Origin: Rebecca billardiae RCC1528
Lineage: Eukaryota > Protista > Haptophyta
Length of the DNA stretch: 64,000 nucleotides
NCBI GenBank assembly: GCA_965240325.2
Contig: OZ251227.1
Location: forward strand, 1-64,000
Direction: 5' to 3'
Numbering within the stretch: position 1 is the first letter of the stretch; each line of letters starts with the position of its first letter. This document shows positions 1 through 64,000 of this stretch, in pieces. Position numbers and translations under genes: made by a program. The notes below the pieces were generated by a model. The model ran no database searches. It had not been told where the DNA came from and saw nothing but the letters and a program-made list of their open reading frames with translations.

Positions 1-1690
1 CGGGCCCGACTCGAGCGCGTCGACGCCCACGCGCACGCCCGCCGGCCGCCCCGCGGGCGCGCCGCCGCCGCCGCCGTCGGAGGACGAGCCGTCGGACGAC
101 CAGTCGTCCGCGCCGCCGCCGCCGCGCCGCCGCTCGCCCTCGTCCTCGCCCTCCTCGTCGCCCTCGTCGTCGTCCTCGTCCTCCTCCTCCTCGTCGTCGT
201 CGTCGTCGGGCGGGAAGGGCACGGCGCCGAGGTCGAGCGCGGGCACCGTCGACGGGCGCCGGTACGCGTCGGGCGGCGCCGGCTCCATCAGCACGCCTGC
301 GCGGCGGGGCGGCGGCGGCGCGCGCGGCCGGTGAGAGCGTCGCGCGGCGCGGCGCGCTCTCCGCGCGCGCGCGCAGGCGCGGCGCGGCGCGGCGCGCACC
401 CTCGCCGAGCCGCGGCGTGTAGTTGCCCGTGTTGGGGTCGACGGGCAGCATGGGCGGCGCGTCGGCGTCCTCGGCCGACGGCTCGTGCGGCTGCTCCGGC
501 GCGCCGCCCTCCGCGCCGTCCTCGTCCGCGCGCGGCGGCAGCGTGTGCCCCTGCGCCGCGTGGAAGTCCGCCCACGCGTAGCACTGGCGCTGCAGCTCGT
601 CGCGCTCCGCAGACAGCCGCGCGAGCGCGCGCTCCTGCTCGCCGAGCAGCCGCTGCAGCGCGGCGCGCTCCTCGCGCGCGGCGGCGGCGGAGAGCTCGGC
701 CGCGGCGCGCGCCTCCTCCGCGCGCGCGCTCGCCGCGCGCGCCTCCGCCGCCGCCTGCTCCGCCGCGGCGATCGCGTTGGCCGCGTCGCCCGCGTGCGCG
801 ACCGGCGCGGCGCTCGCGCGCGCGGCCGCGTGCTGCAGCGCGAGCTCGTACGCGTCCTTGACGCGCGGGAGCAGCCGGCCGTGCACCGAGTCGGCGGCCT
901 GCTCGCGCGCGATGATCGCGTCGAGCAGCGCCGCGTGCAGCGCCAGCCGCCGCTCGCGCCGCGCGTGCGCGGGCAGGCGCGCGTCCGTGTGCCGCTGCCT
1001 GCGCAGCGCCTCGTCGAGCGAGAGCTCGAGCGACAGCCCGACCGCGCCCGAGAAGAGGGACGCGTGCTCGGAGGGGCGCGCGGCCGAGGCGGCGCGCGAG
1101 CCGCGCCGGCCGTGCTGCGGGCGCAGCGGCTCCGCCGCCGAGCCCACGCGGCTCGCGCGCTGCAGCAGCGTCGCCGCGCCCGCCGCGCCCACGTCCTTCA
1201 CCATGCGCGCGCCGCCAGACTCGCGCGGCAGCGCGCCGCCGCCGCGCGTGCGCGCGCCGAGCCGCCCGGCGCCGACGGGCTCGGGCGCGAAGGCGGCGGG
1301 GAGGAGGGGGACGTACGAGCCGCCGCCGCCGCCGCCGCCCTCGCGCTGCGCCACCAGCTGCGCCGCCGACTGCGGCCGCGTGCGGCGCGCGGCCGGCGGC
1401 TCGCCCGCGGGCGCGGGCGGCGGCTGCAGCGGCGTCGCGGGCTTGCGCGGCGGCGCGCCCGCCTCGGCGCCGGCGTCGGATCGCGCGGCGGGCGTCGCGT
1501 CCGCCGCGTACGTGCCCGCCGGGTCGCGCATCGGCGCGCGGCGCGAGCCGCGCACGAGGTGGCGCGGCCGGAGCGCGCCCTGCGGCGGCTCCGCGCCGCC
1601 GAGCGCCGGCGCGGACGAGACGCCGCCGCGCGCGTGGCGCGGGTTGACGGCCGAGCCGCTCGCGCCGTACACCGTGCTGATCGCGTGCAT
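1..1690 (-). CDS. Hypothetical coiled-coil / low-complexity protein, runs off the left edge; intron 297-399
   Basis: ATG at 1690 (MHAISTVYGASG...). Open frame with a coiled-coil-like stretch (EERAALQRLLGEQERALARLSAERDELQRQ). A GT..AG intron at 399-297 keeps the frame into an acidic tract. No family recognised. Confidence 0.55.
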   Translation of the reverse strand, partial: MHAISTVYGASGSAVNPRHARGGVSSAPALGGAEPPQGALRPRHLVRGSRRAPMRDPAGTYAADATPAARSDAGAEAGAPPRKPATPLQPPPAPAGEPPAARRTRPQSAAQLVAQREGGGGGGGSYVPLLPAAFAPEPVGAGRLGARTRGGGALPRESGGARMVKDVGAAGAATLLQRASRVGSAAEPLRPQHGRRGSRAASAARPSEHASLFSGAVGLSLELSLDEALRRQRHTDARLPAHARRERRLALHAALLDAIIAREQAADSVHGRLLPRVKDAYELALQHAAARASAAPVAHAGDAANAIAAAEQAAAEARAASARAEEARAAAELSAAAAREERAALQRLLGEQERALARLSAERDELQRQCYAWADFHAAQGHTLPPRADEDGAEGGAPEQPHEPSAEDADAPPMLPVDPNTGNYTPRLGEGARRAAPRLRARAESAPRRATLSPAARAAAAPPRRRADGAGAARRVPAPVDGARARPRRRALPARRRRRRGGGGRGRRRGRRGGRGRGRAAARRRRRGRLVVRRLVLRRRRRRRARGAAGGRARGRRRARVGP

Positions 1691-1925
1691 GCCCTCGGGC
1701 GCGCCTCGTGTGCGCGCGCGGGGCCGGCCGGGGGCGCGGGGGGCGCACTCAGCGCGAGGAGCAGCAGGCGATGCCGGCGCCTTGTGCAACGACAGCCCGC
1801 GGCGGGATCAAAGCAAAACCGATGTTGATGATGAACAATGGGCCACGTCCGCCATCGTGCGCGGGTGAAACCGAAACGTCGATGCCTACGGCCTACCCCC
1901 TGCAGCGACCAGCGTCGGCGGCACG

Positions 1926-2453
1926 ATGGCGGCGCTCGTCGCGCCGCTCGCGACCTTTGTTGCGGGCCTCGCGTGCGCGCGGCTGCTCGACGCGCGGCGC
2001 GCGGCGCGGCTGCGCGCGGACGGGCGCGCGCGCGCCGCCGCCGGCGGCGAGGCGGACGACGACGACGACGACGACTCCTCGGACGAGGACGACGGCGCGG
2101 GCGCGCTCAAGATGGTGCTGGTCGTGCGCAACGACCTCAAGATGACCAAGGGCAAGATCGCGGCGCAGGCGTGCCACGGCGCGCTCGGCGCGTACCAGAT
2201 GGCGGTGGAGACGTGCCCCGAGGCCGTCGTGCGCTGGGAGCGCACGGGCTGCGCCAAGGTCGCGCTGCGCGTCGAGGAGGAGGCGGGGCTGCTCGGCGTG
2301 CGCGCGGCCGCGCGCGCCGCGCGGCTGCCGCACTACCTCGTCGTCGACGCGGGGCGCACGCAGATCGACCCGGGGTCGAAGACCGTCTGCGCCGTCGGAC
2401 CCGCGCCGATCGGCGCGATCGACAAGATCACCGGCCACCTCAAGCTGCTCTAG
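1926..2453 (+). CDS. PTH2: Peptidyl-tRNA hydrolase 2 (PTH2 family) with N-terminal hydrophobic anchor
   Basis: Motifs KMVLVVRNDLKMTKGKIAAQACH, DAGRTQI.PGSKTV and IDKITGHLKLL. Confidence 0.95.
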   Translation: MAALVAPLATFVAGLACARLLDARRAARLRADGRARAAAGGEADDDDDDDSSDEDDGAGALKMVLVVRNDLKMTKGKIAAQACHGALGAYQMAVETCPEAVVRWERTGCAKVALRVEEEAGLLGVRAAARAARLPHYLVVDAGRTQIDPGSKTVCAVGPAPIGAIDKITGHLKLL

Positions 2454-3220
2454 GGTCCGCCAAGTCAGAATCAGCGGGCCGTGACGCCCGAGCCGTCGAG
2501 AGCGGGCCCAGTCATCAGTCCCGTTCACTCAGTCCCGACTCCAAGTCCGTCAGATGATTATGAATCGATGATCAGACTGCGACGCGCCGCGACCGTCAAT
2601 GATGATGCATATATGCTCGCTACTCCCTTCAATGATGACGACGGCCGCGCGCCGTGCCGACGATGATGCTGCCGTGCTACTTCGGGAGTCACGGCCTAGT
2701 CCGCGCAGTAGTGCCGCAGTCGGGCGCACTCTCCCCCTCTTCGGTTCGGCCAGCCGCGGGCCACGGTCGCGCGGATCGATCCGCGCGGATCGCCCAGCCT
2801 ATAGCAGCAGTCAGCGCTACATCAATAATATACGCGACTACATGGTAGTACGTGACGTCGTGCAGCCGCGCCGCAGCCTCACTGAGTCACTGAGATCCGA
2901 TGACTGCTGGTGACAGACGGAGGCAGCTTCGCGAGCGAGTAGCCTGCTGCAGCCCGGCGGGATCATGAGGATGCGTCGACTCCGCTCCCGATCGGATTGG
3001 CACTGCTCCCGCTGCGGCCGCGCTCGCGACGTGCGGCAGCGAGTGACGCCGCGACACAGTGCCAGGGCCCAGGCCCAGGCCCAGGGGGCGACGGCGCCAG
3101 CCGTGATCGGGCGGTGGGGCGCCGTCCGTCCGTCCGAGCGCCCCTCCGGCTCGGCGACGGCTGACGAGGCGGAGGGAGGCGAGGCGGACTGGAGCGGTCG
3201 GGCCGGCCCACGCGGCGCGG

Positions 3221-4270
3221 TCACGCCCACACCTCCGGCGCGGCGGCCGCCTTGTGCAGCGCGCGCGTCGCGCCGATCACGGCGAGGTGCACGCTGCCGG
3301 CGGCGAGCGGCAGCAGCACCCAGCCGAGCGAGAAGGGGTGGCGCACGCCCCACCTGGCGAGCGCGCGCGGCGGCGGGCTCAGGTTGGAGAGCTCGGCCAT
3401 GAAGCCGTACGGCCAGACGCCCTCGTCCGCCGCGTCGAGCTGCGCCGCGCGCCGCTCCACCGCCGCGACCACGTTGAACGAGACGTGCGCGATGCACGGG
3501 TAGAGCACCGCGTACAGCGCCGCGAGCGCGCCCAGCCAGCCAAACGGCGGCGTGAGCGCGCGCAGCAGCGCGCGCCGCTTGACGAGCAGGAGGTCGGCGA
3601 GCGCGCACGGCACGGCGGCGCCGTGCGAGTACAGGTTGAGCGGCTTGAACGCGCGCACGCCGCGCGCGCGCCACGGCGCCACCTCCTCCTCCTCCCACTC
3701 CTTCCGCCCGAGCGCCAGCGGGTAGTAGAGCGCGGCGAGCACGCACGCGAGCGACGCCGTCCACTCGGACGACGCGTGCCCGAGGGCGTGCACGCGGACG
3801 AGGGCGGCGTCCCACGCGGGGGGCAGCGCGGGCCGCACGAGCGGGTCGAGCGCCGCGTCCGCCGCCGCGCCGAGCGCGAGGTGCGTGCTGCAGAGCGCGA
3901 GGCACTGCACGGTGAGGTACGCAAAGTGGCCGATGCCCGAGAGCGTGCGCCACTTCTTGTCGGACGCGGCGGGGCACGGCGTGAGGAAGAGGTCGGTGAA
4001 GAGGGCGGACGCGGCGCCGAGCGCGCACAGCCCGCCCAGCGCGCCGCGCGCCAGCTGCTCGCCCGGCGCCGCGCCCGCCAGCGCCGCCTCGGAGAGCGCG
4101 GGGTCGACCGCCGCGCCCGCGGCCGCGTACACGCCCAGCAGCGCGGCGAGCGCGACGCCGTCCTTCACGAGCGCGCGCTCGTGGTGCGCGAGCTCGGCGG
4201 CGGACGGCCGCCCCTCCGCCTCCCACCCGCCCGCCGACTCGCCGTACAGCAGCCGCTGGATCGCCGCCAT
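3221..4270 (-). CDS. AIG1/ADTRP (FAR-17a) family multi-pass membrane protein, putative Thr/His hydrolase
   Basis: Several hydrophobic helices. GHFAYLT, LYSHG..VP..LADL and WPYGFM match FAR-17a/AIG1 motifs. Confidence 0.65.
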   Translation of the reverse strand: MAAIQRLLYGESAGGWEAEGRPSAAELAHHERALVKDGVALAALLGVYAAAGAAVDPALSEAALAGAAPGEQLARGALGGLCALGAASALFTDLFLTPCPAASDKKWRTLSGIGHFAYLTVQCLALCSTHLALGAAADAALDPLVRPALPPAWDAALVRVHALGHASSEWTASLACVLAALYYPLALGRKEWEEEEVAPWRARGVRAFKPLNLYSHGAAVPCALADLLLVKRRALLRALTPPFGWLGALAALYAVLYPCIAHVSFNVVAAVERRAAQLDAADEGVWPYGFMAELSNLSPPPRALARWGVRHPFSLGWVLLPLAAGSVHLAVIGATRALHKAAAAPEVWA

Positions 4271-4715
4271 GGGCCGGCGCCGAGGCTATCGCTCGATGGG
4301 CGTGATGGGGGGCTTGGCCGGCGGCTCTGCACACACGGCCTGCATCGGATCAGTGGCACGGTGCCGCTTCGTCACCGGACCTTCTTGACGAGCGTCGACG
4401 CCCAACGAACTGAACCAACCATTCGCGGCGCACATGTCAATGGCGGCCAAGCCTCGGCCCGCGGCTGTTCACTAGTTCGTATCAAGGCAGCGGCGGGCGG
4501 CGGCGAGCATGCTACTGCTCACGGCGCTGCCGCTGGCGACGATGCTACTGCACGTGTGTATCCTTGGCGCATGGTGCGCAGGCGAGCTAGGTGATGACGA
4601 GGCCGACGCGCCTGCGGCGCGAGCGCCCCGCGCCCGGCCGGCGAGCGGGCCGCCGGCGCGGGGCCCGCGCGGCAGGCCGTCGTGGTGGCCACCAGCGGAC
4701 GCGCGCGCGCGCCGC

Positions 4716-7700
4716 TCACTTGGCCGCGCCCGCGCCCGCGCCGCGGTTGGCGAGCTTGTCCGAGTGCGCATAGTGCTCCTGCATGCTCTGCACGTCGAGC
4801 ACGGCCGACGAGTCCGCCCCGCGCTCGAGCGAGAGCGCGCTGAACGAGTCGGCGAGCAGCGAGGCGACCTGCAGGTTGGTGATGAGCGGCACGCTGTAGT
4901 CCACCGCGAGCCGCCGGATCGCGTAGTTAGAGATGGTGCGCTTCGAGTACTGCGGCGCGCGCGCGCGCGCGGAGGGCGGAGGGCGGCCGCGGCTCAGCCG
5001 CGCTCGCGGCGCGGCGCGCGCGGCGCGGCTCGGGCGCGCACCTGGTTGGAGAGCATCACGACGAGCTGGATCTTGCCGTTGCTCAGGTACTCGTCGATCG
5101 AGGGCTTGAGCCCCGACTCGGCGAAGTGCAGCAGCGTGTTGGGGATGCCGTTCTCGTCGAGGAAGCGGCTGGTCTCCTCTGTCGCGTACAGCGTGAAGCC
5201 CAGCCCGTGCAGCTTCGACAGCGTCGGCGCAAAGTCGGCGCGCAGCCGCTGCGGGCGGGCGGGCGGGCGGGCGGGCGGGGAAAAGGCGCGCGTGAGCCGC
5301 CTCGGCCGGCGCGCGCGCGCGCGCGCGCGCGGCGCGCGCCCGCGGCGCGCACCTCCTGGATGGAGACGAGCACGTGCTGCTCGGGCAGCGCGATCGTGCT
5401 CGCCATCAGCGCCTTGAGGAACGCGTCGTGCACGCCCGGCCCGAACGAGGCGACCTCGCCGGTCGACGCCATCTCGACGCCGAGCGACGGGTCCGCGCCG
5501 AGCAGCCGGCGGAACGAGAACATCGGCGCCTTGACCGCGACGAAGCCGGGCGCGGCGCCGGCGGGCGCGGCGCGCACGTGCGGCGGCAGCTTGAGCGGCG
5601 GCGCGCCCGCCATCGCGCGCGTCGCCGCCTCGATCAGGTTGACGCCGAGCGCCTTGGAGGCGAACGGCGCGGAGCGCGAGGCGCGGACGTTGCACTCGAT
5701 CACCGACACCTCGTCGCCCTTCACGATCAGCTGCATGTTGAACGGGCCGGTGATCTCGAGCGCCGCGCACACGCGCGCGGCGATGTCGTCGATCTTTGCG
5801 AGCGCGCCGTCCGGCAGCGTCTGCGGCGGCAGCATCAGCGTCGCGTCGCCCGAGTGCACGCCGGCGTTCTCGACGTGCTCCATCACCGCGCGCGCGAGCA
5901 GCGCGCCGCCGTCGCCGACGCCGTCCACGTCCACCTCGCGCCCGCCCTCGACGAACTTGGAGATCACGACGGGGTGCTCGCGGCTCACCATCGTCGCCTG
6001 GTCGAGGTAGCCGCCGAGCTCCTCGGCCGTGTACGCGACGTTCATCGCCGCGCCCGAGAGCACGTACGAGGGGCGGACGAGGAGCGGGTACCCGACGGCC
6101 TCGCCGAAGGCGAGCGCGTCGTCCGTCGACGTGAGCGAGCGCCACGCCGGCTGGCCCACGCCCGCCGCGTCGCACAGCGCGGAGAACTTGGAGCGGTCCT
6201 CGGCGGCGTCGATCCGCTCGGGCGAGGTGCCGAGCACGTTCACGCCGGCGCGCTGCAGCGGCAGCGCGAGCGTGTTCGGGATCTGGCCGCCGACGGAGAC
6301 GATCACGCCGCCGCAGCCCTCCGCCTCGTACACGTCGAGCACGCGCTCGAGCGAGAGCTCGTCGAAGTACAGCCGGTCGCACTCGTCGTAGTCCGTCGAG
6401 ACCGTCTCGGGGTTGTAGTTGAGCATCACGCTCGGCGTGCCGAGCTTGCGCAGCGTGCGGATCGCCGAGACCGAGCACCAGTCGAACTCGACGGAGGAGC
6501 CGATGCGGTAGACGCCCGAGCCGAGGACGAGCGTGCCGCGGTCGTTGAACTCGAGGTCGTGCTCGTCGCCGTTGTACGTCACGTACAGGTAGTTCGTCGC
6601 CGCGGGGAACTCGGCGGCCATCGTGTCGATCTGCTTGACGACCGGCCGCACGCCCGCGCGCAGCCGCGCGGCGCGCACGTCCATCTCGCCCGCGCCGCCG
6701 CCCACGAGCGCGGCGATCTGCCGGTCGGAGAAGCCGGACTTCTTCGCGACGAGCAGCGTGCTCGGCGCGAGCTCGGCCAGCCGCGTGCCGCGCAGCAGCC
6801 CGCGCATGTCCGACACGCGGCGCAGCTTCCACAGGAACCACGGGTCGATCTTGGTGAGGCCGTGGATGCGCTCGACCGGCCAGCCGCGGTCGAGCGCCGC
6901 CGCGACCGCAAACACGCGCGTGTCGGTGGCGACCTCGAGCGCGTACTCGAGCTCGGCGTCGGTCGCGTCGGCGTAGTCGCCGAAGCCCTCGACCGCCTCG
7001 AACCCCGGGATCGCCGGCTCGACCATCCGCAGCGCCTTCTGCAGCGACTCCTCGAAGGTGCGGCCGATCGCCATCACCTCGCCGACCGACTTCATCGCCG
7101 AGCCGATCTCGCGCGAGACGCGCGCAAACTTGTTGAGGTCCCACCGCGGCACCTTGGTCACGATGTAGTCGAGCGAGGGCTCGAAGCACGCCGTCGTCGA
7201 GAGCGTCACCGCGTTGCGCAGCTCGGGCAGCGTCAGCCCGAGCGCGAGCTTCGCCGCGACCGCGGCCAGCGGGTAGCCGGTCGCCTTGGACGCGAGCGCC
7301 GACGAGCGCGAGAGCCGCGGGTTGACCTCGATGATGCAGTACTCGGCGGACTCGGGGTCGAGCGCGTACTGGATGTTGCACTCGCCCACGATGCCCAGGT
7401 GGCGCACCACGTTCACCGCCGTCGTGCGCAGCATGTGGTACTCCGCGTCCGAGAGCGTCTGCGAGGGCGCGATCACGATCGAGTCGCCCGTGTGCACGCC
7501 GAGCGGGTCGAAGTTCTCCATGTTGCACACGGTGATGCAGTTGTTCGCGGCGTCGCGCACCACCTCGTACTCGACCTCCTTCCACCCCTTCAGCGACTTC
7601 TCGATCAGGATCTGCGGCGAGCCCGACAGCGCGACCGACGCCTGCGCGCGCAGCATCGGCTCGTCGCGCATGATGCCCGAGCCGAGCCCGCCGAGCGCAA

Positions 7701-9847
7701 ACGCCGCGCGCAGCATGCACGGGTAGCCGATCTGGCGCGCGGCGGCGATGGCCTCCTCGACGGTGTCCACGGCGAACGAGGGCGCGATCCGCTCGCCGAT
7801 CTCGTTCAGCTTCTCCGAGAAGATCCCGCGGTCCTCCGTCGCGATGATCACGTCGACGGGCGTGCCGAGCACCTCGACGCCGTGCTTGGCGAGCACGCCG
7901 CGCGCCTCGAGCTCGATCCCGCAGTTCAGCCCGGTCTGCCCGCCCATCGAGAGGATGATGCCGTCGGGCGCCTCGCGCTCGATCACGCGCTCCACGTACT
8001 CGGGCGTCACCGGCAGCAGGTACACGCGGTCCGCGCCCACCACGCCCTCCGCCGTGGCGGCGACGGGCTCGACGTCCGCGGCCGCGTCGGCGGGCGCGTC
8101 CATCGCCGGCGTGTTCGTCTGCACGGACGCGATGTTCGGGTTGATCAGGATGACCTCGCAGCCCTCCTCCTTGAGCGCCTTGATGGCCTGCGAGCCGGAG
8201 TAGTCGAACTCGCCCGCCTGCCCGATGCTCAGCCCGCCCGAGCCGAGCAGCAGCACCTTCTTCGCGCCCGAGCGCACGGCCTGCAGCACGGGCGGCGCGT
8301 GCGCGTCGAGCGCCGCCTTGAGGTCGAAGCGGCCGCCCGCGCGCGTCTCGTCGATGGCCTGCGCGAAGGCGTCGAAGAGGAAGGCCGTGTCCGTCGGCCC
8401 GCACTTCGCCTCGGGGTGGAACTGCGCCGAGAAGTACGGCAGCTCCTCGTGCATCACGCCCTCGTTCGAGCCGTCGTTCGCGTTGACAAACAGCTCCTTC
8501 CAGCCGGCCGGCAGCGTGCTCGCGTCGAGCGCGTACCCGTGGTTCTGCGGCGTGATGTAGCACGCGCCGGAGAGCACGTTGGTCACGGGCTGGTTCTGCC
8601 CGCGGTTGCCGTAGGGCAGCTTGTACGTGCTCGCGCCCGCCGCGCGGCCGATCAGCTGGTTGCCCATGCAGATGCCGAAGATGGGCTTGGGCGTGCGCGC
8701 GCCGATCAGCGCGGCGATGCCGTCGACCGTCGCCTGCACGCGCGCCGGGTCGCCCGGCCCGTTGGAGTAGAAGACGCCGTCGTACTCGTACTCGGTCGTG
8801 GCGATGTCGTAGTCCCACGGCACCAGGTGCACCTCGCAGTCGCGCGCGACCAGCTCGCGGATGATGTTCGCCTTGATGCCGCAGTCGACCGCGAGCACGC
8901 GCCGGCTGCCGCCCGCGTTGTACGTGACCGGCTCCTTGACCGACACGGCCGCCGCGAGGTTCTCCGCGCCGATGTCGACGAAGGGGAGCGCGTCCGAGCC
9001 CGCCGCGACGTACGAGGCCTCGAACTCGATCTTCGCCTTGAGCGCGCCGTACTCGCGGATCTTCTTCGTCAGCAGCCGCGTGTCGATGCCGTAGAGCGCG
9101 GGCACCTTCTGCTCCATCAGCCACTGCGAGAGCGAGCGCTCCGACGTCCAGTGCGAGTGGTGGTGCGAGTAGTCGGCGACGATCAGCCCGGCGGCGTGGA
9201 TGCGGTCCGACTCGAAGCCCGCGACCAGCCCGAGCTCGTCGCGCGCCTCGCCGTCCGGCACGCCGTAGTTCCCGATGATCGGGTACGTCATCACGATGAT
9301 CTGGCGCGCGTACGACGGGTCGGTCAGCGTCTCCGGGTAGCCGACCATGCCGGTGGTGAAGACGAGCTCGCCCGCGATCGAGGCCTCCGAGCCGAACGAG
9401 ACGCCGCGGAGCCGCGTGCCGTCCTCGAGCACGAGCGTGCCCTGCGCGGCGGGCGGGCGGGCGGGCGGCGGGCCGGCGGAGGCGTCACGCATCGCGCGCG
9501 CGCGCGCGCGCGCGCAGGCGGCATGCCGCGCGCGGCGGCAGCGCGCGGGCGCGGCGGCGGACCTGGCGGTAGTAGAGCGCCGAGTTCGAGCCGAAAGTCG
9601 AGCCGACGAAGCCGAGCGGCCGGCCGTCCTCGGGCAGCGCGTCCGACGCGGCGACGCGCGCGCGCGGCGACGCGGCCGCCGCGCGCGCGCGCGCGGCCGG
9701 GCGGGGCCGCGCGCCGAGCCGCGCGGGCGTGCCGGCGGCCGCGCCGCGCCAGCCCGCCACGCCGCGCGCGCACGCCAGCAGGAGCGCCGCCGCGAACAGC
9801 GCCGCCGCCGGCTGGCGGGGCGCGCCACGAGCTGCAGTCGTCGCCAT
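4716..9847 (-). CDS. CPS1: Fused carbamoyl-phosphate synthetase (GATase + synthetase + MGS-like domain), CPS1/CPSIII type; exons 9847-9563, 9441-5353, 5248-5042, 4949-4716
   Basis: GELVFTTGMVGYPE, SNGPGDP, GICMGNQ, QFHPE, IGQAGEFDYSGSQA, NMENFDPLGVHTGDS, IEVNPRLSRSSALASKATGYP, YRIGSSVEFDW and EHVENAGVHSGDA. Three GT-AG introns give a continuous frame. No DHOase or ATCase follows, so this is not CAD. Confidence 0.95.
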
Positions 9848-10034
9848 TTCGGTCGGCTCGCGCTCGCTCGGCGGTCGCGCCACCGCCGCCGATGCAAGGG
9901 GAGGTTTTTGGACCGACGGGCCTCGTGCCAAGCGGCGCGGAGCATGGCGCCCGAGCCAATGACGGAGCGCGTGCTCAAGCCGTGCCAACCGGCAACCGGG
10001 CAGTCCGGGACGAATCGACACAGCGACGACATCG

Positions 10035-11162
10035 ATGGCGGCCGCCCGCCGCTCGGCCGCGGCGCTGCTCTGCCCGCTCGTGGCCGCGAGCGGCGCGGCG
10101 CCGCTCGACCTCGGCGCGCTGCGCCGCGCGCCGCGCGTGCAGCACGTGCGCGTCGAGCGCGGCGGCCGCGCCCCGCCCCTCGAGCTCGACGTGCTGCGCG
10201 ACGACGCCGTCTGCCTCGCGCCCGGCGTGTGCGGCAACAAGGCGCGCAAGCTCGCGGCGACGCCGCTCGACGCGCCGCTCGCCTCGTACGGCGGGGCGCA
10301 GTCGAACGCCGCCGCCGCGCTCGCCGCGCTCGCCGCGCACGCGCGCGTGCCCTTCACCTACTACGTGCGCCCGCTGCCCGCGCACCTGGCGGCCGCGCCG
10401 CACGGCAACCTCGGCGCGCTGCACGCGCGCGGCGCGACGGTCGTCGAGCTGGGCGCCGACGCGTACGCGGCGCTGCGCGCGCACGCCGCCGGCGAGGCGC
10501 CACGCCCGCCCTTCCTCGAGCCGCGCGCGCGGCTCGTGCCGCAGGGCGGCGCGTGGGCGGCCGCCGAGCCCGGCGTCGCGACGCTCGCCGCCGCGGTCGA
10601 CCGCTGGGCCGGCGCGCGCGCGCGCGCGGGCGAGCGCGCGCTCGCCATCGTGCCGGCGGGCACGGGCACCACCGCGCTCTTCCTCGCGCGCCACGCGCGC
10701 GCCGCCGACGTGCTCGCCGTGCCGTGCGTCGGCGGCGCCGCCGCGCTGCGCGCGCAGTGGCGCGCGCTCGACGCAGCCGCGCCCGCCGCGAGCGGCGGCG
10801 GCGCCGCCGCGCCGCGCGCGCTCGACGAGCCGCGCGCGGCGGTGCGCTTTGGCGCGCTCGACGCGCGCGTGCTGCGCGCGTGGCGCGCGGCGCGGCGCGC
10901 GGGCCTCGAGCTCGACCTCGTGTACGGCGCGCCGGCGTGGGCGCAGCTGCTCGCGCGCGGCGTGGCGGAGCGCGAGTGGGGCGCGCGCCGCGCGCTGTAC
11001 GTGCACTCGGGCGGCCTCGAGGGCGCCGCGTCGCAGCTCCGCCGGTACGCGCGCGCCGGCATGCTCACGCGCGAGGAGGCGGACGCGCTCGACGCGGGCC
11101 GCGCCGGCGGCGGCGCCGAGCCGGGGCGCGGCCGCACGGCCGCCGCGACGGCGCCGCGGTGA
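10035..11162 (+). CDS. PLP-dependent ACC deaminase / D-cysteine desulfhydrase-like enzyme (TrpB fold)
   Basis: GNKARK (PLP lysine), SYGGAQSNA, PAGTGTT, LDLVYG and YVHSGG. Intronless. Confidence 0.85.
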   Translation: MAAARRSAAALLCPLVAASGAAPLDLGALRRAPRVQHVRVERGGRAPPLELDVLRDDAVCLAPGVCGNKARKLAATPLDAPLASYGGAQSNAAAALAALAAHARVPFTYYVRPLPAHLAAAPHGNLGALHARGATVVELGADAYAALRAHAAGEAPRPPFLEPRARLVPQGGAWAAAEPGVATLAAAVDRWAGARARAGERALAIVPAGTGTTALFLARHARAADVLAVPCVGGAAALRAQWRALDAAAPAASGGGAAAPRALDEPRAAVRFGALDARVLRAWRAARRAGLELDLVYGAPAWAQLLARGVAEREWGARRALYVHSGGLEGAASQLRRYARAGMLTREEADALDAGRAGGGAEPGRGRTAAATAPR

Positions 11163-11919
11163 CGTCGAGGCGGTGGCGGTGGCTGTGTGCTCGCCCGCGC
11201 TCTACGCAGCTCGAGACGGATATCCCGAGGTCGTCGTCATGTCATCGGCATGGCCGCCGGCGCCCGAGGCCGAGGCCGAAGGCGAATGTCATCATCAATG
11301 ATGACGCAGTGACTGATGTGAGGCGGCTGCGCCGATTTTTTATCCGCCGCCGTCGTAGTATTACATATAAATTAAGTTATGTAGCTCAGTACAGCAACTG
11401 CTGATCCGAGATCCAGTGCAGTAATCATGCGCATCAATAATATAATTAATAAATATAATAATAATATATACTATACGTCGCGTGTAATAAATCGCAGCAG
11501 CGCGCTGATTCTGCTGCAGCGCATCAGACGGCTGTGCGGACGGCTCTGGACGCCGGCCTCCGATGATTCGGAGCCCTCGCTCGGCCAGACACTCTAGCAG
11601 TGCCACGGCTGATCCGTGATCGGACGCTCACCCGCCACCGCGGCGACGGGCGAGCAGAGGCTCCGGCCTCCGGACAGCGCAGCGGTTCACACGCCGGCGC
11701 TGCCCGCCACCACGCCGGCCCGCCTCCGCGTCTGCTGCGGGGCGCACGACGGCCGGGCCGGGTGTACCGACGCCAGCCGCGCCAGCAGGGTGGTGCCGCG
11801 GCTGCCCAGGACGGGCACGCCGCCGACGCGGCCCGCGCCTCGCTCGGCCGGCCAGCAGCCGCCCGCAACTGCCGACCGACGCGCGCCGCAAACGCCGGCG
11901 GCGCGCGCGCGCGCGGCGC

Positions 11920-12289
11920 TCAGCGCCCGCCGCGCAGTGCGAGCACGAGGTGCAGCACGCTCCCGCCCTCGATGTTGTACTCTGTTGCCTTCTTGTCGTC
12001 GTTCATCTGCTTGCCGCCAAAGATCAGCCGCTGCTGAGGGGGCGGGATGCCCTCCTTCTCCTCGACGCGCTCCTTAATGCGCGAGATGGTGTCGTCGCCG
12101 TCAATGTCGATCTCGATCTCCTTGCCCGTGAGGGTCTTCACCTTGATCTGCGCGCGCGCGGCAGACACGCGGCCGCGCGCCGACGCGGCGCGCGCATGCA
12201 CGGGCCCGGACGATCGGCGGTCGGCATGCCGGCGCGGGTGCGCGGGCGCGCGGGCGCGTCGCTCGAGAGGGTGGCGCGCCCACCTGCAT
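11920..12289 (-). CDS. NEDD8: NEDD8/RUB1 ubiquitin-like modifier; exon 1 = ATGCAG (12289-12284), intron 12283-12148, exon 2 12147-11920
   Basis: Spliced product [17 protein letters not shown]...[27 protein letters not shown]...[14 protein letters not shown], with the NEDD8-type Ala72 (LALRGG). Confidence 0.95.
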
Positions 12290-12475
12290 ACTGCCCGAGG
12301 CGCGCCCTGGCCGGACAGGGCGAGATCCGCGCGCTGCAGTGAACGCGGAGGACGCGGCCCTGCTGGGTCCCAAGCGTGCGCACAGCGCTCGCTGGACAAG
12401 TCCGGTGCGTCGTTGTACAGCCCACCCGCCTCGGCGGTCGATGCCAGTCGAGGCCTGGCCAACGGACTCGGCACG

Positions 12476-13132
12476 ATGGCGGAAGGCGACAAGAAGCCCG
12501 ACGACAAGCAGTCGAAGCGCGAGAGGCACGAGAAGCGCGAGAGGCACGAGAAGCGCGACAGGAGGGATAAGGACAAGGGTAGGGACAAGGACAAGGACAA
12601 GGAGCGGCGCGAGCGCAAGCGCACCAAGCGCGAGCGGCGCGACTCGACGGACGACGACAGCGACGCCGGCGGAGGTGGCAGCGCGGCGGCGGCATGGCCG
12701 GTGCCAGCCAAGCCGCCACCGGGCGGCGTGGTGCTCGGGCCGAGCGACTACTTTGCGCGCTCCACCGAGTTCCGCGTGTGGCTGCTCGAGGCGAAGGGCA
12801 TCTACCTCGACGAGCTGCCCTCGGAGAAGGCGCACGCGCTCTTTGCGCTCTTCGGACGCGCGTGGAACGACGGCGCGCTCGAGCGCAAGTTCTACGACGG
12901 GCTGAAGGAGACGCAGATCGCCGCCTCCGCGCGGACGCGGCACGTGTGGGCCTTCTCTGCCAAGATGAGCGAGGCGGACCGGCTCGCGCTCGAGTCCACC
13001 AAGGACAGCGTCGACACGGCGACACATCGCGCGGCGGCGGCCGCGGCCGCGGCCGCGGCCGCGGCCGCGCGGCCGACGGCCGGCCAGGGTCCGAGGCCCG
13101 TCAAGGGGCCGGCGGCTCCGCCGCCACGCTGA
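12476..13132 (+). CDS. Style cell-cycle inhibitor 1 (SCI1)-like small nuclear protein
   Basis: K/R/D/E-rich N-terminus, then [15 protein letters not shown]....DEL.SE.A..LF..F..AWN.G.L..KFYDG as in plant SCI1-like proteins. Confidence 0.7.
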
Positions 13133-13466
13133 GCCGGCGGCTCGAGCGATGGATCTGCCGCCATCACCGTTGTCGTGGAGCCCACCGCGCGCCCGTGCAG
13201 CCTACTCGGCTGCTCGTCAGTCTGAGTATGCTGGCCTGGCAGCCGGCGGCCCTGAGGCCTGAGCCCTGACGTGGCTGGCGGTAGGGCCCGCCCGGGCAAT
13301 ACTTATATATATATGAGTAGCGACGACGCGTATATACTACGCGTACGACTACAGCGCGCAGCAGCAGCAGTCTATAGCTGATTATTATACGACCGCCCGT
13401 TGCCGACGATATCGTCAGTGTCACTGTCAGCGGGCGCGGCGGCTATATACTGCTCGGCTGTATATA

Positions 13467-16100
13467 CACAGTGCAGGATTGGAATTTTCCGTGACGCTTC
13501 GGACGGTCCGCAGCTCGAGTCAGCGAATCCGGTCTCGGCCGGACAGTGGAACTCGGGTGGAAGCCGCGACTTCGCGGCGGACGGAGCCTCAAACGAGCGG
13601 TGCCTCGGCTCGCGGCGCGATCTACTCGGCGAAGACCGACGAGGCTGCTCGCGGGCCCGACTATGCGTCGACGCGGGCTGGGGTCGTCTTCCGCGTGGCG
13701 CTGGGCAAGTTCCTCGCCGCCCTGACGGGTGCTCTCCTTTCGCCCTCACGGCGCGCGCGGTGCGTTTCGCGAGCTTCTTGCATGCGCCGCCCGCGGTTGC
13801 GCCCGAGCCTGATGCTTCAGTCGACACGGCAGGTAGCTCGCGCAGGGTGGGATTGTGTGCGGGTGCCGCTGGCGGTGCGTCTCACCCTCCTGAAATTGTG
13901 TGGGAGGCTGTGACATTGCACGCGTACACCCCGCCACGCCCGCGGCCCGCCCGCGCAAACGCCGCGCCGCGCAGTTGTCTTTGACCTCGAGCGAGCCTGA
14001 GGCGTGGAGGCGACCGACGGCGGGGTGCGACTTGCCCACCGACCCGAGCCGCATCACCCAGCGCAGCCTCGCCCGCGACGACGCTTCGCCTGGCTGCCAC
14101 TGCTCAGCCGCGTGCAAGGCGGGCTGGGCGACGTCTTCAGCCGAGCGCGGCTGCAGCGCAGCACGCGAGAGGCTGGAGCGCCATGACGCGGATGGCGGAG
14201 CGGGCTTTGGGCTGGCTGGCATGAGCCGCCAGGCTGTACCGTCCGCGCAGATCGCGCTCGGCCCGGCCGCAGCCCTCCTGAGCGCGCGCCTCAGAGCTGA
14301 GACTGATCACGTGCACGCGCACAAGCCACACTGCCGTGGCTGTGTCGAGCAGCTGCGTGTGCTCGAGGCGCGGCGCTCGCACGGGCCACGCGGGCGCAGC
14401 GGGTGCGCGCAGCTGGCGCACGCAGTGCCACGTCCTGCCGCGCCAGTTTGGCGGCCGTCCGCCCCCCCGAGCTCGAGTTCTGCGCGCTTTGCGACGGCGC
14501 GGCCGGCCGCGCCCATCTTCATGCTTGGGCACGCCAGCATGGCCGCCGCCGGGCCTGCTGCGCGCGCCGAAGCTGGAGGGCGGAGGAGGGCGCTGGGCTG
14601 CTCCTACGGCGTGCTGCAGCCCGGGCAGGCTTTTCCGCGGCGCGGCGAGGCCGTCGCGCCTGCTCGCCGCCGTCGAGTCGCCCGTGCTGAGTGACCGTCG
14701 GCCGCATGTGCTCGGCGGCACCGCAGGCAGGCGTCCCATACCAGTGTGCTCGAGCCGCTGCGCGCACCCAAGGCGAGCTGCTCGAGCGGGCTAGGTGGGC
14801 CCACGGAGTGCGCGCAGCTGGCGCACGCAGCCCCGCGTCATGGGGTGTCGGTTTGACGGTCGCCAGCCCCCGTGGGCTCGAGCTCTGTGCGCTTCACCAC
14901 GGAGGTGCCGACGGCGCCCCGCGGCGCGCAACGGCGTGGCAGCATGGCCGCCGCCGGCGCCGCCGCACATGCCGCCGCTTACGGGCAGTCGAGAGCTTGG
15001 GGCAGCACCTACGGCATGCTGCAGCTCGGGCGGGCTCTGCCAGCCTGCTGTGGCGTGATCGCGCATTTTCCAGACCGTCGACTCGCCCGCGCTGCATATT
15101 TGTTTGCTGCGCGTGCTCGACGGCGCCGCTGCTGCCGCTACGGCCGCGCGTTGCTGCGTCGCGAGCGAGCCCGATGCGAGCTGAACGGCGGCGTGCTCAT
15201 CGCTGCTGGCGCAGATGGGCGCGTCATGGTGGCCACGCACGATGCTGAGTGCTCGCGCGTGCCAGACGAGGCGCGTGCTCGCGCTGTGGCTCAATGTCCG
15301 GCAGTGCGCGTGGCAGGCCGCAGCTGCTCGACAACAGAACCAGCGGGCAGTGATCGGGCTGCGCGCGCGCAGCTGATGGCGGCGAACGAGCGAGCCCGCA
15401 CCGCCGCGCAAGGGCTGGGCGACTGGCGCCGAGGTGGCGCGCACGTCGTCCGCTGCCGTTGGCATCGCGGCGGACGCTTCAAGCTCGTTCGGCCGGCGTG
15501 TTTTCTCCGACGCCCACCTGCGAGCGCTGCCGGCACCGTGCTCGGGCGTCAGTATCGGTGGGCTCGAGCACGCGTGGTGAGGCGCTCGGAGCGGTCGACG
15601 GCCATGATCGGGCAGCGCACGGTGGGCGCAGGCCACGCGCACGCCAGCGCCCCGCGTGGCGTGGCTTCACGGGGCGCAGCCACCAGGAGACTGTGCTGCG
15701 ACGAGCTCGGGCGCGCTCGGGCGCCGCTGCTCTGCATTTTCCCGAAAAATCGGTTTTCGTGCCCTCGACCGGCGTTATGCCGCCGGGGTGGCCGCAGCTG
15801 CGCTCGGAGCAGCGCGCACGCGCACCGCCGTGTGCGCCCGCCCGCTTTCGCCGCCGCCGAGCTCGAGCACAGCGCTGCGCGGGGCTGCGTAATGCCAACG
15901 GCGCATGATTTTTTGCCCGCGCCGAGCGCGCGTCGGCGCGCGCAGCGCGCTCAGGTGTGGCCTGCTACCAAGGTCTGTGCCACGATTCGACGCGCCTATG
16001 GTGCGCCGAATTTAGGCGCACCGCTTCAGAATTGTCCGATGATTCGACTAGTGGTGCGGACAACTTAAAACGTCACCCTGAGCAGTTTTCCGGCACTGTG
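13467..16100. mobile_element. Non-autonomous DNA transposon-like element, about 2.6 kb, with imperfect TIRs and TA flanks
   Basis: Both ends read CACAGTGCnGGA-N12-GTGACG-N9-GTCCGCA in exact register when the right end is reverse-complemented. TA lies on both sides. The interior has no recognisable transposase. Confidence 0.7.
14340..15040. repeat. Degenerate tandem duplication (about 410-bp period) inside the TIR element
   Basis: GTGCGCGCAGCTGGCGCACGCAG, GCTCGAG.TCTG.GCGCTT, CAGCATGGCCGCCGCCGG and CCTACGGC.TGCTGCAGC recur at about 14400-14620 and 14810-15030. Confidence 0.7.
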
Positions 16101-16282
16101 TACTCGTCTCGGTCATCTCGCGCGCGGGCAGCGCGTGGCCGTGGCGCGGCGGGCACGCAGCGCGCAGAACTTAGTATTTAATAGTATTGCGCGACGCGAC
16201 AGGTAGTCCGGACGACAGGATCACAGGTCCACTGCCGCACGCGACCCGGCCGCACCGCGCACGTGAGACAAATCACGTCACG

Positions 16283-19200
16283 TCAGTTGATCACGTACGC
16301 CTGCATCGCCTCGCGCAGCCGGCGCTCCTCCGCGCCCGAGTCGGCCAGCCCGTCGTCCGAGCCCGGCATGGAGGGCTGCGCGTGCGGCGCGTTCTTGTGC
16401 CCGAGCACCGTCTCCATCGAGCGCGTGCGGTCCGCCATCGCGGCGAGCGCGCTGTTGAGCTCCTCGTCCTCCTCCTCGGCCGCGTCCTCCGCCGCCTCCT
16501 CCTCGCACCCCTCGAGCAGCGAGAGCTCGTCCAGCGAGGGCAGCGGCTCGAGCTGGCCGAACCAGTGCCGCAGCCCGTTGAGCACGCCGAGCGCGCTCGG
16601 GAACCTGCGGGGCGGACGGGAGCAGGCGGCGCACACACACAACCCTGTCAGCGATCGGGCTGCGCGCGCACGCACGCCCGGCCGGCCGCGCGCGTGCGCG
16701 TGCGCGCGCGCTCACTTGCCGCTGCCCAGCTTGGAGTGGATGGGCACGAACAGCTCGGTGCCGCCCACCAGCTCCTCGCCCGCCTCCTCGCCGGCGCCGC
16801 GCGCCGTGCGGTACGCGCGCGCGCGCACGACGACCTGCAGCGCGCCCACGCGCGGGTAGCGGTGCAGCTTGGAGTCGTGCGCGCTCACGTACTGCTCCAC
16901 GCAGCCGTCCTGCGCACACCGACGCCGAGCGCGCGCGGCGGGAGCGGGCGGAGGGGCCGGGGGCCGGGGCACGGGGCTCAGCGCGTGGCCCGGGCGTGCG
17001 CGGCGCGCGGCGCGCGGCGTGCGCACCGGCATGAGCGCGGGCGGCGGCCGGATGAGCCCGTGCGCCTCGAGCCCGTGCGCCTCGGCGCGGCGCGGCGCGC
17101 GCGCGGGCGGCGCGCCGCGCGGCGTGGCGCCCCTCGAGCCCGCGGCCTCCTTCTCCGCCGCGGCGGCGATCGCTTTGGCCTGCTTGGCGCTCAGCCCCTG
17201 CAGCTCCTCCACCGTGCGCAGCGCGCCGCTGTTCGTCTCCACGCGCACCGACTTTCCAAAGTGAGCGCGCACCGCGGAGGCAATGCCCTCGGCCGCGTCC
17301 GCGTACCTGCAGCAGCGGAGCACGCGCGCAAGCGCACGCACGCGGCGGCTCAGGCGCGCGCGCGGGGGGGCTGGGGCGCGCGCGGCGGCAGGCGGCGCGG
17401 GCGCGGGGTCGCGCTGCGCGCACCGCTGCCGCTCGCCGCGCAGCGAGAAGGACGGGCGCGCCGCCGTGCACACCTCGAGCTCGACGGTCGGCGCGGACGC
17501 CAGCCGCGCGCGCAGACGGATGGCGGCCGCGGGCGCGGCGTTGCCCTCGAGGCGCAGCGCGACGCCGTGCCCGTCGGGCCCCGCCTGCAGCAGGCCCCAC
17601 GGCACGCGCACCAGCCGGTTGTGCGACGCGTCGAGCGCGCGCAGCTCGGTCAGCCGGCCGAGCGCGCGCGGCAGCTCGGCCAGCTCGTTGTGCGCCACGG
17701 AGAGTGTGCGCAGCGCCGCCAGCGCGCCCACCCCCTCGGGCAGCGCGCGCAGGGCGTTGGCGCTCAGGTCGAGCGCGGTGAGCGAGGGCGCGCAGCGCAG
17801 CAGCAGCGGGGGCACGGCGGGCAGCGCGTTGCGGGACAGGTCGACGGCGGCGAGGTGCTGCGGCGCCGCGCCGCCCGCGTCGGGCAGGGCGGTGAGCGCG
17901 TTGCCCGCCAGCTGCAGCGTGTGCAGCGCGCTGCCCGCGCCCAGCACCGCCTCGGGGCAGCGCGTCAGGCCCACGTCCACGATGGCCACGCAGCGCACGC
18001 CGCACAGGGCGGGGGGCGGCGCGCGCTCGGGCAGCGCGCCCTCGGGCGGCGGCATCGGCGCGCGCGGCGTGCACGACGCGAGCAGCGCGCCGAGCAGCGG
18101 GTGCACCTCCTGCGCGCGCCAGCCCGAGGCCGCGCCGTCCAGCTGCAGCGCGCCGCTGCCCGCGCACGCCGCCACCGCCTTGGTCAGCCAGCCGGGCGCG
18201 GAGGGGGCGGCGGCCAAGCCCAGCACCGCCGCCTCGAGGTCGGCGTTCTCGTCCGCCGAGCGCCTGCGCGGCGTCGTCGCCGCCGCCGCGCCGCCGCCGC
18301 CAATGCCGCCGGCGCCGCGCGGCGTCGCGCCGGCGCCGCGCGGCGTCGCGCCGCCGGCGCCGGCGCCGGCGCCGCGCGGCGTGCGCGCGCGCGGCGTGCG
18401 CGCGCGCGGCGCCGCGCGGCCGCCGCGCGGCGTGGGCGCGGGCCCGCGCGCGGTGGCGGGGCGCGAGGGCGGGCGGCTGCCCACGCGCGAGCCGGGCAGC
18501 GAGCGCGCGCCGCCGCGCGCCGCGTCCTCCGCCGCCGCCGCCAGCCCCAGCTTGGCGAAGGGCACGTGCACGCCGCCGCGCAGCGCGAGCCGCGCGCCGC
18601 CCAGCCGCGGCACCGCGGGCGGCGGCGGCGGCGCGACGCGCGGCTCGCGCCGCTCGGCCGCGGCGAGCGCGGCGGCGGTGGAGACGTGCGTGGCGAGGCG
18701 GCGCGGCGAGAGCGCGCGCGGCGACGGCGCGCGCCGCCCGTGCAGCTCGTCAAAGTGCGCGCCCGCCACGAGCGCGGCCAGCGCGGCCTCCTCCTCCTCC
18801 AGCCCGCACCCAACACTGCCGCCAAGCGCGCCGGCGGCGCGCGCCGGCGGCCGCGCCGCGCCCGGGCTGGCGCCGCCGCCGGGCGCGGGCGGCGCGGCGG
18901 CGGCGCGCTCGAGCGCGCCGCCCACGTCCGCGGCCGCGTCCAGCCGCGCCGGCGCGCCCGCCGCGTCGATGAGCGCCACGGCGCCCGCGTGCAGCGAGCG
19001 CAGCGTCGGGTCGTCCGACAGCAGGCCCGCCACCGCGCGCGCGGCCGCGGCGACCGGCGACTCGGCGGCGGCGGCGGCGGCGCTCGCGGGCGGCGGGGCG
19101 TGCACGGCGCGGAGCGCGTGCACGAGCTGCGCGCACACCTCCGCCGTCGGCCGCTCCTTCGCGCTGGGCGGCAGCACGTCGAGCACCACGCCCACGTGCC

Positions 19201-20008
19201 CCAGCGCAGACGCGCCCTCCGCGCCCCCCTCCGCGCCGGCGGGGAGCAGCCCGAGCGCGGCGGCGGCGGCGGGCGGGAGACGCGGCAGCAGGAAGGGCAC
19301 GCGCACGCGCTCCACGCCCACGCCGAGCAGCGCGCACACGCACGCGCGCACGTCCTGCGCGTACGCGACGCGAGCGAGCGACGCGCGCTCGCCGCCGCCG
19401 CCGCCGCCCGCCGCGTCCTCCGGCTCGGGCGCGGCGCCGACGTCCGCCGCCGCCGCGGCGGCGTCGGCGGCGATGTGCGCGGGCGGCCGCGCCGCGACGA
19501 GCACGCGCGCCGCGCCCGGCGGCGGCGGCGCGTCCACGCACATCGCGGAGAGCACGGCGTCGGGCGGCCGCTGCAGCGCGCGCGCCTCGAGCGCGCTCAG
19601 CACGGCGCCGGCCGCGTCGGGGCCGCTGGCGCGCTCGAGGCTGCGCGCCCACGCGCGCCAGTCCGCGCGCGACACGGCCTTGTCCGCGCCCACCGCGAGG
19701 TGCTCGAAGCGCAGCGCCTCGAACGGCACGCCCGCGCAGCAGCGCACGATCTCAGACACGGCCACGCGCCCGACGCGCGCCGCGTCCAGCGCGGCGAAGA
19801 CGCGCGCGGCGCGGCGCTCGAGCGCGGACGCGCCGGGCGAGACGGCGAGGACGGGATCGGTCGTGCTCGCCGCCGCGGCGTCGGTCGCCGCGGCGTCGGC
19901 GCCGCGCGGCTGCTCGGCGGCCGCCTCGGCGCGCGCCTTGCGGCCGCGCCACACCGACTGCAGCCGCGTGGCGGCCACGTGGCGCAGCAGGTCGCGGAGC
20001 GAGTCCAT
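16283..20008 (-). CDS. Multidomain protein: IQ motif, EF-hand-like loop, LRRs and C-terminal Rdx (SelW/SelT-like) domain; introns 17423-17307, 17026-16910, 16715-16605
   Basis: AATRLQSVWRGRKAR (IQ); about six LxxLxLxxNxLxxLP repeats; VELEVC..., YPRVGALQV and HSKLGSGKFPS after splicing. Confidence 0.75.
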
Positions 20009-20589
20009 CGGCGGCGCGGAGGGGGCTGCTCGGGCGCGCGGGTCGGCTGCGTGCGCGCGCACGCCGGGCGAGAGCCGGGCGCGATGCGGTCGGCCCGGGA
20101 GGGGGCTTGGAAGGGGGGCTTTGGCGGCCGTTAGCGGCGCCCCACTGCGGCCATTCGTGAGTTGAGCCTCCGCCCGCGGGCCGCGGCTGGCGGAAAGCGG
20201 CCGAAAGTCGGGCGTTCAAAAACTTCCGCCGTCCCGTCCCGGTCGAGGAAAACCGCTCTGAAGCGGGCGGCTACCCAGGCCTGTGCATTCCCGGAAGCAA
20301 CTGTCATTGTGGAAGTCTCATACTACGACTGTATGGTACGACATCTGTGAGTGTGTGAGTCATCGTCAGAGAATCAGTCAAAGAGACACTACAGTAGTCT
20401 GTCAGAGTGCTAGAGCAGCGTTGCCGCCGGATCTTCAGCCTCCGACGGACGCGGGCCCTGCGCGCCATCGAGGGCGTGCCTTCTCTCCGCGGCAAGGGCA
20501 TCGCCCCGGCCACCCACCGCTCGCCCGCCGCGGCCGGTGGGCGGTGGCACCGCCGCGGGAGCGTCCGGGGTGGCGCGCGCCGCGCGGCG

Positions 20590-21321
20590 TCACCGGCGCT
20601 GCGCGCGCCGCGCGCGCTGCGCGACCGCCGCGCCGCGCGCGTCGAACGCGGCGAGCGCGCGGTTGGCGGCGGCGAGCGCCTCGGCGTTGCGCTGCTCCTC
20701 GATGATGGCGCGCCGGCCCAGCGAGCCGCCGGCCGCCCTCGAGCGCGCCGCCGCCACCGTCTCGCCGCCCGCGCCGCCGCCGCCGAGCGTGCCCGCCGGC
20801 CGGCGCACGGGCGGCAGCTCGGCCGCGCGCGGCGGCGGCAGCGGCCGGCCGTCGCCGCCGCCGCCGCCCGCCGCGGGCGAGCCGCGCGCGTCGGCGGCCG
20901 CGTCCTCCTCCGCGCGCCTCGCGCGCGCGGCCGCGCGGCCCTCCGGCGACGCCGCCGGCAGGTCGACGGTGCGCGTGCCGTGCGCGGAGAAGCCGAGCAG
21001 AGGGTTGTGCGCGCGCGGCAGCCGCGGCAGCGGGAGCGGCTCGCCGGGGACGGGCGGCAGCACGTCGCGCCGCGCGTTGCCGACGACGTTGTGCGTGTCC
21101 ACCGGCGCGTACGCCGGCCCGCTCGCCGGGTCGAACCGGCTGCCGCGCCAGTGCTGCGCGAACAGCTCCTGCTCCGCCGCGCGCGAGCGGCCGGCCGCGC
21201 CCAGGTCGCCGCCGGCGCGCGCGTACGCGGTCTGCGCGTGCCACTCGGCGCGCTTCTCCTTGCGCACGTGCTGCGCGTACGCCGCCACGCGGTCCGCGCG
21301 GAAGTCGCCGCGCGTGAGCAT
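20590..21321 (-). CDS. Hypothetical protein (243 aa)
   Basis: ATG-initiated ORF with normal composition and GC3-biased codons. Divergent from the next gene. No family recognised. Confidence 0.6.
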   Translation of the reverse strand: MLTRGDFRADRVAAYAQHVRKEKRAEWHAQTAYARAGGDLGAAGRSRAAEQELFAQHWRGSRFDPASGPAYAPVDTHNVVGNARRDVLPPVPGEPLPLPRLPRAHNPLLGFSAHGTRTVDLPAASPEGRAAARARRAEEDAAADARGSPAAGGGGGDGRPLPPPRAAELPPVRRPAGTLGGGGAGGETVAAARSRAAGGSLGRRAIIEEQRNAEALAAANRALAAFDARGAAVAQRARRAQRR

Positions 21322-21771
21322 CGGTGTGTGTGCTCGTCAACGGCTGGAGGGCGCCAGCGCCATCGCCGTTTCTGATGATGATGACACTTTCTGTGCTCCT
21401 CGCGCCGGCCCCGCGGCCGAGCTGGGTGCGCAGCTGGCATGTATGATAGTTGCTGCATGCTGTAATAGGTGGCTCCTGACAACTGCCTACAGCATTACCC
21501 AGTTTACCCGCATGAATATGAGTGCGCGGCCCGGGGCGGCGGGGCCCCTGGCTCGCGCGCTGGCAACGCGTGCCCGCTTCCGCCGCGCGCCTCGCTCGCC
21601 CGCGCGTCGCTCGGCGGCGCCCCCGCTCCCGCGCGGCTCGACGACGGCCCGCGCCGCGCCCGAGGCGCGCCCCTTCCGAGCCGCCGCTCCGCCTCGCGCC
21701 CCGCGCCCCGGCGCGCGCGCGCACCCGCGCGCTCCGCCGCGGGCCGCGGTCGGTCGGGGCCGGTCGGCGGC

Positions 21772-24700
21772 ATGGGCACGCCCGCGCCGCCCTCGCCGAT
21801 CGACTGGGGCGCGATCGGGCCGCTCTTCGACGAGAGCGTGCCGCCCACGCCGCCGATCCCGCCGCCGCGCTACCTCCCCGCCGAGGAGCGCGTCGTCTTC
21901 GAGCGCCTCGACCCCTTCGCCGCCGAGGACGACCTGCTGCTCGGCGGGTACGCGCCGCTGCAGCGCACCGCCGCCGCCGCGCGCTCCGCGGCCGAGACGG
22001 GCCCCGCGGCGGTGACCGCGGCGGCGCTGGAGGCGGAGGTGCGCACGGTGCCCTCGGCCGACGCGCCGCTCCCCACGCTCGACGAGCTCCGCGCCTGGCG
22101 CCGCGTCGGCCAGCGCACGGCCGCCGAGCGCGACGAGCCGTCGCTCGCCGAGCCGCGCGCGCGCGACGACGCGGCCGCGGCGGCCGCCGAGCTGCGCGGC
22201 GTGGACGGCCGGCTGCGCGCGCTGGCGCGCGCGCAGGTGGACCCGCTCTCCGCCCTCTCCGCCCGCGGCCGCTGCCCCTTCGTCGACCGCCTCGGCCTCG
22301 TCCTCGCCGAGCTGGACGGTCGGTTTGGGCTGAGCGTGCCGTTCGAGTGGGACTGGGACGAGGGCAAGGCGCTCGAGGACGACGCGCAGGAGCTGTGCTT
22401 CGCGGACGTGGGCGGCGCGCCGGGCGGCGCGGCGGAGTACGTGCTGTGGCGACGCGGGCCCAGGCGCGCGCGCGGCTGGGGGCTCTCGCCGCGCGCGCAC
22501 ACGCCCGAGCCCGCCGAGCCCGCGGACGCGGCGGCGGGCGGCGCCGGCCGCGGACGCGGCGGCGCGCGCGCGCGGCTCGGCGGCGCGCCCGCCGGCGCGG
22601 ACGGGTACGCGCTCGCGGCGTTCGGCGCGCACGCGCGGCCGACGCACGCGTTCGAGCCGTACTACGGCGTGGACGGCACCGGCTCGCTCCTCTCCTCCGA
22701 GAACCTCGACGCGTTTGCGCAGCGCGTGTGCGCGGCCACGCCCGCGCAGCTGGGCGTGCACCTGTGCGTGGGGTGCGTGGGCGGCGCGCACGCGCGCGCA
22801 CAGCACGCGCACACGCACGGGGGCGAGGGCGAGGAGGGCGAGGGCGCGGAGGCGGCGGCGGAGGACGACGCGGCGCTGGCCGACCGCGCCACGCGGCTGC
22901 TGCTCTGCCAGGCGCTGTGCGCGCTCGCGCTCGTGCGGCGCGGCGGCCGGCTCGCGCTGCGGCTGCCGAGCGCACTGCCCGGCTCGGACACGCGCGCGGC
23001 CGGCATCCTGTGGACGCTGCACACGCACTTTGCGGAGAGCGCGGTGGTGCTGCCGCTCGCGGCGGAGCCGTGCGACGCCGAGCGCTGGCTCGTCTGCCTC
23101 GGCCGGCGCGAGCAGACGCCCGCCATCGCGCGCTACCTGCACGAGGTGAGGCGCGCCCGCAGCGCACGCAGCGCGCAGCGCCCAGCGCGCAGCGCGCAGC
23201 GCACAGCGCACAGCACACAGCACACAGCACACAGAGCGCACCACCGCGCACCACCGCACGGCGCACGCTGAGCGCGGCCGCGCGCCCCGCGCGCCGCCGC
23301 GCAGATCAACGACAAGTGGGCCCGGCTCGAGCGCGCCGCGCGGCCGGCGCCGAGCCTGGGCGCGGCCCCCTGCTCCGGCTCGGCCGAGGCGGAGGCGGAG
23401 GCGGAGGCGGAGGCGGTGTGCGAGGTGGCGCCGTGGGCGCGCGTGGCCGCGGACGGCGCCTTCGTGGGGCTGCTGCGCGCCTCGGCGGACGCGAGCGCGG
23501 CGCTGGCGCTCTCCGCGCGCCGGGCGGTGCTGAAGCACGCGCGCGTGCTGCTCGAGGCCGAGCGCGCGGCCGACGAGGCCGCCGCCGCCGGCTCCGCCGC
23601 CGACGCGCCGCCTCCGCCCGCGCCGCCCGTGCCGCCGCGCGCGCGCGCTGAGCTCGAGCGGCGCGCGCTGCACGCGTGGCGGCTGCCGCACGCGGACGAG
23701 CTGGGCGGCGGCGGGGAGCGGCAGCCGCCGCCGCCGGAGCGCGCGGCGGCGGTCGCCGCGGCGAGCGCGCACGCGCCGCGCCCGGCCGCGCACCACCTCG
23801 GCCGGCCCGCCGCCGCCGCGGGCGGCGGGGCCGGCGGCTGCGGCGCGCCCGACGGCCGCGCGGGCGGCGGCGCCGCCGGCGGCTTGCCCCCTGCGCCGAG
23901 CAAGGCTGAGCAGGTGCGGAGGCGGAGGCGGAGGCGCGCGCGGAGCGCGCGCGCGCCCCGCGCGCGGCGCGTGCCTGACCCGCGCGCGAGCGTGCCCGCG
24001 CGCTGCGTGCGCTCGGCGGCAGGCGGCGCGCGCGCGCGAGCGCGGCGCGTGCTCGGCCTTCAGCGGACGCGCGGCGCGCGCGTGCGCCACGGCGAGCGGC
24101 GGCGGCGGCGGCGGCGGCGGCGGCACGGGCGGCGGCGATGGCGCCTCTTCGGCGGCGCTCGTGCGCCCGCGCGGCGTCGGCCTAACGGGCGGCGGCGCGC
24201 GCCCGCCCGTGCGCGGCGCTGCGTGCGCGCCCGCCCTCGACCTCACCTCCGCCTACTTGCAGCAGACCGACATCTCGGCGGCCGCGGCGATGACGGTGGG
24301 CGCGGGCGCGGGCGCGGGCGGTGCGGAGGCGTCGGTGGCGCGCTCGCACGACGCGTGCCAGAACTCGCCCACCTCCGGCGCCAACCTGCCGCCGCCCGTC
24401 GCGCACATGTCGAGCGGCTGCGCGATCTCACTCGCGGCGCAGCCGCAGCCGCCCGCGCCCGCGCACCCGCCGCACCCCGCCCAGCACGGCGCCCAGCACG
24501 GCGCCCAGCACGGCGCCCAGCACGGCGCGCCGGGCGGGTGCGCGTGCGCGGGCAGCGGCCGCGGCGCCGGCGGCTCGCCCAGCGGCTGCACGGGCGCCAT
24601 GTCGCCGCCGGCCGCGCGGCCGCAGGGCGCGGCCGCGGCGCCGCCGCCCGCGCGCGGACTGCCGCCCGCGCGCGCGCCCGCTCTGCCGCCGCGCGGGCCG

Positions 24701-25243
24701 GCGCCGCCGCCGCGCCCGGCGCGCCCCGACGGCAGCGCGCGCGGCGGCGGCGCGGGCTATGCCATCCCGCCGCCGCGCGCCAAGCCGGCCGCCGCGCTGC
24801 CGCCGCCGAGGCCGGCGCCGCCGCCCGCGCGGCCGATGGCGCCGCCGGCGCTTCCGCCGCGCCCCGCGCCCAAGCCGGCCGCGGGCGGCGCGTGCGGCGC
24901 GGGGTGCGCGGGCGCGCTGAGCATCACGCTCAGCGCGGGGCGCACGCCCGGCCGGGGCGGCGGCGCGGCGGCGGGCGGGCGCGCGGGCGCGCCCAAGCCG
25001 GCAGCGCCGCCCAAGGGCGGCGGCGCGACTGCGGTGCCCGTCGGCGGCACGCGGCTCGTGCTCACCGTCGGCGGCAAGGAGGGCGGCGGCGCGGGCCCCA
25101 AGCGCGCGCTGCCCGCGCCGGCCGAGCGCGAGGGCGGCGCCGGCGGCGCGGCGGGCGGCACGACGGTGCGGCTCAAGCTGCCCGGCGCTCCGGTCGGCTC
25201 CGCCGCGGCCGCCGAGCGAAAGCGCACCAAGCAGCAGCCGTGA
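21772..25243 (+). CDS. Cap1 2'-O-ribose methyltransferase (CMTR1/FtsJ)-like protein with Pro/Gly-rich tail; introns 23146-23304 and 23914-24022
   Basis: LCFADVGGAPGGAAEYVLWRR, FEPYYGVDGTG, LLLCQALCAL.LVRRGG and AERWLVCLG align with CMTR1 blocks. Confidence 0.75.
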
Positions 25244-26453
25244 CCGATATGAGCGGCCCGCAACTCGCCTCACGCCCACGGCCGCCCGCGTGGCAGCAGC
25301 GCCGCGACGCCTAGGGCTATGCGCTACTGCTACCGCTATGCGGCGCTATGCGGGTGACCATGCGCAGGCACCAGCGCGGCGCTGCGCCATCTCCGCGGCG
25401 GGCTCGTCCCACGGTCACCCGCGTCATATCAATCGCGTCCGCGTCTGTGAGTCGAGCCTCGAGGTCATCGATCGTGTCAGCCGACTCAGTCGCGCGTCAA
25501 CCGTGGTATATAGTCCGAGTATAACGTCACACTCGGACCGAGGCGCGACACTCATGCACTGCTAAGTGCTAGTGCTGCATCACGTTTCCGAGTGACACGC
25601 CGGTAGTGCTGACGCGGATCTATATCGGCGGATGATATTATTTACTCGGCGCCGCGGCCCGTCGCCGGACGGACCTGAGTCGTCGTCTGCTTTTCACTAC
25701 TAGTTCATCAGCCTAACATGATGATAGTACATCGTCGCCCGATGAGTCATCGGCGGGACCGCGCATATATAGACCTGCTATATTATATTGTCATAGCAGC
25801 AGCAGTAGTAGTAGTAGTACTGCTAGTAGCTGCTTTCGCGGAATCATCAGATTGACGCAGTAGTAGTACTACGTGCTATAGCGCTGCGCAGTCTCGCCCG
25901 CCGCGCGGCTCCTGCCGTCCTGCGACCAGGGTGCGCCGTGCGGCGACCGGCGTCGGCTGCGCTGGCGGGCGGCGCGCGGATCAGACTTGCCCGACCGCCG
26001 ACGCGCCGCCGCCGCGCCGCCGGCGCGGCGCCGGCCGCCCCGGGCCGGCGGGCCGGCGCCGGCCGGACCGTGGCACCCGCGGAGCACGCGAGTGACCGTG
26101 TCCGATCCCGACTCACTCATCGACATCATGATCAGGCGCCGGCGGTGCCGCGGACGGCGGCGGTGCGCACTATAAGTGTCTGCTGCTTGTCGACGGTCAC
26201 TGCAGACTACAGCATCGGCGGCGTGACTGCTACTCTCACCTCTCACCGTCACGGACACGGTCGGTCCCGTGCAGCTGGCGCGTCCGTGTCCGTTCCGCGA
26301 AGCCCGCGCATGCACTACGCCGCCGCCGGCCCGCCGGTAGCGGCGCGAGCCCGAGGCGTGGTCACGCAGGGAGACTGCCCGGACCCTGGGCGCTGGGCTG
26401 GCGTGAGTCTGGGCCGGAGTCGGCCGGGCGCCGCGGCTCGGCTCAGTGACGGC

Positions 26454-27208
26454 TCACTTCTGCAGCTCGGGCGGCAGCGTCACACTCACAGACACCATCT
26501 TCACGGGCGTGGTCGGCCTGTCGCTCCCGTCCGTCGCCGCGCTCTCGATGGCGCGCACGACGTCCTGCCCCGACGTCACGTGCCCAAACACCTGCCGCGC
26601 GCGGCGCGGCCGCGCGCGCCAGGCAGCGGCCGCCCTCAGCCGAGCACGAGCGCCGCCACCGCGCGCGTGCTTGCTGGCGCGTGCGCGAGCGCGACCGCGC
26701 GGCGCGGCGCGGCGCGGCGCACCGGGTGCTTGGACGAGCCCCCGCTGAACCAGTCGAGGAAGTCGTTGTGCTTCGTGTTCACGAAGAACTGCGAGCCGCC
26801 CGAGTTGGGCGCGCCCGTGTTGGCCATCGAGAGCGTGAACGGCTCGTTCGAGCGCTTCGAGGTGAACTCGTCCTTGATCGAGCCGTCGGCGAGGCGCGTG
26901 ACGGTGTCGCCAGTGAGGAGATTCTTGTACGTCGAGTTGGGCGGCGGGCCGCCCGTGCCTGCGTCGGGCGCGGCGGGGTTCTTCGCGTGCGGGCAGCCGA
27001 ACTGCAGCATGAAGTCCTTGATCACGCGGTGGAAGTGCACGCCGTTGTAGAAGCCGCCCTGCGCGAGGTCGACGAAGGAGGAGACGGTGAGCGGCAGCTC
27101 GGAGAGGTACAGCTCCGCCTCGAAGACGCCCATCGACGTCTCGAAGCGCACCACCGGCATCGGGCCCGCTGGCGGCGCCGAGGCGGCCTTGGAGCCGGCG
27201 CACCCCAT
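26454..27208 (-). CDS. Cyclophilin-type peptidyl-prolyl isomerase with MGC N-terminus; intron 26722-26592
   Basis: [41 protein letters not shown] and KHP|VFGHV after splicing. Confidence 0.93.
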
Positions 27209-27367
27209 TTCGGGACCGACCAAAGCAGCCCGCCGCCGCCGTTCCGCCCGCGCCATTATAAATATCCGTACCCTGGTCTGGTCCCTGGCCGCCCGGCTGG
27301 CCCCGTCCACGCGGAATTCGGTAACGAGCTGCTAAGGTACAAACCCCCAAATTCTGGAAACCCACGA

Positions 27368-27517
27368 GAACAAAGGCACGACTTCACGCTGGGGACCAGC
27401 CCGTCGCAGGCCTTTATTTGACGCCCCCCTAACCTGTCGGTCGAACAAAGGCACGACTTCACGCTGGGGACCAGCCCGTCGCAGGCCTTTATTTGACGCC
27501 CCCCTAACCTGTCGGTC
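27368..27517. repeat. Perfect 2 x 75-bp tandem repeat upstream of the cyclophilin
   Basis: GAACAAAGGCACGACTTCACGCTGGGGACCAGCCC...CCTAACCTGTCGGTC at 27368 and 27443. Confidence 0.95.
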
Positions 27518-28418
27518 ACATGAGCGCAATTCGCGTACCCGCTTACGCGCGCGATAGGGCAAAAGCCGCTCGTCGTTCGGTCAAAAACCGCTCGTCGTTC
27601 GGCGCTTTGCGTGCTCACATTCGCGCGAATCGCATCGGCCCATTATTCGTCGTGTCGCGAGTTCACACATTTCACGAGCGAAAGGGCGCGTTGATAGAGG
27701 CACGCGGGTATCATCTTGCATGGGACTACGAGCATCGGAGCAACCTCGCGCGGCCTCGCGTCGACGACGTCCCGTGAAGGACGCCACGACGACAGGCGGG
27801 TGAGCCCACTGCGGCGCCAAGCGAGCGACGCGGGGCGCGCGGCGGGCGCACGCGCGAGGCTGCCCACCACGCGCACGCGCGCGAACCCGCCGGCTCGGGC
27901 GACACGCGCCGCCTCAGCTCGAGCACGAGCGCGAGGCGTGGCGCCGGCTCGCCGTGGCGGCGGAGGGCTCGACCTGCATTGCGCGCGACGAGCGGCTCGC
28001 CTGCGGTGCCAGCGGATGAAGCGGCAAGCCCGGCGGGCGCATACGCGCAGGTCCGCCCTCCACGCGCGAGCGCGCGACTGCGTGTTCCACGAGCTGCAGC
28101 AGGCGGCCGCGGGCTGGTCGGCGGCCGGCGAGGTCGGCGGAGTGCCGCCCGGCCCGCGTTCTCGCTTGGGCGCGGGCCACACTCTCACTCACAGCGCGGG
28201 GCGTGGTGCTGCAGACGGGCCGGTCATTGCAGCGCGCACTCCGTGGTCAGACGTGCACACGCGCGCGCGTCGTCAGCCCCGCCGCTGCGCCCCTGTGGCG
28301 CCCTTGGCAGCGTCGGAATTCCGAGCTCGAGCCACCGGCCGCGAGCTGCCATCGTGCGTTTCAGAAACAGGTTTCCAGCCCAAGTTGACGCGCAGCGCCA
28401 ACCCATATCATGTGGGTA

Positions 28419-28943
28419 CAGGCAATCGCGGGCAATAAGAAGTCAGAGATCTCACGGCTAGCCTCGGTTTCTTAGCCGTTCGGTAGCCCGAGCGCCTACG
28501 GAGTCTCAGTTTCTTAGCTAGGTCCGCCCGCCGCGCAGGCGCGGGGGGCGCAGGGGGGCAGAGCCCCCCGCTGAGTCTTTAGGCCCGGCCGGCGAGGCCA
28601 ACGAAAATTTTGGGCCTTTTATTTTGGAGCAAATCTGGCATGATGTTGCATGGATGCTGCGGTGCACTGGCCAGGAGTCAGTCATCAGGAGAAGTCGGGA
28701 CTTGGCCTGTACTCGTAGTCGGGCCGCGCGCCGCGTCCGCCGTCCCCGACGGGCCGACTGCGCCTCGCCCCTCGGCGGACCACTCGACACTCGTCAGCCG
28801 GGACGACGTAGTCCCGGTTTCTTAGTGTGACTATGCGTATTAAGCGAACCAGCCAATCGCTAGCCTCAGTTTCTAGGCCAGATCCGCAGATAGCAAGCCC
28901 CAGTTTCTTAACGTGACAGCTCCTTATTGCCCGCGATTGCCTG
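28419..28943. mobile_element. MITE (Tc1/mariner-type), 525 bp
   Basis: Perfect 21-bp TIRs CAGGCAATCGCGGGCAATAAG / CTTATTGCCCGCGATTGCCTG, TA on both sides, and repeated subterminal C(A/G)GTTTCT(T)AG motifs. Confidence 0.9.
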
Positions 28944-29199
28944 TACTTGTCGTACGACCGAGTATCATAGTGTGATCATCAGCGGATCCGGATTTGATTC
29001 GCGGCGTCTTGCACGGCTAGTTGCACGCGTCAGCATCTGCTCGGCTCCGGGTCTGTCTTCTCGTACAGCGCGCGACTGAGTCCGATCCGGCGGCCTGACT
29101 GCAGACTGACGACGGACGTCAGTGCAGCTAATAATAGGCTGCTCTTCGCCTATACCGTATCATACGCCGATACGGCGTACTACGGGCAGAGGCGGTGCA

Positions 29200-29535
29200 C
29201 AGCCACGGGCGAGGCCGATGTCAGTCGGATGCTCCACGAGCCAACTCACCCGCGAGGCGGCGCCGGTCCTGAGGCGGAGGACGCGGCGGGGCCTGCGGTG
29301 AGATGGCGGAGCAACGTGACTCGGCGGCGCGCGCGGCAGACTGAGGGGCAGGGCAGCGGAGGCTGCTGTTCGCCGTCGAGCAGAGCGGCGCTGCACAGCA
29401 TGGCAGCCACGGGCGAGGCCGATGTCAGTCGGATGCTCCACGAGCCAACTCACCCGCGAGGCGGCGCCGGTCCTGAGGCGGAGGACGCGGCGGGGCCTGC
29501 GGTGAGATGGCGGAGCAACGTGACACGGCGGCGCC
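29200..29535. repeat. Direct repeat, two near-identical copies of about 130 bp with a 204-bp period
   Basis: CAGCCACGGGCGAGGCCGATGTCAGTCGGATGCTCC...GCAACGTGAC at 29200 and 29404. Confidence 0.92.
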
Positions 29536-29846
29536 CGCGGGGCATGCATGCGCACAGCGCAGCTGACCGCGCGGCGTGTGTGTGTGTGTGTGCGTGTGTT
29601 GTTGTGGCGTGTGTATGCGTCTGTGCGCGCTCGCGGGGCGTGCGCCCCGCGGATGGCTGACGCGCGGCTTGCGCAGCGGGCGGGCGGTCGGCGGCCATGG
29701 CGAGACCGTCCACGCGCCGCGTACGACCGCCGTCCGCGTCGTCGTCGGTGGCGGCGGCGTCGTCGTCGACGGCGCGGCGCAGCGGCGGGTGCGGTGCACC
29801 GCCGTGCACCGCGCGCGCGCACGCGCCCGTGCTTCGCCTCCGGCCC

Positions 29847-31538
29847 TCACGACTCCTGCATGAAGCCGATGGGCGCGGAGGCGCGCGGCGCGTCCGGCCC
29901 GTCGGCGCCGTGCGGCAGCTGGCAGGCCGGCAGCGCGCGTCCGTGTGCGTGGAGGTGCTGGTGGAAGGGCGAGAGCACCGGCGGCTGCGCGCCCGTGCAC
30001 GCGGGCCGCCCGCCGCCCAGCCCGGGCGCGTGCGCGCCGCCGGCCGCGGACAGGCGCGGCAGCGGCATCCCGCCGGGCATGCCGCCGTCCTCGGCGACGG
30101 GCGCGCTCCCGACGTCCGCCGCCATCGCCGCGTCCAGGCCGGCCGCGGAGAGGGCCGGGCGCGGCTCGGCGACGGCGGGGCCCCACACGGGCGGCTGCGC
30201 GCGCGCCGCGCAGCCCGGCACGCAGTTGGCGGCGGGGCCCCTGGGGCCTCCCGCGCCGAGGAGCGGCTGCGGCGGCACGGCCGCGCCCGCCGCCGCGGCC
30301 GCGCTCGCGCCGCCGCCGGCCGCGGCGGCCGCGGCGGCCGCGGCGGCGGTGGGCGCGAGCTGCTGCGCGATCACGCCGAGCGAGTGCGCGCCCGCCGCGC
30401 CCAGCTGCAGCACGTGCCGGTACTGCGGGAAGTTGAGCTCGCGGCCGAGGTTGTGCTCGATGATGAACGCGTCGTAGGCGAGCGCCGCCTCCTCCTCCGT
30501 CGCGTAGATCCCCAGGTGGTGGTACTTGCGCTTGGACATGCACGAGGCGCGCCACGGCCGCTGCGGGTTGGAGCGCGAGTGGTGCACGCCCGCAAACCGG
30601 GACGCGATGCCGCGCGTCGACTTGGAGGACGCCTTCGCGTCGGCGGCGGACATCTTGTCGTCGCTCTGGCTGGGGAAGTTGACGCGCCGCTCCAGCCCGC
30701 GGTCGCGCACGAAGTCGTCGTACACCTGTGCCGCCTCCTCCTGGCAGCGGAAGTAGCCGAGGTGGTGCTGCTTGCCCATCCAGTAGCACGCGGCCGTCCA
30801 CGGCTTGCGCTTCTTGCCCGAGCGGTGCACGCCCACAAACTTGGAGGACATGCGCGCGACGTCGGTGGCGGGGGAGACGGCGCCGCCGCCGGCGCCGCCG
30901 GCGCCACCGCCGGTCGCGCCGCTGCTGGGCGCGGGTGCACTCGCGCTCGCGGCGGCGGCCGCGGCGGCGGCGGCCGCTGCCGCCTGCGCTTGCGCTTGCG
31001 CGTGCGCCTGCGCTTGCGCCTGCGCTTGCGCGTGCGCTTGCGCCTGCGCCTGGGCCTGCACCTGGGCCTGGACCTGGGCGTGCGCCTGGGCCTGGGCGTG
31101 CGCCTGCGCCTGGGCGTGCGCGTGCGCGTGCGCTTGCGCTTGCGCTTGCGCTTGCGCTTGCGCTTGCGCGTGCGCTTGCGCCTGGGCATGCGCCTGGGCC
31201 TGGGCGGCGGCCTGCGCCGCTTGCGCGTGCGCGTGCGCCAGTGGCATGTGCGCGGGCACGGCCGAGCCCGAGGGGTAGCCTATGGCGGGGATGCACGCGC
31301 CCGCCATGCGGTTGGCGAGCGCCCCGTAACCGCCGCCGACGCCGACGCCCGTCGCGCCGGCGCCCACGCCCGCACTCGACGGGTGCGCGACAGGGCAGCC
31401 CGACACGAGCCCTGCGCACGAGCTGCCGCCGCCGTGCAGCGCAGAGCCGAGCGCGGCGCCGAGCGCGAGGAGGCGCGCGTGCTGGCTCGCGCCATCGTAG
31501 TCCACGCCACCGGCTGCGCCTAGACCGTCGTCCTCCAT
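29847..31538 (-). CDS. Transcription factor with two AP2/ERF-type DNA-binding domains and a (QA)n tract
   Basis: SSKFVGVH...WTA...HLGYF..QEEAAQVYD...VNFP and SRFAGVH...WRA...HLGIY.TEEEAALAYD...LNFP. Confidence 0.88.
   Translation of the reverse strand: MEDDGLGAAGGVDYDGASQHARLLALGAALGSALHGGGSSCAGLVSGCPVAHPSSAGVGAGATGVGVGGGYGALANRMAGACIPAIGYPSGSAVPAHMPLAHAHAQAAQAAAQAQAHAQAQAHAQAQAQAQAQAQAHAHAHAQAQAHAQAQAHAQVQAQVQAQAQAQAHAQAQAQAQAHAQAQAQAAAAAAAAAAAASASAPAPSSGATGGGAGGAGGGAVSPATDVARMSSKFVGVHRSGKKRKPWTAACYWMGKQHHLGYFRCQEEAAQVYDDFVRDRGLERRVNFPSQSDDKMSAADAKASSKSTRGIASRFAGVHHSRSNPQRPWRASCMSKRKYHHLGIYATEEEAALAYDAFIIEHNLGRELNFPQYRHVLQLGAAGAHSLGVIAQQLAPTAAAAAAAAAAGGGASAAAAAGAAVPPQPLLGAGGPRGPAANCVPGCAARAQPPVWGPAVAEPRPALSAAGLDAAMAADVGSAPVAEDGGMPGGMPLPRLSAAGGAHAPGLGGGRPACTGAQPPVLSPFHQHLHAHGRALPACQLPHGADGPDAPRASAPIGFMQES
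30985..31240 (-). repeat. Coding hexamer repeat encoding (Gln/His-Ala)n
   Basis: TGCGCT/TGCGCC/TGGGCC arrays on the plus strand, translating to QAQAHAQAQ on the minus strand. Confidence 0.9.
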
Positions 31539-32422
31539 GCCTCCTGGAATGGCCCTATGGTACACGGCGCGCGCGCAGCGCGTACCTGTACTGGTTCGTC
31601 GAGGTCGGGAGTTGCTCGGCAGGCTGGGATCAAGGATCACGGGCTCCCCGCCGTTCACGACGGTCCCAGAAGACTAAAAACCCGCTGAGATGGACTAAGA
31701 TCGCTTCAAGATTGTATCCGGGGTGTGTCGCCACGTCGCTCGTCTCGCCGCTCGAGCTATCCACTTCGCGGAAGGAGCCGAACCACCGAAAGCACGGGAG
31801 TCAGAGTGGTGAGTGAGATACATACCCAGATTCGAGAGCGGAGTGCGCTACATACGTAGAATTCAATCGATGCAATCTGTTGGTCGCAACCCTGCCATAC
31901 GCCGGTAAAAAAGCGTGTGTTAAACGCCATGGATCCAACCTGAACCCCTCCTCATACAGATCACCCCTCCCCATACAGATCACTCAAGGATTTAGTTAGG
32001 TGCGCGCAGCTTCACGCGCACGTCAATAGCTCTGACTGAGCTGCCAGTTTGAGTAGCTTACGGATGCAAGTATGATTATCATGATACTCACAGATGCCGT
32101 GGTTTCCCCGGGGGCTTGGGGAGGGGTTCATAGCCCTCTAAGCTAGTGCAACTCTTCATAATAATCATGCCTTCATAAGGGTTAACAGCGAAATCAAAGT
32201 TGTCACCGTCAAACGCCATCAAATACACATTTTGGCATTTCATGAGTAATCTCGCCCGATCTGAGTACTATTAGATATGATGACGATGATAACCGTGCAA
32301 GTTCAAACTCTGAAGGCAGGCCAGGCAACTACCGGAAGGCGCATGGGCGCATAGCCTCCGCCCAAGGTCCGCCTTGGCTTCCCAAAGTCCTCCACTCTCG
32401 TGGGCCGAGCACTGCCCCTGCA

Positions 32423-35400
32423 TCACTCGAGCCCGAGCCGCTTGCGCCCGATGTCGAGCGCCATGATGACAAACTTGCGGTGGTCGGCGTAGAGCAGGGC
32501 CGAGTCCTCCGCGAGCACGTGCTCCTCGAGGTCGAGCCACTTGGCCGCCATCGCGTCGGAGCCGCCCTGCAGCGTGAGCTGCGCGGCGAGGTCGTCGTCG
32601 ATGACAAACAGCCGCACGGTCGTCTCCATCCACGCGTTGTCCGTGTTGCGCGGGTCGTCCACGTACCCCTCGTACACCGGCTGCGCGCGCGGCAGCGGGC
32701 GGCACGGCGGGCGCGGCGGCGCGTGCGCGCCGGCGGGCGGCGGCGTTGGCAGGCGGCGCGCGGCGAGAAGGCGGCGGCGCGGGTTCAGCCGGGGCGCGCG
32801 CGCGCGCCGACCGCGGGCGGCGCGCGGCGGGCGGCCGCACGCGCCTCTTCCTCGCCATCGCCGCGGCCCCGGCGCGCGCGCGCACCTCGCCGCCCGAGGC
32901 GAAGACCTCGTCCAGCCGGTCCTCGAGCTCGTCCTTGAGCGCCTCGTCCTCCACGGCGGAGGCCTCCTCGGAGAACTCGCGCCGCAGCGTCTCGGAGACG
33001 TGCTCGCCGTCGTCCACCATCCCGCCGGGGATGGCCCACTTGCCGCCGTCGCCGCGCTGGATCGCCACCATCTGGTACACGGGCCGCAGCACGGCCGGGC
33101 GCGCGGACAGCCCGGCGCGCGGCCCCGGCCTGCGGCGCAGCACGATCGGGTCGGCCGCCTGCGCGCGCGCGCGGCGCGCGGGGGCGGGCGGGTCGCGTGA
33201 GCGCGCGCGCGCGGCCGTCGCGCGCGCGCGCGGCCGCGGCCGCGCGCACGTGGTTGGGCCCCCACTTGCCGAGCAGCCCGCGGCCGCTGATGCCCGTGCG
33301 GCCGCGCGGGTTGAGCGGCCGGCCGATCGCGTTGCACACGATCGCCTGCTCAAACGAGCGGCGGTAGCGGAAGTCGACGGTGGCGGCGTCGGGGTGGTCC
33401 GCCCACGGCGGCCTGGGCTTGCCCTTCTCCGGCTCGCCCAGCACGACGGGGTGCGTCCACTCGGTCGGCTCGTACCCCGCCCACTCGACCTCCCACGGCA
33501 CGCGCCCGTCCGGCACCGCGCTGCGCTTGCCCGCATACGCCGGGTTCTCCTCGGAGCGCGCCTTGTGGTGCAGCAGCCAGTCGTGCTTCGAGATGTCCTC
33601 CGTGCCGAGCTCGCGCAGCCGCGACCTGGGCGCGGAGATGAGGTGCGAGTGCAGCCCCTCCACCGCCGCGGCCACGCCCCTCACCGCCGCCTCGAGCCCC
33701 TTCATCCGCTCGTCGATGTTCTCCCGGTCCTCGAGCTGCTTGGTCTCGAGCGCCTTGATGGTGACGTGCGCCTCGTCCACGCGGTGGCCCACGTCTGCGC
33801 GCGCCTCCTCCTCCTTGGCGCGCACGTACGCGTGGAAGGCGCGCGTCTCGTCCTGGTGCTCGTACTCGTGCTCGAAGTGCGACGTGCCGCTCGAGCGCGC
33901 GGACGCGGGCGGCGAGCCGGGCAGCAGCGGCTCGGGCTCGGGCGAGACGGCCGAGCGCGCGCCGCAGCACAGCTCGCGCGCTCGCACCGCGAGCCGTGCT
34001 GGCACGAACAGCAGGTTGAGCGGCGGCGGCGTGGACGTGGCGGTCGTCTCGTAGTAGTCGACGAGGAGCATGTGCTCGTACTTCCACTCGATGAGCGCCA
34101 GCGCCATCACCTTGGTGTACGTCTCTGATGCATCCCCCCCCCGCGCGCGCGCGCAGCGGAGGCGGGGCGACGCCGGGGAGGGCGCGCGCGCTGAGCGGCC
34201 GCGCGCGGGGCGCGGCCGCGCGGCCGGCGCGCGCGGGGCGCGCGGGGTGCGGGGTGCGCGCGCGCACCGCTCATCATGGCGATCAGCAGGTTGAGCAGCA
34301 GCACCTGCATGATCACCATCAGCACGACGAGCGCGAGCGCGGGCACGTACGGCCGGTGCGCCTCGAGCCGGGCCACGTCAAAGTCGCCAAACTGAGCCGC
34401 AGCCGCAGCCGCAGCCGCAGCAGCCGCAGCCGCAGGGGGCGCCGCGCGCGGTCGGAGGGACGCACGCACGCGCGCCGGAGCGCGGGGTCGGCGGCCGGGG
34501 GTGGACGCATGAGCGAGGGCGCGGCGGCGGCGGCGCGTGCGAGCGCGCGCCCCGCGCCCCTGTGCCCGCGCGCGCGCACCAGCGCCCAGATGGGCAGGAA
34601 CGCCGGCCCGGTGGGGCCGGAGAAGCCGACGCTGCGGAAGCCGTCCGCGCCGGGCAGAGACGAGTCGCCGCCCAGCTCGGAGGAGGAGGTGGCGAGGTCG
34701 TAGCCGGGCACGAGCGCGGTGAAGCCGAAGCCGAAGCCGAGCACGACGAACACCATCACCGCGAGCCACTTGAGGATGTTCTTCTGGAACATCTCGCCCA
34801 TGCAGATGATGAGCGCGCCCACGTCGTGGAATTGCATCAGCGTCTCGCCCAGGAAGCGGTAGAAGGTGGCGCCCGACGCGCCCGCCAGCATCAGCGGGAA
34901 GAGCCAGCCGGTGAACCAGTCGACGAGCGCGGTGCCGGCGGGCTGGCGCCACAGCAGCGCGAGGTACAGCGCGCGGAGCACCGCGAGCGCCGAGTTGAAC
35001 ACGAGCGCGAGCGTGTCGATGTACGCGAACGAGGGCGAGGCGGCGCGCGCGTGCAGCCAGCGGCGGCGCGCCGGCCGCGTCTCGAGCCAGTCGGCGCCCA
35101 TCCCGAGGACCCACAGGCCGAAGACGAGCTCGAGGCGGAGCTGCACCGCGCCGGGCCACTTGCCCAGCGAGTGCGGCGCGGTGATCTCCGTGAGCACCAT
35201 CAGCGCGCCCAGCACCAGCGTGAACCCCGAGTAGGTGACGAGCGTGCGCGCCCAGAACTTGACCACGGGGATGCTGTAGAGCTGGTGCCACGCCGCGCGC
35301 GTGCGCTGGTACCGGCCCGCACCCGCGCTGTAGCCGAACGCGGCGGGGCCGAGCGTGTCCGAGCGCGCGGGCGAGGGCGGGATCGGCGGCGTCTCGGGCG

Positions 35401-38400
35401 TGAGCCCGCCGAAGCGGTTCGCCCCCGCGCCCGCCTCGTCCTCGTCGTCCTCGTGCGCCGTCTCCTGCCGCACGAAGATGGGCGGAGGGATGGCGCACGC
35501 GCCAACGGCGCGCGCGCCACCGCTGCTGCACGCGCCACCGCGGCCCGCGGAGGCGGACGACGCGCCGGCGGCGGAGGGCGGCGGCTCGGCGGCGGCGGCG
35601 GCGTCGACGGGCACGGCCACCTCCTCCTCGCCGCCCGACTCGTCCGACGACGCCGGGCTGAAGTTGAAGATGGACGCGCCGAGCGGCTTGCGCGGCGCGT
35701 CGCCCGCCGCCGCCTTCTTGGCGGCGGCGCCGGCGCCGGCGGCGCCGCCCGGCCCGTCCGCGCCGTACTCCTCGCCGCGGTCGTCGTCGTAGTCGTTGTC
35801 CTGCACCTGCGCGAGCGCCCAGCCCACGCCCAGCCGGTTCGCCACGTCCTGCGCCGCGCCCCACGGCAGCACCATCTTGAGCACGATCTTCCAGTTGGGC
35901 GCCGTGTCGTCGACGAAGCGCAGACTCGCGACGCCGTCGCGCGAGGCGGCGCTGCCGAAGCCGCGCACGCCCGTGCGCGCGCGCCGCCCCGCGCCGGTCC
36001 AGCGCTTGGCCATGATGAGCTGGCAGTAGCGGTGCGCGATGAACGACTTGGCGCGCAGCTGGATCGCCAGGTCGATCGCCGTCTGCCCGCTCACCACGTG
36101 CTCCAGCACGTCGGACGCGACCGCAAACGTGGTGCGCGCGTCCTTGGCGGGCGGCCGTATCTGCTCGAGCACGTCGAGCGACACCTGCAGCCAGTGCTCG
36201 CGCATCGGCTCGATCTCGTCGCGGTGCTTGCGCCCCTGCGCGTCGTTGTACATCATGCGGTAGCACACGTCCGCCGCGAGCAGCGCGAGCCGCAGGTGCT
36301 GCCTCGAGAAGCGCCACAGCACGGTGGCGAGCTCCTGCTCGCCCATCAGCACGGCCCAGAAGAAGACGTCCTGCAGCTGCGTGCACAGCATCGGACGCAC
36401 CGAGCCCAGCCGCGCGCGCAGCGGCGAGCCGCGCACGCCGCCGCCGCTGCCGCCGGCGGCGTCGGCGGCGGCGCCGCCGCCGAGCCCGCCGCCCATCGCG
36501 CTCCGCCCGCGCGAGAGCGCGCGGCCCATCGCGCCGGTCACGCGTCGGCGCGCCGGGCTGGTCTGTGGCGTCGTCTGCGGCGTGGTGGCGCGCTCCGCCT
36601 CGAGCTGGTGCAGCTCGGCGTCCGCGAGGTCAAAGTGCATGCCGTGGTGCTCGGGCAGCAGCCACTGCTCGATGAAGCGGCGGAACTCGCCCGCCTCGCG
36701 CACGAACCACCGCTCCGCCGCCGCGTGCGCCTCCGTGTCCGAGCGCTTGAGGTAGGACACGGGCGCACGCAGCATCCGCCTGCGCTCTCTGAACACGCCC
36801 ACCGGCTGCAGCGAGAGCGGGGAGAGCCGGCTGGGCTCGAGCAGCGAGGCGCGGCCGAGGGAGGCGGAGCGCGCGGCCGAGATGAACGCCGCCGCGCCCA
36901 TCGCCGCGCTGCACCCCGACGACGCGCGGCGCATCGGCGCGTCGATCGAGTCGGAGCTCACGCCGCCCGCGCACCCGCCCGCGCACCCGCCCGCGCCGCC
37001 GAGCGCGCCGAGCGAGCCCGAGCGGCTGAAGCCGGCGCCGGCGCCGCCGAGCGCGCCGACCACCGCGCCGATGCTGCCCGAGCGGCTGTGGTTGGCGGAG
37101 GCGGCGCCGCCGCCGCTCGCGCCCACCGCGCCGAGGCTGCCCGAGCGGCTGCGGTTGGCGTCGGCGGCGCACGCCGCGTCCGCGCCCGCGCCCGCGCCCG
37201 CGCTCGGCGGCGTGGCGCCGGCGGCGCCCGCGCCGCCGCCCGCGTCGCTGGTGGGCGTGGCGAGGCCGGCCGGCGGCGGCGTCGTCGCCGGCGGCGCCGG
37301 CGCCTTCCCCGCGCTGCTCATCCGGCTCGCCGCCGCGGCGAGCGCGAAGCTGGCGGAGGTGGAGAGCCGGCCGCTCGCGCGGATGTACCGGCCCGGGTCT
37401 GAGGCGGTGCGCTCGGTGAGCGGCGGGAGCGCGAGCTCGGCCTCCTCCTCCTTCTCGAGGCGGTACAGCTTGGCGGAGATGGAGGACTGCAGCTTGCGGA
37501 AGATGCGGAACCGGTTCTTCTCCGACTGCATGTACAGCCGCGAGAGCATCACCCCCGCGATGTCCGCCCCGTTCGAGAGCAGCATCGTGACCACGTCCGC
37601 GCGCTGCGTCTCGAGCGCCAGCTGCAGCGACGCGCGCATCGAGGACTGCTGCTGCTGCGCGAGGCCGGCGGGGTGCGCGCCGGCGGCGGCGGCGGGCGAC
37701 GGGTCGCGCGGCACGCCGCGGCTCGCCGCCGCCCGCCGCGCCAGTATCCGCTCGATCATCTCCTCGTTGTCCCACACGATCGCGAGCTCGAGCAGCTTGT
37801 CCTCGGGCAGCGTCGGGTGGCGCGCGACCGCGGACAGGATCGAGAGCGAGATGTCGGTGGTGGAGTCGGAGCCGAGCTCGAAGAGCTCGATCAGCTCGCG
37901 CCGCGCGTACAGCTGGCGCAGCTGCTCCACCACCGCCGGGCGCGAGTACTTGCTCGCGATCTCCGGCGTGGTGCGCAGCAGGCGCTGCTCGAGCGCCAGC
38001 AGCGCGTCCTTTGCCTTCTCCACCTCCTGCTTGGCCGCGCGCACCGCGCGCTTGCCGTCCTGCCGCGCGGCCTTCACCTTGGCCTTGGCGGCGCGCACGC
38101 GCTCGGTGGCGCGCGCGATCTCGCCCGCCTCCTTCGGCGTGCGCGTCAAGAAGTCGCGGATCGCCGACGCCGCGCCGAGCGAGCCCGCGACCACGACGAC
38201 GGGCGTCTGGTTGCGCACGGCCTGCAGCACGGTGAGCAGCGTGTTCGGCCCGCCCTGCACGACGAGCAGCACGGCGGGGAGGTCGTCCTCGTGCTCGCAG
38301 TACGCGCGCTCGATGGCGGCGCGAAAGGCCACCTCGCCGCCCCACGCCGCGCGCCCCTTCTCCCCGTTGTCCACCAGCAGCAGGTGCGTGTGGTGCGGCT

Positions 38401-38950
38401 CGAGCGCCGCGCCGTCGATGTCGTTCGAGTCCTCCCCGTACGCGTACTCAGCCGTGCGGTACTTGTGCACGGCGCGGCCCTTGAGCGGGCGGAGCTCGCG
38501 CTCGATGAGCTCGGAGCCGACCACGTTGCCGTACAGCGCGACGCCGATCAGCGGGATGTCCGGGTGCGCCGCCAGCGCGTCGCCCACGTGCTTCATCACG
38601 CCGGTCGCAGAGCCGCCCGTGAACACCCACGCGTTCGTGATCTGCGCGGCGCGCACGAGGCCCTCGCGGAAGACGCGCTGGAGGCGCGGCAGCATCTTGA
38701 AGTCCTGGGCCGAGCCCGTCACCGAGATGATGATCGTCGGCTTGCCGTAGTACTCGTCCACCTGCCAGTCGTTGTCCAGCATGCGCGCGATGCGGCGCGG
38801 CAGCTTCTCCGCGTCCACCGCGCGCCGCACGTCGATGTGCAGCACCTTGGCGGGCTCGCGCAGCTGGCCGGAGGAGCGCGCGACCGAGGCGGTGTACCGC
38901 AGGTTGCACACGCGCAGCCGCGAGTCGAGGTCGTCGGGATCGGAGCCCAT
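32423..38950 (-). CDS. TRPM2: TRPM2-like cation channel with N-terminal SLOG/MHR domains and C-terminal NUDT9-homology ADP-ribose pyrophosphatase; exons 38950-34580, 34391-34268, 34124-33250, 33158-32886, 32680-32423
   Basis: MHR1/2: PTIIISVTGSAQDF, AWVFTGG..TGVMKHVGDA, LEPHHTHLLLVDNG, LLVVQGGPNTL. MHR3/4: LAIVWD, DVFFWAVL, FIAHRYCQ. Pore W.LFGDF, S6 LLLNLLIAMMS, TRP box EWKY. NUDT9H: [48 protein letters not shown].EEA and VYEGYVDDPRNTDNAWMET. Confidence 0.93.
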
Positions 38951-39331
38951 CTTCTCCTGCGCGCCGGCGCGCGCCGAGCCGCCCGATCCGCCGCCGCCGC
39001 CGCCGCTGCCGCTCGCGGCCCACGCCTCGCGCGGGGGGGCGGGAGCGCCGGGGCGCGCGACGACCCGCTGGTCGAAGAGGCGCGTGGTCGACGGGCCGCC
39101 GACCCTCGCGCGCAGACGGGGCGAAGGCGCCTGCGCTGCTCGCGGCCGCCAACGAGCCGCACCCCCGGCAGCAGCGGAGTGCAACGCAACGTCGTTGTGA
39201 TGTTCCGCGCTGGCCGCCCAAAGAACCGCTGACGACTGTCTTGGCGGCGCTGAGTGCTGAGCGAAAGGCGCCGGACCGCCGCCCGCGCCCGGAAACAGCC
39301 AGCACGAAGCGTCATTTCTGGTACATCCACG

Positions 39332-40258
39332 ATGGCGGGCGACTTCGCACGCGCGCAGGCGGCCAAGGCGGCGGGGAACGCGCACTACGCACAGGGGCGG
39401 CACGACGCGGCGCGCGAGGCGTACGCCGGGGCGCTCGCGCTGCTCGCGCGCGCCACGGAGGGCGACGCCGCGCGGGCGCTGCGCGCCGCGTGCCTGTGCA
39501 ACCGCGCGGCGGCCGCGCTCGCGCTGCAGGCGTGGGCGGACGCGGCCGCCGACTGCGCGGCGTGCCTCGACGAGCTGCGCGCGTGCGCGGCGCCGACGGA
39601 CGAGCTGCGCGTGCTGCGGCGCAAGGCGCTCTTCCGCCGCGCGCGCGCGTCCGAGGCCCTCGACGAGCCGGACGCCGCCGCCGACGGGTACGCGGCCTCG
39701 GTGCTGCGCTGCGAGCGCGGCTCCGAGCAGGGCGGCGAGGCGCTCGGCGCGCTGCACCGCGTGCTGACGGCGGCGGGCGGCGCGCCGGCGCCGTCGGACG
39801 AGGAGGTGCTCGGCCGCTCGGTCGACGCGCTGCTCGCCCTCGCCGCCGGCGCCGTCCCCGAGGACGAGGCCGACGCCGACGCGGAGGGCGGCGGCGCTGG
39901 CGGCGAGGGCGGCGGCGAGCGCGCGGCGCCGGCCGCCGCGCCCGCGCTGCCACCCGAGCACAAGCGCCTCGTGTACGCCGCGCTGCTCAGCGTGCTGCGC
40001 GAGCGCACGCACAAGCGCACGCCGGCGTTCAAGGCCTTCCTCCGGCGCGACGGCGCGCGCCTCGTGCACACGTGCGTGCACTCGATGGAGGGCGACTGGA
40101 TGGCGGACGCCAAGCGCGGCACGCTCAGAGACGCGGACGCGCTCGCACGGCTGCCGGGCGTGCGCGCGGCGATGGCGGCGCTCGAGCTCAACGCCGTCGG
40201 GCTGCACACGTCCGACGAGGCCAGCGCGGGGGCGCACGGCCCCGGCTGCACGCACTGA
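39332..40258 (+). CDS. TPR-repeat (co-chaperone-type) protein
   Basis: AKAAGNAHYAQGRHDAAREAYAGAL, CLCNRAAAALALQAWADAAADC and KALFRRARA form three TPR motifs. Confidence 0.8.
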   Translation: MAGDFARAQAAKAAGNAHYAQGRHDAAREAYAGALALLARATEGDAARALRAACLCNRAAAALALQAWADAAADCAACLDELRACAAPTDELRVLRRKALFRRARASEALDEPDAAADGYAASVLRCERGSEQGGEALGALHRVLTAAGGAPAPSDEEVLGRSVDALLALAAGAVPEDEADADAEGGGAGGEGGGERAAPAAAPALPPEHKRLVYAALLSVLRERTHKRTPAFKAFLRRDGARLVHTCVHSMEGDWMADAKRGTLRDADALARLPGVRAAMAALELNAVGLHTSDEASAGAHGPGCTH

Positions 40259-41194
40259 GTCGGCGCGCGCCGCCCGCCGCGCGCCCGCGTCGTCGTCGTC
40301 GCGGACTCGCGGCGGATATCGTATATATACGTATATATATATCGTCGCATGTGACGACGCCACCGGCACCCGCCAGCGGGCCGGCGGCCACGCATGACTC
40401 TGATGACTCAACGAGCAGGGCGGCCACTGTGCAAGTCTGCATGGCGCGCGCACTGTTGTAACAGTTGTAGTAGCGCTCGCTCTACTATATATATATATAT
40501 ATACTCTCTCTCATCGTCTGCTGCTCGATGATCTCTCGAATCTCGATCTCGCTCTAGACTCTAGCGCTGCGCTTATATTATAGTAGCAGCTGAGTCTCAG
40601 CAGTGTACATGCATATATATATATATATATCGATATATCGATATATATATATATATACTATACGTCGTATAGCTGCTATATGACGATGCTAGCGCCTAGC
40701 CGCGTGTCATTGTGTCAAGACGCGACGCGCGGGTCCCGCCGTGACTCACGCCCGCGGGCGTGACCCGCGTGACCGGTCCCGGAAAAGGCGGCGCGCCGGC
40801 GGACCGCATCAGCGGAGTGGGAGGGGATCGGGCAGCAGTCGTGTCATCACGCTCATCATGCGGTGGACAGGCGAGCGGCAGCGCGCGGCGCGCGCTGCCG
40901 CGATGCTTGGCGATGCCCCGCTGCTGTAGGTGCGGCGCCGCACGAGGCACTCCCTTGTTGAGGAGGGCGCGGTGGGGGGCTGGCTGGGCTGGGCGCGGGG
41001 CGGTGGGCCGAGGGCAGTGCGGGCACTGCCCACCGGTGTGGGCTGTGCGACGCCCTGCCTACTCACTGCCGTGCGGACGCTGGGCCGAGGCGCGTGTGCG
41101 GCGTGCCAAGGGCCGTGGGTGTGCGGTGTGCTGCCCGCTTGGACGAGCGCTGGGCCAAGGGCCCTTGATTGGGCCAAGGGCGGGGCGCGCGGGC

Positions 41195-41827
41195 TCAGGC
41201 GGAGCCACGTGCCGCCAGGTGGCCGTCCAGCCCGCCGAGCAGCTGCGCCACACGCGCGGCGCCGTCGGCGGGCGCGGCGCCGGTGTGCGTCACGTGTGCG
41301 CCCACCGCCTCGCACAGCGAGCGCTTCACCAGCGAGCGCGCGCCCTCGGGGTCGGAGCGCGCCCACGCGGCGAACCAGCACAGCAGCTGCTCGGGTGCGT
41401 ACGCGTGCGCACGGCCCAGCTCCTGCAGCGCGCTGCCCGCCAGCTCGTCCGACACGCCGCCCTCGTCCTCGTCCTCCTCGTCCTCCTCCTCCTCCTCGTC
41501 GTCGTCGTCGTCGTCGTCGTCTGTGTCTGCTCCGGCCGTGGCCGCCCGCGCCCCCGCTGAGTGCGCGGCTGCGGCCGTGGCAGCCGCGTGCGCACAGCCC
41601 GGCTTGGCGCGCGCACCGCCGCACAGCTGCTGCGCGCGCAGCGCACGCGCCTCCCGCGCATAGCTGGGAGGGCGCGGAGGGCGGAGGGCGCGGAGGGCGG
41701 AGGGCGCGCGCGACGTGTGAGCGCGCGCACAGGGGCGTGGCGCCTCCCGCGCTGCATGGCGCTGGGCCGCAAGGCGGCGCTGGTGCTACAGACTGGCTGT
41801 GCCGCAGCCGCAGCACACACACGCACG

Positions 41828-41860
<33 letters not shown>

Positions 41861-41998
41861 ACACACACGCACACACACGCACACGCACGCACGCACACAC
41901 ACACGCACACACACACACACGCACACGCACACACGCACACACGCACACACACACACACGCACACGCACACGCACACGCACACACACGCACACGCACGC

Positions 41999-42047
<49 letters not shown>

Positions 42048-42148
42048 CACACGCACACACACACACACGCACACGCACACACGCACACACGCACACACGC
42101 ACACACACGCACACGCACACGCACACGCACACACACGCACACGCACGC

Positions 42149-42201
<53 letters not shown>

Positions 42202-42336
42202 CACGCACACACACGCACACACACGCACACGCACGCACGCACACGCACACGCACACGCACGCACACGCACACGCACACACACGCACACACACGCTCACAC
42301 ACACACACGCACACACGCACACGCGCACACGCACGC

Positions 42337-42379
<43 letters not shown>

Positions 42380-44999
42380 CACGCACACACGCACACACGC
42401 GCGCACACACGCGCGCACACGCACACGCACACACACACGCACACGCACACACACACACACGCACGCACACGCACACGCACACACACACGCACACACACAC
42501 ACACACGCACACACACACACACACGCACACACACACACGCACGCACACGCACACACGCGCACACACACGCACGCACACGCACACGCACGCACGCGCGCAC
42601 ACCGTCGCTCGAACGCTCGGCGTGACTCGAGGGGCCGCCCGACGCCGTCCTCCTCCGCGCAGTCCGAGTCCGAGTCCTCCGACTCGTCGTCCTCGTCCTC
42701 CTCCTCCTCCGACTCGTCCTCCTCCTCGCTGCGCCCGCCCTCCTCCGCCGAGCCCGCGCCAGGCGGCGCGAGCGCGAGCGCGAGCGCGCCGCCCAGCCCG
42801 TCCGCGCACGCGCGCACGCCCGCGGCCGCGCACAGGGCACGCGCGCGCTCGCTGAGGCCGGGCGTGGGCGCGGCGCGCGCCGCGTCGAGGATGGCGCCGA
42901 CCGCGGCGTGCGTCGCCGCGGCGCACAGCGCGCGCGCCGCCGCGCGCTCCTCCGGCCCCGCGCCCTCGCACGCGCCGCCGCCGAGCGAGGGCGCGCGCGC
43001 GTCAGCCGCGGCGCGCGGCGCGGCGCCGAGCCACGCCGCGAGCGCGCCCGCGGCGCCCAGCGGCGGCGGCGCGGCGGGCTCGGGCGGCGGGGGCGGGTCG
43101 GCGGCGGCGAGCGCGTCCAGCGTGGCCGGCGCGTGCATGGCCATGCACAGGCTGAGCACGCGGCACGCGCCTGCGCGCGCGCGCGCGCGGCGGCGGCGGC
43201 GGTGGCGCTCGCGGGCAGCGCGTGAGCGGCGGCGCGTGCGCGCGGCGCGTGCGCGCGCGGCGGTGCGCGGCGGGCGCGGCGCGCGCGCGGGCCGCACCGA
43301 GCGGCGCGGCGGGCAGCGGCGGCGAGCTCGCGAGCGCGCGCCCGACGGCGAGCGCGACGGTGCCGACCGCGGTGCTCGGCGCGTGCGGCGCGGCGCGCGG
43401 CGCGCGCAGCACGAGGCGGCACAGCGCGCGCTCGCCGTGCGCGCCCGCGCCGCCCGCGCCGTCCGCCGCGGCCGCGAGCGCCGCCGCCGCCCAGAGCGCA
43501 GCGGCCGCCTCGGCGAGCGAGGCGAAGGGGGGCGGCGCGCGCGGCGCGAAGAGGGGCGAGGACGGGTGCGGCGCGCTCAGCCCGCCGTCGCACAGCGCCC
43601 CCCCCGCGCCCGCCGCCGCCTCGAGCCCCAGCGCGAGCGCCGCCTCGAGCACGCCGGCCGCGACCTCGGCGTGCGCCGCGCTGCTGCGGCCGTGCGCGTG
43701 CGCGTGCGCGCACGCCGCGGCCGCGAGCGCGGCGGCGTCGGCGTGGGGCGGGGGCGGCGCGGGCGCGGCGGCGTGGGCGGGCTCGTGCGACGGCCCCTGC
43801 AGCAGCGAGCGCACCAGCGCGTCGAGCACGCGCCACGCGCGCTCCGACGCCCCCGCGCCCGCGCCGGCCGCGCGCGCGGCTGCGCGCAGCAGCGCGCGCG
43901 CGGGCGCGCACGCCTCTGGGGCAAACGCTCCGCGCGCGCCCAGCGCAGGCGGCTGCTGCGCGGGCGGCGCGCGGACGAGGGCGGCGTCGGGCGCGGGCTC
44001 GTCGGCGCAGAAGTGCGCCTCGAGCACGCCGAGCAGCTCCGCCGACGCCTCGGCGCGCCACGCCTCCGCGCCCTCCGCCCCCTCCGCCTCGGCCGCCGCG
44101 CACGCGCGCAGCGCCGCGGCCGCGACATCAAAGCGAGCGCGCGCCTCGGCGTGGCCGGCCGGGTGGGCGCCTCCGCCCGCGGGCCAGCCGGCGCGCAGCG
44201 CGCGGAGGAGGGCGGGCGCGTGGCGCGCGGCGGCGCCCTCCGCCGCGTCCAGCGCGCACGCCACCGGCGGCGCCGCCGCGCGCCAGCCGTCCGCCGCCGC
44301 CATCGCCGCCGCCGCGCCCAGCACTGCGGGCAGCGCGCCGCCGCCGGGCGCGCACAGCTGCGCGCGCGCGGGCGCGGCGTGCGCGCACAGCGCACACAGC
44401 GCGGCGGCGGCGGCGGCGCGGAGCGGCGAGAGCGGCGGCGCGCGCGCGTCCGCGCCCGACGCCTGCACGCCCGCCAGCGCGCGCTCGAACGCCGCCGCGC
44501 ACGCGCGCGCCGACAGCGCCGGCGCCCAGCGGCCGAGCGCGCCGAGCGCGGCCGCGCACACCGCCGCCGCGGCAAGCGCGCCGCCGTCCGCGCCCGCGCC
44601 CGCGCCCGCGCCGCCGGCGCGCAGCGCGGCGGCGTCGAGCTGCGCGGCGGCGCAGAGCGCGTCGGCGAGCGCGTCGGCCTCACGCGCCTCCAACCCGCCC
44701 AGCGCGCCGCCCAGCGCGCCGTACGCGTGGCACAGCGCGTGCTGCGCCGACGCATCCGCCGCGCCGCCCGGCGCCGCCTCCGCCACCGCCGCGGGCATCG
44801 AGCGCAGCAGCGCGCGGCCCACAGTGGCGCGCCGCGCCGCCGCCGCGCGCCGCGCGCGCTCCTTCTTGCGCGCGCCCTTCGAGGCGGCGCGCGGGGGCGC
44901 GGCGCCGCCGCCCTCGCCCGCCGGCGCGGCGGCGGGCAGCGCGCCCAGCGCCTCGAGCAGCGCGAGCGCGCACAGGCGAGGCACGCGTGCGCCCACGCT

Positions 45000-45032
<33 letters not shown>

Positions 45033-45772
45033 CGCCGCCGCGCCGACGCCCGCGCCGACGCCGAGGTCGACGGCGCCGAGCGCGCAGCGGCGCCACTCGT
45101 CCTCGTCCTCGCACCAGAGCTCCGCGTCGCGCGCGCACAGCCGCAGCCGCGGCAGCACGCACGCGCCCACCAGCGCGGCGGGGTCTGCGCCCAGCACGGC
45201 CGCGGCCTCTGCGCGCGCGGCGGCGGCGCCGGCCGCGCGCGCTGCGGCCGCGCCCGCGTCCTCGTCGTCCTCGTCGTCGCCGTCGTCGTCGTCGTCGGGG
45301 TCGGCGGCGCACTCGGTGGCGACCTCAGCGAGCGTGCTCAGCGCGATGCACACGGCCGCCTCGCCCGCCGCCTCGTCGTGCGCCACGCTGGGCTCGTCGG
45401 CGCACCCGTCGCGCCCGGCGCGCGCCGCGGCCGCGGCCGCGCCCGCCGGCTGGCGCACAGAGCACAGCTCGACGCACGCGCGCAGGAGCGCGCCGAGCGC
45501 GCCGCGGGGGAGCGCGTGCGCGTGGCGCGTGGCGAGCGAGTACACCAGCTTCGCCGCGCGCCGCTCCACGCCGCGCGCCTCGCCCGCCGCCGCGCGCGCG
45601 CCGCCGAGCATCGCGGCCGCCGCCACGCGCGCCACGCCGCCGAGCGCTTCGCCGCGCGCGCCCTCCGCTGGCAGGTAGTGGCCGAGCATGCGGCCGAGCA
45701 CCTTGAGCGCGAGGTGCAGCGCGGCGCGCCGCGCCGCGTCGGCCGCCGCGTCGTCCGACGGCTCGGCGCTCG

Positions 45773-45810
<38 letters not shown>

Positions 45811-46358
45811 GCGGCGGCGAGCGCGTCGAGCGCGCGCGGCGGCGGCGGGTGCGCCCTGGCCGCGTCGGCGGCCGCGCACGTCGCGTGCGGGTACGCGAGC
45901 TGGTGCAGCGCGGTGAGCGGGCCGAGCAGCTCGGCGTGCGACGACGCGGCGCGCAGCCCGCCGAGCAGCGCCTCGAGCAGCCCGGGCCACGCCTCCGCCC
46001 AGTCCGCGCCCGCGGCCGCACGGAACGCCACGCCGAGCGCGGCGCGCGTGTGCGCGGGCGCGCGCGCGAGCGCGTCGGCGAGCGGCTCGCGCAGCTGCGC
46101 GCGCTCGGCGTCGGCGAGCGAGGCCCACGAGCGCACGCACAGGTTCTTCAGCGCCACCGCCGCCGCCTGCTGCACGTGCGCCGGCGCGCCGCCGCCGCCG
46201 CCGCTCGCGAGCGCGAGCAGAGCAGAGCCGTGGCCGCGCCGGGCGGCCGCCGTCTCGAGCGCGAGCGTCGCCGCGCGGCGCTCGGCCGCGTCGGCGGAGA
46301 GGCTCGCCTCGAGCGCGCGCGCGAGCTCGCCCGTCTCACCCGTCGCCGCCGCTGCCAT
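41195..46358 (-). CDS. Importin-beta family (IBN_N; importin-7/8/9/11/CSE1-like) HEAT-repeat protein; exons 46358-43298, 43170-42603, 41663-41195
   Basis: N-terminal [16 protein letters not shown]...[11 protein letters not shown]...W...[10 protein letters not shown]. Acidic C-terminal loops. Splicing gives FERRYAREA across the microsatellite intron. Confidence 0.72.
41813..42601. repeat. About 790-bp compound (CA)n/(CACG)/(CACACG) microsatellite inside intron 2 of the importin gene
   Basis: Directly visible alternating purine-pyrimidine tract. Confidence 0.97.
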
Positions 46359-46751
46359 CCCGCCTGGCGTGCGCGCCAGGCGCCGAGTGTGCGCGTGCTT
46401 GGCTCGAGGCGTCGCGCGTCGGGTCGCGCGGCCGAGGGCGAAGACCGTTGGCCGCGGCCTTTTCTTATTTAATACCCGATCTACCAGAGCACGCGCGAGC
46501 TTGCGAGCGCCGCGACCAATAATGCCGCGACGAAGCATTTCAAATCTCGTCGATCGAACGCTGCCCTCTCGGTGTCGCCAAGTCACCGGAGCGGCGGGAG
46601 CGCACCCGGCCCGGACTTCCCTGCGGTCGTCAAGCACGGGACCGGGGACTTCCCGGCCGGTCCGAACATTATTGTCTATACTGCAGCGGACTGGGCGCGG
46701 CCCCGGCACTCATTCGGGTGCCGCCGCCATGAAAGGTCTCGAGGGTGCTGC

Positions 46752-49447
46752 TCACTCGACCACGTCGGACGGGGCGGTGCCGCCAAAGCGCCGCACCAGG
46801 CTGCCCACGCCGCACCCGCCGCCCGAGCCGCCGGCGCGCGCAGTGCGGCCGCTGCCGGACGAGCGGCGGCGCGGGGGCTGGGCACCGTCCGCGCGCGCGC
46901 CGGCAAACGGCAGCTCGTCGGCCGCGTGCGCCAGCGGCTTCCACCCGTCCCAGCCCGCGCGCCACACGTGGCTGTCCCCGCTCAGCGCGGGCTCACCAAC
47001 AAGGGCGGCGCCGGCCGCGCCCCGCTCCCACAGGGCCTGCAGCTGCGCCGTGTCGTACGGACCCAGCCGCTCGTTGTCCGCGGAGAGCAGCCAGTACAGA
47101 CGCTCCGCACCGCACCCGTCGTCGCGCCCGCACGCCGCGCACGCCGCCGCGGCGGCGTTGGCGGGCGGCGAGGTGGAGGCGCGCGCGGCGGGCGGCGGCG
47201 TGCCGCCCGCGCCGGCCGGGCTGGCGCCCGAGGCGGAGGCGGAGGCGGAGGCGGCGCCCGAGGCGGGGCTGCCGTCGGCGAGCAGCGCGCTCGAGACCTG
47301 CCCGAGCATGTGCTGCATCTCGGGCTCGAGCCCCACCTCGAACCCGCCGGCGCTGCCGATGCCCACGTGGCCCGTGTGCCGCACCCCGGTTGGCGCGCCC
47401 ACGTGCAGCGGCGCGCAGCCCGCGCCCGCACCGCCCGCGCCGCCGGGCGCGGCGCGCGAGCGGCCGGCGGCGGGCGCGGCGGCGGGCTTGGCGCGCGGCG
47501 GCGGCGGCGCGGCGGCGGCGTTGCCCTGGGCGGGGCGCGGCGAGCATGCCGTGCGTGCCGTCGCCAGCGCGCTCGCCAGCGGCCCCAGCCAGCCCGCGCC
47601 CGCCCCCTGCTCGGGCCGCGCGGCCGCTGCGGGCGGCTGCGTGCGCGCCGCGCGCCCCGCGCCGCTGCCGCTGCCGCCCACCAGCTGCATCGTGCCGCCC
47701 GCCGGGCACACGGCCGCGCGCGCGCGCGCCGCGACGCTGGGGCCGGCGGCGGCGGGCGCGCTCGCCGCGGCGGGCCGCGCGCGACCGCTCTCCGGCGCGT
47801 CGACCTCGCCCGCGGCCGCCAGCGCGAGCACGGCGCGCATTGCCGCCGCGTAGCTCGCCGCGCCGCCGGGCGCGGCTGCGGTCGCGCCGCCGTCCGCGGC
47901 CGAGCCGCCGTCCGCGGCGGGCGCGGCCGCGGCGCCGGCGCGCGAGCTGCGCGGTGGCTTGGCGGGGCCGGCGGCGGCGGCGACGGCGGCGGCGACGGAG
48001 GTGACGCGCGCCCCGCCGCTCGGCGGCCCCTCCGGCTGCGCCAGCTTGGCCGCGTGCAGCCGGAAGCACAGCACGCACGCGCACACGAGCAGCGCGCACG
48101 CACACAGCGCGCCCGGCAGCGAGCGCGCGGCGCCCGGCGCGAGCGCGCCGCGCATGCGCTCGTCGAAGAGCGGGTCGTCGGACGCGGCGAGGAGGTACGA
48201 GAGGTCCAGCATGGCGTCCGCCTCCGTGTCGAAGCGCGCGTGCACGCTGATCAGCGCGGCCGCCCACGTGCCTGCGCACACGCGCACACGCACACGCACA
48301 CGCGCACGCGGCGGAGGGCGGCGCGGCTGAGCGCGCGCCGCGGCGAGCAGTGGCGGGCGCGGTGGGAGTGTCGCGCGCGCGCACCGAGTGCATACTGCAC
48401 GAGCACGCCGACGTGCGCGGCGGGCAGCGCCCACTGCAGCCAGTACACGAACGCCGGAGCCGCCGCCTCGGGCGCGCGCCGCCCCTTTGCGCCGCAGCCC
48501 GCCCTGAGCGCGCCGCCCCAGAAGCGCAGGTAGTGGCCGAGCATGGCGCACGCGCGGGCGCAGAGCACGGCGGAGAGGCCGACGCACGCGCAGACGAGGA
48601 GGCGCGCCGCGTCGCGCGCGTCCGCCTCGCGCGCGGAGCGCGCCGCCGTGCGCGCCGCCGCTCGGAACAGCGCCGCGTCGTCCGCGGGCAGCTGCGCGCA
48701 CAGCTGGCTGAGGGTTAGCAGCAGCTGCGAGCACAGCGAGACGCGCGCGGGCAGCAGCAGCCGGCGGCCGACGGTGGGCGCGGGCGGCGCGGCGGGCGCG
48801 CGCGGCGCGGGCGCGTCGGACTGCCCGCGCGCCGCCTCCTCGTCCGCCTCGCGCGCCCGCGGCGTGTGCGGCGGCGGCGCCCCGCCCGCCAGCAGCACGT
48901 CAATCACCGTGAGCCGACGGCCGTCCACGCCGCGCTCGCCCACGCGCCGCGCGGCGTCGGCGGCGAGCGCGGCGCGGTGGCGGTCGACGAGGGTCCAGAG
49001 CGCGCCGAGCGCGCTCGCCGCGGCGAGCGTGCCAACGCCGAACGTCCACGCCGTCCAGCGCAGCTGCGCGTCCGCGTACGGACCCGGCTCGGCGCCGATC
49101 AGCGCGCGCGCGCTCGCGCCCACGAGCAGCGAGACGAGGGCGCGCTGCTCGGGGCGCGCGCACACGGCGTTGAGGGCGGTGAGGAAGAGCATCCACGCCG
49201 ACGCGAGCGCGAGCGCGAGCGGCAGCCGCAGGAAGATCGCGCTCGCCGCGCGCGACTCTGTGAGCGAGGGCGAGCGGTGCAGGAACCAGTACAGCGCGCC
49301 CACAAACGCGAGCAGCGCCCAGAGGAGCAGGAACGGCGTGGAGGAGGAGGCGCACATCGCGACGAAGACGCACAGCGCGACCTGCGCCGCGAGCGCCAGG
49401 CTCGTCGCCCGCGGCAGCGTGAGCCACGTGGCGGGGGGCATCAGCAT
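46752..49447 (-). CDS. Multi-pass membrane protein with a cytoplasmic CRIB motif and a GYF_2 (DUF4339) domain; intron 48384-48272
   Basis: Many hydrophobic segments in the N-terminal half. VGAPTGVRHTGHVG.....GFEV.LEPEMQHML (CRIB). YWLL.....LGPYDTAQLQALWERG...DSHVWRAGWDGWKPL (GYF_2). Confidence 0.72.
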
Positions 49448-49875
49448 CGCGCGGGGGCCGTTTGGAGGCGGAGGGGCGGCGGGGCTCGCTCAAACAGCGA
49501 CCTTGAGCTCCTTTGAACGCGCTCGTCAGTCGTCACTCGTCACCCGCGCCGTCACCGAAAACGCCGCGAACTTTCCTGCCGTTCATCTTTTACTTTCCTG
49601 CCGAGTGCCGTTCATCTTTTGGCACAGCAGACGCAGTCAGCAGTAGCACGACTCGTGCTGGAGAGCTGCTGCACACCGGTCGCTCCACCTGTTCATCACC
49701 CACGGCCCTTGTGTCATACTGTAAGAGAACTAGAGAAGACTGTCGTGACCTCACTAACTACTAAGGAGCAAGGTCCGACCGCGCACACTCTCTAGTCTCT
49801 CGACGGCCAGCCCGCACGACGTCCACGGGTGTGCGCCGCGCGTGCTCGGCGTGCACGGGCCCGGGCACGCTCGCC

Positions 49876-50955
49876 TCACGCGTCGGGCAGCCAGCCGTCC
49901 TCGCCCTCCTCGAGCGGCTCGACGTCGACGGCGTCGGCGATCGCGTCGTCGAGCTCGGCGCACGGCGCGCGCACGTCGAGCGCGCCCGTCGGCTCGGGCA
50001 GCGGCGCCATGCGCAGGCGGTACGCGTGGAGGAAGAGGCGGTACGAGTGCCAGTCTCCGCCGTACGACGCGTCGCCGACGATCGGGTGCCCGATGTGCGC
50101 GCAGTGCACGCGCAGCTGGTGCCGCCGCCCCGTGCGCGGCTGCAGCAGCAGCAGAGACACGGGCTCGCGCGAGCGCGGCCCGGCGAGCGCGAGCGCGCCG
50201 TGCCGCAGCACGCGCACGCCCGTCTCGGCGGACTTGGCGCGCGGCTCGTCCGGCGCGGCGGCGCGCTGCAGGAACGAGCTGCCCTCCACGGGCGCGAGCG
50301 CCGCGCGCACCGTCGCGTGCACGCGCGGCGGCACGTGGCCGAAGACGAGCGCGAGGTACTGCTTGCGCGCGCTGCGGGCCGAGAAGTGGCGCGCGGCGGC
50401 GCCCGCCGCCTGCTTGTCGCGCGCGGCGAGCAGGAGGCCCGAGGTCGCCGCGTCGAGCTGGTGGCAGAAGCGCAGCGTCTCAAACCCGCGCGCCGACGCC
50501 AGCCAGTCCGCCGCCGTCACCTCCTCGGCGAACTTGCGCGCGCCGTCGGTGCCGAGGTCGAGCCGCACGTCGAACGGCTTGTGCACGCACACGTACCGCC
50601 CGTCCTCGTACGCGGCGCGCAGCTCGAGCCGGAGGAACTGCGGCTGCTGGGCGAGGAACTCAGCCTGCTGCTCCGCCGTGAACACGCCCTGCGCCACGAG
50701 GTAGCGCAGCTGCGCGCGCCGGCGCGTCTCGCCGTCGAGGCCGGGCAGGAAGGGGAGGAGCGGCCGCGCCGCACCCGGCGCCGAGGCGGCGGGCGCGGCG
50801 GGCGCGCCGGCCGACGCCGGTGGGCCCGAGTGGGCACGCGCCACCGAGCGCGTCGGCGCGCCGGACATGGAGCCCAGCGCGAGCAGCCACGCGCGCGCGC
50901 ACCAGCGCGCGGCGCGACGGGGTGGACGGTGCCGGCGAGCGGCGGGCTGGTGCAT
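49876..50955 (-). CDS. RluA-family (RPUSD1-like) RNA pseudouridine synthase; start codon uncertain (50955 or 50869)
   Basis: VHKPFD, CHQLDAATSG (catalytic Asp), KQYLALV, PRTGRRHQLRVH..HIGHPIVGD..Y and RLFLHA. Confidence 0.9.
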   Translation of the reverse strand: MHQPAARRHRPPRRAARWCARAWLLALGSMSGAPTRSVARAHSGPPASAGAPAAPAASAPGAARPLLPFLPGLDGETRRRAQLRYLVAQGVFTAEQQAEFLAQQPQFLRLELRAAYEDGRYVCVHKPFDVRLDLGTDGARKFAEEVTAADWLASARGFETLRFCHQLDAATSGLLLAARDKQAAGAAARHFSARSARKQYLALVFGHVPPRVHATVRAALAPVEGSSFLQRAAAPDEPRAKSAETGVRVLRHGALALAGPRSREPVSLLLLQPRTGRRHQLRVHCAHIGHPIVGDASYGGDWHSYRLFLHAYRLRMAPLPEPTGALDVRAPCAELDDAIADAVDVEPLEEGEDGWLPDA

Positions 50956-51166
50956 CAAGCCCCGCGCAGCCGCGCGGGAGCGTGCCGTCACTGCTTCCGC
51001 CTCTCCTGCAGTCTGCAGCGGACGGTCCGGTGGCACGCACGGCCCGGCCCGTCCGGACGCTTGCACGTGCCGAGTGCCGACAAAGGCCGCCCATCTACTC
51101 AGCCTTGCTGCGCACGTCGCTCGCGGGCGCCACTGAGACCGCGCGCTCACGGTCAGGGCGGCAGCC

Positions 51167-54100
51167 ATGGCGCACCACTTTGCGAAGCCGGAGAACGCGC
51201 TGAAGCGCGCCGAGGAGCTGCTGCACGTCGGCCAGCAGTCCGCCGCGCTCGACTCGCTGCACGACGTGCTCTCGTCGAAGCGGCACCGCACGTGGACGCC
51301 GACGATCGAGCAGATCATCCGCAAGTACCTCGACATCTGCATCGCGACGAAGAAGGGGCGGATGGCGAAGGACGGGCTGATCCAGTACCGCATCATCTGC
51401 CAGCAGGTCAACGTTAGCTCGCTCGAGGAGGTGCTGCGCTACTTCATGGGCAAGGTCGACGCCGCGGCGGCGGCGGCGATGGCGCTGGCCGAGGACGTGA
51501 CGCCCGAGCACCAGGTGAGCGACCTGGACGCGGAGGAGACGCCCGAGTCGATCCTGCTCTCGGCGATGACGGGCGACGACCAGGCCACGCGCACCGAGCG
51601 CGAGCTCGTCACGCCGTGGCTCAAGTTTGTGTGGGAGTCGTACCGCACGGTGCGGGCACACGCTCGCACGGGCAGCCGGCCGCGCGCGCAAGCGCAAGCG
51701 CGAGCGCGAGGAGCGGAAGGGGGCGCGCACAGCCGGGCGCGGGCCGATGCGGCGGGTGGGCGTGCGTGTGGACGGCTGCGGGCAGCAGCAGCGCGCGCAG
51801 CAGCGCGGGCGCCGCTCGCCGCCACGCCCGGCGCTCACGCGCTCGCGCCGCGCCCGCTCGTGCGCTCGTGCGCTCGTGCGCTCGTGCGCGCGCGCAGGTG
51901 CTCGAGATCTTGCGCTCGAACGCAAAGCTGGAGGGGCTGTACCAGGAGACCGCGGGCAAGGCGTTCGGCTTCTGCGTCAAGTACAAGCGCGGCACGGAGA
52001 TGCGTCGGCTGTGCGAGCTGCTGCGCAACCACCTCGCGTCGCTCTCAAAGTACCAGCCCAAGGAGCAGCAGGCGCTCGGGCTGCCGCCCGACGGGCTGGG
52101 CATGCACCTGGAGGTGCGGTACGCGCAGCTCAACGCCGCGGCGGACCTGGAGCTGTGGCAGGAGGCGTACCGCACCATCGAGGACATCCACGCGCTCACG
52201 CTCACGCTCAAGAGGGCGCCGCGCACCGGCATGCAGATCAACTACTTTGGGCGGCTCGCGCAGGTCTTCCTGGTCTCGGACAAGCTGCTGCTGCACGGCT
52301 ACTGCCTGCTGCGCCTCGTCGCGCTGACGCGCGGGCGGAAGGTGGCGCCCGAGCCGGCGGAGCTGCGCACGCTCGCCACCACCGCCGTGCTCGCCGCGCT
52401 CGTCGCGCCGCTCTCGCCCGCCTCCGCGCCCGCGACCGCGTCGGACGAGTCGGGGCACGCGCTCTCGGCCGACGGCGGCGCGGCGGGCGTCTCGCTCGAC
52501 CTCGACCTCGAGCAGGAGAAGGCGCGGCGGATCGCGGCGGTGCTGGGCTTCGGCTCGATGCCGACGCGCGCCGCGCTGCTCGCCGAGCTCCGCGCCAAGG
52601 GCATCGTCCGCCTCGCGCACCCCGAGGTGGGCGCGCTGTACGAGGCGCTCGAGGGCGCGCGCGCGGCCGCGGGCCACGTGCCGATGGGCGCGGGCGCGCT
52701 CACGACCGCGGCGCTCGACGCGCTCGCGGCGGAGCCGCGCGCCGAGCCGTACTTCCCGCTGCTGCGCAAGCAGGTGGCGCTGCGCCTGCTGCAGCAGATG
52801 TCGCGCGTCTACTCGCGGCTCTCGCTCGCCAAGGCCACGCAGCTCGTCGGGCTGCTGCCGCGCGCGGAGGTCGAGCTGCTCGTCGTGCGCGCGGCGCGCA
52901 AGGGGCTGGTGAGCGCGCGCCTCGACGCGGCGTCGGACACGCTCACGTTCGCGCCGGCGGGGATCGAGCGCGACGCGGGGCTGCGCTCCGCGCTGGCCAC
53001 GCTCTACGGCGGCGTCGCCCTCGGCGCGAGCCTCGCCGCGCGCGACCTCTCGGGCGCCGAGCGCGTCGAGCGCGCGCACGCGGAGCGCAAGGCGGCGGCG
53101 CTCGCGCGGCTCTCGGCGGGCGCGCCCTCCGAGCACGCGCGGATGCTGCAGCGCAAGCTGGTGATCGAGCGGCGCAAGGAGGAGCTCGAGCGCGCGCTGC
53201 ACGTGCAGGAGGCCGCGCGGCGCGCGCAGGCCAAGGCCGAGCAGGCCGAGCAGGCCGACGCCGAGGCGAAGCGGCTCGCGTCCGAGGCCGCCAAGCGAGA
53301 CGCCGAGCGGCGCGAGCGCGAGCGCGCCGAGGAGGAGGAGGCGCAGCGGCGGAAGCTGGCGGAGCAGCTCGCCGAGCAGCGCAAGACGATCAAGAAGACG
53401 CTCAAGAAGGAGGACGCCGAGAAGATCGAGACGGACGTGGACAAGCTCGCCGCCATGTCCACCGCCAAGCTCGTGACCGAGCAGCGCGAGCTGATTGCAG
53501 ACGAGCGCGCTGAGTTTGAGCGCAGGCTCGAGCAGGTGCACACCCACGCGCACACCGCTGCGCTGCGCACACCGCTGCGCACGGCGCTGCGCACGGCGCA
53601 CCCCGTGCGCTCACGCCCCACGCCCCACGCCGCCCCGCCCCTTCGTCGCAGCTGCGCAAGCGCATGGACTACCTCGAGCGCGCGCGGCGCGAGGCGGAGC
53701 GGCCGCTGCTCGCCGCCGCGTTTGAGCGGCAGCAGCTGGAGGCGGCGGCCGCGCACAGGCAGCAGGTGCAGGACTTCATCGCGGCCGCAAAGGCCGCGCG
53801 GGAGAACGCGCTGGCGGAGCAGAAGCGGCTGCAGCGCGTCAAGCCGGACAAGGTGCGCTCCCCTTGCGCGGGGGCGGGGCTGCGCCGCGCCGCGCTGCGT
53901 GATGCTCCTATCCGAAATCCGATGCCCAGGGCCGCACGCAACAGCGGCCGATGCGGAGCGGCGCGCAGCGCACGGGCTGACAGCGCAGCGCGCGCGCACC
54001 GCCCAGCGCACACACCGCCCAGCGCACACCCCAGCGCGCACGCCGCCCGCGTCGCGCGCGCGCGCGCGCGCCGCTCAGCGCGCGCGCCCGCGCCCGCGCC

Positions 54101-55030
54101 CCCTCCGCCCCTCTGCAGGCCACCTTCGAGGCCGCCCGGCACGCCGCGCGCGTGGCGATCCACGAGGCCGCGTGCGCCAAGCGCAACAGCGAGCTGGCCG
54201 AGGCGCGGCAGACGCGCAAGGAGGAGCGGCGCGAGGCGCGCGCGGCGGCCAAGGCGGAGGCGCGGCGGCTCGCGGCGGAGCAGGCGGCGCGCGAGGAGGC
54301 GGCGCGCGTCGCGGCCGAGCGCGAGGCCGCGCGCAAGGCCGCCTTCGAGGAGGAGCGGCGCAAGCTTGCCGAGATCGAGGAGCGCAAGCGCGCCAAGGAG
54401 GCGGAGGTCGAGGCGCGGCTGCAGGCCGAGCGGCTCGCGGCCAACGGGCCGACGTGGGCGGACCGCGACGACGACGAGGAGGACGAGGGGCTGCCCTCGC
54501 GCCCCGGGTTTGGCGCGGCCAAGGAGAAGGAGGCCGGCAAGCCCAAGCCCGCCCCCGCCGCGGGCGAGCCCGACGCCGACGCCGAGCGCGCCGGCGGCTC
54601 CAACTCGTGGGAGACGCAGCCGCTGCGCGACGCGCGCCCGCCCGCGCTCGCGCACGGCCGCTCGGGCGAGCGCTGGCAGGACCGGGAGCGCCCGCCGCCC
54701 GCGCGCGGCGGGCCGCCCAGCGGGTGCGACGCCGCGCCGCCGCGCACGCCGCGCGCGCGGCCCGCGCCGCCCCGCCCCCCGCGCGCGTCGCCGCGTGCGC
54801 TCACCCGCCGCCCCCTGCGCCCCCTTTGCCGGTGCGCGCCGCGCAGGCCGCGCGACGAGCGCTTTGGGGGCGGCGGCCGCGGCGGCGACGAGCGCGGCGG
54901 CGGCCGCGGCGGCGACGACCGCTTCGGCGGCGGGCGCGGCGGCGACGACCGCTTCGGCGGGCGGGGCCGCTTCGACGACCGCGGCCCGCCGCCGCGCGGC
55001 CCGCCGGGCGACGCTGACCGCCCACCACCG

Positions 55031-55069
<39 letters not shown>

Positions 55070-55354
55070 TGGCGCGAGCGCGAGGCGTCTCGCGGCGCCG
55101 GTGGCGGGCCGCCGCCGCCGGGCCCGGGCGAGCGCGGGCCGCCGCGCGGGCCGCCGGGCGACGACCGCTTTGGCGGGCGCGGCGGCGACGACCGCTTCGG
55201 CGGCGGCCGCGGCGGCCGGTTCGACGACCGCGGGCCACCGGGCCGCGGCGGCGACCGCGGGCCGCCGCCCCCGCGTGAGGACCGGCCGCCGCCCCCGCGC
55301 GACGACCGCCGCGGGGCCGCCGGCGGCGGCGACTCGGGCGGCCGCTGGCGCTGA
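51167..55354 (+). CDS. EIF3A: Translation initiation factor eIF3 subunit A; exons 51167-51649, 51898-53535, 53652-53852, 54119-54723, 54847-55354
   Basis: KPENALKRAEEL, AKDGLIQYR, VTPWLKFVWESYRT|VLEILR, ELWQEAYRTIEDIH, PCI and coiled-coil regions, DYLERARR, and C-terminal GGDDRFGG repeats. Confidence 0.96.
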
Positions 55355-56276
55355 GCGCTGCAGCGCAGCGCAGGCGCTGCAGCGCAGGCGCCTCCACGCG
55401 CGGCTCGGCGGCACAGCTCGGCCGCGTGCCGCTGTCGGCCGCCGCCCCGAGCGCTCAGCAGCCCGCTCCGGCCGCTCCGCCCGGCTGCGAGTGCCACGAG
55501 TCACTCGACCGAACCGCTCAACCGGACGGACGACAAACCCGCTGCGGCGCCCACGGGACCCCGTGGCACCGGGCCGCACGCCACTCCGGGGCCACAACGC
55601 GCGCCGCCACGGGCTCCGTGCAGAGCGCGTGAGGCTGCCTCAAGTGCGCCAGTGGCTGTGCCACTCACTGCCAGCCCGAAAGACCAGCTACCTAGCAGCT
55701 AGCTTTTGACACTCCTGACTGCCAGGTCCGAGACGCCGCACGGCACATGCTGCATGAGCGTGCATTAGACAGCTATGCTCTGATGCCGTAACGTTAGAAT
55801 AAGAATTCAGAACGAACCTCGCGCTACTAATGAATGAGATCACCGCGTCATCAACTGACATCATCACTGAATACTAGCGCACTTTTGGCGTGAACGGTGT
55901 CGTCAACCGCCGGATCAAATACATTATATATAATAAAACCATGGCCGGGGACTTATTGCTGATGTAGTGATGTTCAAAGTGGCCTGGGATACCATACAGT
56001 CGTTATGATAGGTAGATACAGGTACCGTAGGCCAATGAATAGTGTACAGTAGTGGTGCAGCACGCGGTACTGGTTATCATAAAACATAGTAAACCTAAAC
56101 TGTGAACGTGGCCCGTGCGTTAAAAAGTTGCTGGCCATACCGTACAGTACTTAGCTTCGTCAGTATGCGCCAGTCCTCGTTCCAAATCGTTGCATTACCC
56201 GCGCGTCTGTTCGCTCCAGGCGGACACACCGCATCCCAGCACCACGGGCGCGCATCGATACGGTAGCTGCTGCGCC

Positions 56277-59200
56277 ATGGGGCGGCGGGTGCTCGCGGCG
56301 GCCTGCTTTTGGCCCGCCGTGCTCCTCGCGGGCGGCGGCGGCAGCGGCCCCGGCGGCGCGGCGGCGGACGAGCTGCGCGTCGGCCTGGTCGGCCCGCTCG
56401 ACGCGGGCAACATCGAGGACGCGCTCGTCTCCCTCCTCGCCGTGCTCGACTTCAACGCGCGGAGCGACGCGGTGCTGCCCGCGCTCGGCAACGGCACGGC
56501 GCGCGCGCACGCGGCGCTGGCGGGCTGCGACGTGCGGCTGTCGGTGGACGTGCGCGACTCGGCGCTCGATCCGCGCACCGCGCTCACCGCCGCCTTCGAC
56601 GGCCACCGGCTGCACGGCTGGCGCGCGCTGCTGGGCGCGTGGCGCTCGGCGTGCTCGGAGCCGATCGCGACCGCCGGCCGCGTGCTGCCGCTGCCGCAGG
56701 TGTCGGCGCTCTCGACGAGCGCGGAGCTGTCGGACGGGGTGGCGTACCCCATGTTCTCCCGCGTGATCGCGAGCGACGCCGGCACCGCCTCCGCCATCCT
56801 CGCGCACGTGCTCGCGCACGGCTGGCGCGAGATCGGGCTGCTGCACGTGGACGACGCGTTCGGCCGCGGCATGGCGGAGGCGCTGCGCGCGCGGTGCGCC
56901 GAGGCGGGCGTGCTGGTCGTGCGCGCGAGCTTCGGCTTCGACGACGACGACGCGCTCGCCGCCGCCGCCGCCTCGATGCGCGGGCTGCAGGGCGCGCCGC
57001 TGCGTGTGCTCGTCGCGGTGCTCTTTGACTCGCACCTGCGGCCGCTCGCGCGCGCGGCGTCGGCCGCCGGGCTGGGCGGGCCGGCGTCGCACCTGGTGCT
57101 GGGCAGCCCGCCGTCGGCGCAGGCGCTCGCGGGCGCGACGAGCGAGGAGGAGCGCGCGCTGCTGCACGGCGCCGCGTACGTCTCGCCCTCCGCCGACCAC
57201 CCGGACGGCGGCGGCGCGTTCCGCGCGCTCGCGGCCGCGCGCTGGCGCGCCGCGGCGGCCGACAACGGCACGGCCGCGGCGCTGCTCGCGCTGCTGCCGG
57301 CGGGCGCGGCGCGCGACGCGGCGCGGGCGCGGCTCGCGCGCGCGGACGAGCCGCCCAAGTCGATCGCCGGCTTCGCGTACGACGCCGTCGTCGCGCTCGG
57401 CCTCGGCGCCTGCGCGGCGGGCGGCGCGGCCGCGGCCGGCGCCGACCCGCGCTCGCTCGTGCGTGCGATCCGCGGCGCGCGCTTCCTCGGCGTGAGCGGC
57501 AACGTGAGCCTCGACGGCGGGACGGGCGAGCGCGACGTGCGCACGCAGGCGTTCGAGCTGGCGAACGTGGTGTACGGCCCCGCCGGCGCGCCGGGCGGCG
57601 CGTCCGCCTCCGTCGTCGGCTCCTTCGACGGCTCGGGCTGGAGCCTGCGCGCGCCGTTCCTGTTTGCGCACGGCGGCACCGAGCCGCCCGCGGACGGGCT
57701 GGGCGCCGCGCTGCTGCGCGTGGGGCTGCTCGGCCGCTTCGCGGGGGAGGCGCTGAACGACCGGGACACGGTGGTGGCGGCGCTGATCGCCGCGCGCCTC
57801 TTCAACGCGCGCAACCTCTCCGCCATCCACCCCGACCTCGGCGCGAGCTCCGCCGCCGAGCTCGGCGCGTGCGACGTGCTCCTCGAGCCCGCGCCCGCGC
57901 ACACGGCGGGCAGCGCGCTCGCGGCCGTGCGCGCGTACGTCGCCGCGGGCGGCGAGGGCGGCGGCGAGGGCGGCGGCGCGGCGGCGGTCGAGCTGGGCGC
58001 GAGCGGCGCGCAGCTCGGCGGCACCGCCACGCGCGCCGGCTGGCACGCCATCGTCGGCGCCGCGCGCTCCGCCGTCACCGAGCCCCTCGCCCTGCTCGCG
58101 GGCATCGACCGCGTGCCCGTCGTCTCGTTCAAGTCGAGCGCGCCCGCGCTCTCCGACACGGGCCGCTTCCCGACGCTGGCGCGGACGGTGCCGAGCGACG
58201 AGGGCGTGGGCGTGGGGCTGGCGCACTACCTCGCGCTGCACGGCTGGCGCCGCGCCGGCCTCGCCCACGTCGCCGACGCGTACGGCGTCGGCTTCGCCGG
58301 CGCGATGCGCGGCGCGTGCGAGCGGCTCGGCATCCGGCTGCACTCCGCGTCGTGGCGGTACGGCGACGGGCCGTCGATACGGCGCGCGGCGGCGGCGCTG
58401 CGCGGCGAGGACGTGCGCGTGCTCGTCGCGGTGGGCTCGGAGGCGGACGTGCGCGCGCTGCTGCGCGCCGCCGTCGACGTCGGCCTCGCCTCCCCGCGCC
58501 ACCACTGGGTCCTCACCGACGGCGTCTCGCCCGACTTCTTCGGCGCGGCGGCCGCGGCCGAGCCCGCGCTCGCGCCCGCGCTGCTGGGCGCCGCGCACGT
58601 GACGGCGCGCGGCGGCCGCGAGGGGTACGCGCCGTGGGACGCGTTCGCGGCGCGCTGGGCGGAGGGCTCGCTCGGCAGCGTGGACGAGCTCAACGCGCAG
58701 CTGCCCCCCGCCGCCGCGCTGCCGCCCGCCTTCTTCGCGCCCGCCGTCCGGCCGTCGCACGCCGCCGCGTTCGGGTTCGACGCGGTGCTCGCACTCGGGC
58801 TGGGCGCGTGCAGGGCGGCGCGCGACGCGCGCACCAACCAGCCGACATTCGCGGCGGAGGCGTGGTGGGCGGCGGCGCCGGGCGGCGCCGCCGCGCCCGC
58901 CGACGCGCCGCCCGCCGCGCTCGCCTTCGACGGCCTCTCCGGCCGCGTGCTCCTCGACGAGCACGGCGACCGCTCCCTCGAGACTGGCGCGCTCGCGCTC
59001 GCGAGCGCGCAGGCCGACGGTGCCGACGGCCGCGTGCGCGCCGTCGACGTCGGCGTCTTTGACGGCGGGCGGTGGCGGCTCTCGGCGCCGCAGCTCTTCG
59101 CCGACGGGAGCGCGCAGCCGCCGAGCGACGGCGTCGACGACGCGGACGGCGCCGACGCCGGCGGCGCCGACGACGACGACGACGCCGACGCCGACGCCGA

Positions 59201-61934
59201 CGCGGACAGCGCCGGCGCCGAGCCCGCGCTGCTCGACCAGCGCACGCTGCTCAGCCTCACGCTCGCGCCGGTGGGGGCGGTGCTGCTGTGCTGCGGCTGC
59301 GCGCTGTGCTCCTCGCACCTGCTCCGCGCGTACCGCGCGGCCGCGCACGCCCACCGCCGCGACCAGCACGAGATCGCACAGCGCGTCGCGCGCGCCACCG
59401 ACGCGGCCACCACGCTCTCCTTCCCCGCGTGCTACGTGCGGCTGGACAAGCTGCGCGAGCACGGCCGGCTGCTGCCGCACGAGGCGGTGCGCGACGCGGC
59501 CGAGCTCACGATGCTCGACTCGTACGAGCAGCTGCTCACCTTCGCGCAGGAGCACACGCTCGTCTGTGCGCGCGGCCGCGGCGGCGGCGGCGCGCGGCGC
59601 GCGGTGCGCGCGGCCGCGCGCGCACCGCGACGCTCACACCGTTTGCGGCCCTGCCTTTGCGCACCGTGCGCGTGCGTGTGCGTGCGCGTGCGCGTGTGCG
59701 GCGCACCAGTCGTGTCGCACCAGTGGCTGGCGGGCGACGAGCCCGACCCGGACTCGACGCACTACCCGGCCATCCTGCGCGCCGCGTGTGCGCTGTGCGA
59801 GAGGCTGGCCCTCTCCGAGGCGGACGTCTTCCTCTGGGTGCGGCGCGGCGCACACACGGCGCACGGCGCGCACGCACCGCCGCGCACCGCCCACGCGCGC
59901 GCGCGCCCCGCCCCGCCCCGCCCCGCCCCGCCCCGCGTCCGCGTCTGCGTCCGCGCGCAGATCGACTACCTCTCGATCCCGCAGGCGTGCGAGGCCGTGA
60001 AGGCGCTCTCGATCGCCTCGCTGTGCGTGTACGCCTCGACGGCGCACCACTTTGTCGTGGTCGCGCCCAGCGTGCGCCACCGCGACCACGGCGCGCTGTG
60101 CGACACCACGTCCTACCAGCGGCGCGGCTGGTGCCGGCTCGAGCAGTGGGCGTGCCTCGCGGGCGGCGCGGGCGAGCAGATGTACGTGTGCGACGACCTC
60201 GCGCCGCTGCGGCCGGTCGCGGACGTGCGCGGCTGGCTGCTGGACTCGATCCACGTCTTCGACGGCGAGTTCTCCAACGAGGCGGACCGGCACAAGGTGG
60301 TGGAGCCGATCCTCGGGCTGTGGGCGCTGGCGCTGCGGCAGAGCGCGCACGACTCCGCGCACGACTCGCACGAGCACGCGGCGGAGGAGGAGGAGGCGCA
60401 GGGGCCGACGCGCGCGGCGGCGGCGCTCGACGCGGCGCGCGGCGGCGCCGAGCCCGGCGGCGCGGCAGCAGCGGCGCCGACGGGCGTGGACTCCCCGCGC
60501 CGCCCCTCCGCGGGCTCGCTCTCCTCCGCGCGGCTGGTGCACGAGCTGGTGCTGCCGCGCAAGCAGTCCGTCTTCCCGCCCGCCTACTTCCTGAACGGAC
60601 GGCTGATCGAGCGGCTGGAGCGGCACGTGGCTGCGCTCATGGCCGCGCCCGCGGGCTCGCCGCGCGCGCCGGCGGGCAGGCTCGGCGCGCCCGGCCGGTG
60701 GCGCGGCGCGGCGGGCTCGCTCTTCTCCAGGCGGAGCGCGCGCTGGGAGCAGGCCGCGCGCTTCAGCGCGCGGCCGAGCGACCCGCGCCCGCCCTCGCCG
60801 CGCAGCTCGCACGGCAGCGCGGTCGCGCCGTGCGCGGCGGCCGCCGACGCGGCGTGCGGCGCGCAGCCGCACGGCGGCCGCACGAGCGGCCGGCGCGCCA
60901 GCACCGCCGCCGCGGGCGGCATGGCGCCCGCCGAGCTCAGCGCGATCGCCAAGCGCGCGCTGCAGGCGCGCGAGACGGACGCGCAGGACCGGAGGGAGCG
61001 CGCGGCGCGCGCGGCGATGGCCGCGGCCGCGAGCGGCGGCGGCGGCGCGGCGCCTCCGCCCGACGGACCGCCGCTGCCGCCGGGCGCGCAGCCGCGCGCC
61101 GCGCGCTGCGCACACGCCAACGGCGCCGGCGGCGCCGAGCGCGCGGGCGGCGGCGTGCGCAGCGCGGCCAGCAGCGGCAACCTCAGCGGCAACCTCTCGG
61201 GCAACTTTGGCGCGCTGCTGAGCAACCTGGGCGCGTGGAGCGCGGGCGGCTCCGGCCGGTTTGGCGCCGCGCAGCCGCCGCGCGTGGCGGCGAGCGCGAG
61301 CGCGGGCAGCCTCGGCGCAGGCCGCGCGCACCCGAGCGGCGGCAGCCGGGCGCGCGGCCGCTCGGCCCCGCTGCGCGACGACGGCGCCTCGGACGGCGCG
61401 CCCGCCAACACGGGGGGCGCCGGGTGCGGTGCGTGCGCGGGCTGGGCGCACAGCAGCACGGGCAGCCTCGAGCGGGAGCTGGCGGAGGCGCCCAGCCCGC
61501 GCGCTGCGCCCAGCTGCGCGCCCGCCCGGCTGGGCGCCGAGGTGGCGTCCGACGAGGCCGAGTACTCGCCGATGCAGTTCCTCGCGGACAGCGTCGCCAA
61601 GCTCGCGCCCGGGCTGATGCCCGCGCCGCACGGCAGCAGCGGCAGCCCGGTGCCGCTGCCGGTGCAGGCGCCCAGCGCGCTCGTGCGCCCGCGGCCGCGC
61701 GCCAACGCGGCCCAGCCTTCCCAGGACGGGCCGCCGCCGCTTGCGCAGGAGCGCAGCGGCAGCCACCGCTCGCTGCTCAGCGGCCATGCTGGCAGCAGCA
61801 GCGGGCGCGCCCTCGATCGCTTGCTCGCATCGTCCCGGCGCGTCGCGCCCGAGGCCGACGCGGCGACTCGTCGGGGCAGCGGTCTCGCGCAGCACCACCG
61901 CCACCAGCCCCCTCCGAGGCCTGCGACTCCGTGA
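56277..61934 (+). CDS. Single-pass receptor: signal peptide, two tandem Venus-flytrap (ANF_receptor) domains, one TM helix, cytoplasmic HET/TIR-like domain and disordered tail; in-frame introns 59566-59709 and 59838-59960
   Basis: VFT1: LLGAWRSACS, PQVS..STSAELSD...YPMFSRVIASD, GWREIGLLHVDDAFG, FAYDAV, FLGVSGNV. VFT2: IVGAARSAVT, SSAPALSD..RFPTLARTVPSD, DAYG, FGFDAV, FDGLSGRV. TM at about 59245-59325. Spliced FVSHQWL...PDP, WIDYLSIPQ and YQRRGWCRLE. Confidence 0.85.
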   Translation: MGRRVLAAACFWPAVLLAGGGGSGPGGAAADELRVGLVGPLDAGNIEDALVSLLAVLDFNARSDAVLPALGNGTARAHAALAGCDVRLSVDVRDSALDPRTALTAAFDGHRLHGWRALLGAWRSACSEPIATAGRVLPLPQVSALSTSAELSDGVAYPMFSRVIASDAGTASAILAHVLAHGWREIGLLHVDDAFGRGMAEALRARCAEAGVLVVRASFGFDDDDALAAAAASMRGLQGAPLRVLVAVLFDSHLRPLARAASAAGLGGPASHLVLGSPPSAQALAGATSEEERALLHGAAYVSPSADHPDGGGAFRALAAARWRAAAADNGTAAALLALLPAGAARDAARARLARADEPPKSIAGFAYDAVVALGLGACAAGGAAAAGADPRSLVRAIRGARFLGVSGNVSLDGGTGERDVRTQAFELANVVYGPAGAPGGASASVVGSFDGSGWSLRAPFLFAHGGTEPPADGLGAALLRVGLLGRFAGEALNDRDTVVAALIAARLFNARNLSAIHPDLGASSAAELGACDVLLEPAPAHTAGSALAAVRAYVAAGGEGGGEGGGAAAVELGASGAQLGGTATRAGWHAIVGAARSAVTEPLALLAGIDRVPVVSFKSSAPALSDTGRFPTLARTVPSDEGVGVGLAHYLALHGWRRAGLAHVADAYGVGFAGAMRGACERLGIRLHSASWRYGDGPSIRRAAAALRGEDVRVLVAVGSEADVRALLRAAVDVGLASPRHHWVLTDGVSPDFFGAAAAAEPALAPALLGAAHVTARGGREGYAPWDAFAARWAEGSLGSVDELNAQLPPAAALPPAFFAPAVRPSHAAAFGFDAVLALGLGACRAARDARTNQPTFAAEAWWAAAPGGAAAPADAPPAALAFDGLSGRVLLDEHGDRSLETGALALASAQADGADGRVRAVDVGVFDGGRWRLSAPQLFADGSAQPPSDGVDDADGADAGGADDDDDADADADADSAGAEPALLDQRTLLSLTLAPVGAVLLCCGCALCSSHLLRAYRAAAHAHRRDQHEIAQRVARATDAATTLSFPACYVRLDKLREHGRLLPHEAVRDAAELTMLDSYEQLLTFAQEHTLVCARGRGGGGARRAVRAAARAPRRSHRLRPCLCAPCACVCVRVRVCGAPVVSHQWLAGDEPDPDSTHYPAILRAACALCERLALSEADVFLWVRRGAHTAHGAHAPPRTAHARARPAPPRPAPPRVRVCVRAQIDYLSIPQACEAVKALSIASLCVYASTAHHFVVVAPSVRHRDHGALCDTTSYQRRGWCRLEQWACLAGGAGEQMYVCDDLAPLRPVADVRGWLLDSIHVFDGEFSNEADRHKVVEPILGLWALALRQSAHDSAHDSHEHAAEEEEAQGPTRAAAALDAARGGAEPGGAAAAAPTGVDSPRRPSAGSLSSARLVHELVLPRKQSVFPPAYFLNGRLIERLERHVAALMAAPAGSPRAPAGRLGAPGRWRGAAGSLFSRRSARWEQAARFSARPSDPRPPSPRSSHGSAVAPCAAAADAACGAQPHGGRTSGRRASTAAAGGMAPAELSAIAKRALQARETDAQDRRERAARAAMAAAASGGGGAAPPPDGPPLPPGAQPRAARCAHANGAGGAERAGGGVRSAASSGNLSGNLSGNFGALLSNLGAWSAGGSGRFGAAQPPRVAASASAGSLGAGRAHPSGGSRARGRSAPLRDDGASDGAPANTGGAGCGACAGWAHSSTGSLERELAEAPSPRAAPSCAPARLGAEVASDEAEYSPMQFLADSVAKLAPGLMPAPHGSSGSPVPLPVQAPSALVRPRPRANAAQPSQDGPPPLAQERSGSHRSLLSGHAGSSSGRALDRLLASSRRVAPEADAATRRGSGLAQHHRHQPPPRPATP

Positions 61935-62224
61935 ATCGTGAGCGTCATCAATATCATCGCCGGCCCGCTCCCCGTCACGCTCACTGAGGCTGATCGACGC
62001 ACTGTGAGAAGAGTCAGACTGTGCGTACGTACGTGTACGTAGTGATGGACGACTACGATGACGATGTGTCGTCGCGGCCGGCGATGAAGCTAGCTAGTCA
62101 GCTATGGTCGTATTCGTCGTCTACTCGACTACTTGACGACGAAGTAGTAGTTGTCGTCGTCGTCGCCCATCGACCTTCGGCTTCGTCACTCAGCGGTGAG
62201 GGGTGCTGGACAGTGTACGGCGCG

Positions 62225-63410
62225 ATGGCTGCCGCCGTCATCGTCAGGCGACGACAGCAGCAGCCGGCCTGCTCGGGGCGGTGGGCTGCGGGAAGACGAC
62301 GGCGACGGCGCGCGCTGCAACGGCTGCCCGCGACCGCCGCGGCCGCGCTGCTGGCAGTGGTGCTCGGCGCGTCGCCCACGTCCGCCGAGCAGCTCGAGCG
62401 CGTGCTCGACGACGTGGCCGGCAGCGCGGCCATCGGCCGGCTCGGCCGCGCGCCGCTCGCGGACGGGTGCGCGCGCGTGTACGTGGACGTGGGCACGAAC
62501 GTGGGCGTGCAGATCCGCAAGCTGTTCGAGGCGGACAAGTACCGCGGTGCCATGGTGCTCGGCTACTTCAACGTGCTGTTTGGCAACGGCACCAGCCGCG
62601 CGACCGACGGCGCCCTGTGCGCGTTTGGGTTTGAGCCCAACCCGCTGATGACGCCGCGGCTGCGGCAGCTGGAGGAGAGCTACGCCGCGCAGGGCTGGCG
62701 CGTGCGCATCTTCACCGAGACGGCGGCGGGCGCGTCCGACGGCGTGGTCAACATCTCGTACGGCGAGAGCATGGCCGACAGCCTCGCCACGATGGCGGGC
62801 GCGCCCGCCGGCGCGCGGCCGGCGCTCGGCGGCGCCGTGAGGCTCGAGCGGCGGAGCTGCGCGCCGGCTGGACCTGGCGCGCTGGCTGCGCGAGGAGGTG
62901 GTCTTCCGGAGGATACCGGCGCGCGGCGGCCGCGCCCGCCACCGCCCCGCGGTGCTGATGAAGCTCGACGTCGAGGGCGCCGAGATCGAGCTGCTGCCCG
63001 CGCTGCTCCGCTCAGGCGTGCTCTGCCACGTCAACCTCACGATGGCCGAGTGGCATGGGCGCATGTTTGGCGGGCCCGGCACGGCGCTCCGGAGGCGGTA
63101 TGATGGGGTCGTGCGGGGCGCCGAGCGGCAGATGCGCGCCGCGTACAGCAGGACTAGCTGCCGCGCCGTGCTCATCCAATTCGACGACGAGACCTTCGCC
63201 TTCGACGACGGCACGCGGAAGGCCAACTTCGGACCGACGAGCGAGTCTCGCGCCCACGGCTTCAACGCGTCGCTCATGACGCCGCTCCCGCCAAATAAAG
63301 AGCGTGCGACGGCTCTGGCTCCCGCTGGCGGAGCTGCGCGCGGTGCGCAGGACCAGTGGGGCAGTACTCGCGCCCCGCCGCGAGTGGGCGCCGGTCGCGC
63401 CGGAGCCTAG
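62225..63410 (+). CDS. FkbM-type SAM-dependent methyltransferase with N-terminal anchor, interrupted by an apparent +1 frameshift near 62841-62868
   Basis: First frame: VYVDVGTNVGVQIRKLFE and AFGFEPNP. Second frame: LDLARWL...VLMKLDVEGAEIELLPALL...EWH. Confidence 0.7.
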
Positions 63411-63673
63411 CTAGTCGCGCATGACCGGCTGTGCCGTGTGCGGACTCTGACTCCGCTACTCGGAGTCGGAGACACTGTATGACTGTCAAACTCGCCCGGC
63501 CGATCGCCGACGCGATATGAATGCATGCGACGCCGACGTCTAGGTATATATATATAATACAGTCGTATATCGTCCTATACGACGACGTCGTACGACCGGC
63601 GGATGATATAGGTCAGCATCAGGTATCGAATAACCGGCGGCGCCGTGTCGTGAAGTCCGCGCGGCACCGTACG

Positions 63674-64000
63674 TCAGCTCGCCGCCGCTGATGCGGCGGC
63701 GCTTCGCATGGCCGGACCGCCATCACTAGTGCCCATGTTGCCAAAGCGCGACTTCATGGGCGCCGAGCTCGGGGCGCGCAATGGCGGCTCGCTCGGTGAA
63801 GGGCGAGCGTGGCCACCGCTGGCGTTGCTGGCGCCTGTGGGGGCATCGAGCGCGCTGCCGCGTCGAGGCCGCAGCACGCGGCCGGCCGAGGACGAGTCGT
63901 CGCCGTCAGACTCAGATGCAACGGTCACATCAGAGCGCGGCTCGCGCAGCGAGGGCCACGGCTGCTCCGACGCCTGGTGCCGCGCGCGTGGCGTGGCGAG
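63674..64000 (-). CDS. Possible 3' end of a gene entering from the right edge (low-complexity tail)
   Basis: Open frame ending at 63674, followed by an AT-rich stretch like those after other genes in this window. Confidence 0.3.
   Translation of the reverse strand, partial: LATPRARHQASEQPWPSLREPRSDVTVASESDGDDSSSAGRVLRPRRGSALDAPTGASNASGGHARPSPSEPPLRAPSSAPMKSRFGNMGTSDGGPAMRSAAASAAAS

Follow-up and report, generated by a model that had tools for sequence, protein, structure and literature searches.

A haptophyte TRPM-like channel gene ending in a NUDT9-type domain with a canonical Nudix box

Background

The closest described counterparts of the gene presented here are Nematostella TRPM2 (nvTRPM2; 6CO7) and the Salpingoeca rosetta TRPM2 chanzyme (8SR7). 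In both, the modules run in the same order as in the algal gene, from SLOG/MHR1-2 through a helical linker to a C-terminal NUDT9-homology domain (NUDT9H), and the likeness extends to an intact REFxEE Nudix box, an acidic G-D/E filter and an LLLNLLIA S6. The algal gene differs from them in its strongly diverged S1-S5, in its long disordered inserts and in its host, which is a haptophyte and not a holozoan. Vertebrate TRPM2 has the same overall architecture, but its Nudix box is degenerate, whereas that of the algal gene is canonical; the vertebrate NUDT9H is a ligand-binding gating module (PMC6461439, PMC7201885). Human NUDT9 (1Q33), a mitochondrial ADP-ribose pyrophosphatase, is a free soluble enzyme, whereas the algal domain is the C-terminal end of a channel protein and lies on a non-holozoan branch of the NUDT9 family. 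Both the TRPM channels and the TRPM2 channel-enzyme have been traced to the common ancestor of choanoflagellates and animals (PMC13143021; bioRxiv 10.64898/2026.06.15.732245; 10.1101/2023.03.16.533055). In the literature searched, no paper describing algal TRPM chanzymes or mentioning algal copies was found.

Gene structure and host

The window (the whole stretch of 64,000 nucleotides analysed) carries on its minus strand, at 38950..32423, a gene that extends from an ATG to the last base of a TGA stop, which is exactly the span given in the initial annotation. Five exons separated by GT..AG introns encode a protein of 1,966 amino acids:

34580..38950, minus strand: exon 1, 1,457 codons, a single ORF from the ATG at 38950; GC3 0.98
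34392..34579, minus strand: intron 1, 188 nt, GTGCGCGCGC...CAG; read from DNA
34268..34391, minus strand: exon 2, 124 nt, ending in phase 1; selectivity filter FGDFD and S6 (LLLNLLIAMMS)
34125..34267, minus strand: intron 2, 143 nt; read from DNA
33250..34124, minus strand: exon 3, 875 nt, one ORF; TRP helix, helical/coiled-coil linker and N-terminal half of NUDT9H
33159..33249, minus strand: intron 3, 91 nt, between ...GKWGPNH and AADPIV...; read from DNA
32886..33158, minus strand: exon 4, 91 codons; NUDT9H core, including the Nudix box at 33026-32961
32681..32885, minus strand: intron 4, 205 nt; read from DNA
32423..32680, minus strand: exon 5, C-terminal part of NUDT9H (YEGYVDDPRNTDNAWMET...); TGA stop at 32425-32423

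Exon 1 encodes MHR1-4, Ala/Gly/Ser-rich disordered stretches and the helices S1-S5 as far as the pore helix (...PIWAL), and its start codon lies 13 codons upstream of the conserved RVCNLRY motif, as it does in the relatives P0001 and P0002. Hidden introns within this exon were considered and rejected, as the only donor-like sites (GTGCGCG) fall in conserved coding codons. All four introns begin with GTGCGCGCG and finish with CAG, and in the model frame GC3 is 0.95-1.00 in every exon, against a GC2 of 0.27-0.55. Each join agrees with relatives that are uninterrupted at that point: WAL/FGDFD at intron 1 with the ORF of L001, ...IAMMS/ETYTKV... at intron 2 with P0002 and P0137, GKWGPNHA(A/V)DPIV at intron 3 with L001 and L013, which read through it, and ...GGE/PVYEGYVDDP at intron 4 with intronless relatives. 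The four splice joins are predicted from the GT..AG signals, the reading frame, the GC3 and these intronless relatives. The exons were searched singly, and uninterrupted natural relatives served as stand-ins for the spliced protein in searches, folds and trees.

The host is a photosynthetic, very GC-rich haptophyte alga outside the opisthokonts, as had been supposed from the window: an exact match to the PRYM02 18S probe lies within its SSU rRNA genes (probe match and Rfam on the locus), and 61 LHC matches are present in its genome. The genome contains eight TRPM-like genes distributed over five contigs, and five of them, including the gene described here, carry NUDT9H. This gene is part of a divergent subclade, and other sequenced samples contain relatives; further relatives are found in Prymnesium parvum, in MMETSP and among many marine metagenome proteins.

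Channel modules

The channel part of the protein and the beginning of the enzyme part comprise the following features:

38108..38809, minus strand: SLOG/MHR1-2 domain, aa 48-281; homologue of the TRPM2 N-terminal ADPR site
36032..36382, minus strand: TRPM2-like domain (MHR3-4 part), aa 857-973; PF25508
34706..35278, minus strand: transmembrane helices S1-S5, aa about 1225-1415; from jackhmmer and an AF2 model
33570-33250, minus strand: N-terminal half of NUDT9H, within exon 3

Both N-terminal hallmarks of TRPM proteins are recognised in exon 1. For SLOG/MHR1-2, PF18139 (LSDAT_euk) matches at 7.4e-44 (150.6 bits, Pfam cut-off 25.7), and the best PDB match of the exon is 6CO7 (3e-44), with the SLOG alignment spanning 6CO7 residues 136-336. 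For MHR3-4, the TRPM2-like domain PF25508 matches at 1e-10 (42.3 bits, cut-off 27) and aligns with 6CO7 residues 566-708. A features search of the ESM Atlas also pointed to TRPM, with animal taxa only.

The membrane part is more divergent. A jackhmmer search seeded by the nvTRPM2 transmembrane domain extends to aa 1274-1435 (S2-S5), and phmmer of S1-S5 against the PDB gave no significant match to solved TRPMs. The AF2 model of S1-S5 consists of long helices with a mean pLDDT of 75.6. In a Foldseek search with this model the top rows are all TRP channels, yet their E-values are 0.17 or higher and none reaches 0.001 or better. VIA-align Z scores of 8-11 were obtained for PKD2, TRPV2, TRPM8 and TRPM4 and also for unrelated helical bundles; as many 6TM channels score alike, these values do not discriminate and were rejected as evidence for a TRPM-specific fold. 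The match of the modelled S1-S5 is generic for TRP/VGIC channels. Chlamydomonas reinhardtii TRP1 (6PW5), an algal TRP channel, is a weak fold match to the same model and was not among the SLOG or NUDT9 matches; it is not known to have a SLOG domain or a NUDT9H.

Ion_trans matches exon 2 weakly, at 16.7 bits, and the relative P0002 at 27.3 bits (Pfam), and the filter is an acidic FGD. S6 (LLLNLLIAMMS) and the TRP segment (IEWKYEH) align to LLLNLLIAIF and VWKFQRY of nvTRPM2, and the TRP helix of exon 3 contains, besides IEWKYEH, the element PPPLNLL. These alignments predict a six-transmembrane TRP pore domain whose S6 and TRP box are of the TRPM type. The segment that leads from the TRP helix to NUDT9H includes a conserved helical stretch (DETRAFHAY...LETKQLEDRE...); for the C-terminal coiled-coil tetramerisation helix of TRPM channels, a search of exon 3 with PF16519 returned no match. 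Judged from these modules, the combination of a SLOG domain with a TRP channel is present in haptophytes.

The NUDT9H domain

The Nudix box GGMVDDGEHVSETLRREFSEEA at 33026-32961 is a canonical REF-x-EE box, as in the described chanzymes, and its match is far beyond chance. PF00293 (NUDIX) is found on exon 4 at 9.5e-10 (Pfam). The best PDB match of exons 3, 4 and 5 is human NUDT9, 1Q33 (5e-17, 2e-16 and 4e-12), followed by 6CO7 and 8SR7. Aa 185-291 of exon 3 align to 1Q33 residues 4-111 (4.6e-17), exon 4 to residues 112-200 (1.8e-16) and exon 5 to residues 206-272 (4.3e-12); residues 4-272 are covered in this way, including the Nudix box and the YxGYVDDPRNTDNAWMET motif. The N-terminal subdomain, the Nudix core and the DDPRNTDNAW motif that characterise the NUDT9 family are all found in exons 3-5. 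In the alignment of NUDT9H domains the algal gene retains both the catalytic box and the signature motifs of NUDT9 intact, and Puma TRPM2 is gapped at the position of REFxEE. Hydrolysis of ADP-ribose by the algal domain is likely. The initial annotation is borne out by these matches, both in describing a complete gene with TRPM N-terminal modules, pore, TRP helix and NUDT9H and in reporting an intact canonical Nudix box fused to a channel.

The NUDT9 profile search retrieved 848 family representatives at 1e-30 or better. NUDT9H also occurs fused to OSCA-type channels, S9 peptidases, ART domains, NAD-synthesis enzymes and a kinase, and in some TRPM-like proteins it sits internally. To judge from these fusions, NUDT9H is a promiscuous module.

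Proposed function and the ligand sites

Taken as a whole, the explanation that we consider probable is that of an intact haptophyte nuclear gene for a TRPM-like cation channel ending in a cytosolic NUDT9-type ADP-ribose pyrophosphatase domain, with the order SLOG/MHR1-2, MHR3-4, six transmembrane helices with an acidic FGD filter, TRPM-type S6 and TRP box, helical linker and NUDT9H. The protein would form a tetrameric cation channel, probably with passage of Ca2+, and the tethered enzyme would hydrolyse ADP-ribose or a close analogue at the channel. By analogy with the Nematostella and Salpingoeca TRPM2 chanzymes, this hydrolysis could locally end or shape the nucleotide signal.

The SLOG domain has probably kept the ability to bind a nucleotide-derived ligand, through contacts that would be altered because Gly replaces the Arg of the alpha-phosphate and Trp replaces Tyr. 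At the positions of nvTRPM2 T143/T179/Y264/R271/T307/R329 the algal protein has T/S/W/R/T/G, so that the full residue set of the chanzymes is not present. The equivalent of R329 is Gly in every algal TRPM-like copy. In nvTRPM2, R329A shifts the EC50 from 0.31 to 121 uM, and loss of R329 has the largest effect among the site residues (PMC7201885, from which residue numbering and mutant effects were taken). The Ca2+ site of the Ca2+-activated TRPM2/4/5/8 group (E893/Q896/N918/D921/E1110 in nvTRPM2) is also changed: N918 is replaced by Ala, E1110 by Tyr, and the S2 segment GADWLE is not confidently alignable. Only D921, one of the five TRPM Ca2+ ligands, is retained in the subclade of this gene, whereas the E-Q-N-D-E site is complete in holozoans and in the Prymnesium-type algal clade. 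Co-activation by Ca2+ through the canonical S2-S3/TRP site has probably been lost in the subclade. The Prymnesium-type clade comprises the Prymnesium parvum protein AB1Y20_016041 (P0032) together with P0005 and P0019. Its members are TRPM-like channels of haptophytes or marine protists, with a C-terminal NUDT9H, an intact Nudix box and the same SGG + W pocket; their database entries are 'hypothetical proteins', and no paper on any of the three was found in the literature searched.

Gating by ADP-ribose and Ca2+ as in TRPM2 therefore cannot be assumed, because the R329 equivalent is Gly and the Ca2+ site is reduced to its Asp. The proposal that this is an enzymatically active ADP-ribose-gated channel outside opisthokonts holds for the host, is plausible from sequence as regards catalytic activity, and is not supported as regards TRPM2-like gating. 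Given both losses, the channel may not be regulated by ADP-ribose at all. The SLOG domain would then sense another ligand or none, and NUDT9H would be a membrane-tethered housekeeping ADPRase or a non-catalytic module. Such a reading is favoured, besides the Gly at R329 and the lost Ca2+ site, by the R271 equivalent, a variable position in the closest paralogues (G, V, A, M). It is likewise favoured by the family as a whole: a search of the genome found no free-standing NUDT9, so the cell may obtain its NUDT9 activity from the fused copies; the box of paralogue C8 reads REFTEAA; and no Nudix box was found within the DNA examined around paralogue C10c. We nevertheless regard it as unlikely. Of the six positions of the N-terminal site, five (T, S, W, R, T) are either identical or conservatively replaced, and the SGG + W signature is uniform across all algal TRPM-likes, which suggests a conserved altered pocket rather than decay. 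In addition, NUDT9H has been attached to channels repeatedly, which speaks for a functional link.

Phylogeny and origin of the fusion

The domain order shared with nvTRPM2 and srTRPM2 favours common descent, and the initial annotation had taken the gene for a TRPM2 orthologue that dates the fusion. On that account one fusion preceded the split of haptophytes and opisthokonts and was inherited vertically as an ADP-ribose- and Ca2+-gated chanzyme. Separate phylogenies, which had been called for, were built for the SLOG and NUDT9H domains. In the SLOG tree the clade of this gene (100/100) lies outside the holozoan clan (100/99), and it is separate from the Prymnesium-type clade, both being well-supported groups; that the algal channels fall outside and not inside the holozoan clan accords with orthology, as does the retention of all five Ca2+ ligands by the Prymnesium-type clade. 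In the NUDT9H tree the paralogue L013 and the relative L001 (same 100/100 clade) stand in for the domain of this gene, itself split over three exons. Holozoan TRPM2 NUDT9H and animal stand-alone NUDT9, including those of fish, Mytilus and Strigamia, form one clan (100/99) with every algal fused domain outside it. In the AU test, a single clan of all channel-fused domains is rejected (log-likelihood difference 134.5, p 8e-67), and a clan made up of the algal fused domains is not rejected (p 0.28-0.39).

Because free animal NUDT9 groups with TRPM2 NUDT9H and the fused clan is rejected, the gene does not simply mean that the TRPM2 fusion is older than supposed, and the algal NUDT9H is not an orthologue of that in nvTRPM2 or 8SR7. 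The promiscuity of NUDT9H and the absence from this gene of R329 and of four of the five Ca2+ ligands also count against orthology. Both trees are unrooted, most rows of non-animal stand-alone NUDT9 are without taxon labels, and several of the short rows represent pieces of fused genes, so one ancient fusion, from which holozoans later released free NUDT9, may also account for the trees; fused domains would be paraphyletic if free NUDT9 and other fusions had been released from TRPM2-like genes lineage by lineage. Even so, we judge true orthology to be improbable. Most likely, the algal lineage acquired its layout of channel plus NUDT9H in parallel with holozoans, a haptophyte SLOG-TRP channel having been joined independently to a NUDT9 that is catalytically intact by sequence.

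A wider proposal can be put forward tentatively, with slightly less than even confidence. Channel-tethered ADP-ribose hydrolases would have arisen more than once, haptophytes and other marine protists having built TRPM-like chanzymes in parallel to holozoans and also placed NUDT9H inside TRPM-likes and on OSCA-type channels. Gating in the subclade would then rely on a SLOG pocket and a Ca2+ dependence unlike those of characterised TRPMs. If this proposal is true, ADP-ribose-type nucleotides would be a widespread and unexplored second messenger for phytoplankton ion channels. The algal copies offer a natural comparison set for the role of a tethered enzyme in a channel, and the algal TRPM-likes are candidate Ca2+ entry pathways in ecologically important phytoplankton. 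The value of these results is limited by their being entirely in silico and by the existence of unnamed database entries with the same architecture.

Horizontal transfer and integrity of the gene

Recent horizontal transfer of the whole gene from an animal or choanoflagellate, which could be suspected from best PDB matches that are animal proteins and from an architecture known in the literature from holozoans only, is very improbable: both trees place the algal sequences outside strongly supported holozoan clans, the gene has host-type introns and a GC3 of 0.98, the eight paralogues occupy five contigs, and relatives are present in Prymnesium parvum, MMETSP and marine metagenomes.

That a neighbouring channel gene and a separate NUDT9 were mistaken for one gene, a suspicion that could arise from four introns inferred from DNA alone, is scarcely credible: the join of channel and enzyme is independent of inferred splicing because exon 3, as one ORF, itself holds the TRP box, the linker and NUDT9 residues 4-111, and neither a start codon nor a promoter-sized gap separates the two parts. 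The expected joining of channel and Nudix exons in one gene is also supported by paralogues and relatives. The ORF of L001 is continuous from SLOG into NUDT9H and that of L013 from the TRP box to the end of NUDT9H; the two parts lie within single ORFs in P0137 and P0142, and continuity is likewise seen in L014, P0005 and AB1Y20_016041 and in one ORF of the MMETSP transcript P0019.

Gene model and domain content

The window gene of Rebecca billardiae has a channel-enzyme architecture with intact catalytic motifs. The G+C content of the window is about 75%, and a long minus-strand open reading frame, beginning with the ATG at 38950, encodes all cytosolic TRPM modules together with helices S1-S5; downstream of it the reading frame shifts four times. 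The following model was read from the DNA.

Exons and introns of the channel gene
38950-34580, minus strand, exon 1
34392-34579, minus strand, intron 1 (188 nt)
34391-34268, minus strand, exon 2
34125-34267, minus strand, intron 2 (143 nt)
34124-33250, minus strand, exon 3
33159-33249, minus strand, intron 3 (91 nt)
33158-32886, minus strand, exon 4
32681-32885, minus strand, intron 4 (205 nt)
32680-32423, minus strand, exon 5

The extended donor GTGCGCGCG and the acceptor CAG are common to all four introns, the G+C of which is uniformly 86-93%. The spliced gene comprises 5,898 coding bases (1,966 residues), and in the frame of the model G+C at third codon positions is 0.95-1.00 in each of the five exons, against 0.27-0.55 at second positions. 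Donor-like GTGCGCG strings within exon 1 sit in conserved codons, so no hidden intron is seen there. The span 32423-38950 proposed in the initial annotation is exactly the stop-to-start extent of this model. The C7 paralogue also has introns at these positions; there they remain in frame, and ORF callers read through them as Arg/Ala-rich "protein".

Each exon was used as a separate query. Exon 1 matches the Pfam family LSDAT_euk (SLOG in TRPM; 7e-44, aa 48-281) and the TRPM2-like domain (aa 857-973), and among solved structures it finds Nematostella vectensis TRPM2 first (nvTRPM2, 6CO7; 3e-44), followed by TRPM3, TRPM1, TRPM7, TRPM2, TRPM8, TRPM5 and TRPM4. For exons 3 (aa 185-291), 4 and 5 the top solved match is human NUDT9 (1Q33; 5e-17, 2e-16 and 4e-12, respectively), followed by 6CO7 and the Salpingoeca chanzyme 8SR7; exon 4 also gives a Pfam NUDIX match. 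The canonical Nudix box claimed initially is present, reading GGMVDDGEHVSETLRREFSEEA at 33026-32961, and the NUDT9 signature YEGYVDDPRNTDNAWMET is intact as well; a mammalian TRPM2 aligned with these sequences has a degenerate box. The selectivity filter FGDFD and the S6 segment LLLNLLIAMMS in exon 2, and the TRP helix (IEWKYEH ... PPPLNLL) that opens exon 3, align to nvTRPM2.

S1-S5 are far more diverged than the rest of the channel. With phmmer they gave no significant match to solved TRPMs; they are reached by an iterated search that starts from the nvTRPM2 transmembrane domain. The AF2 model of this region (mean pLDDT 75.6) has only generic TRP/6TM structural matches: in Foldseek a TRP channel stands in every top row, at E >= 0.17, and the VIA Z of 8-11 is a range covered by the chance level for helical bundles.

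Channel and enzyme in a single gene

The channel-enzyme join is independent of the inferred splice sites, because the TRP box, a helical linker and the counterpart of NUDT9 residues 4-111 all lie in the single ORF of exon 3 and because the same join recurs in other sequences. In L001, a relative with about 50% identity on a Logan contig (SRR30872635), one ORF spans SLOG, pore, S6, the TRP box and the linker and continues into NUDT9H; the remainder of its NUDT9H is intronless, and it is uninterrupted at every intron position of the window model. The host paralogue L013 extends from the TRP box through the end of NUDT9H in one ORF, and the environmental proteins P0137 (S6 to NUDT9H) and P0142 (MHR3-4 to NUDT9H) are likewise each a single ORF. 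In the Prymnesium-type clade, P0005 (2,033 aa) combines SLOG and the TRPM2 domain with channel and NUDIX; P0019, a transcript from MMETSP, has channel and NUDIX in a complete ORF, and its layout is shared by P0032, which NCBI lists as a "hypothetical protein" from Prymnesium parvum. On these comparisons the locus is almost certainly a real single gene.

The host lies outside the opisthokonts, as had been supposed. The Haptophyta-specific 20-mer probe PRYM02, of "very good" quality (PMC7970053), has five exact matches on contig C20, and the one place checked (L023) lies within a full-length eukaryotic SSU rRNA gene on the strand expected for the probe; in the genome (72 Mb, 41 contigs) the light-harvesting family Chloroa_b-bind is also matched 61 times. 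Together these identify the host as an alga. The SSU rRNA gene at L023 adjoins 5.8S. The PRYM02 sites (126710, 182333, 264132, 289782 and 353024, one on the opposite strand) are 25-80 kb apart, and therefore the rDNA units appear dispersed, not packed into a single tight tandem array.

The literature searched on TRPM2, NUDT9, LSDAT or TRP channels of algae, haptophytes, Emiliania and dinoflagellates yielded no account of this architecture in organisms other than holozoans. Recent evolutionary papers, in which algae are unsampled, assign the fusion of TRPM and NUDT9H to the holozoan lineage, and one Gephyrocapsa preprint merely names "TRPM" among diploid-upregulated transporters. The initial observation is confirmed; its interpretation is in part supported.

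Origin of the fusion

An algal NUDT9H profile matched 4,140 representatives, including 848 at <= 1e-30; many of the short anonymous NUDT9 rows are fragments of fused genes. A word search from the NUDT9H of P0005 recovered named long proteins, including holozoan TRPM2s (the 6CO7 sequence among them), a Salpingoeca kinase fusion, thraustochytrid peptidase fusions, and ART-domain, NAD-synthesis and OSCA-type (RSN1_7TM) fusions. The unrooted NUDT9H tree (LG+C20 PMSF) holds 50 domains of known architecture. Because window exons 3-5 were kept unjoined, the window domain is represented in it by L013 and L001, which are 59-62% identical to those exons and share its 100/100 clade in the SLOG tree.

All holozoan TRPM2 NUDT9H domains form one clan (100/99) with animal stand-alone NUDT9 (fish, Mytilus, Strigamia) and the Salpingoeca kinase fusion, and every algal channel NUDT9H falls outside it. 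Forcing all channel-fused domains together lowers the log-likelihood by 134.5 and is rejected by the AU test (p 8e-67), a hypothesis taken from the initial annotation and tested after a FastTree overview had been seen; forcing the algal channel domains together is not rejected (p 0.28-0.39). The simplest reading is that NUDT9 tracks the organismal lineage and would have been recruited separately to the TRPM-like channels of holozoans and of algae, and on the tree we lean towards such a parallel origin. One old fusion, from which free NUDT9 was later released in holozoans, is a possible alternative.

The SLOG tree (53 rows, with exon 1 of the window gene itself) also has a holozoan clan (100/99), with the algal sequences in several groups outside it; nothing in this tree suggests a recent transfer from animals. 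The window gene, three paralogues and two Logan relatives form the 100/100 clade, which has a long stem (1.31). With the algal enzyme domains outside the holozoan clan of the NUDT9H tree and a single fused clan rejected, the gene does not simply extend the age of the TRPM2-type fusion as first proposed.

Other arrangements of the domain were also seen. In the metagenome and Logan proteins P0043, P0044, P0048, P0049 and P0055, NUDT9H is N-terminal on OSCA/TMEM63-type channels (RSN1_7TM confirmed by Pfam in P0043 and P0055), so that a further ion-channel type, unrelated to the first, carries this module. In seven TRPM-like proteins (P0013, P0014, P0022, P0024, P0025, P0027 and P0029) it lies between SLOG and MHR3-4 instead of C-terminally; P0013 has SLOG at 65-279, NUDIX at 526-644, the TRPM2 domain at 1168-1282 and Ion_trans at 1513-1658. 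EF-hands occur in P0022 as well as in the related giants P0015, P0017, P0018 and P0020.

Ligand sites and predicted function

In nvTRPM2 the N-terminal ADPR contacts are T143, T179, Y264, R271, T307 and R329, and with R329A the EC50 rises from 0.31 to 121 uM (PMC7201885); all six residues were found at those numbers in the 6CO7 sequence. At these positions the window gene has T, S, W, R, T and G. Trp at 264 and Gly at 329 (motif SGG) are present in all algal TRPM-likes of the alignment, whereas nearly all holozoan rows have Tyr or Phe at 264 and Arg or Lys at 329 (Gln in two). At position 271 the window copy keeps Arg, and its clade has Gly, Val, Ala and Met. Holozoans and the Prymnesium-type clade have all five Ca2+ ligands (E893/Q896/N918/D921/E1110). 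The clade of the window gene retains D921 alone, with N918 replaced by Ala and E1110 by Tyr, and S2 without confident alignment. The initial description as a TRPM2-type chanzyme is supported for the completeness of the gene, its modules and the Nudix box; given the changes at R329 and at the Ca2+ site, TRPM2-like gating by ADPR and Ca2+ cannot be presumed.

The protein would assemble into a tetrameric cation channel whose filter is acidic, and the tethered enzyme would cleave ADP-ribose or an analogue beside it, as do the chanzymes characterised from invertebrates and choanoflagellates. Judged from its motifs, the predicted NUDT9H domain is quite probably an active hydrolase. The SLOG pocket probably still holds a nucleotide-type ligand through different contacts, and canonical Ca2+ co-activation has probably been lost in this subclade; ADPR-type gating of the channel is somewhat doubtful.

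Paralogues and neighbouring genes

The TRPM SLOG domain matches eight loci in the host genome, including the window gene, and for five of the eight, again including it, NUDT9H is matched 4.5-5 kb further downstream in the same orientation.

Further SLOG genes of the host genome (four of the seven with downstream NUDT9H)
C5, 1275198
C5, 1289362
C3, 1770880
C7, 587671-592758
C10, 343931-349074
C8, 2140450-2146093
C10, 2063009-2068797

All NUDT9 matches lie downstream of SLOG loci, and no stand-alone NUDT9 was seen in this genome. The Nudix box is canonical in the window gene and in copies C10b and C7, and degenerate in copy C8 (REFTEAA); copy C10c keeps GYVDDERNTDHAW, with no Nudix box in the DNA stretch examined there.

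Directly upstream of the channel gene start, a divergently oriented 334-aa ORF (39254-40258, plus strand) appears helical-repeat-like by eye and has no Pfam match. The neighbouring ORF at 29847-31658 (minus strand) scores 21.7 bits against Pfam AP2, under the cut-off, and contains a pair of AP2/ERF-like repeats (...YHLGxY...EEAAxAYD...) alongside long runs of Ala/Gln/His dipeptides.

Follow-up and report, generated by a model that had tools for sequence, protein, structure and literature searches.

The gene at 56277-61934 on the forward strand of the 64,000-nt window (the whole stretch of Rebecca billardiae DNA that was analysed) is nuclear and intact, has at least three exons and comes from a very GC-rich marine alga; its product is a type-I single-pass membrane receptor of approximately 1,797 aa. 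From the outside to the inside of the cell, the protein is composed of a plausible signal peptide, two Venus-flytrap modules, an acidic stalk, a TM helix, a domain of about 300 aa and a low-complexity tail. The cytoplasmic domain is related to the fungal HET domain but has diverged from it, so that the relationship, though real, is a distant one. We consider it likely that the architecture and its reading as a signalling receptor, with no single output chemistry implied, are both correct. The original prediction had placed a tandem flytrap, a TM helix and a cytoplasmic HET/TIR-like domain on one gene; the architecture and the HET link stood, while the TIR link proved weaker. The gene is one paralogue among many, and all that is said below about function is inferred. 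The features recognised are as follows, all on the forward strand.

56277..56366, +, start codon and probable signal peptide (first in-frame ATG; composition read from the translation)
56373..57686, +, Venus-flytrap module 1, ANF_receptor / type-1 periplasmic-binding fold (Pfam PF01094)
57699..59132, +, Venus-flytrap module 2 (Pfam PF01094; alignment to module 1)
57927..58013, +, 87-nt stretch within module 2, either a low-complexity loop or a third intron in frame (alignment; GC3)
59133..59231, +, acidic Asp/Ala-rich extracellular stalk (translation)
59247..59324, +, single TM helix, then a basic Arg/His stretch (Kyte-Doolittle, aa 991-1009)
59322..59565, +, N-terminal part of the HET-like domain, a juxtamembrane helix and two beta-alpha units, end of exon 1 (family HMM; pLDDT >90)
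59566..59709, +, intron 1, 144 nt, GT..AG, splitting a codon after its first base (homologue gap, HMM break, GC3, pLDDT)
59710..59837, +, exon 2: strand A, PDP, helix A and strand B to the Trp of W-I-D (family HMM)
59838..59960, +, intron 2, 123 nt, GT..AG, phase 0 (homologue gap, HMM break, pLDDT)
59961..60638, +, main part of the HET-like domain: IDYLSIPQ, VVVAP strand, YQRRGWCRLEQW and C-terminal helical bundle (family HMM; 92 sequences)
60342..60515, +, variable acidic/Ala-rich loop in the helical part of the domain (insertion against the profile; low pLDDT; GC3)
60639..61934, +, low-complexity Ala/Gly/Pro/Ser/Arg-rich C-terminal tail and stop codon (open frame; GC3 0.91-0.99; predicted 3′ end)

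Reading frame and ectodomain

ORF translation gave an open frame from 56190 to 61934 (+), with 56277 as its earliest in-frame ATG. The putative signal peptide, read from the translation only, begins with a basic MGRR, continues with a hydrophobic stretch of about 15 residues and has a Gly/Ala-rich end. In a Kyte-Doolittle analysis with a 19-residue window, aa 991-1009 formed the only strong hydrophobic segment of the protein (score 2.12). No Pfam match was obtained for the C-terminal tail.

Both flytrap modules were recognised by Pfam PF01094, module 1 over aa 86-413 with E 6.7e-26 (query 56277-57698) and module 2 with E 4.3e-25 (query 57699-59219). The two ANF_receptor scores, 91.6 and 88.9 bits, lie far above the gathering cut-off of 25.4, and the whole protein scored 171.9 bits in two stretches. 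The modules are 39% identical to each other, and on sequence grounds module 2 is an internal duplication. Among solved sequences, module 1 is nearest to the flytraps of mGluR6/8 (E 1e-10) and module 2 to that of CaSR (E 4e-10). The Ser of an R-S motif is invariant in the flytrap alignment and is followed by S-T-S and S-S-A in the two modules; this Ser may correspond to the ligand-contact residue of mGluR (G-x-x-x-S loop, then S-x-S/T-S strand). A weak EAD5 match inside module 2 scored 16.5 bits, below the cut-off of 27, and was attributed to chance. Thus the predicted succession of signal peptide, two ANF_receptor domains, acidic linker and one TM helix was recovered by two Pfam matches, the hydrophobicity profile and the translation, with the signal peptide at the level of plausibility.

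The 87-nt stretch inside module 2 is present neither in module 1 nor in any aligned homologue. As an intron it would be of phase 0 (GTGCGC...GCGCAG), with ends that resemble those of introns 1 and 2, and its excision restores the length of module 1 and of the homologues. We considered such a third intron, but the GC3 of the stretch (29/29) favours a coding Gly/Glu/Ala loop.

Exon structure and integrity of the gene

The two stop-free in-frame introns that had been proposed within the cytoplasmic domain were supported by four kinds of comparative and compositional evidence. Both begin with GTGCG, finish with CAG and are in frame, and both coincide with gaps in 9/9 homologues. When the unspliced frame was compared with a family HMM built from 92 sequences, this gene not among them, it matched in three pieces (positions 3-83, 85-127 and 127-294; 56.6, 41.6 and 194.5 bits for exons 1, 2 and 3), with breaks exactly at both introns, whereas the spliced protein gave a single match of 347 bits. 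GC3 is 0.99 in the exons, 0.81 without codon periodicity in intron 1 and 0.95 in intron 2. In the AlphaFold model of the unspliced sequence, the residues coded by intron 1 have pLDDT of 34-40 and those coded by intron 2 of 39-47, with flanks above 90; values below 50 are confined to these stretches and to the variable loop. This loop, at which the homologues also vary and GC3 is 0.97, is probably coding. Intron 2 interrupts strand B of the fold, as placed from the model of P0001. The in-frame, stop-free state of the introns carries no significance alone, because at 80% GC two such introns arise by chance in about 1 of 20 cases.

Exon 1 alone runs from the signal peptide through the two flytraps and the TM helix into the HET-like domain, of which it covers the first 81 positions of the profile. 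Since it spans both parts, the fusion of flytraps and HET-like domain is independent of any splice. This bears directly on whether the gene model could be an artefact, that is, two adjacent genes, a pseudogene or a chance open frame in 80% GC DNA. Long stop-free frames are indeed present in all six frames of the region. Nevertheless, the sharing of one exon by the ectodomain, the helix and the first quarter of the domain, the intactness of every invariant residue of the domain, a GC3 of 0.99 throughout in the coding frame and the E value of the spliced product against the family profile (3e-108) have already largely refuted an artefact, which we regard as most improbable.

Relationship of the cytoplasmic domain to HET

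After splicing, the segments FVSHQWL, PDP, WIDYLSIPQ and RRGWCRLE read exactly as the original prediction had quoted them. The S-H-Q-W motif lies at 59715-59726, in strand A (exon 2), the invariant Glu codon of YQRRGWCRLEQW at 60141-60143, and the C-terminal helical bundle ends near VFPPAYF. The three HET blocks, SHQW, W-I-D-Y-L-S-I-P-Q and R-G-W-C-R-L-E, thus occur in order, and their spacing is fixed at 45 and 50 residues in all homologues. Fungal HET domains (PF06985: HET-E/D/R, TOL, PIN-C, HET-6, Bh) carry the same three blocks in the same order, namely an aromatic-x-S-x-x-W type strand, W-x-D-x-x-x-I-x-Q and R-x-W-x-x-x-E. They differ from the algal domain in context and extent: in fungi the domain is cytosolic, frequently stands at the N-terminus of NLRs and works in the cell death of allorecognition, whereas in the alga it lies on the C-terminal side of a surface receptor's TM helix and carries a beta-alpha extension at its N-terminus and a helical bundle at its C-terminus, both of its own.

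The HET signature is seen in the three blocks and in the matches of some relatives, but not as a direct match of the separate exons or the unspliced stretch to PF06985. Pfam searches with the whole unspliced protein and with separate exons matched neither HET nor TIR; for HET there was nothing at E ≤ 10 with exon 2, exon 3 or the unspliced stretch, and the PF06985 gathering score of 22.5 bits was not reached by the separate exons or the unspliced stretch. In the family, 25/92 relatives match PF06985 at E ≤ 1 and 4/92 at E ≤ 1e-3 (best 1.6e-5), and HET is the only recurrent Pfam family in the 92 relatives among the matches listed. The block 2 region of the relative P0005 aligns to HET profile positions 45-91, and some AlphaFold DB relatives carry HET as an automatic name. 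Against PDB sequences, neither phmmer with exon 3 nor hmmsearch with the 92-sequence profile gave anything at E ≤ 10.

In structure comparison, Foldseek aligned the domain with the predicted model of N. crassa HET-6 at a probability of 0.91 and a TM of 0.24. Among predicted models, an Atlas PF06985 cluster reached a TM of 0.50 over 219 residues, and the window's own model a TM of 0.40 against Atlas PF06985 clusters; with exon 3 alone, HET was named in 57 of the best 100 named Atlas clusters, at low scores. Foldseek against the PDB returned nothing at E ≤ 1e-3. Matches to Swiss-Prot models were dominated by the MurQ etherase and were rejected as spurious alignments (rmsd about 20). The proposed check of the fold thus gave matches to predicted HET models, at a TM of about 0.5 at best, and noise-level results for solved TIR structures.

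HET has been proposed as a remote relative of TIR, and HET homologues are present in stramenopiles and haptophytes (PMC4986451). The biochemical activity of HET is undetermined according to reviews and a 2024 study (PMC12881547, PMC10890737), and papers from 2023-2025 describe its structure and chemistry as still undetermined.

Fold and invariant residues

The predicted model shows a core with a flavodoxin-like alpha/beta fold. Core residues 78-222 align to deoxyribosyltransferases and to the TIR domains of SARM1, MyD88 and ThsB with Z of 5-6.3 (SARM1 5.5-6.0; MyD88, MAL, RUN1 and ThsB 4.7-5.4), unrelated Rossmann-like domains score equal or higher, and no solved structure was found at Z ≥ 8. 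At a Z of 5-6, and with GT-B fucosyltransferase domains scoring as high or higher, the match to the TIR fold is at noise level. TIR families (PF01582, PF13676 and relatives) are absent from the 25 Pfam families listed of the 42 matched by the 92 relatives at E ≤ 1, and none appears at E ≤ 1e-3. The TIR-like character that had been claimed is reduced to a flavodoxin-like core with matches at Z 5-6, with no TIR among the Pfam families listed and no match of the family profile to PDB sequences at E ≤ 10.

Twelve polar or aromatic residues (E, F, S, H, W, D, D, Q, Y, R, W, E) are invariant across the 92 relatives; they occupy the C-terminal ends of strands A-C and the beginning of helix C. In flavodoxin-like and TIR-type folds the active or binding site is at that same place. 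In the model of P0001, the invariant Glu occupies a position topologically similar to that of the TIR catalytic Glu, where helix C begins, and we take its W-C-x-x-E context to resemble the catalytic motif of plant TIRs. From the order of secondary-structure elements and the similarity of the motifs, the two Glu residues may correspond. The flavodoxin-like core is shared with TIR NADases (SARM1, plant TNL TIRs, ThsB/TIR-APAZ) and nucleoside 2-deoxyribosyltransferases at Z 5-6.3; however, no sequence-level match to either group was among those listed, the algal loop before the Glu helix is longer, and the invariants of S-H-x-W and P-Q are without TIR counterpart.

The domain could instead be a Rossmann-like nucleotide- or nucleotide-sugar-binding enzyme that is no kin of TIR and resembles HET in short motifs only. 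The best solved matches are the nucleotide-sugar-binding halves of NodZ, FUT1, FUT8 and POFUT2, and the NodZ/FUT matches include N-terminal extra strands besides the core. Yet their Z of 6.0-7.0 is inside the tool's stated noise range, whereas HET is the sole recurrent Pfam family among the matches listed, the alignments to predicted fungal HET proteins extend over some 220 residues, and the Atlas clusters named for exon 3 also point, at low scores, to HET. We therefore find such an enzyme very unlikely and retain the distant HET relationship.

A large family with similar architecture

At E ≤ 1e-3 the domain family comprises 3,625 clusters, of which 2,056 remain at E ≤ 1e-10. A hydrophobic helix adjoins the domain in 85/89 representatives having upstream sequence. 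The sensor partners include ANF/Peripla_BP_6, Phosphonate-bd, SBP_bac_1/8, OpuAC, dCache_1 and MHYT, to which automatic names in AlphaFold DB add CHASE and Cache; further partners are Ephrin_rec_like, FG-GAP, LamG and DOMON/cyt b561. Soluble relatives are fused with Ank, TPR, LRR, MORN or HNOB modules. Tandem ANF together with the same domain is found also in P0005, the architecture recurs in A0A6V2T8Q1, and it is shared by paralogues, which are many, within the Rebecca billardiae genome. The architecture is therefore not unique, as it recurs both in public databases and in the gene's own paralogues. The original prediction was not aware of it from the literature, and the publications found on HET in connection with algae, haptophytes, dinoflagellates, phytoplankton or NAD described no receptor-type HET protein. 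The receptors belong to a huge family of marine protists that is not known to have been named or studied.

Two groups of known receptors offer comparisons. Toll-like and IL-1 receptors are likewise type-I single-pass proteins that carry an alpha/beta domain of TIR-superfamily-like character just inside the membrane, and they too have a large set of soluble proteins with the same domain, but their ectodomain is LRR or Ig where the algal receptor has a tandem flytrap, and their TIR domain matches the algal one only structurally, at Z 5-6, with no Pfam TIR among the matches listed. Natriuretic-peptide receptor guanylyl cyclases and class C GPCRs share the ANF_receptor flytrap fold of the algal ectodomain, and the former are also single-pass with an enzymatic cytoplasmic output. 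Their output is nevertheless a cyclase or a 7TM bundle rather than a HET-like domain, and unlike them the algal receptor carries two flytraps in tandem on one chain.

Possible output of the receptor

We envisage that a small ligand, probably amino-acid-like, would close one or both flytraps, and that the altered geometry of the ectodomain or dimer would travel via the TM helix and the continuous juxtamembrane helix. The HET-like domain may then be switched on by induced proximity and emit an intracellular signal. Given a signalling receptor, our tentative preference for this output is cleavage of NAD+ or a related nucleotide via the invariant Glu of RGWCRLE; the invariance of this Glu makes NADase chemistry plausible, as judged from the alignment. 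Non-enzymatic homotypic assembly with soluble family members and some other form of catalysis are each possible under the same premise, but more doubtful.

Two alternatives to an enzymatic signalling output are known from other systems. The domain may be a non-enzymatic adaptor that, as in animal Toll-like receptors, recruits cytosolic proteins with the same domain by homotypic assembly. The soluble relatives with Ank, TPR, LRR, MORN and HNOB modules are what one would expect of adaptors or downstream partners, and the succession of ectodomain, one TM helix and TIR-like domain parallels TLR/IL-1R. The twelve invariant residues, however, are mostly polar (S, H, D, D, Q, Y, R, E) and are kept despite 27-45% identity, which for these reasons suggests an active or ligand site over an interface, and we consider a pure adaptor rather unlikely. 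Alternatively, the domain may act as a death-type effector as in fungi, so that a receptor triggered, for example, by a pathogen cue, an infochemical or an allelochemical would lead to programmed cell death in phytoplankton. The supported HET relationship speaks for this, but most ectodomains of the family are modules that bind ligands of the nutrient or osmolyte type (phosphonate, OpuAC, SBP, ANF, Cache), the family is very large with many paralogues in the same genome, and even in fungi, with >100 HET genes in each genome, only a few of these have a role in incompatibility (PMC10890737). Nutrient-type ectodomains and the numbers of relatives and paralogues make routine sensing a better fit than suicide, and because the family is huge, TM-adjacent and joined to diverse small-molecule sensors, a signalling output is favoured over a dedicated death effector, which we hold to be improbable.

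The most specific form of the signalling reading, in which the HET-like domain would be a ligand-gated NAD+ (or nucleotide) glycohydrolase or cyclase whose ADP-ribose-type messengers could gate TRPM2-type channels, is quite unlikely as it stands. If the glycohydrolase or cyclase is true, the gene and its thousands of relatives would make up a large and hitherto undescribed class of surface receptors in protists, converting the binding of nutrients or infochemicals outside the cell into second messengers of the ADP-ribose type, with a full path from ligand through an NAD-derived messenger to Ca2+ entry, and this would be the first biochemical function for any HET domain.

Whatever the chemistry, a distant HET branch appears to be the standard intracellular output of very many modular receptors in haptophytes, dinoflagellates and other marine protists, which hints at a signalling system, so far unexplored, in phytoplankton that dominate ecologically. 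To our knowledge, few receptor kinases or LRR receptors are recognised in this phytoplankton group. The partner sensors have guessable ligand classes (amino acids, phosphonates, glycine betaine, sugars) and offer a tractable setting for HET-type domain function, in which a defined ligand could be related to a measurable output.

A search of all six frames of the 64-kb window with the family HMM revealed no second copy of the domain. The same window contains, about 20 kb away from the receptor gene, a TRPM2-type channel gene with SLOG and Nudix modules.

Architecture of the receptor gene

The receptor frame is open from 56190 to 61934 on the forward strand, with its first in-frame ATG at 56277. 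Pfam matched ANF_receptor twice in this frame, the scores of 91.6 and 88.9 bits both lying above the cut-off of 25.4. The nearest solved sequences of both Venus-flytrap modules were class C GPCR flytraps (E about 1e-10), module 1 being closest to mGluR6/8 and module 2 to CaSR, with GABA-B, T1R and bacterial ligand-binding receptors ranking lower for both. With 39% identity between them and the same short conserved tail at the end of each, the modules are an internal duplication. Module 2 is followed by an Asp/Ala-rich stalk, a hydrophobic segment and a basic stretch; the sole strong hydrophobic segment of the protein covers residues 991-1009 (score 2.12). The original prediction of one gene encoding two flytraps, one TM helix and a cytoplasmic HET-like domain is confirmed. 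Further features of the gene are as follows.

57927-58013, + strand: 87-nt Gly/Glu/Ala-coding stretch (29 residues) between GTGCGC and GCGCAG, phase 0
59566-59709, + strand: intron 1, starting with GTGCG and ending with CAG, length divisible by three
59838-59960, + strand: intron 2, starting with GTGCG and ending with CAG, length divisible by three
60639-61931, + strand: C-terminal tail, in-frame GC3 0.91-0.99

No Pfam match was found in the long C-terminal tail.

Introns within the cytoplasmic domain

Two in-frame introns had been proposed to interrupt the domain, and five independent lines (comparative, spacing, HMM, GC3 and pLDDT) argue for them. When nine homologues from databases were aligned with the receptor, both predicted introns corresponded to gaps in every other sequence, and after splicing the spacing from S-H-Q-W to S-I-P-Q and on to R-G-W-C is 45 and 50 residues, equal to that of all homologues. 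An HMM of the domain, trained on 92 relatives and not on the window sequence, matched the unspliced frame in three pieces (profile 3-83, 85-127 and 127-294; 297 bits in total), the breaks coinciding exactly with the two intron positions, and gave a single match to the spliced protein (347 bits, E 3e-108). Stop-free frames occur here on all six frames, and third-position GC is a usable detector of introns and frame: it was 0.98-1.00 in all exons but 0.95 in intron 2 and 0.81 in intron 1, which also loses codon periodicity. The AlphaFold model of the unspliced sequence showed pLDDT above 90 for the domain and below 50 for residues 54-99, for 150-170 and 177-188 within the second intron-coded stretch, and for part of a variable acidic loop. 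Because intron 2 lies inside strand B in the predicted structure of the closest homologue (P0001), on this model its stretch cannot be a tolerated insertion. The in-frame, stop-free state of both introns is not remarkable at 80% GC, with an estimated chance of about 1 in 20.

Exon 1 alone encodes the whole ectodomain with its probable signal peptide and two flytraps, then the TM helix, and reaches through profile position 81 of the domain. As this exon already joins the ectodomain to the domain start, the fusion is independent of the splicing hypothesis.

The 57927-58013 stretch in module 2 is absent from module 1 and from all homologues, and may be either a third in-frame intron or a low-complexity coding loop. 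Its borders are like those of the two real introns; G or C at 29/29 third positions favours the loop.

Relation of the cytoplasmic domain to HET

When the 92 relatives were scanned individually, PF06985 was matched by 25 at E<=1 and by four at E<=1e-3 (best 1.6e-5), while every other Pfam family was matched by at most two, none at E<=1e-3. In the sub-threshold match of P0005, a JGI metagenome homologue, the W-V-D-Y-S-S-V-P-Q region was aligned to HET profile positions 45-91, in agreement with the equivalence of blocks originally proposed. The homologue model (pLDDT 83) matched predicted N. crassa HET-6 with a Foldseek probability of 0.91 and an Ascomycota cluster (99% PF06985) with TM 0.50 over 219 residues; for the window's own model, TM to a HET cluster was 0.40. 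For exon 3 by itself, HET made up 57 of the 100 nearest named Atlas clusters, at scores of only 0.54-0.59. HET homologues have been reported from stramenopiles, haptophytes, choanoflagellates, green algae and bryophytes (Dyrka et al., PMC4986451). The HET-like reading is supported at the superfamily level; against it, the window's own pieces of the domain had no Pfam match. We conclude from sequences and models that the domain is probably a divergent branch of the HET superfamily, outside the Pfam family as currently modelled. Specific to this branch are an N-terminal beta-alpha extension and a C-terminal helical bundle.

Fold, conserved residues and possible output

Residues 78-222, the core of the model, form a flavodoxin-like alpha/beta sandwich. 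Among single-domain structures it matched best to nucleoside deoxyribosyltransferases (Z up to 6.3), SARM1 TIR (5.5-6.0) and other TIRs (4.7-5.4); nucleotide-sugar halves of fucosyltransferases scored 6.0-7.0 and FMN reductases about 5. No solved structure reached Z 8, the noise ceiling stated for the tool, Foldseek gave no match in the PDB at E<=1e-3, the family profile matched no PDB sequence, and Pfam TIR was not among the families listed for the 92 relatives. The predicted fold is thus compatible with TIR, but TIR was not singled out. The TIR link is supported mainly by the published argument for a remote HET-TIR relationship (Dyrka et al., PMC4986451).

Across the 92 sequences (27-45% identity) twelve positions are invariant, and the window's protein retains all twelve.

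Glu: N-terminal extension
F, S, H and W: strand A
Asp: P-D-P
Asp of W-x-D and Gln of P-Q: after strand B
Y, R, W and Glu: R-G-W-C-R-L-E, start of helix C

Judged from the model's topology, these residues probably sit at the C-terminal strand ends, the substrate-binding region in folds of this class. The W-C-x-x-E context presumably resembles the catalytic-Glu motif of plant TIRs, which we take as a lead only. In the homologue model a helix runs continuously from the TM segment into the domain; this continuity, the juxtamembrane position and the many kinds of small-molecule sensor all point to a signalling output under ligand control. Such an output could be nucleotide cleavage, homotypic assembly or something else, and the TIR/NADase and death-effector readings are unproven. 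Were the domain to make ADP-ribose-type messengers, a TRPM2-type channel would, speculatively, be a natural candidate target. For HET domains themselves, the mode of action is stated to be unknown (PMC10890737), and biochemistry and structure to be undetermined (PMC12881547, PMC10197012).

A family of receptors

Nine proteins were found with the domain region as query. All nine carry the domain after a TM helix, under differing ectodomains: DOMON/cytochrome b561, ANF_receptor, beta-helix, Cache-type (precomputed Pfam) and LamG/Ig. P0005 has a tandem-ANF architecture identical in kind to that of the receptor. The family profile, run against 1.84 billion cluster representatives, gave 3,625 clusters at E<=1e-3; at the stricter limits of E<=1e-10 and E<=1e-30 the numbers were 2,056 and 561. 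In 85 of the 89 representatives whose domain start was complete and preceded by at least 60 residues, a hydrophobic helix abuts the domain. Modules in the ectodomains of 47 long members included Peripla_BP_6/ANF_receptor, Phosphonate-bd, SBP_bac_1/8, OpuAC, dCache_1, MHYT, Ephrin_rec_like, FG-GAP, LamG and Ig-like modules. Many relatives were found in AlphaFold DB (E 1e-31 to 1e-8), under automatic names including "Receptor ligand binding region", "Cache", "CHASE" and, for four of the best thirty matches, "Heterokaryon incompatibility domain-containing protein". Haptophyta were the main recorded source of the receptor's relatives, and the accession series in AlphaFold DB are presumably those of protist and dinoflagellate entries. 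In the window itself, the family HMM detected only one copy of the domain.

In six of the 89 representatives the domain follows multi-pass membrane regions. Apparently soluble Atlas neighbours fuse it to Ank, MORN, LRR, TPR or HNOB (haem NO-binding). The soluble and multi-pass forms suggest a whole signalling network built on the HET-like domain.

The layout of sensor, one TM helix and effector domain is shared with Toll-like and natriuretic-peptide receptors, but the receptor is a member of neither group: its sensor fold is a known one, joined here to a distant relative of HET. Our literature search found no description of receptor-type HET proteins; such proteins are nonetheless present in public databases (e.g. 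P0005), so far unremarked. The receptor is one ordinary member of a large, interesting and undescribed family.

Genomic surroundings

The GC content of the window is 69-85% throughout. An eIF3a gene (51616-55700, + strand; PCI/TPR-like region, E 3e-59) lies just upstream of the receptor, and since it is eukaryotic, the locus belongs to a eukaryotic nuclear genome. After eIF3a come about 2 kb of repetitive, coding-like sequence that is extremely rich in Arg, Gly, Ala and Pro, with several frames open on both strands. Downstream, an adjoining gene has open frames of 360 and 170 residues (62021-63410, + strand), for which Pfam gave no match at E<=1e-3. A gene for a TRPM2-type channel, with long frames, occupies 32271-40450 on the minus strand, about 20 kb from the receptor, a closeness that may be coincidence. 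It matched SLOG/LSDAT_euk (E 1e-43), a TRPM2-like domain (E 3e-10) and, separately, NUDIX (E 1e-8).
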